Assembly (NCBI GenBank): GCA_964010765.1
Contig: CAXGMD010000026.1
Coordinates: forward strand, 1-38,347
Length of the DNA stretch: 38,347 nucleotides
Direction of reading: 5' to 3'
Source: an uncultured bacterium
GTDB lineage: Bacteria; SAR324; NAC60-12
This document shows, piece after piece, positions 1 through 38,347 of this stretch (the stretch's first letter is position 1; every line of letters begins with the position of its first letter). The notes beneath the pieces were generated by a model. It was not told where the DNA came from. It ran no database searches and was given only the letters and a program-made list of their open reading frames with translations. The translations under genes were made by a program, and so were the position numbers.

Positions 1-132
1 GATCTTGTGAGCCCACTTTTTCCTAAGGTTTTAACTTTGCTTGTTTCAGGGGTAAGGAGTCTAAAAAAAGCTTTGTGCACTTTTTGCACACCGACCCCGA
101 GCTAATAAAATTTTGCAAATTCACTGTAGGAT

Positions 133-576
133 ATGAACAAATTTAAGCTCCAAACAGCGCTAAAAGTTCGCGAGAGGCTCGAGAAACTATACCAAAAATC
201 CTTTGCTGAACAAGTACAGGTCACCCAGAGATTGACGGATCAATTAAATATTTTGGAAGAAGCACTCGAAGAGAACAATTCTGCTGTGGATCTTGCTAAG
301 CGAAACGGATTCACGATTGCAGATCTTGTGAGAGCGAACGGATTCGGACAGCGACTGAAATATCATCAATCTGTCGTGCAAGATCAAATGATCGAACAGC
401 AAGAGTTGATGGAACGTCGAAGGCAAGAACTGGTTTCGGCAACTCAACAGAAGCGTGTTCTGGAGATCTTGCGTGAGAAGCACGAACTCAAAGAGAGTGA
501 GAGGCTTCAAAAAGAGGAAACTTTTGAGTTAGACGAAATTTCACTGAACTTAAGACGTTATCGTCAGGAATCCTAA
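133..576 (+). CDS. fliJ: Flagellar export chaperone FliJ
   Basis: 147 aa all-helical; N-term MNKFKLQTALKVRE and C-term EETFELDE match FliJ ends; first gene of fliK-flgD-flgE run. Confidence 0.85.
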   Translation: MNKFKLQTALKVRERLEKLYQKSFAEQVQVTQRLTDQLNILEEALEENNSAVDLAKRNGFTIADLVRANGFGQRLKYHQSVVQDQMIEQQELMERRRQELVSATQQKRVLEILREKHELKESERLQKEETFELDEISLNLRRYRQES

Positions 577-599
577 TTTGAAATAGAACACTTTAGCCA

Positions 600-1202
600 A
601 TGTTTCTTTATTCACATCGTATTTCCCTTACGCTCATGATGCCCTTGCTGGTTGGCTCTCTTCTGGTGGCAAGGCCCGCTTATAGCATTCCGACGACTCT
701 TGAAGAAGGGCAGCAGTGGATTGGGGAGCTGTGTGCAGATTTCGGGATTGAATTCTGTGCGTATGTCCCTCAGGAAGATGAGGCGGACGCAAAAAAACCT
801 CTGAGGCTGACAGCCACAGAGCGTCAGGTCCTCACTAGATTAGTTGAGCAGCAGGAAAATCTAGAGAGAAGAGGGCGTGATCTTGATCGCCGCGAAACCC
901 AATTACAAGCCCTCCAGGAAGACGTTCAACGACAGATAGTTCAACTGGAGCGAATACAACAAGATATTGAACAGTCGATTGAAACGAAAAAAGCTCAGGA
1001 TATTGAGCAGCTTGAAAAAGCTGTTTCTTTCTACACCAGGATGGATCCTGCAGCAGCAGCTTTATCAATAGCAAATTTAGATCAAAAAACTGCTGTTAAC
1101 ATCTTGATGAGAATGAAAGACAAGCAAGCATCTGCAGTACTTGAAAGTATGACTGCAGAGCGTTCCTCAGAACTGATAGACTCAATTGCGCGTAAGCGCT
1201 GA
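600..1202 (+). CDS. MotE/YlxF/FlbB-like flagellar protein (coiled coil plus MgtE_N-like domain)
   Basis: N-terminal hydrophobic segment, long coiled coil, C-terminal YTRMDPAAAA...ILMRMKDKQASAVLESM; sits between fliJ and fliK as in Bacillus and spirochaetes. Confidence 0.75.
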   Translation: MFLYSHRISLTLMMPLLVGSLLVARPAYSIPTTLEEGQQWIGELCADFGIEFCAYVPQEDEADAKKPLRLTATERQVLTRLVEQQENLERRGRDLDRRETQLQALQEDVQRQIVQLERIQQDIEQSIETKKAQDIEQLEKAVSFYTRMDPAAAALSIANLDQKTAVNILMRMKDKQASAVLESMTAERSSELIDSIARKR

Positions 1203-1220
1203 AAACTAGGAGCCCTAAAG

Positions 1221-2984
1221 ATGATTGATGCCTTACAATTAGCTCCCACAGCCAACAAATCTCTGTTGGCAAAGAAGCCAGAGCCGTACAGTAGCTCTTT
1301 CAAAGAAACTTTGCGGCAGGCGGATGGTTCAGATAAAGAATATTTGGAAACAAGTTCAAATGTCCGTGATCGTGAGGAAACCAGACCAGATAGCCGAGAA
1401 GAGATTCGTAGAAAGATAGCCGAAGGTAAGGAGAGCAAAGGTGATCATCGTATCAAGATTGTTGATTCAGATGAAGAGATGCCAAGGGGGCCAGAAGAAA
1501 TCGCTGTTCTCGAAAGAGCCTTGCGAGCGCTTGATGAAAAAGCCAAAGAACTTGAATTTAACGAAGGTGAAATCGTTGGCGAACTTACAGAAGAACAATC
1601 TGCTGAACTGGCTAGATTGCGATCAATGATTGAAGGTGTATTGAATGGTGAAGAACCTTTTCAAGAGTTAATCGCTGAAGATCACGAAGCCTTTGCTTCA
1701 CTTCTAGCCACCTTGAACCTAGAAGAAGGTGATGCAGCCAGACTAGAGCGCGATCTTGGATTTACTGGATTCGGAGAGCCGACTGGGGAGGAAGTACACA
1801 ATGACGGTAGTATCGTAGTAAACGGTTTTGGTAGTGGTTCTAGATCTCTCGCTGATGATCCAAATCTTGGAAGGTTGCAAGCGAAAGTTGGGGATAATCC
1901 AGAAAGTGGGAATCCTGATCTTGAACTGGTAGCTCTCAAAGAACGTAAAAATTTAATGAATTTGACAGAAGTGCAGGAAGCTGAAGATCTTGATCCCAAT
2001 GATCCTAGATTCAATTCCGGCACAATTGATTCTGAACGCGCTGAAATGAGTATCGAAGAACAAATTCAGATAGCTAAAGCAAATCGGCTGGTGAATCAAG
2101 AATTAGAAGCTACTACAAAAGCAGCTTTCTCTAAGCAGGAAATCTTAAAAAATTCTTCATCAGAATTAGCGATTCAGAAAGATTTGACGCAGCAACAAAA
2201 GCTAGAAGAAATCTTGATGCACCAGCATGTCGAGGGAAAGAATCTTGAGGCAGAACAAACTTTAGAATCTCTGAAAGCTCAACAAATGATTCTTGGAGGA
2301 AATGCTTCAACTAATTCCAATTCCATCGACCATGCTCGCTTAGCCACATCAATGAATGGATTGAATGCCATTACTTTGGAAATGCAGCAACAGAGGGAGA
2401 ACGCTAGTGTGAGAGATTTTCTCAACAACGGTGAACAGGAATCAAATAATTCTGGAAATCTCCCCCAAAGCCAACTCTCTAAGATTGCATCGGCGTCCGA
2501 CGCCAAATCCGCAAGTGGTATGACCTTTGCGCAGATCCAAGATTTGTTGGCAGAATCTCCGTTTGATATGTCTCAACTGACACGCAATCTTCGGAAAGGT
2601 AGAGAAGGAGAATCCCAAGAAGTGACCTTGCGTTTGCGCCCTGATGAATTGGGGACATTGACGATGAAAGTAAGGCAGCTTGGCGATCGATTGCAGGTTG
2701 AGATGCAGGTCGAAAATCCTCACGTGAAGCAACTTGTTGAATCAGATCTGGAACAACTTCGAAATCGTTTCCTTGATAAAGAATTTAATTTCTCTGAAAT
2801 GGAACTCACTGTGAATATTGACGCACGTTCAGATGCAGATTCACAGGCGTTTGCGAATCAGGGCCGTTATCAGGAGGATACAACGGCAGTTAGTCAGAAA
2901 CAGAGAATGAACGCTGCTCAGGAGACTGCTTCAGCAGTTCGTCAACAAACTCGCTCAGATGGCAGCTTGAACCTCTATGCTTGA
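1221..2984 (+). CDS. fliK: Flagellar hook-length control protein FliK
   Basis: Long acidic low-complexity N-region; C-terminal LRLRPDELGTLTMKV...VKQLVESDLEQLRNRF motif; ends LNLYA; AGGAG upstream; precedes flgD. Confidence 0.85.
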   Translation: MIDALQLAPTANKSLLAKKPEPYSSSFKETLRQADGSDKEYLETSSNVRDREETRPDSREEIRRKIAEGKESKGDHRIKIVDSDEEMPRGPEEIAVLERALRALDEKAKELEFNEGEIVGELTEEQSAELARLRSMIEGVLNGEEPFQELIAEDHEAFASLLATLNLEEGDAARLERDLGFTGFGEPTGEEVHNDGSIVVNGFGSGSRSLADDPNLGRLQAKVGDNPESGNPDLELVALKERKNLMNLTEVQEAEDLDPNDPRFNSGTIDSERAEMSIEEQIQIAKANRLVNQELEATTKAAFSKQEILKNSSSELAIQKDLTQQQKLEEILMHQHVEGKNLEAEQTLESLKAQQMILGGNASTNSNSIDHARLATSMNGLNAITLEMQQQRENASVRDFLNNGEQESNNSGNLPQSQLSKIASASDAKSASGMTFAQIQDLLAESPFDMSQLTRNLRKGREGESQEVTLRLRPDELGTLTMKVRQLGDRLQVEMQVENPHVKQLVESDLEQLRNRFLDKEFNFSEMELTVNIDARSDADSQAFANQGRYQEDTTAVSQKQRMNAAQETASAVRQQTRSDGSLNLYA

Positions 2985-3002
2985 TGCAAAAAGGAGATTT
3001 TG

Positions 3003-3776
3003 ATGAATATCAATGATGTCAATCAAACTATTAATGTTGCGCAGACATCTCAACGTCAACTAGCAACCAGCAATTCAAAAGATGGCAAAGAACTTGGTAA
3101 GCAGGACTTTCTGAATTTGCTCATGACTCAAATGTCCCACCAAGATCCGATGGATCCAATGAACACGGACAGCATGATGCAGCAGATGGCTTCGCTAGGA
3201 ACGGTGGAACAACTTCAAAATCTAAATGCTAAGACCGATTCGTTGCTAAATTATCAAGAACAATTGATGCGTTCAGGTTCTGCTGGTTTCTTAGGTAAGG
3301 ATGTAGAGGTTCAAGCAAATGAAATTCAACTGATGAATGGAGCATCTGCCCCAGTCTCTTATGAACTGGTGGGTGATGCGGATGAGGTGGTTATTCAGAT
3401 TATGAATGAAGTAGGTGATGTAGTTCGTCAAATCCCTCAAGAAGCAAGGAGCCAAGGTCATCACAATGTGCTTTGGGATGGCATGGATAACGAAGGTGAT
3501 CCTCTCTCCGATGGTACTTACTCAGTTAACGTAATTGCAAGAACACAAGAAGGAGCACTTGTTGATACTTTGCTATCAAAGTCAGGACAAGTTCAGGATA
3601 TTCGTTTTGAAGGTGGAGGTGCACAAATAAAAGTGAATAATGAGTGGATCTCAACAGGAGACATCAAAGGATTGGGCGATAAGACGGATCGGAGATTCGC
3701 ACAAGCGCAACCGATGCCGCTACACACAGAACTGCAACTTCGTCAGGCATATGGCCGCTTAAGAGATCAAGAATAA
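3003..3776 (+). CDS. flgD: Flagellar hook-capping protein FlgD
   Basis: LGKQDFLNLLMTQMSHQDPMDPM motif and WDGMDNEGDPLSDGTY Ig-like motif; ATG 3003 chosen after AAGGAG (2991-2996). Confidence 0.93.
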   Translation: MNINDVNQTINVAQTSQRQLATSNSKDGKELGKQDFLNLLMTQMSHQDPMDPMNTDSMMQQMASLGTVEQLQNLNAKTDSLLNYQEQLMRSGSAGFLGKDVEVQANEIQLMNGASAPVSYELVGDADEVVIQIMNEVGDVVRQIPQEARSQGHHNVLWDGMDNEGDPLSDGTYSVNVIARTQEGALVDTLLSKSGQVQDIRFEGGGAQIKVNNEWISTGDIKGLGDKTDRRFAQAQPMPLHTELQLRQAYGRLRDQE

Positions 3777-3811
3777 ATTCTTTCCCCGTAGCCAATAATT
3801 AGGAGCAATTC

Positions 3812-5296
3812 ATGGCACTACTTGGATCATTGCAAACAGGCGCCAGTGGCGTTCGAACTCATGGAAAAGCGATGGCTGTCGTTGGTAACAACATCGCAAA
3901 TGTGAACACCTTTGGCTTCAAAAGAAATGAAGTTGCCTTCGAAGATGTAATGGGGAACGAGTATCCTCAGGGAGCATCTTTTACTCAGGTTACTAATGGA
4001 GTAAAAATCGGTGCAGTGAAGCAAGATTTCACTCAGGGAACCTTTGAAAATACAAGTTCTCATACGGATATGGCTATTGGAGGGAATGGGTTCTTCACTC
4101 TAATCAACCCCAGATCAGGCCAGGAAATTTATAGCCGAAATGGTCAATTTACTTTTGACAAAGAGGGGTTTCTTTCAACAGAACGCGGAATGCGTGTACA
4201 AGCAATTGAAGTTGACCGAAACACCAAAGAAAGCAAAGGACTTCCTGGATCTTTGAAAGTGTTAGGACTAGTCGATCCTCCTCAGGTAACAGGAAATGGA
4301 GCTGACGGTACAGGAATTCGAGTTTCAGCAAATTTGGATTCGAATGCAGTGATCAAAGATGTTCCTTTTGATCCTACCAATGTCCGTGATTCGATGTACA
4401 ATTTTTCTACATCGGTAACGGTCTATGATCGATATGGTGATCCACATACATCCACAGTCGCCTTCCGGAAACGTCCTGACTTGCCAGAGCAAATTGACCC
4501 AGCTACGGGCCAACCAATTCCTGGAACAGGCGTAATCAATCAATGGGAATACTATCTAATGTTTGATGGTGGTTCCATTGGGCAAATGCCTGGAAACCAA
4601 ATAGCTGTTGGTGGTGGCTTTCTGCAGTTTACTGAAGATGGAAAGTTGATCGCTGCAACTAGTGGCAGCTTTGAAGCTCAACCTGGAGGAGTCGATGCTC
4701 AAGGGAATCCTCTTCCATCAGGCCCCCCTAGATTAGTTCCCCAGCCTGTTGACCCGGAGACTGGAGTTCCCCAATTCGCAGTGCCGTTCAATGGTGAAAC
4801 ACCTGTCGTGATTGGTGTTCACTTGGGAGATGGTTACAACCCTGATGATCCCACAGATCCGAGAACTGGACTAGATGGCTTGACTCAGTTCGCAGGTCAA
4901 TACTCAGTTAGCAAAGCCAATGCAGATGGTAATCCTTCTGGGCAACTTGAAAATATCTTTGTGGAACCAGATGGCACGGTAAATGGAGTATTTGATACAG
5001 GCTACAGTAGGCCAATTGGTAGACTGATCCTAACAAAATTTGATAATCCCGGTAAGTTGATGCAGGTTGGCGACAACATGCTCCAGGAGTCTCTTGGAGC
5101 AGGTAAGAAAGTCGCAGGTGAACCGGGGACACCAGGATTCGGAGAAGTGCGTAGCAAGAGTCTGGAGCAATCCAATGTGGATCTGTCTCTAGAATTTGTG
5201 AAAATGATCGAATCGCAAAGAGCTTTCCAAGCTAATGCGAAGACCGTCACCGCTACTGATGAAATGATCACGGATCTGGTGAATATGAAGAGATAA
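3812..5296 (+). CDS. flgE: Flagellar hook protein FlgE
   Basis: GNNIANVNTFGFK N-motif, DMAIGGNGFF, YSRNGQF, LEQSNVDLSLEFVKMIESQRAFQANAKTV C-motif. Confidence 0.95.
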   Translation: MALLGSLQTGASGVRTHGKAMAVVGNNIANVNTFGFKRNEVAFEDVMGNEYPQGASFTQVTNGVKIGAVKQDFTQGTFENTSSHTDMAIGGNGFFTLINPRSGQEIYSRNGQFTFDKEGFLSTERGMRVQAIEVDRNTKESKGLPGSLKVLGLVDPPQVTGNGADGTGIRVSANLDSNAVIKDVPFDPTNVRDSMYNFSTSVTVYDRYGDPHTSTVAFRKRPDLPEQIDPATGQPIPGTGVINQWEYYLMFDGGSIGQMPGNQIAVGGGFLQFTEDGKLIAATSGSFEAQPGGVDAQGNPLPSGPPRLVPQPVDPETGVPQFAVPFNGETPVVIGVHLGDGYNPDDPTDPRTGLDGLTQFAGQYSVSKANADGNPSGQLENIFVEPDGTVNGVFDTGYSRPIGRLILTKFDNPGKLMQVGDNMLQESLGAGKKVAGEPGTPGFGEVRSKSLEQSNVDLSLEFVKMIESQRAFQANAKTVTATDEMITDLVNMKR

Positions 5297-5339
5297 TTTT
5301 TGAGGCCTTTCTTAGGCCATCAACACATATTTTGAAGCC

Positions 5340-5678
5340 ATGCTGAAACTTTCCATGGAATTTAATCTCCTGAGAAAGCCATTATTAGTGGCTACTACTC
5401 TAATTGGGCTGCATACCGGAGTCATGGGACAGACAACGGAAACCCAAAATCAGGTAGATCAATTTTCCGCTGTAAGCATGGAAGCACAACGGTTAATTTT
5501 CGAAATGTCGCAGATTGAAGGTGACAGGGCCAAGGGCATAGCACTTAAAAGACCAATTAGGAAAAATGTAGGGCGATTTGGCAATACGATTGAATACAAA
5601 TCGCCTCGAAGAAGACCGAGTTCGTCACGCAAATTGATAATTGGGCGTTCCCAGTCTTACATGTCCGCAATACCCTGA
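5340..5678 (+). CDS. Hypothetical protein, possible signal peptide, basic C-terminus
   Basis: 112 aa ORF 43 nt after flgE; RKPLLVATTLIGLHTGVMG resembles a signal peptide; start could be 5355; 3' end overlaps pyrF by 22 nt. Confidence 0.45.
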   Translation: MLKLSMEFNLLRKPLLVATTLIGLHTGVMGQTTETQNQVDQFSAVSMEAQRLIFEMSQIEGDRAKGIALKRPIRKNVGRFGNTIEYKSPRRRPSSSRKLIIGRSQSYMSAIP

Positions 5679-6358
5679 TTAGTAAGGCTAATCTCGTTCA
5701 AAATGTGTCTAGCCGCATTCAAATAATCCATCCTCCCAACAATCGGCCTCCCTACTACCAACAGATTCGCTCCATCTGACACGGCCTCTGCAGGGGCCAT
5801 TGTACGTTTTTGGTCCCCTGTGTCGTCTTTCAATCCTCGAATACCAGGGCAAACTCTTAACAAAGTTTTTTCAGGATCAATTTGATCTAGCAAATGTAAG
5901 TCCTTTGGAGAACAGACAACACCAGTAATTCCAGTTTCGCGAGCTTCTCGAAAGAGCTTGTGGAGGGTTTCAGCAGGTGAACCTCCATAAATCCTTTTAC
6001 ATTCATCCGGGATTGCAGAAGTTAAGAGAGAAACTCCTAGAATTCCCACCCCTTTGTCAGAAATCTTTTCTAATGTTGATCGACCCATTGAAAGATGCAC
6101 AGTTGCCAAGTCAACATTCAAATTTGAAAGCCAAACGACAGCATTTTCGACCGTGTTCGGAATATCATACAGTTTGAGGTCGACAAAGACTTTCCCAAGT
6201 TTTTTCAATTCAGCAACCCATTCAACTCCTGCAAAAGTCAGTGAGTGCCCAATTTTAAAACCCCACAACCCATTTGTTTGTAAATGGGACAAGTCACTTG
6301 CTACCTGTAAAGCCTTGTCAGGGGTCATGCCATCCAGTGCTACAATCAATTCACTCAT
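5657..6358 (-). CDS. pyrF: Orotidine 5'-phosphate decarboxylase
   Basis: LIVALD, GFKIG, FVDLKLYDIPNTV catalytic motif, PGIR, DQKR, VVGRPI. Confidence 0.95.
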   Translation of the reverse strand: MSELIVALDGMTPDKALQVASDLSHLQTNGLWGFKIGHSLTFAGVEWVAELKKLGKVFVDLKLYDIPNTVENAVVWLSNLNVDLATVHLSMGRSTLEKISDKGVGILGVSLLTSAIPDECKRIYGGSPAETLHKLFREARETGITGVVCSPKDLHLLDQIDPEKTLLRVCPGIRGLKDDTGDQKRTMAPAEAVSDGANLLVVGRPIVGRMDYLNAARHILNEISLTNQGIADM

Positions 6359-6948
6359 AAGCGGGCAGCTTTGATTGATGAATGAAATTCTCTAGCCTCC
6401 TGCAATGTGGTCAGAGAATAGACAGGTACGTTTTTTACAGCTAACCCACTAGGAGAACGTCTGTCAACTCCCACGACAATAGCTGCAAATTTAACATCAA
6501 AAGCCTTCAGGACTTTTTCCATTCCAGTGATTTTTGTCGATGCACTCGTAATCACATCATCTACAAAGACTATAACATTTTCATTTGTGGGAACCTTTCC
6601 GACAAAGCTTCCTCCGTCTCCATGTTTCTTCTCCTCCTTCCGATCGAATAGATAACCAACGTCTCGACTTCGAAGTTCCGCCAATTCTACGGACACAGCA
6701 CAAGCCAAAGGAATCCCCTTGTAAGCGCTACCATAGATCAAATTACATTCTGGAATTTCTAGCTGAATGACTTTAGCCAAAAATCTGGAAAGCTTTCTGA
6801 GTTTGTTTCCTGAGTTGAATGATGACGAGTCAAAAAAAACATCTGAATTGCTTCCATTTTTTAGCGTAAATTCTCCGAATTTGAAGGCCTGACACTCGAC
6901 TGCAAACTTCAAGAATTCTTGCCCTAAATCCTTCTGCAACGTATTCAT
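6355..6948 (-). CDS. pyrE: Orotate phosphoribosyltransferase
   Basis: FGEFTLKNG, GSAYKGIPLA, RKEEKKHGDGG, VFVDDVIT PRPP-binding motif; ATGA overlap with pyrF. Confidence 0.93.
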   Translation of the reverse strand: MNTLQKDLGQEFLKFAVECQAFKFGEFTLKNGSNSDVFFDSSSFNSGNKLRKLSRFLAKVIQLEIPECNLIYGSAYKGIPLACAVSVELAELRSRDVGYLFDRKEEKKHGDGGSFVGKVPTNENVIVFVDDVITSASTKITGMEKVLKAFDVKFAAIVVGVDRRSPSGLAVKNVPVYSLTTLQEAREFHSSIKAARL

Positions 6949-7049
6949 AACACTCGATTATCCTAATAAATAATTTGGAGAGCGAATCATATTTACTTCA
7001 GTAATTTTCAATCATCCACTATAATAGCTTCTTCTAGTGCTTTCAGTAA

Positions 7050-8453
<1,404 letters not shown>

Positions 8454-8457
8454 CCAC

Positions 8458-8502
8458 TAGATAAATGGAGGTGAGGTTCATTGCGATCTCGCTCTCCATC
8501 TA
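8458..8502 (+). other. Long imperfect intergenic stem-loop between metY and metA
   Basis: TAG(ATAA)ATGGAG-GTGAGGTT / GATCTCGC(T)CTCCATCTA pairing with G-U pairs; no U-tract. Confidence 0.5.
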
Positions 8503-8536
8503 TCCCCTTCAAATATTCCGATAGTAACTTTCATAA

Positions 8537-9430
8537 ATGACCCTAGTCATCGATCGGTCAAATCATACTCTTCCGCTCATTCGACAGGAACGTATTTCTT
8601 GGATTACACCAGAGGATGCGGAACGGCAGGATATTCGTCCATTGCGGATAGGTATTTTGAATATCATGCCCTTTGGTAAGGATTACGAGTTCAATCTCCT
8701 CCATCCACTGGGATTGTCTATTCTTCAAGTTGAGCCGGTTTGGATTCGTTTGGAATCACACGAGTATTCGTCAGGCGATCAACAGCACATGTCTGACCTC
8801 TATCAGACTTATGAAAAGGCGACTCAGTTATCCCGGTTGGATGGCCTGATTGTTACGGGTGCCCCAGTTGAAAAAATTCATTTCCATGAAGTACGTTACT
8901 GGAGTGAGATTTCAAAGATTATTCAAGACTCTCGATTGAATTGTCCAAGTACTTTGGGGATTTGTTGGGGGGCTTTTGCTCTGGCTTTTCTGCTTGGAGT
9001 GGACAAGTTGACCTACGACAACAAACTATTTGGTCTTTTTAAACTGCAGAATCTTGATTCTGGACACCCTATCACAGGGGAACTGGACGATGAATTCTGG
9101 TGTCCACAAAGTAGATATGCGGGCATTGATGATAGCCTGATGGAAGGAGCACAAAGGGATGGCAAATTAAATCTGCTAGCCTATGGGGAAAGGGCTGGTT
9201 ATTCAATTTTTGAAACTCCTGATCATCGATTCGTGATGCACAGTGGTCATCCAGAGTACAATTCAAGGCGCATTGTGTACGAGGCTGAACGCGATAAGCT
9301 AGCAGGAGATGTTTTGCCACCAGAGAACTTCGATCTTAGTAATCCAATAAATTGCTGGCGAGGACACCGCAATACCTTTTTTACCCAATGGTTGAAGTTC
9401 TGTTATCAGCAGATCAGTATGCCTCGGTGA
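8537..9430 (+). CDS. metA: Homoserine O-acyltransferase, MetA family (predicted acetyltransferase)
   Basis: QDIRPLRIGILNIMP, GLIVTGAPVE, catalytic ICWGA and GHPEY motifs. Confidence 0.92.
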   Translation: MTLVIDRSNHTLPLIRQERISWITPEDAERQDIRPLRIGILNIMPFGKDYEFNLLHPLGLSILQVEPVWIRLESHEYSSGDQQHMSDLYQTYEKATQLSRLDGLIVTGAPVEKIHFHEVRYWSEISKIIQDSRLNCPSTLGICWGAFALAFLLGVDKLTYDNKLFGLFKLQNLDSGHPITGELDDEFWCPQSRYAGIDDSLMEGAQRDGKLNLLAYGERAGYSIFETPDHRFVMHSGHPEYNSRRIVYEAERDKLAGDVLPPENFDLSNPINCWRGHRNTFFTQWLKFCYQQISMPR

Positions 9431-9465
9431 ATGTTGAACAGAGATATCAACTTAGAGGAAATTAT

Positions 9466-9948
9466 TCATCGTCGAAAGATGACCCAGAGCGCTCCACTAC
9501 CCCCCCAGCGAGGTGGAGCTTCTCGGACCTGTGCGATATACTTCCCCCCATTTTTTATCAGCCACTGCTCTACGGTCTGCTTAAGCACAGGGCCAGCTTG
9601 TGAACGGTTGCCTTTACCAGTAACAATCAATAATGAGTCAAGTCCATGCAAAGCACCGTAATGAACGTAATTCTCCACAAGCATTAAAGCTTCTTGTCGG
9701 TTTTTACCATGGAGATCGAGAGTTTCGTCTGGAGCGGTATGGCTTTGAAAAGCTTTGCGAGAAGTCTTTATTTTGGCTGGTTTTGATTTCTGATCAGGCA
9801 ATAAACTTGGGTCTGAATCTTCCTCTTTTCCAGGGATTTCGCCAATACTAGTAAAAATTTGATCCATCCAATTGGATTCAGTCGTTGAATCATCAAAAGA
9901 AAGGCTGGATTTTTTTGGATTATGAGGTGGGTTGGTTTTGGACTTCAA
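9466..9948 (-). CDS. Stand-alone Smr/MutS2 C-terminal domain protein
   Basis: LDLHG, IVTGKG, GGSGALWV motifs; TTG start 5 nt after AGGAGG. Confidence 0.88.
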   Translation of the reverse strand: MKSKTNPPHNPKKSSLSFDDSTTESNWMDQIFTSIGEIPGKEEDSDPSLLPDQKSKPAKIKTSRKAFQSHTAPDETLDLHGKNRQEALMLVENYVHYGALHGLDSLLIVTGKGNRSQAGPVLKQTVEQWLIKNGGKYIAQVREAPPRWGGSGALWVIFRR

Positions 9949-10007
9949 TGAGACCTCCTGACCAGCAAGGTAAGGGAGACAGGGACAGTTGCCCCTGATC
10001 AGATGTC

Positions 10008-10631
10008 TCAGAAATAATAGCGGGCAGCGAGTGCGTTGTAAAATCCTTGTTCTGTGCTTCCGAGGCCTTGCTGCCGTCGGAGCCCAAGTTCTGCTGACAA
10101 GCCAACATTGGGGTAGTTGATAGGGAAAAATTCAGAACCAGTGAATAGTCTGAAAAGAGTGCCTCGTTCATCTTCTTCGCTTTCGAAGCCGGCTCCTGCA
10201 CCGAGGAAGAGATTATGTCCGCCTTCATTCAGAACTACTCGAGCGAATCGGCCTTCTAATGAGAAATGAGTGATATCCATTTCTTCATGGTAGCCAATTA
10301 ACAATTCCAGAGAATCAATAGGGCTAAGCCAGTTCTTCAAACTAACTCGTTCTTCTGGGACCGCAGATGGTCGGTAATGAAGGCCAATTCCGAGTTTGCG
10401 AGCAAGATTTCTTTCGGCAGCTTCAAATTCAATCAAGCGAATGTCCACTCTTTCAACCTTGAGTACACCGAACCCTCGATCTGACTCAAGGTAAAGCATT
10501 TGCTCGTCCATACCCTGAATGCGGCCACTCAGTGATTCCCCGCTGTTGAGGTGAACCACGGCTCCGTATGCTGTGGCTGTCAAGGTCCATCCGATGAGCA
10601 AGACCAGCAGCAATCGTAGTTTTGAGAACAT
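10008..10631 (-). CDS. Putative outer-membrane beta-barrel protein with small N-terminal domain
   Basis: Start revised to ATG 10631 (AGAGG upstream); signal peptide MFSKLRLLLVLLIGWTLTATAYG; amphipathic beta-strands; C-terminal ARYYF beta-signal. Confidence 0.65.
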   Translation of the reverse strand: MFSKLRLLLVLLIGWTLTATAYGAVVHLNSGESLSGRIQGMDEQMLYLESDRGFGVLKVERVDIRLIEFEAAERNLARKLGIGLHYRPSAVPEERVSLKNWLSPIDSLELLIGYHEEMDITHFSLEGRFARVVLNEGGHNLFLGAGAGFESEEDERGTLFRLFTGSEFFPINYPNVGLSAELGLRRQQGLGSTEQGFYNALAARYYF

Positions 10632-10681
10632 TCTACCTCTCTGAATGATCGTAACAAACCGATGAATCCAACACCGGCGCA

Positions 10682-11152
10682 GTGACAGATTTTCCGACTC
10701 ATGCAATAGATGCACCGCCTTTTTTCCGCGCCTTGACACTCTGTGCCATTGGGGCAATTTTGGGAAGTTTCCTTCAAGCTGTGTTGGATCGTAAAAGAAT
10801 TCGTCAAAAAAAATTCCAACTCGATGGCGGCGATCAAGTTGCTCAAAGATTGAAAAAATTGAATAGCTTGTCTCCGTCTAGATCTTTCTGTTTTGCTTGT
10901 GGGTCGCAACTAGCTTGGTACGACAATATCCCGATTTGGTCTTATTGCTGGTTACAAGGTCGATGTCGTCTCTGTAGAGTACCATTCAGTAATAAATCAT
11001 TTCGTATGGAACTTGGGTTGGGTTTGGGGCTTGGCCTTTTGGGCTGGAGCATCAAGATAAGCTGGTTGCTTGGAGCCCTCACATTTTTATGGGTGATTTG
11101 CTGGACCGTTTTTTTAAATGCACCAACTAGTTGTGTGGAGAAATCGAAGTAA
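10682..11152 (+). CDS. Prepilin peptidase A24 N-terminal (Zn-binding) domain protein, lacking the peptidase domain
   Basis: GAILGSFL, RSFCFACGSQLAWYDNIPIWSYCWLQGRCRLC (two CxxC); only 156 aa; start uncertain (GTG, no clear SD). Confidence 0.75.
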   Translation: MTDFPTHAIDAPPFFRALTLCAIGAILGSFLQAVLDRKRIRQKKFQLDGGDQVAQRLKKLNSLSPSRSFCFACGSQLAWYDNIPIWSYCWLQGRCRLCRVPFSNKSFRMELGLGLGLGLLGWSIKISWLLGALTFLWVICWTVFLNAPTSCVEKSK

Positions 11153-11185
11153 AGTTTTGCATAAGAATTTATTGGAGATGTTTTA

Positions 11186-11920
11186 GTGAAGATCATTCCT
11201 GCGATTGACTTAAAAAATGGCCGCTGTGTTCGTTTGCTTCAAGGGAAAGAGGATCAGGAAACAGTGTATGGGGAAGACCCGGTTGAAACAGCTCTAAGTT
11301 TTGAAGAGCAGGGTGCTGAACAAATTCATCTAGTAGACTTGGACGGTGCTTTTCGAGGTGAATCCAAAAACTTGGAGCAAGTAGAACGTATTGCTCAAGC
11401 AGTCAAAGTCCCCTTAGAACTTGGTGGCGGTATTCGAAGTTTAAATGACATTTCAAGAGTTTTCGACTTGGGAGTGAGTTTCATTATTATCGGAACGATT
11501 GCGGTGAAAAATCCGAAGATTTTAGAGGAAGCAATCCAAAAGTTTGAGAATCAACTAATCTTGGGTCTTGATGCTAAAGATGGAAAAGTGGCGGTATCAG
11601 GTTGGGTAGAGGTCACAGAATTCAGTGATGAGGAATTCGCAAACCAGTGGAAGCAACATGGGATCAATAGGGTGATTTATACTGATATTGCCCGTGATGG
11701 TATGTTGACAGGTCCAAATTTGAGTTCACTCCGCAGGATGGCGATATCGACTGGGCTGAAAGTAACAGCCTCAGGGGGAGTGTCTTCACTTGATGATTTA
11801 AAACAATTGGTGGAGTTAGAGCGAGACGGAGTGGATGAAGTGATCGTGGGCAAAGCGATCTATGAAAGACAGTTGGATTTGAGAGAAGCGTGTTTGTGGC
11901 TCAATCAACGTGCGGCTTGA
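11186..11920 (+). CDS. hisA: ProFAR isomerase (histidine biosynthesis)
   Basis: IIPAIDLKNGRCVRLLQG, HLVDLDGA, GGGIRS, YTDIARDGMLTGPN, ASGGV, IVGKAIY. Confidence 0.96.
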   Translation: MKIIPAIDLKNGRCVRLLQGKEDQETVYGEDPVETALSFEEQGAEQIHLVDLDGAFRGESKNLEQVERIAQAVKVPLELGGGIRSLNDISRVFDLGVSFIIIGTIAVKNPKILEEAIQKFENQLILGLDAKDGKVAVSGWVEVTEFSDEEFANQWKQHGINRVIYTDIARDGMLTGPNLSSLRRMAISTGLKVTASGGVSSLDDLKQLVELERDGVDEVIVGKAIYERQLDLREACLWLNQRAA

Positions 11921-12085
11921 AGTGTTTAAGTTTGGAAAGGGGAATTGATTTTTTTGAAGAGTTATCATTTCAAATATTTTGATGATTCCAATTTGGTCTT
12001 TTGAGGAATAGTCTCTAACAGATCAATTTGATCAATCGTTTTGGGTTGTTCAGGATCAGTAAATTTCGAAATCAGGAGTTAGTGG

Positions 12086-13051
12086 ATGGAGATGCAATAT
12101 AGAAGGTTGGGTCAAGCAGGAATCAAAGTGAGTGTTTTGTCTTTTGGATCCTGGGTTACTTTTGCCAAACAGCTCCCCTTGGATAATGCCCTCGCGTGTA
12201 TGCAAGCAGCTCATGATGCAGGAGTGAACTTCTTCGACAACGCGGAGGCTTATGAAAAGGGAGAGTCCGAAAAATTGATGGGACAAGCTCTGAAAGAACT
12301 TGGCTGGGCCCGTGAAACTTATCTGGTCTCCACAAAGTTTTTCTGGGGAATCGTGCCGGGGGTCAATACGAAAAACACCTTGAATCGCAAGTATCTCAGA
12401 CAAGCCATGGAACGTTCGCTCGAACGCTTTGGTCTGGATTTCATTGATCTTGTTTTCTGTCATCGCCCTGACCCCGAAACTCCTATTGAAGAAACCGTTT
12501 TTACCATGTCAGAAATGGTTAGTTCCGGGAAAGCTCACTATTGGGGCACTTCCGAATGGTCAGCACAGGAATTGTTGGAGGCCTATGAAATCGCTGAAAG
12601 ATATCACCTTCACAAACCAACGATGGAACAGCCTCAATACCATCTATTCCATCGTGAAAGATTGGAGGAAGAATATGATCCACTTTTCAAAAAATATCAG
12701 ATGGGCACCACAATTTGGAGTCCCCTTGCCTCAGGTATGTTAAGTGGAAAATATCTTGAGGGTATTCCAGCTGATAGCCGAGCCAACCTTCCTGGATATG
12801 AATGGCTCCGAGAGAAACTAACGGATCAAACTACCTTGAATAAGGTGAAGAACCTGAAAGTCATCTCCGATCGACTAGGCTGTTCTCTCTCCCAATTAGC
12901 CCTGGCTTGGTGTGCAAGTAATCCAAATGTTTCCACCGTAATTACTGGGGCAAGTCGAGTGGAGCAAGTTCATGAAAATATGAAATCTTTGGGGGTGTTG
13001 GAATTGCTAACTCCCAGTTTACTTCAAGATATTGAAGGAGCAATCGCCTGA
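12086..13051 (+). CDS. Aldo/keto reductase (Kv-beta-subunit-like group)
   Basis: [54 protein letters not shown]. Confidence 0.9.
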
Positions 13052-13215
13052 AAAAGTTTTACCTTTAGATTTCAAAATAATTTATTTTGGATAAAGTAAG
13101 TGATAGATCACAAACTAAGAATTATATTAGGACTTGGTTAAGTTTTGTGGATGACCTGCAATCTACTACTTTTTCAAACTAACTAAGCTATGATTAAAAA
13201 AGTTCAAATGATTTC

Positions 13216-13235
13216 ACTAACTATTCATAGTTAGT
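13216..13235. promoter_or_regulatory. Candidate operator, 9-2-9 inverted repeat upstream of the 5'-nucleotidase
   Basis: ACTAACTAT-TC-ATAGTTAGT, ending 68 nt before the ATG at 13303. Confidence 0.35.
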
Positions 13236-13302
13236 TTCGATTTTCTTATTCTCCAATCGAAGACACCATTCATTGGGAATTCAACATTCTTAGGTTTCAA
13301 AA

Positions 13303-15096
13303 ATGAAAAAACTCCTATTTTTCACAAAATTAATTTTTCTTATAATTTTAACAGGTTATGCTCAGGCATACGAATTGACAATACTGCATATGAATGACCA
13401 TCACTCTCATCTATCTGCCGATACTAGCATGGATCTCAAGCTTGCAGGCAAAATGACTCGAGTACGGTCCGGCGGATTCCCAGCTGTTGTTCAGAAGTTC
13501 AAAACTTTAGAATCTCAAAATAGAAATGTGATTAAATTGCACGCTGGAGACGCTATCACTGGAGATCTTTATTTTACACTTTTCGAAGGTGAGGCTGATG
13601 CTGCTTTAATGAATGAAGTTTGTTTCGACGCTCTCGCAATTGGAAATCATGAATTTGATTTTGGAGATACTGGATTAGCTAAATTTTTGGACTTCCTAAA
13701 TGATGGTGAATGCAAAACAACTTTTTTAGCAGCTAACGTCATACCTGAACTAGGTGCCTCAGCTCTCGCCAAGAAAAGTGTAAATGATTATTTACTGCCT
13801 TATGTAATATTAGAAAGAGGAGGTGTCGAAATTGGAATCATCGGCATCGACATCGTTAGCAAAACAACCATTTCATCCAGTCCTGATTCCACGACGAAGT
13901 TTTTAGATGAAAAAAAAACTGCCCAAAAATATGTTAAGGAGTTACAAGATAAAGGAGTCAAACACATAATTCTATTAACCCATTATCAATACAAAAATGA
14001 CCTCGAACTCGCAAAATCACTGGATGGAGTCGATGTCATTGTTGGTGGTGATTCACATTCTCTTTTAGGGAATTTTTCCGAACTCGGGCTTAATTCTGTG
14101 GGGCCCTACCCGACTATCTCCTCAGATAAGTCAGGTCAACCAGTGTGTATTGTTCAGGCATGGCAATTTTCACAAATTGTGGGCGAGCTGATTGTTCAAT
14201 TTGACGAATTAGGTAATGTTAAGGAGTGTTCAGGAACTCCGCATATGATGTTGGCAGATAGTTTTAAGCGCAAAAATAGTGAAGGGGATCGAGTGGAGTT
14301 GGCAGGTGATGTTCGGAAGGATGTGATGTTGGCAGTTGAAGAAAACCCCCTTTTGAGTGTTGTTTCAGAGGACCCCGAAGCAGCTGCTAAACTTGCGACC
14401 TTTACTGAAGCAGTTTCCGAAAAGAAAGCTATTAAAGTAGCAGTTGTTGCAGAGAACTTATGCTTTGAGCGTATACCAGGACAAGGCAGGTCCAAGTTAT
14501 GTGATGTGTCAGTAACGTCCGTAATGGGCTCAGACATATCAAATCTCGTTGCACATGCATTTCGAGACATGGCAAAGGCCAGTCAAATTGCAATTCAAAA
14601 TGGCGGAGGTGTCCGCATTGACATTGGTAAAGGTGATCTGAGCATTGGTGATGCCTACCAATTACTTCCTTTCGCAAATACATTAGTTGAATTGGATATG
14701 TCTGGTGCAGAAATCCACGAAGTTCTCGAGGACGCTTTGGACTTGGCACTCAAACCAGATGGGTCATCAGGGGCTTATCCATACGCTGCTGGTTTAAGAT
14801 GGGATGTTGATGCAAGAAAACAAAAAGGAATGCGAATTTTAAACCTTGAATTCAAAGGCCCAAAAGACAACGAATGGGTCCCTATTTCCAAAACTCGTAT
14901 GTTTAAAGTTGTGACTAACAATTATATAGCCTCCGGGAAAGACGGCTATCTTACATTCGGTAAGGTTAGCAAGGAAGGCCGTGTTGTTGATACCTATTTG
15001 GATTATGCACAAAGTTTTGTTGATTACGCAAGGAAAGTAGGAACACTTAAGAAGTTGCCAGCATCTGAATATTCAACTCAGTCTTTCCAAAAATAG
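13303..15096 (+). CDS. Secreted 5'-nucleotidase, NadN/UshA-like (metallophosphoesterase plus 5'-NT C-domain)
   Basis: Signal peptide; ILHMNDHHSH, HAGDAITG, GNHEFD, GGDSHS, QNGGGVR, LLPFANTL, NNYIASGKDGY. Confidence 0.88.
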   Translation: MKKLLFFTKLIFLIILTGYAQAYELTILHMNDHHSHLSADTSMDLKLAGKMTRVRSGGFPAVVQKFKTLESQNRNVIKLHAGDAITGDLYFTLFEGEADAALMNEVCFDALAIGNHEFDFGDTGLAKFLDFLNDGECKTTFLAANVIPELGASALAKKSVNDYLLPYVILERGGVEIGIIGIDIVSKTTISSSPDSTTKFLDEKKTAQKYVKELQDKGVKHIILLTHYQYKNDLELAKSLDGVDVIVGGDSHSLLGNFSELGLNSVGPYPTISSDKSGQPVCIVQAWQFSQIVGELIVQFDELGNVKECSGTPHMMLADSFKRKNSEGDRVELAGDVRKDVMLAVEENPLLSVVSEDPEAAAKLATFTEAVSEKKAIKVAVVAENLCFERIPGQGRSKLCDVSVTSVMGSDISNLVAHAFRDMAKASQIAIQNGGGVRIDIGKGDLSIGDAYQLLPFANTLVELDMSGAEIHEVLEDALDLALKPDGSSGAYPYAAGLRWDVDARKQKGMRILNLEFKGPKDNEWVPISKTRMFKVVTNNYIASGKDGYLTFGKVSKEGRVVDTYLDYAQSFVDYARKVGTLKKLPASEYSTQSFQK

Positions 15097-15299
15097 ATTT
15101 CAATGGATTTGCAAAGCGCGTTCAAGTGATTTGTTGAACAAGCTTACACTTTATCGATCACACTAAATTCAATTAAGCTTTTGGTGAAATAAAACTTGAA
15201 TTAAGTTCACCTAGAACTTTTTTTAAATCTAAAATTCACTAGAAGTCACATATTACCTCACAGAACCTATAAATTTAACCTGCATCCTAACTGTATCGA

Positions 15300-16064
15300 C
15301 TAGTCAATCGTTGCCCCCCCATCAATAACGAGGTGGGCACCTGTCACGAAAGAGGCTTCATCTGAAGCAAGAAACAGAATGCCATTGGCTATCTCGACAG
15401 GCTCTCCCATGCGTTTCATAGGGGAACCTTGCCCGAATAATTTTCGGCCCTCCTCGACACTAACTCCAATATATTTCATATGATTTTCACTGGCTTGTGT
15501 AAAGATCGCGCCTGGGCAAACCCCATTTACACGAATGTTTTCCAAAGCCAGATCTAGAGCGAGGCAGCGAGTCATTTGCATGATCCCACCCTTGGATGTG
15601 TTGTAGGGTACAAAAGCAGGTTGTGCAATGAAAGAGCTCACAGAAGCAACATTGACGATCGCCCCACCACCATTTGCTCGCAGATGTGGTAAGACTGCCT
15701 GAACCATGTTAGCGTATCCAATGATGTTGACCCCCAAAACTTTTTGCCAGTCCTTTGCGGTAGTCTCTTCAATTTTTCCAAAAACAAATGCTGCTGCGTT
15801 ATTGACAAGGATCTGAAGACTTCCAAAGGACGAGATTGTGGCCTGCACGACTCTTTCAACAGATTTGGAATCAGATACATCAGCTTGCTGATACTCTGCC
15901 TGGCCCCCTGCGTCTCGAAGCATCTGTGCCGTCTTCTTGGCATCCTCTCCGTTGACATCAACAACCATTACTCTGGCACCTTCTTCCACAAATCGAAGGG
16001 CAGTTGCTTTACCGATTCCTGCACCTGAACCGGTGATGATCGCGTTCTTATCCTTTAACCTCAT
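15300..16064 (-). CDS. Short-chain dehydrogenase/reductase (probably NAD-dependent)
   Basis: TGSGAGIG, Asp after beta2 (VVDVN), NNAA, YNTSK catalytic YxxxK; last gene of the sugar operon. Confidence 0.9.
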   Translation of the reverse strand: MRLKDKNAIITGSGAGIGKATALRFVEEGARVMVVDVNGEDAKKTAQMLRDAGGQAEYQQADVSDSKSVERVVQATISSFGSLQILVNNAAAFVFGKIEETTAKDWQKVLGVNIIGYANMVQAVLPHLRANGGGAIVNVASVSSFIAQPAFVPYNTSKGGIMQMTRCLALDLALENIRVNGVCPGAIFTQASENHMKYIGVSVEEGRKLFGQGSPMKRMGEPVEIANGILFLASDEASFVTGAHLVIDGGATID

Positions 16065-16090
16065 AGCTACCTCTGTGCTAATACCTTCGC

Positions 16091-17002
16091 TTAAGCTCTG
16101 TAAATTCGCATTGCATTTAAAGCAAAGAGAGCTTCTTGTTCCTCTTGGCTTCGATGATCCACTAACTTCTGAAATTCTTGATACATGCTTTGAGTATCCC
16201 AGCCCTCCAGTTTTTCTACAGGATAGTTTGAAGCAAAGATGCAGCGCTGGACTCCGAACAAATCAATCACCTTATTGACCGTCTCCTTAATGAGGGAGTC
16301 CTGATGCCAATGCTTGTTTGGATATGTCAGCATTGAGAGTTTTATCGATACCTGGTCAAGATTTGCCAATGCTTGCAATCCTTCCCAGTATTTTTGCCCT
16401 TCCAAAAGATCATCTCTTTTGGGAGTGCCCAGATGATTTAGAATCACCGGAATTTTAGGATTTCTTTGAAAAATCTCAGCAGCTTTTTTGTATTGGTGTG
16501 GATTGCATTGTAAGTCAAATGAATAACCTGCTTCAGCTAATGTGCTAAAACCCTGTTGCCAGTTGTGCAAATCTAACAAGTTTCCGAGTCGACTGTTTCT
16601 GGGCCAGGATGGCTCATGGTTCAGGATCTGACGAATCCCACAGACGTTCGGAATTTTTTGGAGTTGAGCTAAGAGTGACGGCCATTCTGAACTTTCCAGA
16701 GGTCCTGTTGCGACAATCTGATAAGATAGTTTTGATTGAGAACATTGATCAGCAACCCACTTGGCTTCTGCTAAACATGCATTTTCAAACAGAGGCCCAT
16801 CGTGTTCAATATGGCATACGCTGACTGCCTCGACAAACGTTCCACCGATCAACTCAAAACCTTCCATGCGAAGATCAGCTTCATAGCGTTGAATCGTATA
16901 GATCGGATCGTCGTCGGGAGCAAACAATTGGGCTGAATCATGACCACTAGGGCTGTTTGGTCGTACATCCCAAATATGAAAATGTGGATCCCAGACTTTC
17001 AT
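16091..17002 (-). CDS. Amidohydrolase_2 / COG3618-like protein, copy A
   Basis: DPHFHIWD, GIRQIL, FDLQ, NHLG, IKLS, FASNYP motifs. Confidence 0.85.
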   Translation of the reverse strand: MKVWDPHFHIWDVRPNSPSGHDSAQLFAPDDDPIYTIQRYEADLRMEGFELIGGTFVEAVSVCHIEHDGPLFENACLAEAKWVADQCSQSKLSYQIVATGPLESSEWPSLLAQLQKIPNVCGIRQILNHEPSWPRNSRLGNLLDLHNWQQGFSTLAEAGYSFDLQCNPHQYKKAAEIFQRNPKIPVILNHLGTPKRDDLLEGQKYWEGLQALANLDQVSIKLSMLTYPNKHWHQDSLIKETVNKVIDLFGVQRCIFASNYPVEKLEGWDTQSMYQEFQKLVDHRSQEEQEALFALNAMRIYRA

Positions 17003-17029
17003 CCTTCCTCACTGTTGAGGTTAAAGATA

Positions 17030-19219
17030 CTAGCGAACAAAGGCTTCGTGCAAACCACCATCAACGTTGATGAGTTGCCCAGTTGTTCGGCAGAGACGCT
17101 CTGAGGCGAGCAGAAAAATTGCCTCTGCCTGGTGTTCTGGTGAGATCTGTGATTTGAGAAGAGTCCGCTGGGCATAGAAATCTGCCAGACGCTTTCTCAG
17201 ACTTTCAGTATCCTCCTGCTCGTCGAAAGGTAATTGATATTTGGAGAGTGAGGAGATCACTCGTTCTCTTGGGAACATGCTACTTCCTTCCACCACTGTC
17301 GCAGGTGCTAATGCATTGACCCTTACCAGAGGAGCCATTTGAATCGCTAATTCTCTGACTAAATGGTTCAAAGCAGCCTTCGAACTGTCATATGCCAGGC
17401 TGCCCACTTTACTGACGGTTGCGTTGACGGAGGAGGTTAAGATAAGGTTCGCAGACAATCCTTGTCTAAGCCAAACTGTGTGAGCCTCTTCAGCAACCAT
17501 CGCAGGGCCAATCACATTCACATCGTAAGTCTGACGCCACTGGCTATCCGATATGCGACCAGAGGAATCGGGTGGAAAGAACACTCCAGCAGTAATAATC
17601 AAAGTGTCCATCCCTCCGTAAGCCAACACTACATCCTCAAACAGCCTACTCAGACTCTCACGATTGGTCATGTCTGCTGAGCGAGCGAGGGTGGGACCAC
17701 AAGCACTCAGCCCAATGCCAGCTACTCCAATACCCACTCCTACCTTTTTCATTAACTCTTCAGCAGTAGCTTCTGCGGCCAGAGAATTAGCATCTGCGCA
17801 GACAACGTGGGATCCCTCTTTGAGTAAGCGATGGCAAACGGATTTACCAATCCCAGAGCCAGCTCCAATCACAACAGCCACTTGTCTGGACATCTCCTGC
17901 TCCGGAGGCATTCGCCGAAGTTTTGCTTCCTCCAGTAGCCAATACTCTATATCAAAGGCTTCTTGCTGATCGATGGCAACATATTCATCCACTGCTTCAG
18001 CTCCGCGCATTACTTCAAGTGCACAATTATAGAATTCAGCAGTAACTCGGCTCTCACTCTTGTTTTTACCCCAGGCAATCATCCCCAGTCCAGGGATGAG
18101 CACAACGCTGGGGTTGGTGTTCCGGAGTGCAGGAGAATCATCATGCTTACAACGCTCATAGTAAGCAGAATAATCTTGTCGATAGCGATCAAGCCCCTCC
18201 AGAATCAGCTCTTTCAAATCAGCTAGACTCTGATGGTGAGGATCCCACGGTACATACATCGGTTTGATTTTGGTTCGCAGAAAGTGATCCGGACAACTTG
18301 TCCCCAATTCTGACAAACGAACGACATCTTCTGAGTTGACGAAATACCTCATCATTTCATTATCCTGCACTGTCGCAACCAGTCGCTTATCGCTGGATAC
18401 TTGACCACGAAGCCACGGCAGAATCTCAACAAGTGTAGATCTGCGTGCGGATTCGTTTAGCTCGGAATAACGTATTCCTCCGAAAGTCAACTCACCTTTA
18501 TCGTGCTGGGCCAAGTACTCATCAGCTTTTTGGATGATCTCCACGGTCCATTCATAACACTCCTGATCGCTTTCAGCCCAGTTGATCACACCATGTCCGC
18601 CAAGCAATACTCCTCGTGCACTGGGATTTTCTTGGCAAATCTTCTGTAATTGAAGTCCCAGGTCAAAACCTGGTCGTTGCCAGGGAAACCAGACCAAATC
18701 CTCTCCCCAGATCTTTTTCGTCAGTTCCTCAGATCGTTTGGAAGCTGCAATAGCGATTACTGAGTTTGGATGCATATGATCGACATGCTTATGAGGGATG
18801 AAGGCATGTAAAGGAGTATCAATCGAAGCGGCCCTCGGATTCAGATTGAAGGTGCAGTGAGGATACATGCCAACCATCTGATCTTCGATGCTGGTCTTGT
18901 AGCCCTTTACTGGTGCAGAGGTATATTTGGGAATGAGGTCAAGTAGTTTCTGCTGGTACAGAGATGAGAAATTCTCTCGCTTGGAGGTGCGTAGATCTCC
19001 GCCAGAACCTTTGACCCATAGAACCTCGGTTTGCTCACCGCAGAGAGGATCAATTTCTTGAAGTTTTGCAGAGGTATTCCCTCCACCAGTGTTGGTAATC
19101 CGTTGGTCGGAACCCAGCAAATTAGAGCGATAAATCAGTTTGCCAACTGGATCAAGTGTACTTGCATAGTCAGCATCCCATTTCGGGTAGAGTCGATTCG
19201 TGGATGTGGGGTATTTCAT
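17030..19219 (-). CDS. rhaEW: Bifunctional rhamnulose-1-phosphate aldolase / short-chain (lactaldehyde) dehydrogenase
   Basis: RSNLLGSD-ITNTGGGNTSAK, VKGSGGDL, SIDTPLH, HMHP, GTSCPDHFLRTK, EYWLLEEAKL; C-terminal SDR GAGSGIG and YDSSK. Confidence 0.92.
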   Translation of the reverse strand: MKYPTSTNRLYPKWDADYASTLDPVGKLIYRSNLLGSDQRITNTGGGNTSAKLQEIDPLCGEQTEVLWVKGSGGDLRTSKRENFSSLYQQKLLDLIPKYTSAPVKGYKTSIEDQMVGMYPHCTFNLNPRAASIDTPLHAFIPHKHVDHMHPNSVIAIAASKRSEELTKKIWGEDLVWFPWQRPGFDLGLQLQKICQENPSARGVLLGGHGVINWAESDQECYEWTVEIIQKADEYLAQHDKGELTFGGIRYSELNESARRSTLVEILPWLRGQVSSDKRLVATVQDNEMMRYFVNSEDVVRLSELGTSCPDHFLRTKIKPMYVPWDPHHQSLADLKELILEGLDRYRQDYSAYYERCKHDDSPALRNTNPSVVLIPGLGMIAWGKNKSESRVTAEFYNCALEVMRGAEAVDEYVAIDQQEAFDIEYWLLEEAKLRRMPPEQEMSRQVAVVIGAGSGIGKSVCHRLLKEGSHVVCADANSLAAEATAEELMKKVGVGIGVAGIGLSACGPTLARSADMTNRESLSRLFEDVVLAYGGMDTLIITAGVFFPPDSSGRISDSQWRQTYDVNVIGPAMVAEEAHTVWLRQGLSANLILTSSVNATVSKVGSLAYDSSKAALNHLVRELAIQMAPLVRVNALAPATVVEGSSMFPRERVISSLSKYQLPFDEQEDTESLRKRLADFYAQRTLLKSQISPEHQAEAIFLLASERLCRTTGQLINVDGGLHEAFVR

Positions 19220-20697
19220 GGTAATTTCAGGAAGCGTTGATAGGCCTTATCCCAGATAGGCTGATCCTGGGGAAGATATTCTTCAATTTCAAAAGAGTTT
19301 CGGACGGTGTCGCGTATTTCTGAGAGGGAACTCAAATGTCCTAAAGCGAGACTTTGAATCAGAACGTTCCCAATTGCTGTTGCTTCGGACGGACCACTGA
19401 GGACTCTACGTCCAGTAGCATTGGCAGCTAGCTGATTCAGGAGTTTGTTCTTGGATCCACCGCCAACAATGTGGAGTGTTCTGAGGGTTTCACCAGTTGT
19501 CTCTTCAAGTTCGTCCAAAACCTTTCGATAGGAGAGCGCAAGACTTTCCAGGGAACTGCGGACGAAGGCTCCATGGCTCTCAGGGACAAGTTGTTTCGAT
19601 TCAATGCAGTAGGCTGCTATTTTTTCAGGCATTTCACCGATTGTAGTAAACCGAGGATCGTTAGGGTTGATTAGGGATTGTAGAGAGGATGCGGCCGATG
19701 CCATTTCAGTGAGAGTAGAATAATCATAAGAATACCCCTCACTTTCCCACTTGCGCCGACACTCCTGTACAACCCACAATCCACTGATATTTTTCAGTAA
19801 ACGAATACTATGGTTTAAACCAACCTCATTAGTGAAGTTGTATTGTCGGCTCTTGGGGGTGATCACGGGTGCATCCAATTCAACCCCTAATAAGGACCAT
19901 GTACCAGAGCTAAGATACGCCCAATCTTTTTGTCCACTTCGAGCAGGAGTACCAACGACAGCTGCCCCGGTGTCATGCGAACAACTTGCAATGACCTTGG
20001 TGTTGCTGGCTAAGCCTGTGCTCTCAGCAACTTGTTCAGTGATTGGGCCTAGTATCGAGCCACATGGTACAATTTCGGGGAAGAGATCATGGGGCAGTCC
20101 AAGGGCATCAATCAGAGGCCTGGACCATTCCTGCCTGCGGGGATTATAGAGCTGAGTTGTGCTCACCATGGAAGCATCACCTACTGCTACTCCAGAGAAC
20201 ATGTAGTTGAACCAATCACCCATTGTGATCAGTTTGTTAGCAAAGGTCAGTAATTCAGGGGACTCATCTTGGGCAGCAGCGAGTTGATAGATTGTATTGA
20301 TTGGCATGAACTGAATGCCAGTTTCATCAAAAATAAAATCTTCGCCAAGTTGCTTACGAACCTTCTCGTAGTAGACCAGATTTCGTGGATCTCGATAGTG
20401 CCTGGGTGGGGTGAGGATGGGTTCTTGGTCACGAATAAGAACAAAATCAAGTCCCCATGAATCAGCGCTCAAACTTGCAATTGGCAAGTTGAGCTGAACT
20501 GCTTTGCGTACACCAATCCGTAGCTCTTCAAAGATTTGTAGGACATCCCAACGAAGAGACTCTCCTACGGAAATGCCGCCTGTTGGAAAACGATGAATTT
20601 CCTCCAGTTGCAGTTGTCCTTGTTGGAGTATTCCAACCATGACACGGGCGCTTTCAGCACCACAATCCAGCGCAATATAAGCTTGTTTTTGAATCAT
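19216..20697 (-). CDS. rhaB: Rhamnulokinase (FGGY family)
   Basis: ALDCGAESAR, EIHRF, DSWGLDF, YRDPR, TGIQFMPINTIYQL, HDTGAAV, SSGTWSLLG, FTNE, VGGGSKN; ATGA overlap with rhaEW. Confidence 0.9.
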   Translation of the reverse strand: MIQKQAYIALDCGAESARVMVGILQQGQLQLEEIHRFPTGGISVGESLRWDVLQIFEELRIGVRKAVQLNLPIASLSADSWGLDFVLIRDQEPILTPPRHYRDPRNLVYYEKVRKQLGEDFIFDETGIQFMPINTIYQLAAAQDESPELLTFANKLITMGDWFNYMFSGVAVGDASMVSTTQLYNPRRQEWSRPLIDALGLPHDLFPEIVPCGSILGPITEQVAESTGLASNTKVIASCSHDTGAAVVGTPARSGQKDWAYLSSGTWSLLGVELDAPVITPKSRQYNFTNEVGLNHSIRLLKNISGLWVVQECRRKWESEGYSYDYSTLTEMASAASSLQSLINPNDPRFTTIGEMPEKIAAYCIESKQLVPESHGAFVRSSLESLALSYRKVLDELEETTGETLRTLHIVGGGSKNKLLNQLAANATGRRVLSGPSEATAIGNVLIQSLALGHLSSLSEIRDTVRNSFEIEEYLPQDQPIWDKAYQRFLKLP

Positions 20698-20746
20698 TTG
20701 GGAAAGATTGGAGTAAGGCCTGAACTTATTTGATTACTGGGGCATC

Positions 20747-20768
20747 ATTGGTTGAAATTTCAACCAAT
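20747..20768. promoter_or_regulatory. Perfect 22-bp palindrome between amidohydrolase B and rhaB
   Basis: ATTGGTTGAAA|TTTCAACCAAT; function (operator or RNA hairpin) unknown. Confidence 0.5.
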
Positions 20769-20770
20769 AT

Positions 20771-21688
20771 TTAGGAGGCAGCTTTATAAACTCTTCTAGC
20801 ATTTTCAGAAAAGAGTTTTCTTTGATCGTCCGGACTGAACAATTTGACTAGATCTCTAAATGCGTCAAAGAGCTTTTCCGATGGCCAATCCTCATTTAGT
20901 TCCACAGGAAAATTTGAAGCAAAAAAACAGCGGTCAACCCCGAAGGTATCAATAATTTTTAATACGGTTTCTTTAACCAGAAAATTATTTTGCCAATCTT
21001 TATCAATGTAGGACAGCATGGAAAGCTTGACAGAGTTTTGTGGACAATCAGCTAGAGCTTGGATTCCCTCCCAATAGAATTTTTCATCTTTTAAGTCTTG
21101 CAAGGTTGGACTTCCCAGGTGTCCAAGTACTAACGGGATTTCAGGGTTTCTTTCGGATAACTTTGCTGCTTGTTTGAATTGATGAGGGTTGATCTGTAAA
21201 TCAAAGATGAGTTGAAAATCTTTGAGTTTTTCAAATCCATCACACCATGCTGGGTTTTCAAGCAAATTCCCTAGGCGTTGATTCCTTGGCCACGAAGGTT
21301 GATAATTGAGAATTTGTCGAATGCCTCTCACTTTGTTGTGATAAGTGATCTTGGCAAGCAGGTCCGCTACATTGGGATTCTCAAGGGCCAACGTTGCGAC
21401 GATATAATAGTCTCTTGTTGAATTACTAATTTGCTCTGCGACCCACTTGGTTTCGGCAAGGCAGTGATCTGCATACTCATCACCGTTCATCTCAACATGG
21501 CAGACACTGACTGCTTCGACAAAGACTCCTCCTGTGAGATCAAAACCAGAATGGTCTAAATCTTTCTCAAAATCCTGAATTCCGTAGATTTCCTTTCCAT
21601 GTGGAGCAAAAAGAACACTTGGGTCGTGTCCACTTGGAGTTTCCGATGAAATATCCCAAATATGAAAATGCGGATCCCAAAATTCCAT
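20771..21688 (-). CDS. Amidohydrolase_2 / COG3618-like protein, copy B
   Basis: DPHFHIWD, GIRQIL, GHLG, VKLS, FASNFP; colinear paralog of 16091-17002. Confidence 0.85.
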   Translation of the reverse strand: MEFWDPHFHIWDISSETPSGHDPSVLFAPHGKEIYGIQDFEKDLDHSGFDLTGGVFVEAVSVCHVEMNGDEYADHCLAETKWVAEQISNSTRDYYIVATLALENPNVADLLAKITYHNKVRGIRQILNYQPSWPRNQRLGNLLENPAWCDGFEKLKDFQLIFDLQINPHQFKQAAKLSERNPEIPLVLGHLGSPTLQDLKDEKFYWEGIQALADCPQNSVKLSMLSYIDKDWQNNFLVKETVLKIIDTFGVDRCFFASNFPVELNEDWPSEKLFDAFRDLVKLFSPDDQRKLFSENARRVYKAAS

Positions 21689-21779
21689 GTTTAGTTTTCC
21701 ATAATTAACAGTTGTTAACGCAGAAAGTTTTGCTAGGTAGGATATTGGAAGATTAATCTACTTTGAAATGTGTTTAGAA

Positions 21780-21800
21780 GGTCGGGGGTTCGCCCCGACC
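21780..21800 (-). terminator. GC-rich hairpin just after the rhaS stop (weak terminator or 3' stabiliser)
   Basis: Transcript GGUCGGGG-CGAAC-CCCCGACC followed only by UUCU; the U7 run lies before the stem. Confidence 0.55.
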
Positions 21801-21807
21801 AAAAAAA

Positions 21808-22845
21808 CTACTTGGAGGCTGCCTCCACATTTGATTTGTCATAGACTGCGAAAGGCCCCATCAAAACCCGGAGCCCCTCGGCACGAGTTGGGTCTTTCTC
21901 GACGGTGTAATAGCCCATTCGACCCGCCTTAAATGTCTCACCTGGAATGCCTTCCATTTGACCTGTTGCAATCAGATAGGTTGCATAATAGGAGAGGTAT
22001 CCTAAATCCACAAAGCTCCAGAGGGCAAATTCTGGTGCGCAATCATTCATTGTGTAGCTTACCATTTCAGCTGGTAACCCAAGACCGCTTGTTTTTACTT
22101 GGTCACACAACCCCTCATCCTGCATCGCCTTAGCAGCAGCAGCAATTCCAACGGTTGTTGGAGCCATGATCAATTTCAGATTAGGATACTTGTCAACCAG
22201 AGCCAGTGCTTGATTGTAACTTTTTTCAGATTGATCATCGCCGTAAACAACATCTACCAAGTTCAGTGATGAATATTTTGGGGCCTTTAGGGCCTCTTTC
22301 ATTGCAGCAATCCAAGCATTCTGATTGGCCGCATCTGGAGATGCAGATAAGACTGCAAAATCACCACCTGCATTACCCATGATGTTCATAGCCATATCAG
22401 CCATCACAGTTCCAGTTTCGTTGAAATCAACTTGAGCTATGAAAAGTTGTTCTCCCTCAGCGGATGGAATTGGAGAGTCCCATGTTACAACTGTCATTCC
22501 CTTGTCGCGAGCTGATTTGGCTGCTGGTGCGAGTTGGTCCCCAGCATTATTAGAGATCATGATTCCGTCTTGTCCTTGGGTAGTTGCTGTGGTGAGAATC
22601 TCAATCTGGCCGGCCACACTATTTTCAGGCGTAGGTCCTAAAAATTCTAATTTCCCAGGGTTTTGCAACTCTTTATGAGCTTCTTGAGCACCCTGATTCG
22701 CCTGATCAAAAACCAAAATTCCCAAGAACTTAGGCATCAGGACAAGATCGGCCTTCATTCCTTTCTTTGCGACAGTGTGTGCCATCAGAATTCCGCTGGA
22801 GACCATCATTGCAACAGCAGCGACAGCTAGAAATTTTTTCATCAT
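21808..22845 (-). CDS. rhaS: Rhamnose-type ABC transporter substrate-binding protein
   Basis: Signal peptide; Peripla_BP_4-type with [45 protein letters not shown] (this is the transporter rhaS, not the AraC regulator). Confidence 0.85.
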
Positions 22846-22924
22846 GTGATTATCCCTTACTAGTAGGATTAATTAAATTTCCAATTGAGTAAATTAAAAG
22901 TCTGTGCATCAAAAATACTTGATA

Positions 22925-22948
22925 TCAAATCATAGGCAAACCTCCTTA
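22925..22948 (-). other. Perfect Shine-Dalgarno followed by a two-codon mini-ORF (ATG ATT TGA)
   Basis: Minus strand TAAGGAGGT (22948-22940), 6-nt spacer, ATG ATT TGA (22933-22925). Confidence 0.5.
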
Positions 22949-22956
22949 AAGATTCA

Positions 22957-23922
22957 TTATGAGCGAGATGTCCGGAGAGATTCCCAATAATTTTTCAGAT
23001 TGGGAACCATCGCAGAGAATATTAGTAACATACCGATTACACCAGTCTGAAGATGTCCTGTTATGTTACTTAAAGACATTCCGTTTCTCAGATAGAGTAC
23101 TATCAGAATAGAGAGGATTACACCATAGATTGATCCAGAACCACCGAAAATACTGACACCACCGAGCAGTACCATCGTTATGATGTCAAGCTCAAAACCA
23201 AGTCCCATATCTCCCCGAACTGAGCCCAGTCGAGCAGCAAAAAGAATCCCAGCCAAAGCAGATATGAGACCTGACAAAGTGAAGAGAATCAATTTGACAG
23301 CAGTGACATTAATCCCAGAATAGCGAGCCATGTCTTTATTAATTCCAATTACATAAACATATCGACCGAAGCCTGTGAAGCGGAGTACCATAACGGCAAG
23401 GATCAGCAGAAGAAAAAAAATAATCACAGCTAACGGAAGAGGACCTAAAATTGGCTGCTGACCAAGTTCTTCAAACCAGCTTGGAAAAACACGAATTGAT
23501 CGATCTTCTACTAAAACTCTGGCCAGGCCTCGGAAGCCAATTAGCATCGCAAGAGTGACGACGAGGGAGGGCAAGTTCATGAAAGTCACCCAAAAGCCGT
23601 TGAACAAGCCTCCTAGCATGCCGATCAGTAAGCAAATAGCTAATGCTGTTGGCATTGAAGCTCCTGCATCCACCAGCCATCCCAGGGCACATGCTGCAAG
23701 TCCCATCATTGAGGCAACCGAGAGATCAATCTCTGCGTTAATGATGATGAATGCCATGATCAAGGCGATGATGACCTTTTCAATCGCAAGCGTAAATAGA
23801 TTAATCTGGTTGTCAATACTCAGAAAAGCATCGGAATTTACTGCATTGACGCTAATAGTTAGAATCAGAACTAAACAGAGAAAGCTTTCCCAACTTCTTA
23901 GATACTTCCAAACATTCGTCAT
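22957..23922 (-). CDS. rhaQ: Sugar ABC transporter permease (RhaQ-like)
   Basis: BPD_transp_2: [45 protein letters not shown]. Confidence 0.82.
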
Positions 23923-23929
23923 CGATTTC

Positions 23930-24952
23930 CTAGGTTTCTGGAGAACTTCGGGCCTGTTTTCTAGCCCAATACAATTGAAAGCGCTTCATAATAACGCTGT
24001 CAGTTGCAACAGAAATTAAAATCAAGAGTCCCAACAAGGCATCTCGCCAGAATTCACTAATCTGCAACCAGCGGATCAGACTGTTTTCTAACAAATCGAT
24101 AAGAACTGCGCCTAAGAATGCTCCAAAGGCGCTCCCTGAACCGCCAAAGATATTCACACCCCCGACGACGACAGCAGCAACAGATTTAAGTTCAAAGCCA
24201 ATTCCGGCCACAACGGTAATGTTTCCAAAGCGAGCCAGGAACATGAATCCAGTTAAACCCGCAAGAGCGCCACAGAGCAGGAATGCTGTCAGGACCATCT
24301 TCTGATTTGCAAAACCGGCCATTTTTGCGGCTTCTGGATTTGAGCCGATTGCATAAAGCTTTCGACCAAAGGTTGTGTATTTGAGCACTATTTGGAATAG
24401 AATCACGACCACAACCATCCCAACGACTAGAACTCGTAGATGTAATCGGTCAAAGCTAATGAGGTTCAAGCTTGGGAGATCAAGCAGCCACCTCGGAAGG
24501 TTGACTGTCAATACGGTTTGAGCGTCTGAATACTCCACCAACAAAGTACGGTAAAGAGCCATTGTGCCCAAGGTGACAATGATGGATGGTATCCGGCAAT
24601 AGGCTACTAAGATCCCATTGATTCCACCCATCAATGTTCCAACTCCCACTGCGAGAAAGATTGCCAGCAATGGGTGCATATCACCATATTGTGATAGCTG
24701 ATACCCCACAAAATAAGCTGTGAATCCAACAATTGAACCGACAGACAAATCAATATTGCGTGTTAAAACAACCATGGTTTGCCCGATTGCCAAGACTGCC
24801 ATCAGGGCTACACTGGCAGAAACCCTGTTGAAAAGTCGGGCATTCAAGTAGTTTTCTATCACTGAACTGAATACGATCAGAACTAGTGCAATCAAGACCA
24901 GAAGGACCAACTCTCTCAGTTTTTCGGGTCGCAGTCCTTGAATGGCGTTCAT
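23930..24952 (-). CDS. rhaP: Sugar ABC transporter permease (RhaP-like)
   Basis: [56 protein letters not shown]. Confidence 0.82.
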
Positions 24953-26460
24953 GCAGTCTCCTGTAGTTCTCCCATAGCGAGTGACATGATAGACTCTTGA
25001 GTGGCCTGAGAACCATCCAAAATACCCATCTGTCTGCCCTCTCGCATCACCAATACCCGATCACTCATTGCTAGTACCTCTGGGAGATCTGAGGAAATAC
25101 AGAGAATCGCCATGCCTTGGTCAGCCAGTTCACGAATCATGTTGTGTACTTCTGCCTTAGCTCCGACATCAATACCTCTGGTCGGTTCGTCCAGAATGAA
25201 AACTTTTGGTTGCGTATTGAGCCATTTGCTGAACATTACTTTTTGTTGATTGCCTCCGGACAGTTTGCCGACCTCGTGTGCTAAATTTGGAGTCTTGATT
25301 TGAAGCCGGTTCTTGAATTCTTCAGCAGTTGATTTTTCTGACTCTGTACGGATCAAGCCCAGTCTTCCCAAGTATCTTTTCAAAGCTGGTAAGGTTATGT
25401 TTGAAGTGATGGAAAGTGGCATTGCCAATCCCAACTTTCTTCGATCCTCAGTCATGTACGCAATACCAAGATTTTGTGCAGCTTGAGGACTTCGAATACT
25501 TACGTTCTGCCCATCTAAATCAATGACTCCTGAGTCATTGGGTTGGATTCCGAACAAAGCCAGTCCAACATCAGTTCTTCTTGAACCAACTAATCCTGCA
25601 AAACCTAAAACTTCTCCCTCGTGCAGATCGAACTCTATTCCTGAAAAAACTGCCTCCTTGCTTAGATTTTGGACTGACAACACGCACTTGCCGTAGTTTT
25701 TCTTTTGCCTAGTTGCATAGAATTGATCGACTTCCCGGCCAACCATCTCCCTAATTAACTGTTCCCGGCTAAATTCCTCAACAGATCTGGTAGAAATGTG
25801 CTCGCCATCTCGAAGTACCGTGATTCTATCTGCAATCTCAAAAACTTCATCTAATCGGTGACTGATAAATAAAACAGCCACGTTTTCTTGTTTGAGTTTT
25901 CTAGCAACCTTGAAAAGTTGTTCCACCTCGTGGTTTGAAAGAGAAGCAGTGGGCTCGTCCATGATCAAAACTTTGACATTCAATGAAATTGCTTTTGCGA
26001 TTTCTACGGCTTGCTGAGATGCCAAGGTAAGTCCACTGGCTGGTGCCCGTACATCCAATATCATCCCGAGATCTGAAAGGATTTTATGAGCGTCTTCATA
26101 CATTTTTTTCCACTGAACCCAAATCCCTCTGGCTCGGTGGCTGATGAAAATGTTCTCAGCAACATCTAGATCTGGAAAGACCATTGGCTCTTGGTAAATG
26201 GCCGCAATCCCGAGAGCCTGAGCCTCCTGTGAGCTGCTAAGTTGGACGCCATTCCCAGAAAAAAACATTTCGCCGTCATCAGGTTGCTGGATGCCGGTTA
26301 GAATTTTGATCAGAGTGGATTTCCCTGCTCCATTTTCTCCTACTAGTGCATGGATTTCACCCGGAAAGAGTTCGAGAGACACCTCTTTGAGAGCTTGTGT
26401 CATATCAAACCGCTTAGAAAGATTACTAACCTTAAGAATAGGAGATGGTTTGGAATTCAC
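24949..26460 (-). CDS. rhaT: Sugar ABC transporter ATP-binding protein (two ABC domains, RhaT-like)
   Basis: GENGAGKST Walker [33 protein letters not shown] start; ATGA overlap with rhaP. Confidence 0.88.
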
Positions 26461-26481
26461 TTATTATTCATTAATTAATAG

Positions 26482-26799
26482 TCAGTCCATATGCCACTGA
26501 AGCGGCAGCAAGAAGGGGAAGTTTTTCTGAGAATCTATTTCGATCTTCATAATTGGAGTCATATACTCACCCCAGCGCCTATTCACATCACTAGCATTGA
26601 TCGCTGCAATTGTTTGCTCCAAGTCTTTCGTTTCAAAGTAGCCAAAAAGAGTAAGTCCATGCCGAAAAATCGAGTAGTTTTGAACTCCCGCCTTTCGAAG
26701 CATGTCAACCATTTCTGGCCATATTTCATCATGACGCTTTTTGTATTCATCCTCATAGCCAGGACGTACTTCTAAAACCCATGCAAATTGCTGGTTCAT
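26482..26799 (-). CDS. rhaM: L-rhamnose mutarotase
   Basis: EYKKRHDEIWPEM, NYSIF, LFGYFE, RWGEYM; 105 aa. Confidence 0.92.
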   Translation of the reverse strand: MNQQFAWVLEVRPGYEDEYKKRHDEIWPEMVDMLRKAGVQNYSIFRHGLTLFGYFETKDLEQTIAAINASDVNRRWGEYMTPIMKIEIDSQKNFPFLLPLQWHMD

Positions 26800-27680
26800 A
26801 CAACTTCCGGTTGAAGTTCAGTTGTTGGTGATGAAGACTGCCTTCTAAACTCCTGAATCCGATAAATCGAATCAGGATTCGGCGGGCGTGGAAACGGCAT
26901 GATGATATGTTCAGGCTCGCTCCTGGGGTGCAGGGTACTTCTCCCTAGTACAATCTTTTCTTCAAACTCTTGAAAGTCTCCGTAAACTTCAAAATCAACC
27001 AGAGGCCAGGCATCTGCAGAAGCGTATTCAAAAAGAAGTAGTCGACGTGGACGATTTGAAAAATTTGGACTAGACCCATGTAATGCTTTCACATGATGGA
27101 AACTTGCTGAACCAGCTGGACCTGTCAATTTTACTGCTGTGGAAAGATCAATGTTCTCAGAATCAGGATTAACTGATCCACTGAACACCCCTTGGAAGTG
27201 ATGGTTCAGAGTTTTGCCCTGATGGCTGCCCGGAACAATCATTAGCGGAGCGTTATTTTCATCAATATCATCAATCATAATGCCTACTGCTAAGAGATCG
27301 GCATTGGTATGCGGATAAAAAGCCCAGTCTTGATGCCAGTCAACAGCTGCACCTCCATTAGCCTCTTTTATGTTGAGCTTGCTGTTTCTGAAGCGGATGT
27401 TTTCGCCAATTAATTTGCTCAGAATCTCTAGTATCTTAGGTTTTCTGACAGCTGCTGCAAAAACAGGGTGTTGTTTGTGAGGCACCTTGATTCTTTGTAC
27501 CCTCGGATTCTGGCTAGAGTGATTTTGCTCCAGATCAAATTTTTCATCAGAGGTTATGTGATTCCTTGATTCTTCAATCAATTCATCTGTGGCTAGTTGA
27601 AGATCATGCACTTCTTCTTTGTTAAACAGGCCCTCAATACAGGTAAAGCCCGCTTGCTGATACTCCTCGATCATACTCAT
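26796..27680 (-). CDS. PhyH-family Fe(II)/2-oxoglutarate dioxygenase
   Basis: WHQD (HxD), NAPLMIVPGSH, GPAGSASFHH..LHGS, NRPRR; ATGA overlap with rhaM. Confidence 0.88.
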   Translation of the reverse strand: MSMIEEYQQAGFTCIEGLFNKEEVHDLQLATDELIEESRNHITSDEKFDLEQNHSSQNPRVQRIKVPHKQHPVFAAAVRKPKILEILSKLIGENIRFRNSKLNIKEANGGAAVDWHQDWAFYPHTNADLLAVGIMIDDIDENNAPLMIVPGSHQGKTLNHHFQGVFSGSVNPDSENIDLSTAVKLTGPAGSASFHHVKALHGSSPNFSNRPRRLLLFEYASADAWPLVDFEVYGDFQEFEEKIVLGRSTLHPRSEPEHIIMPFPRPPNPDSIYRIQEFRRQSSSPTTELQPEVV

Positions 27681-27687
27681 GATTTGC

Positions 27688-28746
27688 TCAATTACAGATG
27701 ATGGTTTCTTCTGATTTGGCGGATTTGTAGAGGGCTTCCAGAACCTGGACAGTTTTGAGACCTACCTCATGATTTCCACAATTTCTCCGACTTTTCCCTC
27801 TACAGATATCGATGAATCGATTCATCGATTCTTGTGTAGAATAAGAACCAAATCCACCATTCTTGTCAATCTGAACGAAGATGTCTTGTTTATCGAATCG
27901 TCTGATTTGCAAACGTTCCCGCTCTGGTTCTACATCTAAGAGCATCATTCCTTCACTGCCATAGATTTTTAGATCCAGTTGAGGTGGACAATGCTTTGGT
28001 AGTCCTGCTGCACCTGATAAGACAGCAGAGGCACCGTTGCCAAAACTAATAATTGCTGAGTCGTAATAATCTGCACCTGTCTTAGAATTTACTGTGCGAG
28101 CAAATACACTGACTGGTTCCAAAGATGTCACAAAAAAAAGCGCTGCAAGAGCATGTGAAAGCTGACCCCATCCATAGCCTCCAGCACGATTTGGATCTGC
28201 CCAAGTGGATGAATGAGGTCGGTACATGTGCTTTTCTGTTTCAGCCATGGGCTCACCACCAAAAAGATCCATTAATGCAGAAGACATATGTAAGGCAACG
28301 TGTTGGATTTTACCAATACTTCCCATTTCAACTTGGTCGGCAGCTGACTCCATGTAGTGGGTATGATTCAGCCCATAAGGTGTCATCAAAGTTTTTCCAG
28401 TTTTGCGCGCAATTGAACAAAGTGCTTCTGCATCTTCTGTCGAGGTTGCCATTGGCTTTTCCACCAAAACATGGCAGCCCTTTTCTAGGGCGTACTTCGC
28501 ATGCTCTGCATGGAAAACATGCGGTGAAGCTACGATTACACCATCTGGGTTGAGTGCATATAGCTCCGTATGATCTTCACTGACGAATGGAGTCTCAAAG
28601 TGTTTTTGGATTTGTTGCAGTTCAGTTGGGCCAATTCTAGAAACCCCAACAAGCTCTGCGTTTGGATTGGCGAGGATATGAGGAAGATGAAACTCACAGG
28701 CCCACCATCCAGCTCCAACCACAATAATTTTTGATTTTTTACTCAT
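27688..28746 (-). CDS. Gfo/Idh/MocA family oxidoreductase
   Basis: VVGAGWWA Rossmann motif, VIVASP, HVLVEKPMA, GGYGWGQLSH; first gene of the operon. Confidence 0.88.
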   Translation of the reverse strand: MSKKSKIIVVGAGWWACEFHLPHILANPNAELVGVSRIGPTELQQIQKHFETPFVSEDHTELYALNPDGVIVASPHVFHAEHAKYALEKGCHVLVEKPMATSTEDAEALCSIARKTGKTLMTPYGLNHTHYMESAADQVEMGSIGKIQHVALHMSSALMDLFGGEPMAETEKHMYRPHSSTWADPNRAGGYGWGQLSHALAALFFVTSLEPVSVFARTVNSKTGADYYDSAIISFGNGASAVLSGAAGLPKHCPPQLDLKIYGSEGMMLLDVEPERERLQIRRFDKQDIFVQIDKNGGFGSYSTQESMNRFIDICRGKSRRNCGNHEVGLKTVQVLEALYKSAKSEETIICN

Positions 28747-28975
28747 TGGGAATTACGGGATCAAATCATTCAAAAAAAATTGACCTCAATTTTTCAAAGA
28801 GAACTTTGCAATCAATTTTTGGTGGAAAAACTGAACGAATCACCAGATTATTTCAGGTTTTTTTCTAATTATGGGTTCAAAAATCTTGAACTAACCTGCA
28901 TGATATATGATATAGCTTGTAATACCTATAGCACTCCTTTGATTTGTTCAATAGAAAACTTGGGAGGTCAAAATC

Positions 28976-29659
28976 ATGATCACTTGGCAGGAATCTAATA
29001 TAGAGCGACCCAAATCATTGGTTCAGATCGCTGCGGATGCAATCAGGGGGGGGATTATACTTCGTGAGTTGGTCTTGGGGCAGCCTCTCACGGAGGCTGG
29101 TTTGGCAAAAACGCTTGGTATCAGTAAAACTCCGGTCAGAGAAGGCCTATCTCTATTGCGTTCAGAAGGCCTTGTAGTCGCTGAGCCTCATCGTGGCTAC
29201 CGAGTTTTCAGTATGACACAAGAGGAACTAGTCGATTTTTGTGAATTGCGTTTTGCCTTGGAATCCCAGGCATTACGGTATGCGATGCGACGTCAACCAG
29301 GAAAGCTTTCCAAACAGCTCCAGCAAATCTTGACCGAAATGGAGGACAACTTTAGTCCAGAGAATCGTGAGAAGTACTTAGAGTTGGACACAAACTTCCA
29401 CAAGAGCTTTTTCAGCTGTGCCGAAAGTAGATTCCTGCTTCAACATTACGAAAATATCAATGCCATCATTGAGACGGTACGCCACTATATTTCTGGGACC
29501 GATGAAGCAACGGGAAATGCTTATGAGGATCACAAAAAGATTACGGAATGCCTCATTAATAGTGATCTTGTAGGTGCACTTGAACATTTGGAAGCGCACA
29601 TTGTCAACTGGTCCAAACGCAGTAATTTGAAAGCAAATCTCTCGGAGGCCATCAAGTAA
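28976..29659 (+). CDS. GntR family transcriptional regulator (FCD domain)
   Basis: wHTH LTEAGLAKTLGISKTPVREGLSLL; ELRFALE, DTNFH, EDHKKI, LEAHI; GGAGG SD; divergent from the sugar operon. Confidence 0.9.
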   Translation: MITWQESNIERPKSLVQIAADAIRGGIILRELVLGQPLTEAGLAKTLGISKTPVREGLSLLRSEGLVVAEPHRGYRVFSMTQEELVDFCELRFALESQALRYAMRRQPGKLSKQLQQILTEMEDNFSPENREKYLELDTNFHKSFFSCAESRFLLQHYENINAIIETVRHYISGTDEATGNAYEDHKKITECLINSDLVGALEHLEAHIVNWSKRSNLKANLSEAIK

Positions 29660-29785
29660 ACGAAAGAAGATTGTTTTCACTTCCTGCCAATTTTCTCTTG
29701 CCATCCTCTCCTTCCAAGAGTACCAAATTTGCTAAATATCTGATCAAGTCCGTCCTATTTCCAAGAACCCGAGTAACGAATCTGC

Positions 29786-32413
29786 ATGAGTGCCGCAACC
29801 CGACAGCCCATCCGATTGAAAGACTACAAGGTCCCTCCCTACTTGATTCCAAAAACAAAACTACGATTTGAATTGGGAGAAGATAGCACCGAAGTTCGGT
29901 CGATTCTGAGTTTACAAAGAAACCCTCTCGCCAAAGATGAAGATCGCCAGTTGCGCCTTCACGGAGAAGGCATTGAGCTTCTGGAGTTGAAACTCAATGG
30001 CGCTACATTGAGTGAAGATGATTACCAAAAAGACGAAGAATTTCTGACAATCCCAAACTTTCCAGAGGAAGGAGAACTAACAATTCGGACTAGGATTCGA
30101 CCTCAGGAAAACACGACTCTGGAAGGTCTTTACAAGTCGAATGAACTCTTCTGCACACAGTGCGAGGCCGAAGGCTTCCGTCACATCACCTACTTCCTTG
30201 ATCGTCCTGACGTCCTTTCCAGATACACGACTACAATCGTGGGAGATCAGCAGACTTATCCCACCTTGCTTTCCAATGGGAACCCCATCGACTCAGGAAG
30301 CTTGTCAGATGGGCGCCACTATGTCACCTGGGAAGATCCATTTCCAAAACCAAGTTACTTGTTTGCCCTTGTTGCAGGAAATCTGGAATGTCTGGAAGAC
30401 TCCTTTCAGACACTTTCAGGCAAACAGGTAGCTTTGAAAATTTATACCGAGCATGGTTACAAGGAGCAGTGTCATCATGCGATGGAATCATTGAAGAAGG
30501 CGATGCGTTGGGATGAGGAGCGGTTTGGTCTAGAGTACGACCTCGAAATCTACATGATTGTCGCAGTTCAAGACTTTAACTTCGGAGCAATGGAAAACAA
30601 GGGACTGAACATTTTCAATGCTCGTTACATCCTCTCACGGTTTGACACTGCAACTGATGAAGATTTTGAAAACATCGAGAGTGTGGTTGCTCATGAGTAC
30701 TTCCACAATTACACGGGTAACAGGGTCACTTGTCGTGATTGGTTTCAGCTGAGCTTAAAAGAGGGGTTGACCGTCTTTCGTGATCAGGAATTTACTTCGG
30801 ACTTGAACTCTCGTCCCGTCAAACGAATTCAAGATGTCAGATTTTTACGAGATTACCAATTTCCGGAAGATGCAGGACCAACAGCCCATCCTGTCCGTCC
30901 AGAAAGTTTCCTCGAAATCAATAATTTTTACACCGTCACCGTCTACGAAAAGGGCAGCGAATTAATTCGAATGTTGCAAACCCTGATCGGACGTGAGGTC
31001 TTCACCCAAGGTGTGCAGCACTATCTAAAAAAGCATGATGGACAAGCAGCCACGGTAGAGAATTTTCTGGAAGCCATTGCAGAGAGTGCCAAGACGGATC
31101 TGGAACCTTTCCGAGCTTGGTATCGTCAGGCAGGCACTCCAAGAGTTTCTGTTCGAGGGGAGTACTCTGCAAATAAGCAAGAATATGAGCTCCATTTCGA
31201 GCAATCCTACCCCCAACTGAACGTTGCAGGGGACAGGCAGGCTGTGCCGATCCCAATTCAAATCGGTTTGTTGAACAAAGCCGGTGGAAGTATCTCATCG
31301 ACAGAATCGGACGTATTTTTACTTGAGAAGCCCAAAGATCGTCTGGTGCTCACTGGAATTTCAGAGCAGCCCATTCCGTCGTTGCTTCGGCAGTTCTCAG
31401 CCCCAGTGCGCTTGGAATATGACTACTCAGCTGAAGAGTTGGCCTTGCTGTACCAAAGGGATGCTGATGAGTTCAATCGCTGGGATGCAGGACAGCGTTT
31501 GGCAACGATGGTGATTTGGCAGAGCCTTCAAAGTCTGCAACAAGGGCAACCTCCATCTGAACCAACTTTGCTTTTGGAAAGCTTCGAGGCGATCTTGCGG
31601 TCGGGACATTCTGACCTCTCCTTCTTGAGTCAATTATTGACCTTACCCTCTGAAGGTTACTTGAGCGCTCAGTTCCAACCCATCTCACCGAATCAACTAA
31701 GGGAGGCTCTCTGGGGATTGCACGATTCATTGAGCAACCAACTTTGTGAGATTTGGCAGCAGAAATACGAAGAGATCGGGCAACCTCCTGCTGAAAGTTT
31801 AACTGCAGAGGCTATTGGAAAGCGTCGCTTCCGCAATCTTTGCTTGAGTTACCTTGGAAGAAGTCAGGAAACTATTGGGGAAGAATTGGCTTTCCAACAA
31901 TTTCAGCAAAGCCAGAGTATGACTGAGGCCATGGGTGCTCTGAATGTGTTGACTCATCAATCAGGCCCATTTCGTAATCAGGCATTGGAGTCTTTTTATC
32001 AAAAGTGGCAGGACGACGCGTTGGTGCTGGACAAGTGGTTCAGGATTCAAGCCGCCTCACGCAGAGAAGACATTCTTGATGAGGTTGAGGGTTTACTGAA
32101 ACATGAAAAGTTTAGTTATCGCACTCCAAACCGTGTGAGAGCCTTGGTTGGCGGATTCAGTCAGGGTAATTTTTTCCGTTTTCATCAAGAAGATGGCAGA
32201 GGCTATCAATGGTTGGCCTCCCAAATTCAAGCGTTGGATAAGAGCAATCCCCAAGTCGCCGCAAGGTTGCTCACCCCACTAGTACGCTGGCAACAGTTCG
32301 CTGAACCATTTCAAAGCAAAATGCATCAAGCACTTCAGCAAATCGCGAATACTACAGAGCTGTCAAAGGATGTGTTTGAGATTGTCAGCAAGAGCCTGGG
32401 TGAATCAGCATGA
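29786..32413 (+). CDS. pepN: Aminopeptidase N (M1 family)
   Basis: TQCEAEGFR, GAMENKGLN, HEYFH...LKEG zinc motif, NFYTVTVYEKG, PNRVRAL. Confidence 0.96.
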   Translation: MSAATRQPIRLKDYKVPPYLIPKTKLRFELGEDSTEVRSILSLQRNPLAKDEDRQLRLHGEGIELLELKLNGATLSEDDYQKDEEFLTIPNFPEEGELTIRTRIRPQENTTLEGLYKSNELFCTQCEAEGFRHITYFLDRPDVLSRYTTTIVGDQQTYPTLLSNGNPIDSGSLSDGRHYVTWEDPFPKPSYLFALVAGNLECLEDSFQTLSGKQVALKIYTEHGYKEQCHHAMESLKKAMRWDEERFGLEYDLEIYMIVAVQDFNFGAMENKGLNIFNARYILSRFDTATDEDFENIESVVAHEYFHNYTGNRVTCRDWFQLSLKEGLTVFRDQEFTSDLNSRPVKRIQDVRFLRDYQFPEDAGPTAHPVRPESFLEINNFYTVTVYEKGSELIRMLQTLIGREVFTQGVQHYLKKHDGQAATVENFLEAIAESAKTDLEPFRAWYRQAGTPRVSVRGEYSANKQEYELHFEQSYPQLNVAGDRQAVPIPIQIGLLNKAGGSISSTESDVFLLEKPKDRLVLTGISEQPIPSLLRQFSAPVRLEYDYSAEELALLYQRDADEFNRWDAGQRLATMVIWQSLQSLQQGQPPSEPTLLLESFEAILRSGHSDLSFLSQLLTLPSEGYLSAQFQPISPNQLREALWGLHDSLSNQLCEIWQQKYEEIGQPPAESLTAEAIGKRRFRNLCLSYLGRSQETIGEELAFQQFQQSQSMTEAMGALNVLTHQSGPFRNQALESFYQKWQDDALVLDKWFRIQAASRREDILDEVEGLLKHEKFSYRTPNRVRALVGGFSQGNFFRFHQEDGRGYQWLASQIQALDKSNPQVAARLLTPLVRWQQFAEPFQSKMHQALQQIANTTELSKDVFEIVSKSLGESA

Positions 32414-33066
32414 GTTTCCAAGAAGAACCATCCTTACCAACTAGGTTACTATTGATCCGGCATGCCCAGACAGAGTGGAATATCCAACGACGATTTCAGG
32501 GGCATGGAGATAGTCCTATCACTGAAGAGGGCCAGATGCAGCTTCAACGCCTGAAATCCAGACTCGCTGGAATAGAATTTGATGTCGTCTATTCCAGTGA
32601 TCTCGGGCGTACCATGGAAACGTCCCAAATGCTTTCTGGTAAAAAGATGGTCGAGGAACCACGTCTGAGAGAGCGAGGAGTCGGTATTCTGGAAGGTTTG
32701 AACTTAGAGCAAATCATGGCGGACCATGCTGAGGCATTTCGAGCTTTTCGGTCAGGTGACAAAGACCATCAAATTGAGGGCGGTGAGAGTCTTCAAAATG
32801 CCCTCAATCGAGCCTGGACATTTTTGGAGGAAATGCCCGAAAAACATCCTGGTGCTGAGCTGGCAGCCGTATCTCACGCTGGGCTAATTCGGCTGATTTG
32901 TAAACAGATCTTGGGTCTTGCGCTGGATGCTCCTAATTTTTTTCAGATCCCCAATACGAGCCTGACCCAACTTATCTTTTCACCAAAAGATCGTAGTTGG
33001 AGTCTTGAATGTTTGGCTGATACCACGCATCTTCAGTCTGTTTTTGACCCTCTTGTAGTGATCTAA
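32410..33066 (+). CDS. Histidine phosphatase (phosphoglycerate mutase-like)
   Basis: LIRHAQTEWN, SSDLGRT, LRE, GES, VSHAG; ATGA overlap with pepN. Confidence 0.88.
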   Translation: MSFQEEPSLPTRLLLIRHAQTEWNIQRRFQGHGDSPITEEGQMQLQRLKSRLAGIEFDVVYSSDLGRTMETSQMLSGKKMVEEPRLRERGVGILEGLNLEQIMADHAEAFRAFRSGDKDHQIEGGESLQNALNRAWTFLEEMPEKHPGAELAAVSHAGLIRLICKQILGLALDAPNFFQIPNTSLTQLIFSPKDRSWSLECLADTTHLQSVFDPLVVI

Positions 33067-33069
33067 TGC

Positions 33070-33474
33070 ATGGCATCTATTTTCAGTCGTATCATACAAG
33101 GTGAGCTGCCTTGTGAAAAAATTGATGAAACGAAGAATGAGATCTGTTTTCTCGACATCTCGCCTTTCACTGAAGGGCACACGCTGGTGATACCCAAGCG
33201 GGAGGTAGCTCGATTTGAGGAACTTCTAGAAACAGAAGCACAGAGTCTGATGCAGACAATGCAGCGAGTGGCCAAAGCGGTCTGCAAGGCTTACGGAGGT
33301 TCTGATTACAACATTCAGTTGAACAATGGACCCGACGCGGGCCAGGAAGTCCCTCATGTACATTTTCACATCATCCCCCGTCCAGATGGACTGCGAGTTC
33401 CCAAGCTAGGGAAATATGCTGATGGGCAAATGGCGGAGGTAGGGGCACGCATACGAGCCTGTCTGGATAACTGA
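33070..33474 (+). CDS. HIT family nucleotide hydrolase
   Basis: SIFSRII, FLDISP, GHTLVIPK, AGQEVPHVHFHIIPR histidine triad. Confidence 0.92.
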   Translation: MASIFSRIIQGELPCEKIDETKNEICFLDISPFTEGHTLVIPKREVARFEELLETEAQSLMQTMQRVAKAVCKAYGGSDYNIQLNNGPDAGQEVPHVHFHIIPRPDGLRVPKLGKYADGQMAEVGARIRACLDN

Positions 33475-33510
33475 ACAAATGAGGTCACTGCTTTTGGAGA
33501 ATGACGCTAA

Positions 33511-34416
33511 ATGTTGAGGCCATCTTCTCCAGTTCAGCAATTGGCAGCAGTCGACATTGGTAGCAAAGCTGTCCGGATGGTTCTTGGTAATTTGAATTGC
33601 AAGGGACATCTGCAAATTCAGCAGCGTTGGCGAGCTTTTCTAAGTCTCGGTGCATCAGTTTTCCGAGACCAATCCATTCCCACAGCACAAATTCTCGCCC
33701 TAAAACAAGTTCTTCAATCTTTCCAAAACTCACTTCCGCAAGATACTCCCTGTTCTATTTCTGCGACAAGTGCTTTCCGAGAAGCCAAAAACCGAGATGA
33801 AGCGCACCACGAACTAGCAAGACAAGGTTTTCAGATTCAGATTTTGACGGGTTTGGAAGAAGCAGAGTTGATTCATCATCTCTTCCGACGACAATGGCCG
33901 GAGTTGTCTGGGACAACCCTGCATGCTGATTTGGGTGGCGGAAGCTTGGAGTTGTCATTGGAACAAGATGCGCAGTTGCTTTGGCAGGACAGCCTGCCAC
34001 TAGGTGTCTTACGCGCTGGGAAAAGACCGAATTTATCTAGCCTTAAGGCTCTTACAGAACCCTTTGCAAAGGTAAGTCTGAGCCATCGTCAGTTATTAGT
34101 GTCCGGAGGAAGTGCAAGAGAGTGGGGGGAACGGCTTGTCTCAGAGGGGATATTCGGGGCGCATGAGCCGGGACGAAGTATTTTTGAATACCAGTTCTTG
34201 CCTCTGAGAAAGGCAAAGACCAGATCAGCCACGATCTTCTCCAGACTGATCGAGATGTGGAAACCAGAACAGGTCGTTATTCCTCGTATCGGTCTGAAAG
34301 AAGGCTTGTTATTGAATTTGGCAGAGCAGCTAAGTAATGAGGAGTGCCGTTTGAGTTTGGGTAAGGAGGTCCCAGTGCTTCAAGTCAATCTGCCTCAAGC
34401 GGAAGTAGGAAGTTGA
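33511..34416 (+). CDS. Short, divergent Ppx/GppA-family phosphatase
   Basis: AVDIGSKAVR, ATSAFREAKN, LTGLEEA, DLGGGSLELS, LPLG, GLKEGLL; no C-terminal HD region. Confidence 0.75.
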   Translation: MLRPSSPVQQLAAVDIGSKAVRMVLGNLNCKGHLQIQQRWRAFLSLGASVFRDQSIPTAQILALKQVLQSFQNSLPQDTPCSISATSAFREAKNRDEAHHELARQGFQIQILTGLEEAELIHHLFRRQWPELSGTTLHADLGGGSLELSLEQDAQLLWQDSLPLGVLRAGKRPNLSSLKALTEPFAKVSLSHRQLLVSGGSAREWGERLVSEGIFGAHEPGRSIFEYQFLPLRKAKTRSATIFSRLIEMWKPEQVVIPRIGLKEGLLLNLAEQLSNEECRLSLGKEVPVLQVNLPQAEVGS

Positions 34417-34421
34417 AACTA

Positions 34422-35204
34422 CTACAAGCTCAACATCTGGATGGCATCCAACATTTGATCATCGTAAAGTCCAAACATGATTCGGATCGCCTGAATCATG
34501 AAGGGCATTCCCAAGAGCAGGAAGATAAACCCCATCATTAGTGTCAGAGGGAACCCCACGACGAAGATCTGGATCTGCGGAACAGAGCGGGAAAGGAGTC
34601 CCAAAATCACGTTGGTGATCAGAAGTGCGATGATGAGTGGAGCCCCTAACTGAAAACCAATGGAGAAGATCCCAGAACTCAGCTGAATCATCATACTCGC
34701 CAAGTCATCCCCCATGGATGCCTGCCCCACAGGAATCAACTGGTAGCTTCTCACCATTGCCTGAACTACCAATGCAGGACCATCCAAGCTCAGGAACACC
34801 AGTGATGCGATCAACGTCTCCAGTTTAGACAGTAATGATATTTGCTGCATGGAAGCGGGATCGAAAACGTTTGCAATGCTTAATCCCATCTGGAAGCCGG
34901 TCATGGCTCCTGCAAACTCTACAGCAGCAAAGAGAATCTTACCAATTAGCCCAAGGGTTACCCCAATCAATAGCTCGCTAAAGACCAGCATCAAAAAATG
35001 ATGAATTTGCTCAGGAAGAACCGTGGGGGATGGCAGAAAGGGATTCAAGATCAGGGAGAAGACCAGGATGACGACGATCTTGATCTGGGCGGGGATATTG
35101 GAACTGCCGAAAATGGGTGCAGTCGTCAATACCCCACCAACCCTGATCAATACAAGCAGGAAAACTAGAAGTTGCGAAGCATCATAGCTTAGCAGATTTG
35201 CCAT
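34422..35204 (-). CDS. fliR: Flagellar export apparatus protein FliR
   Basis: LIRVGGVLTTAPIF, ELLIG, GFQMGLSIANVFDP, SRSVPQIQIFVVGFP; multiple transmembrane segments. Confidence 0.93.
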   Translation of the reverse strand: MANLLSYDASQLLVFLLVLIRVGGVLTTAPIFGSSNIPAQIKIVVILVFSLILNPFLPSPTVLPEQIHHFLMLVFSELLIGVTLGLIGKILFAAVEFAGAMTGFQMGLSIANVFDPASMQQISLLSKLETLIASLVFLSLDGPALVVQAMVRSYQLIPVGQASMGDDLASMMIQLSSGIFSIGFQLGAPLIIALLITNVILGLLSRSVPQIQIFVVGFPLTLMMGFIFLLLGMPFMIQAIRIMFGLYDDQMLDAIQMLSL

Positions 35205-35224
35205 GCTGGCGCCTGAATCCTAAT

Positions 35225-35683
35225 TTAGTCTCGGTAGTTCCCAGCGTAGTTGGTGTCTTCACTAAATCCGCCGACTCCACGGTTTCGATTCGCACGTCGT
35301 TCCTGTTCCATTTGTGCTTCAAGGCTTAGTCGGGTGAATGGAAGGGCCATCAGACGTTTCTTGCCAATCCACTGTCCTGTTTCTTCGCACCAACCATACT
35401 CCCCACTGTCCATCCTCTGCAGAGCTTCCTTGATCTGTTGTAGGCGCTCAATTTCTCTGCTCTCAATCAAGCTGCTGAGAGTTTGCTCCTGGGAAATGAC
35501 GGAGTGATCCACCTCGTCTCCGACCTCAAACTCTGTCTCTTCGTGTGTGGCGTTGAGCCGCTCTTCAATTTCCTCCATTTGGCTCAAAAGCATTGCCCGG
35601 ATTTCCTGCATCTCCTCGGCAGCCATTGCTTCTTCGCTATCAATTTCGTCAGGGGTATCCAAGTCCTGCTCGTCCGTGCTCAT
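35225..35683 (-). CDS. dksA: DksA/TraR family RNA polymerase-binding factor, one-cysteine form
   Basis: Coiled coil with DEVDHS tip; IKEALQRMDSGEYGWCEETGQWIGKKRLMALPFTRLSLEAQ. Confidence 0.82.
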   Translation of the reverse strand: MSTDEQDLDTPDEIDSEEAMAAEEMQEIRAMLLSQMEEIEERLNATHEETEFEVGDEVDHSVISQEQTLSSLIESREIERLQQIKEALQRMDSGEYGWCEETGQWIGKKRLMALPFTRLSLEAQMEQERRANRNRGVGGFSEDTNYAGNYRD

Positions 35684-35816
35684 TTCTGGGTTCTCCTATA
35701 GAAATGCAATTCAATGCGATTAATTTAGAGGGAGCACGGGGCTTTTCAGATTTTGGGCCAGTCGTGCAAAAGGGCTCAAATTTCTACCATCTTTTTGTGG
35801 GGATGCAACACAAAAT

Positions 35817-37124
35817 TTAAGATTTCTTTAAAATCGCCGCAGAAAAGCCCATCCAATGCCTTGAAGGAAGCAATTGCCAAAAGCCTTTTTGTGTTTCTTG
35901 AATCCCTCCAGGTAGCTCTTTCCATGGAATCGGCTTTAGTCCAAGTTCCTCGCACAATTGCAAAGGTAACTGTGTTTCTTCTGGTTCCAGTGAGCAGGTC
36001 GAGTAGGCGATCCAGCCACCTTTTCTGACCACTCGTGCTGCTTCTTTGAGAAGTTGCTCCTGAAGTTCTGTCTGTCGCAACAAACTCTTCAAATTTTCCA
36101 CCCATTTGATGTCTGGGCTCTTCCGGATGGTTCCAGTTGAAGAACAAGGGACATCCAGCAGGATACCATCCATTGACCTGCTGGGGAAAGGCAGCTTCGT
36201 CCCGTCGGACTGCAACATGCAACCAGCTAGATTGAGTCTCTGCAAATTTTGGCGGACTTTCTTCAAGCGAGAAGCAGAGACATCATTCAGCAGAAATTGA
36301 CCCGGATAGTTTTGTGACAGTTGAAGTCCTTTTCCACCTGGAGCAGAACAAACATCCAGAATTGTCCCTTCCAGAAATGTTCTGATAGCTTGGCAGAAAG
36401 CATAAGAAGAGGCATCTTGGGCATAGATCATTCCTTCCTTAGCCATCGCTGTGTTCCAAACTCCCTGATTCTTTTGCAGAACAGTCAATTCTGGGAAGAC
36501 AGGGTGCGCTTCCCAGTCAATTTCGATAGCCTCCAGCTGTTGACGAATAGCAACGATATGCTCAACTTGGCTCGGAGCCAGAGTCAAATTGGGCAATAAG
36601 TTGTTGGCTTCGCATATTTGCTCTGTGGCTTCCACACCGTAACTTTTGGTCCAGCGTTCCACCACCCAATCCGGATGGGAGGTCCGTGTGGCAAGCGGTC
36701 TTTGTGCTGGCTGCAATAATCCTGATTGTAAATCCCGCTGCATTTGACGAAGGATCGCGTTGACCAGACCGGTTCTTGCTTCCAAACGATGCATTCGCAC
36801 CAACTCAACCGCTTGATGGATTGCATGGTGCTGTTTCGAACTGCGCAGAAAAATCAGCTCGTAGGCTCCAATCAGCAGGATCCCTTGCAACACATCCTGC
36901 AGCTTCGACCATGGAAGCCGACATCGATCCTGAATCTCAGTCTGGAGCCAGCGATGGTGGCGCAACACTCCCTGCAGCAAGTGTGTTTGGTGTCGATTAT
37001 CTTCACTTGGACTGAATTCTGCCTGCCGAATCGACTGCCAGTCTTTTTGTTTCTTGAATTGAAGATAACTGCGCAAGGCCAGTAATTGTGGGGATTGGGG
37101 TTTGTTTTTTGATGGATGACTCAT
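35817..37124 (-). CDS. rsmB: 16S rRNA m5C methyltransferase RsmB/Sun-like
   Basis: NusB-like N-domain (LVNAILR), SHPDW, DVCSAPGGK, DVPCSSTGTIRKSPD, YSTCS. Confidence 0.82.
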   Translation of the reverse strand: MSHPSKNKPQSPQLLALRSYLQFKKQKDWQSIRQAEFSPSEDNRHQTHLLQGVLRHHRWLQTEIQDRCRLPWSKLQDVLQGILLIGAYELIFLRSSKQHHAIHQAVELVRMHRLEARTGLVNAILRQMQRDLQSGLLQPAQRPLATRTSHPDWVVERWTKSYGVEATEQICEANNLLPNLTLAPSQVEHIVAIRQQLEAIEIDWEAHPVFPELTVLQKNQGVWNTAMAKEGMIYAQDASSYAFCQAIRTFLEGTILDVCSAPGGKGLQLSQNYPGQFLLNDVSASRLKKVRQNLQRLNLAGCMLQSDGTKLPFPSRSMDGILLDVPCSSTGTIRKSPDIKWVENLKSLLRQTELQEQLLKEAARVVRKGGWIAYSTCSLEPEETQLPLQLCEELGLKPIPWKELPGGIQETQKGFWQLLPSRHWMGFSAAILKKS

Positions 37125-37211
37125 GAAGAAATCTCAGGGTGTGAACGCTATTTGCATCGTTGAACAGCAAACTTAGAACCCAGATCCCTCAACGTCAAAT
37201 AAAAGTATGCC

Positions 37212-38219
37212 ATGGGAGCCGTTCTTAACCAAGATGAGGTAGATGCACTGCTGCGCGGGGTGTCCGGAGATGACATGGACATGGACGATGAAGAGGATGA
37301 GTACGACCCGGAGGAAGTCGTCCCCTTTGACCTGACTGCTCAGGATCGGATCATCCGTGGTCGCATGCCGACCCTGGAAATCATTCATGACCGCTTTGTC
37401 CGACTATTCCGACTGACGCTCTCCAATGCGCTACGCAAGGTCGTCGACATCAGCGTGCGCTCAACGGAACTGATCAAGTTTGGTGAGTTCCTGAAGACCC
37501 TTCCGGTGCCTTCATCCATGAACCTCTTCCGGATGACACCGTTACGGGGCAACGCGATCCTGGTGCTCGAGACTCGTCTAGTCTTCACCCTGATTGATTT
37601 GTTCTTTGGTGGAAATGGAGAACTGGAGATCAAGTCGGAGGGCAGAGATTTCACGGAGATCGAAGCAAGAATGATCAAGAGGGTCACGGTGAGTGCCTTG
37701 GAAGATCTACAGAGCTCATGGCGTCCAGTATTCCCGGTGCAGATCAACTACACCCGAGCGGAGACTAACCCTCAGTTCGTGGCAATTGTTCCTCACAGTG
37801 AAATCGTCATCGTCGTCACCTTCGACGTGGAAATCGGGCGGGCTCCAATGGCCATTACGCTCTGCGTGCCGTACTCCATGATTGAACCCATCCGGACCCG
37901 TTTGAACGCTGGATTCCAGAGCGAACAAGACGAAAAAGACAATACCTGGAGCAATCGGTTCAAGAAAAACCTGAACCAGACCCATGTTGAGTTGGTTGCC
38001 CAATTGGGGGAAACCCAGATGTCGGTTCGCAACTTCCTCAACTTGGAGGTGGGTGACTTGATCACGCTTGAGCACGAAGTCCAGCACCCGATTGGTCTAC
38101 TTGTTAACGGTGTGCAAAAATTCTCAGGGTACCAAGGTTCTTATAAGGGCCACAAAGCCATCAGCGTAGAAGAGTTGGTCTATGTGCCGCCAGCAGTCGA
38201 TGAAATGTTGGTGATGTAA
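37212..38219 (+). CDS. fliM: Flagellar motor switch protein FliM
   Basis: VLNQDEVDALL CheY-binding motif, RIIRGRMPTLEIIHDRF, RDFTEIE, ETNPQF, C-terminal SpoA domain. Confidence 0.96.
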   Translation: MGAVLNQDEVDALLRGVSGDDMDMDDEEDEYDPEEVVPFDLTAQDRIIRGRMPTLEIIHDRFVRLFRLTLSNALRKVVDISVRSTELIKFGEFLKTLPVPSSMNLFRMTPLRGNAILVLETRLVFTLIDLFFGGNGELEIKSEGRDFTEIEARMIKRVTVSALEDLQSSWRPVFPVQINYTRAETNPQFVAIVPHSEIVIVVTFDVEIGRAPMAITLCVPYSMIEPIRTRLNAGFQSEQDEKDNTWSNRFKKNLNQTHVELVAQLGETQMSVRNFLNLEVGDLITLEHEVQHPIGLLVNGVQKFSGYQGSYKGHKAISVEELVYVPPAVDEMLVM

Positions 38220-38223
38220 CCTC

Positions 38224-38253
38224 TTGACAAGAAAGATCACTCTACACTAACAT
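38224..38253 (+). promoter_or_regulatory. Putative sigma70 promoter of the tRNA
   Basis: Perfect TTGACA (38224-38229), 18-nt spacer, TAACAT (38248-38253), 17 nt before the tRNA. Confidence 0.5.
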
Positions 38254-38270
38254 AATCGTTTTGTTTGAGC

Positions 38271-38346
38271 GGGCTGATAGCTCAGTTGGTAGAGCATCTG
38301 ACTTTTAATCAGGTGGTCCAGGGTTCGAGTCCCTGTCAGCCCACCA
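38271..38346 (+). tRNA. tRNA-Lys (anticodon TTT)
   Basis: 76-nt cloverleaf: acceptor GGGCTGA/TCAGCCC, D-arm GCTC/GAGC, anticodon loop CTTTTAA (TTT at 38304-38306), T-loop TTCGAGT, encoded CCA. Confidence 0.97.
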
Positions 38347-38347
38347 A

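Follow-up and report, generated by a model that had tools for sequence, protein, structure and literature searches.

Two routes of L-rhamnose catabolism provide the closest described systems. In the reconstruction of Rodionova et al. 2013 (PMC3870299), the RhaEW-type phosphorylative pathway comprises RhaI or RhaA, RhaB, RhaEW, RhaM and RhaSTPQ, and the lineages analysed there have one of two isomerase types. The LRA pathway, as outlined in PMC3870299 and PMC11199699, consists of LRA1 dehydrogenase, LRA2 lactonase, LRA3 rhamnonate dehydratase and either LRA4 aldolase or LRA5/LRA6. A further precedent comes from kanamycin biosynthesis, in which a 2-oxoglutarate (2OG) dioxygenase and an NADPH reductase, KanJ and KanK, act on a sugar carbon to swap a substituent for a hydroxyl group (PMC5533434).

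Gene content of the locus

We analysed a 38,347-nucleotide stretch of DNA (the window) from an uncultured SAR324 bacterium (contig CAXGMD010000026.1). Its open reading frame listing includes 12 consecutive minus-strand frames (15300-28746) and a plus-strand frame at 28976-29659. Pfam and NCBIfam profile matches, from which all genes were assigned, agree exactly with the 12 co-oriented genes and divergent GntR described in a first-pass annotation, and at the same positions:

28976-29659, plus strand: GntR/FCD transcriptional regulator, divergent from the operon (Pfam GntR and FCD)
27688-28746, minus strand: Gfo/Idh/MocA NAD(P) oxidoreductase (Gfo; Pfam PF01408/PF22725), a probable sugar 1-dehydrogenase (LRA1 analogue)
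26796-27680, minus strand: PhyH-family Fe(II)/2OG dioxygenase (Pfam PhyH, 109.6 bits)
26482-26799, minus strand: RhaM-family mutarotase (Pfam rhaM, 91.9 bits; TIGR02625, 77.6 bits, below the cut-off of 99.6)
24949-26460, minus strand: RhaT-like ABC ATPase (two Pfam ABC_tran matches; 520 bits to monosaccharide ABC ATPase models)
23930-24952, minus strand: RhaP-like permease (Pfam BPD_transp_2)
22957-23922, minus strand: RhaQ-like permease (Pfam BPD_transp_2)
21808-22845, minus strand: RhaS-like periplasmic sugar-binding protein (TIGR02637, 297 bits, below the cut-off of 342)
20771-21688, minus strand: AmhB, COG3618-type Amidohydro_2 protein (Pfam PF04909), a putative aldonolactonase
19216-20697, minus strand: RhaB-like FGGY kinase, rhamnulokinase-like (TIGR02627, 451.5 bits, below the cut-off of 527.95; fuculokinase, 144.7 bits)
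17030-19219, minus strand: RhaEW, bifunctional rhamnulose-1-phosphate aldolase/short-chain dehydrogenase (NF006189, 1049 bits, cut-off 634)
16091-17002, minus strand: AmhA, second COG3618-type Amidohydro_2 paralogue (Amidohydro_2 match)
15300-16064, minus strand: classical SDR, the last gene of the operon (NF005559), probably L-rhamnose 1-dehydrogenase-like (LRA1-like)

Housekeeping genes flank the operon: pepN, pyrF, and flagellar and metabolic genes. Within it, the amidohydrolase paralogues enclose RhaB-RhaEW, AmhA on one side and AmhB on the other. None of the locus proteins matches Pfam or NCBIfam profiles of isomerases, dehydratases (enolase superfamily or IlvD), HpcH/DHDPS aldolases, FAH hydrolases or glycoside hydrolases, which bears out the gaps listed in the first-pass annotation (glycoside hydrolase, isomerase, dehydratase and keto-deoxy aldolase). 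The operon is a mosaic: the opening part of one known rhamnose route is followed by the closing part of another, with no known enzyme between the two.

The phosphorylative branch

In common with the phosphorylative RhaEW pathway, the operon encodes a RhaSTPQ-type importer, RhaM, a RhaB-like kinase and RhaEW. RhaEW is a true orthologue: it also scores 953 bits on TIGR02632 (cut-off 568) and is 65-70% identical to proteins from several phyla whose source records name them bifunctional rhamnulose-1-phosphate aldolase/short-chain dehydrogenases. Above-cut-off matches occur in 6 of 88 genomes of the phylum, all from the genus of the window, and RhaEW thus appears to have been gained by one genus within the phylum. 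Over 50 nearly identical variants of RhaEW occur on separate contigs.

The operon differs from the described pathway in its GntR/FCD regulator and in RhaB, RhaS and RhaM, which fall below their NCBIfam equivalog cut-offs; the sugar could therefore be a close relative of L-rhamnose. It differs further in the lack of RhaA and RhaI, which extends beyond the locus. No match to RhaA (PF06134), and no match to RhaI (TIGR02629) above its cut-off, was found in the window's own 92%-complete genome or in five congeners (G050, G052, G054, G055 and G056), one of which is 99% complete. The canonical isomerase that could have helped to overturn the first-pass annotation was thus not recovered in these genomes. 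With RhaEW a true orthologue and neither isomerase found, the known first enzyme is indeed missing from the phosphorylative branch.

Sister operons and rhamnonate dehydratase

SAR324 sister lineages share a core of GntR, Gfo, PhyH, RhaM, a RhaSTPQ-type importer and one COG3618 lactonase-like gene. The GntR/FCD orthologues (55-59% identity) occupy the same divergent position in sister variants L007, L008, L011 and L106. After this core, sisters encode L-rhamnonate dehydratase (RhamD) and L-KDR 4-dehydrogenase, whereas the window's genus encodes RhaB, RhaEW, AmhA and SDR, all four specific to its version of the operon. One sister architecture, V2, runs Gfo-PhyH-RhaM-RhaTPQS-SDR'-enolase-Amh1; another, V3, has Gfo, PhyH, ABC genes, RhaM and Amh1 only. 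The V2 enolase scores 530.7 bits and the enolase of a HIMB59 locus 432.6 bits on the L-rhamnonate dehydratase model (cut-off 393). The V2 SDR' matches PDB 6D9Y (291.6 bits), given in PMC11199699 as a putative L-KDR 4-dehydrogenase 51-54% identical to characterised enzymes. The sister operons are predicted to encode the oxidative (non-phosphorylative) route.

Like the LRA pathway, the operon in the window has candidate LRA1 enzymes (Gfo and SDR) and, in AmhA and AmhB, an LRA2-type lactonase fold; orthologues of LRA3 and LRA5 are found additionally in sister operons. It departs from that pathway in having no LRA3 to LRA6 in the locus, in a dehydrogenase that is partly of Gfo/Idh/MocA type, and in embedding a PhyH dioxygenase, which is no part of the described pathway. 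LRA3 is instead found in a second cluster in congeners (RhamD in cluster L182, 527.7 bits against the cut-off of 393), and rhamnonate dehydratase is therefore probably supplied in trans. In the window's own assembly, a 2971-bp contig (C210) ends inside this cluster and carries just its last 1.5 genes; RhamD was not found in that assembly, the best match being 35% identical and the C210 enolase scoring 271 bits against 393. The proposal that neither known pathway is complete thus holds for the locus and fails for the genus.

The first-pass annotation had also asked for a check on whether the additional enzymes are linked to rha genes in other taxa. There they are linked not to rhaB or rhaEW but to RhamD, L-KDR 4-dehydrogenase and RhaM. 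Given this linkage to oxidative rhamnose genes, four of the five enzymes that had been considered unexplained most simply perform known oxidative steps, Gfo and SDR as likely dehydrogenases and AmhA and AmhB as likely lactonases.

Candidate dehydrogenases and lactonases

Gfo and SDR look like alternative sugar 1-dehydrogenases. The best NCBIfam match of Gfo is D-xylose 1-dehydrogenase (80 bits, far below the cut-off), and Gfo is the sole candidate 1-dehydrogenase seen in V2 and V3 operons. SDR scores 253 bits on NF005559, a model for a glucose 1-dehydrogenase subfamily, and so exceeds its cut-off of 215. Its orthologues (61-62% identity) directly precede KDR-dehydrogenase, RhamD and Amh1 in loci L107, L108 and L110; in L115, a 70% identical orthologue comes after Amh.

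AmhA and AmhB are 53% identical to each other. The best solved folds for the AmhA predicted model (pLDDT 93.2) are 6uvz, the Burkholderia multivorans COG3618 amidohydrolase 4dlf/4do7 (TMq 0.76-0.77), which we take to be the L-fucono-1,5-lactonase BmulJ_04915, and LigI. AmhA shares the TIM-barrel fold of 4dlf/4do7 and LigI, and the alignment also matches a motif of HxH type near the N-terminus and a conserved His. It differs in sequence (18-19% identity), in the duplication of its gene within the operon, and in an Asn, present in AmhA and AmhB, at the position of an Asp in 4dlf that is presumably catalytic; the solved 6uvz also has Asn. Both paralogues retain all residues that are invariant in the family alignment. 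At 129 conserved sites, AmhA has nine clade-specific changes (three beside the HLG motif) and AmhB has four; in a quick tree the stems leading to the two clades are long (0.49 and 0.43). Of 76 metagenome loci fetched, 49 reach 4 kb, and in 14 of these a relative matching an AmhA/AmhB-clade profile adjoins RhamD-like genes, with some relatives closer to other Amidohydro_2 subtypes. With a COG3618 aldonolactonase fold and a conserved gene neighbourhood, AmhA and AmhB look lactonase-like.

Proposed pathway

We read the locus as a working operon through which a SAR324 genus uses L-rhamnose (6-deoxy-L-hexose), built from parts of both known routes, and give this reading about an even chance of being correct. 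Going by family membership, L-rhamnose would be imported and mutarotated. Gfo and/or SDR would then oxidise it to a lactone, which AmhB and AmhA would open to L-rhamnonate, as fold and neighbourhood suggest. L-rhamnonate would be finished in trans through the second cluster, which encodes a true rhamnonate dehydratase in congeners and is cut by a contig end in the window's own genome. In parallel, RhaB and RhaEW are predicted from orthology to turn L-rhamnulose into DHAP and L-lactate. The L-rhamnulose would come from an activity other than RhaA or RhaI, for which the in-locus candidates are AmhA, the more diverged paralogue, or a PhyH oxidation with a subsequent reduction. Several points weigh against this reading. 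Having both dehydrogenases and both lactonases serve a single step seems redundant and may point to an additional substrate or to a changed role of one copy. To this are added the Asn in both amidohydrolases, the failure to find RhamD in the window's own assembly, the call for an isomerase activity of no named enzyme, the low equivalog scores of RhaB, RhaS and RhaM, the in-frame stops in RhaEW of congener G051 and the loss of ABC genes from the G055 operon.

RhaS has the rhamnose-binding proteins 4kvf (184 bits) and 5bq3 as its best solved relatives. It is 84-91% identical to its counterparts in most sister operons, oxidative-route or core-only (76% in L010). We count this similarity, which suggests a ligand common to the operon variants, in favour of the proposed pathway.

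PhyH and a possible modified substrate

PhyH is the one constant extra, whatever the downstream route. It is present in 11 of 11 SAR324-type loci (L002-L012), loci that were themselves found with PhyH, and occurs with Gfo, RhaM, Amh and RhamD in two alphaproteobacterial loci (L056/L057, from records labelled HIMB59 or uncultured alphaproteobacterium). Its Fe/2OG ligands are intact (H116-x-D118, H196 and R212 conserved), and its substrate would be a sugar or sugar derivative, not phytanoyl-CoA. Several PhyH paralogues of the window's genome sit in sugar-acid clusters.

These features raise the possibility, which we consider unlikely, that a substituted 6-deoxyhexose (O-methyl, sulfated or amino rhamnose) is imported, that PhyH strips the substituent oxidatively, and that Gfo or SDR reduces any resulting keto-sugar, giving L-rhamnose. 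The single observation that suggests an O-methylated or sulfated sugar is the constant presence of PhyH. Consistent with such a role, the window's genome encodes 22 PhyH-family genes, compared with no matches in 14 control genomes, and within 5 kb of these 22 lie Gfo (5), SDR (7), HpcH (3) and enolase (2) genes. In one congener, a third cluster with PhyH groups RhaM and RhamD with three Gfo genes, a sulfotransferase-like gene and a xylose-isomerase-like TIM barrel. KanJ/KanK offers a biochemical precedent: here too, genes for a 2OG dioxygenase and an oxidoreductase that depends on nicotinamide are neighbours in a sugar-related setting (the 5 of 22 PhyH genes near Gfo). The context here is catabolic rather than biosynthetic, however, and the pairing is not obligate, as L005/L006 are without Gfo and L115 has Gfo but no PhyH.

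Other observations point away from a modified substrate. The PhyH model (pLDDT 85.9) has the amino-acid and ectoine hydroxylases GriE, proline hydroxylase H11 and EctD as its nearest solved folds; the sugar-modifying EvdO1, AviO1, SnoK and SnoN rank lower, and KanJ is absent among the fold matches and the sequence matches to solved structures that were listed. In most alphaproteobacterial loci, PhyH homologues (40-50% identity) occur in non-sugar contexts. RhaS is an ordinary rhamnose-binding-protein relative, one literature search on the oxidative demethylation of methyl-rhamnose came back empty, and a modified substrate would leave the missing isomerase unsupplied.

A possible bypass of the isomerase

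An in-operon bypass could instead feed RhaB and RhaEW directly. PhyH might oxidise C2 of L-rhamnose to a 2-keto-aldose, with Gfo/SDR reducing C1 to give L-rhamnulose; an SDR/Gfo pair might act via L-rhamnitol; or one diverged amidohydrolase paralogue might have become an aldose-ketose isomerase. Uronate isomerase is an aldose-ketose isomerase of the amidohydrolase superfamily. Neither RhaA nor RhaI was found in six genomes of the genus, while purifying selection acts strongly on RhaB and RhaEW. The placement of RhaB-RhaEW between long-stemmed paralogues, the replacements in AmhA near the HLG motif, and the restriction of AmhA and SDR, like RhaB and RhaEW, to the genus's operon also fit a bypass.

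We nevertheless find a bypass rather doubtful. PhyH, Gfo and Amh1 co-occur in rhamnonate-dehydratase operons without RhaB or RhaEW, so their ancestral role was probably not rhamnulose production. SDR orthologues are found in oxidative clusters, both amidohydrolases keep every family-invariant residue, true RhaEW is confined to the six genomes of the phylum noted above, and an isomerisation that consumes 2OG would be costly.

Conservation, selection and possible transcription

The operon arrangement recurs in same-genus genomes and five metagenome contigs, with protein identities of 73-100%, and is not a chance juxtaposition. Compared with three relatives, all 12 genes have dN/dS of 0.02-0.17, indicating purifying selection; RhaB and RhaEW lie at about 0.06-0.09 (RhaB 0.075-0.092; dS 0.5-0.7), and AmhB has the operon maximum of 0.16-0.17. 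At 95-99% identity, the operon is covered from end to end by contigs of metatranscriptome libraries (four libraries, from four studies), although such libraries can contain DNA. Selection and these contigs, the latter possibly including DNA, suggest that the genes are in use, which we count for a functional operon built from both routes.

It is very unlikely that the locus is ordinary or decaying, with a canonical isomerase left unassembled or RhaB/RhaEW a recently acquired, partnerless fragment being lost: the genus genomes are all fragmented MAGs (110-650 contigs), a contig end truncates the RhamD cluster in the window's own assembly, in-frame stops interrupt RhaEW in G051, the G055 operon has lost its ABC genes and G057 (94% complete) has neither PhyH nor RhaEW, but an isomerase would have to be missed in six genomes, one of them nearly complete, and the low dN/dS of RhaB/RhaEW, the many near-identical RhaEW variants and the operon's presence in four metatranscriptome libraries all argue otherwise. 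RNA-library contigs from three runs diverge from the window sequence at position 15301.

A proposed mosaic operon for L-rhamnose

We identified 12 consecutive minus-strand open reading frames at 15300-28746 and a divergent plus-strand frame at 28976-29659. Pfam and NCBIfam assigned their products as follows.

28976-29659, plus strand: GntR/FCD regulator
26796-27680, minus strand: PhyH, an Fe(II)/2OG dioxygenase
20771-21688, minus strand: AmhB, an Amidohydro_2 protein
16091-17002, minus strand: AmhA, a second Amidohydro_2 protein
within 15300-28746, minus strand: Gfo/Idh/MocA protein (Gfo) and RhaM
within 15300-28746, minus strand: importer, comprising a two-domain ABC ATPase, two BPD_transp_2 permeases and a RhaS-like binding protein
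within 15300-28746, minus strand: RhaB-like FGGY kinase, RhaEW and a classical SDR

This gene set agrees with the first-pass annotation, which had described 12 co-oriented genes beside a divergent GntR gene. Its claim that the locus contains no isomerase, dehydratase, keto-deoxy aldolase or glycoside hydrolase also stands: Pfam and NCBIfam returned no match among the locus proteins to an isomerase, a sugar-acid dehydratase, a keto-deoxy aldolase or hydrolase, or a glycoside hydrolase. RhaEW is the only locus protein that passes a curated NCBIfam equivalog cut-off, scoring as a rhamnulose-1-phosphate aldolase with two models (NF006189, 1049 bits against 634; TIGR02632, 953 against 568). RhaB (451.5 bits against 527.95 for the rhamnulokinase model TIGR02627, three times its fuculokinase score), RhaS (297 against 342) and RhaM (77.6 against 99.6) fall below theirs.

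The operon is flanked by housekeeping genes (flagellar genes, pyrF, metX-type, hisA/F-type, pepN and fliM) and thus lies in the core chromosome. G+C content over RhaEW and RhaB (0.465-0.472) is slightly above that of the importer genes (0.43-0.45). Consensus scans of 15000-29800 returned no excess of promoter sites (18, versus 22.6 in shuffled sequence) and no more terminator sites than shuffled sequence (15 versus 13.2), and so give no basis for dividing the operon into sub-operons. Measured against three relatives, dN/dS is 0.02-0.17 across all 12 genes, including 0.075-0.092 for RhaB, 0.062-0.075 for RhaEW and the highest values, 0.16-0.17, for AmhB. The locus is real, conserved and selected.

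The most fitting description of the locus is a mosaic L-rhamnose operon. Its products would import L-rhamnose, mutarotate it and oxidise it to L-rhamnonate, with the route completed in trans. An acquired RhaB/RhaEW branch would run alongside, fed by an enzyme other than RhaA or RhaI. SAR324 bacteria are abundant in the ocean and remain uncultured; 6-deoxy sugars account for a major share of marine polysaccharide carbon. Among the titles listed for SAR324 and rhamnose, we found no publication on this locus. The locus is an example of catabolic operons remodelled by exchange of the lower parts of alternative pathways, and pathway-completeness calls for metagenome-assembled genomes (MAGs) should allow for such swaps.

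Three versions of the operon

A PhyH-based scan recovered 59 loci, 11 of which (L002-L012, PhyH 68-97% identical) share the arrangement of GntR, Gfo, PhyH, RhaM and ABC genes. The closest PhyH loci carry record titles of SAR324 or 'Deltaproteobacteria' MAGs. Three versions of the operon differ in the genes that follow the binding protein. In two of them, AmhA and AmhB have a single-copy counterpart, Amh1.

Gene content 3' of the binding protein in the three operon versions
V1 (window's genus): AmhB-RhaB-RhaEW-AmhA-SDR
V2 (L007-L009): SDR'-enolase-Amh1; L008 adds a second Amidohydro_2 gene and FucU
V3 (L011, L012 and metagenome locus L106): RhaM and Amh1 only

The V2 enolase is an L-rhamnonate dehydratase (RhamD, also LRA3) above the curated cut-off (530.7 bits versus 393). 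SDR' matches PDB 6D9Y with 291.6 bits. PMC11199699 presents 6D9Y as a putative L-KDR 4-dehydrogenase that shares 51-54% identity with characterised enzymes. These matches identify V2 as the non-phosphorylative L-rhamnose route. RhaS of V1 is 84-91% identical to that of most V2 and V3 loci (76% in L010), and the regulators are 55-59% identical; these similarities suggest that one ligand is most probably common to the importers of all three versions.

Related gene sets occur elsewhere. In two alphaproteobacterial loci, L056 and L057 (records labelled HIMB59 or uncultured alphaproteobacterium), Gfo and PhyH genes occur with RhaM and two Amidohydro_2 genes. The annotated one, L057, additionally encodes a different ABC system and an L-rhamnonate dehydratase (432.6 bits). 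On two short contigs, L113 and L107, phosphorylative-type genes adjoin oxidative ones. In L113 (316-7198), a RhaB-like kinase (457 bits, rhamnulokinase model) adjoins a UxaA/GarD-type dehydratase, an SDR resembling the L-KDR dehydrogenase, RhamD and Amh1. In L107 (5086-9912), a FucA-like class II aldolase (256 bits, cut-off 264) precedes RhaM, an SDR, a KDR-dehydrogenase-like SDR, RhamD and Amh1. Phosphorylative genes thus also occur beside oxidative rhamnose genes outside the window's genus.

We also observed that L005 and L006 keep the V1 gene order as far as they reach, without Gfo. Only about 490 bp separate their regulator (GntR at about 8827-9507) from PhyH (10001).

Possible completion of the oxidative route in trans

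We identified a second rhamnose-type cluster in the congener G054 (L182, G054:C179:1-11227). It contains Opp-type ATPases, a sulfotransferase-like gene, two Gfo genes, PhyH and a xylose-isomerase-like TIM barrel, followed by a further Gfo, RhaM, an enolase, a class II aldolase-family gene and a second enolase. Of its two enolases, the first is a true L-rhamnonate dehydratase (527.7 bits, cut-off 393) and shares 78% identity with its V2 counterpart. The composition of L182 suggests a system for a rhamnoside or substituted rhamnose, operating without glycoside hydrolases.

Of an L182-type cluster, the window's own genome has only an aldolase fragment and the second enolase; both lie on contig C210, which is 2971 bp long and breaks off at this point. 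This enolase is the genome's best candidate for L-rhamnonate dehydratase (NF011968, 271 bits versus 393), and the locus itself has none. Because C210 ends inside the cluster, we treat RhamD as not found in this genome, not as absent. The genome-wide search for this enzyme that the first-pass annotation had proposed was thus negative in the window's own genome and positive in G054.

The locus has no Pfam or NCBIfam match to an L-KDR aldolase, or to an L-KDR 4-dehydrogenase with a diketo hydrolase. Elsewhere in the genome, an SDR on contig C10 is 56% identical to the V2 KDR-dehydrogenase-like protein. A cluster on contig C2 (G000:C2:64378-70201, equal to L062:5379-11202) encodes an HpcH aldolase (below all cut-offs), an SDR, an enolase-superfamily dehydratase, a PhyH 40% identical to that of the window, a divergent Gfo and a PIG3-type quinone oxidoreductase. 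Sequence matches of this kind suggest that the oxidative route can be completed in trans.

Candidate dehydrogenases and lactonases

AmhA and AmhB are paralogues (53% identical). A profile of their clade detected 590 relatives in metagenome contigs, from which 76 loci were kept, 49 of them at least 4 kb long. In 14 of these 49, a RhamD-like gene (52-83% identical to the V2 enzyme) adjoins the amidohydrolase, usually together with RhaM and a KDR-dehydrogenase-like SDR. The first-pass annotation had expected the extra genes to be linked to rhaB and rhaEW in other taxa; their relatives instead adjoin RhamD, KDR-dehydrogenase-like SDR and RhaM genes.

The AmhA model (pLDDT 93.2) has the COG3618 TIM-barrel fold, and its top superpositions are 6uvz, the Burkholderia multivorans COG3618 amidohydrolase (4dlf/4do7, TMq 0.76-0.77) and LigI. 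Bacterial LRA2, the lactonase of the oxidative route, belongs to COG3618; we found no printed source for this membership. Nor did we find literature joining rhamnonolactonase with amidohydrolase, or rhamnose with phytanoyl-CoA dioxygenase and amidohydrolase. As a caveat, the position of the strand 8 Asp in the 4dlf 'DWPV' motif carries Asn in AmhA, in AmhB and in every one of the 16 sequences of alignment A2. Asn also occupies this position in the solved 6uvz protein, and Asp is kept in the second Amidohydro_2 proteins of L008 and L057.

A quick maximum-likelihood tree placed the AmhA and AmhB clades (six sequences each) on long stems (0.49 and 0.43), in an unresolved polytomy with the single-copy Amh1 proteins of V2 and V3. 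Across 15 single-copy relatives, 129 sites are conserved; AmhA carries clade-specific changes at nine of these, three of which adjoin the HLG motif, and AmhB at four. The AmhA substitutions are compatible with a specificity shift, without demonstrating a new reaction.

The SDR of the window passes a broad glucose 1-dehydrogenase subfamily model (253 bits versus 215); Gfo, AmhA and AmhB pass no curated dehydrogenase or lactonase model in NCBIfam. Orthologues of the SDR (61-62% identical) directly precede KDR-dehydrogenase, RhamD and Amh1 genes in L107, L108 and L110. These loci have no Gfo match, and the SDR therefore holds the position of LRA1, the 1-dehydrogenase. In V2 and V3, Gfo is the sole candidate 1-dehydrogenase. 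For the high-GC metagenome loci L115, L136 and L141, gene content derives from tblastn matches only; on these, L115 contains Gfo, RhaM, ABC, Amh and SDR genes and not PhyH. From gene neighbourhood and fold, we infer that Gfo and SDR are alternative sugar 1-dehydrogenases and that the Amh proteins are lactonases. Four of the five enzymes that had been called unexplained are thereby given candidate roles, and PhyH remains the odd one.

The isomerase gap and the phosphorylative branch

The window is contig 26 of a 3.86-Mb MAG of 266 contigs that is 92% complete. RhaA (PF06134) has no match in this genome or in any of five congeners (G050, G052, G054, G055 and G056). RhaI (TIGR02629, cut-off 647) has nothing near the cut-off in the same six genomes, where matches reach 26-34 bits and all fall on an AP_endonuc_2 TIM barrel of a ribokinase/FucU locus. 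The isomerase gap noted at first pass thus extends to whole genomes. One of the five congeners, G055, is 99% complete. Since the gap recurs across own genome and congeners, an assembly artefact is an unlikely cause of the missing canonical isomerase.

RhaEW is 65-70% identical to homologues from outside the genus that their sources name rhamnulose-1-phosphate aldolase/short-chain dehydrogenase; the nearest come from Bacteroidetes, Ignavibacteria, Armatimonadota, Chloroflexota and others. Within the phylum, RhaEW exceeds the cut-off in 6 of 88 genomes, every one in the window's genus, and the remaining matches (219-505 bits) belong to other bifunctional aldolase/SDR subfamilies. We read RhaB-RhaEW as a genus-level acquisition. 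The result is a defined enzymological gap: a true RhaEW paired with a RhaB-like kinase (below its equivalog cut-off), both under purifying selection, with no RhaA or RhaI in six genomes.

We considered one candidate isomerase, an AP_endonuc_2 TIM barrel on contig C38 that is the sole weak RhaI-like match in the window's own genome (28 bits). It scores 77 bits as a xylose isomerase and 44 bits with RhaI_grampos. The surrounding region (C38 22011-30948, L061:7012-15949) encodes two ribokinase-like PfkB kinases, FucU/RbsD, a CUT1 ABC system and a DeoC/LacD-family aldolase, and looks like a complete isomerase-kinase-aldolase set for some sugar. Because of these neighbours, the TIM barrel more likely serves a sugar other than rhamnose. 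A serial hybrid, in which L-rhamnonate would pass through a 3-keto acid and decarboxylation to a 5-deoxypentulose for RhaB and RhaEW, was dropped as a leading idea because, by our own stereochemical reasoning, its product would be L-erythro and rhamnulose-1-phosphate aldolase cleaves L-threo.

The PhyH dioxygenase

PhyH has the family's HxD...H triad, 2OG-binding Arg and jelly-roll fold: H116, D118 and R212 are conserved in all 17 aligned sequences, and H196 is nearly invariant. The closest folds to its model (pLDDT 85.9) are GriE, H11 and EctD, which are amino-acid and ectoine hydroxylases. The sugar-modifying EvdO1, AviO1, SnoK and SnoN rank lower, and human PhyH ranks 50th.

We identified 22 PhyH-family matches above the Pfam cut-off in the window's own genome and none in 14 control genomes. 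Examples lie at C11:42922-43578, C24:30828-31427, C89:2854-3471, C89:5422-6030, C134:1631-2203 and C2:67238-67855. A family-level look within 5 kb of the 22 genes found Gfo near five, SDR near seven, HpcH near three and enolase near two.

A SAR324 review assigns marine SAR324 PhyH genes to phytol degradation (PMC9031357). A phytanoyl-CoA 2-hydroxylase role is improbable for the operon PhyH, which occurs in a sugar operon in 11 of 11 SAR324-type loci; the earlier view of this gene as odd holds. Genomic contexts argue against phytol degradation for at least three PhyH paralogues in the genus. Several SAR324 PhyH genes, embedded in sugar or sugar-acid operons in this genus, thus gain a new reading. 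PhyH homologues at 40-50% identity yielded no common context. They come mostly from alphaproteobacterial records (46 of 59 loci), and their varied, mostly non-sugar settings include SBP_bac_5, formamidase, TRAP, BCCT and GMC oxidoreductase genes.

A tentative alternative, which we think rather unlikely, is that PhyH is a new sugar-directed Fe(II)/2OG enzyme for 6-deoxyhexoses in SAR324 and the HIMB59-labelled lineage, coupled to an isomerase-independent or non-orthologous supply of L-rhamnulose. Its action might be to remove masking O-methyl, sulfate or amino groups from the sugar, or else to oxidise a carbon of the ring. RhaB and RhaEW would then be fed through PhyH and a reductase, or through a neofunctionalised AmhA. 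KanJ/KanK, described in PMC5533434 as a 2OG dioxygenase and a reductase that exchange a sugar substituent for a hydroxyl, provide a precedent. We found no literature on marine oxidative demethylation of O-methyl rhamnose. If this alternative were true, the 22-member PhyH expansion would point to a set of enzymes for modified deoxy-sugars in marine dissolved organic matter and not to phytol degradation.

RNA-library cover and flux in the operon

Metatranscriptome contigs (four libraries, four studies) match the window at 95-99% identity over 29-30 of the 30 bins of 14800-29800, and span the SDR-AmhA, AmhA-RhaEW, RhaEW-RhaB, AmhB-RhaS and RhaP-RhaT-RhaM-PhyH junctions. Such libraries can contain DNA; the cover is therefore weak evidence that the operon is expressed. 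Contig depth is higher over RhaS in two runs, a difference that carries no weight in libraries that may include DNA.

Contigs of three runs depart from the window at 15301, right after the SDR stop codon. The sequence beyond this point is the same in all three and unrelated to the window. The strain sampled thus has a different SDR neighbour, and the operon boundary is a synteny break.

Several differences among the congeners are signs of flux in the operon. G057 is without both PhyH and RhaEW. In G051, the match to RhaEW (G051:C40:24698-26812) falls into three segments and shows in-frame TAA and TAG codons, the mark of a pseudogene or an assembly error. The G055 copy of the operon (L100, G055:C109:21000-40999) keeps the eight enzyme genes and the regulator and has lost the four ABC genes. 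G055 also carries a second RhaEW (84% identical, 1044 bits) at 10634-12835 of a different sugar locus (L101, G055:C110:3000-22999). Its neighbours there are a CUT1 ABC system, a SorC regulator, an XylB-like FGGY kinase, Fe-ADH_2, a HAD gene and a FucA-like aldolase, with no RhaB. RhaEW-type enzymes may serve sugars beyond rhamnose.
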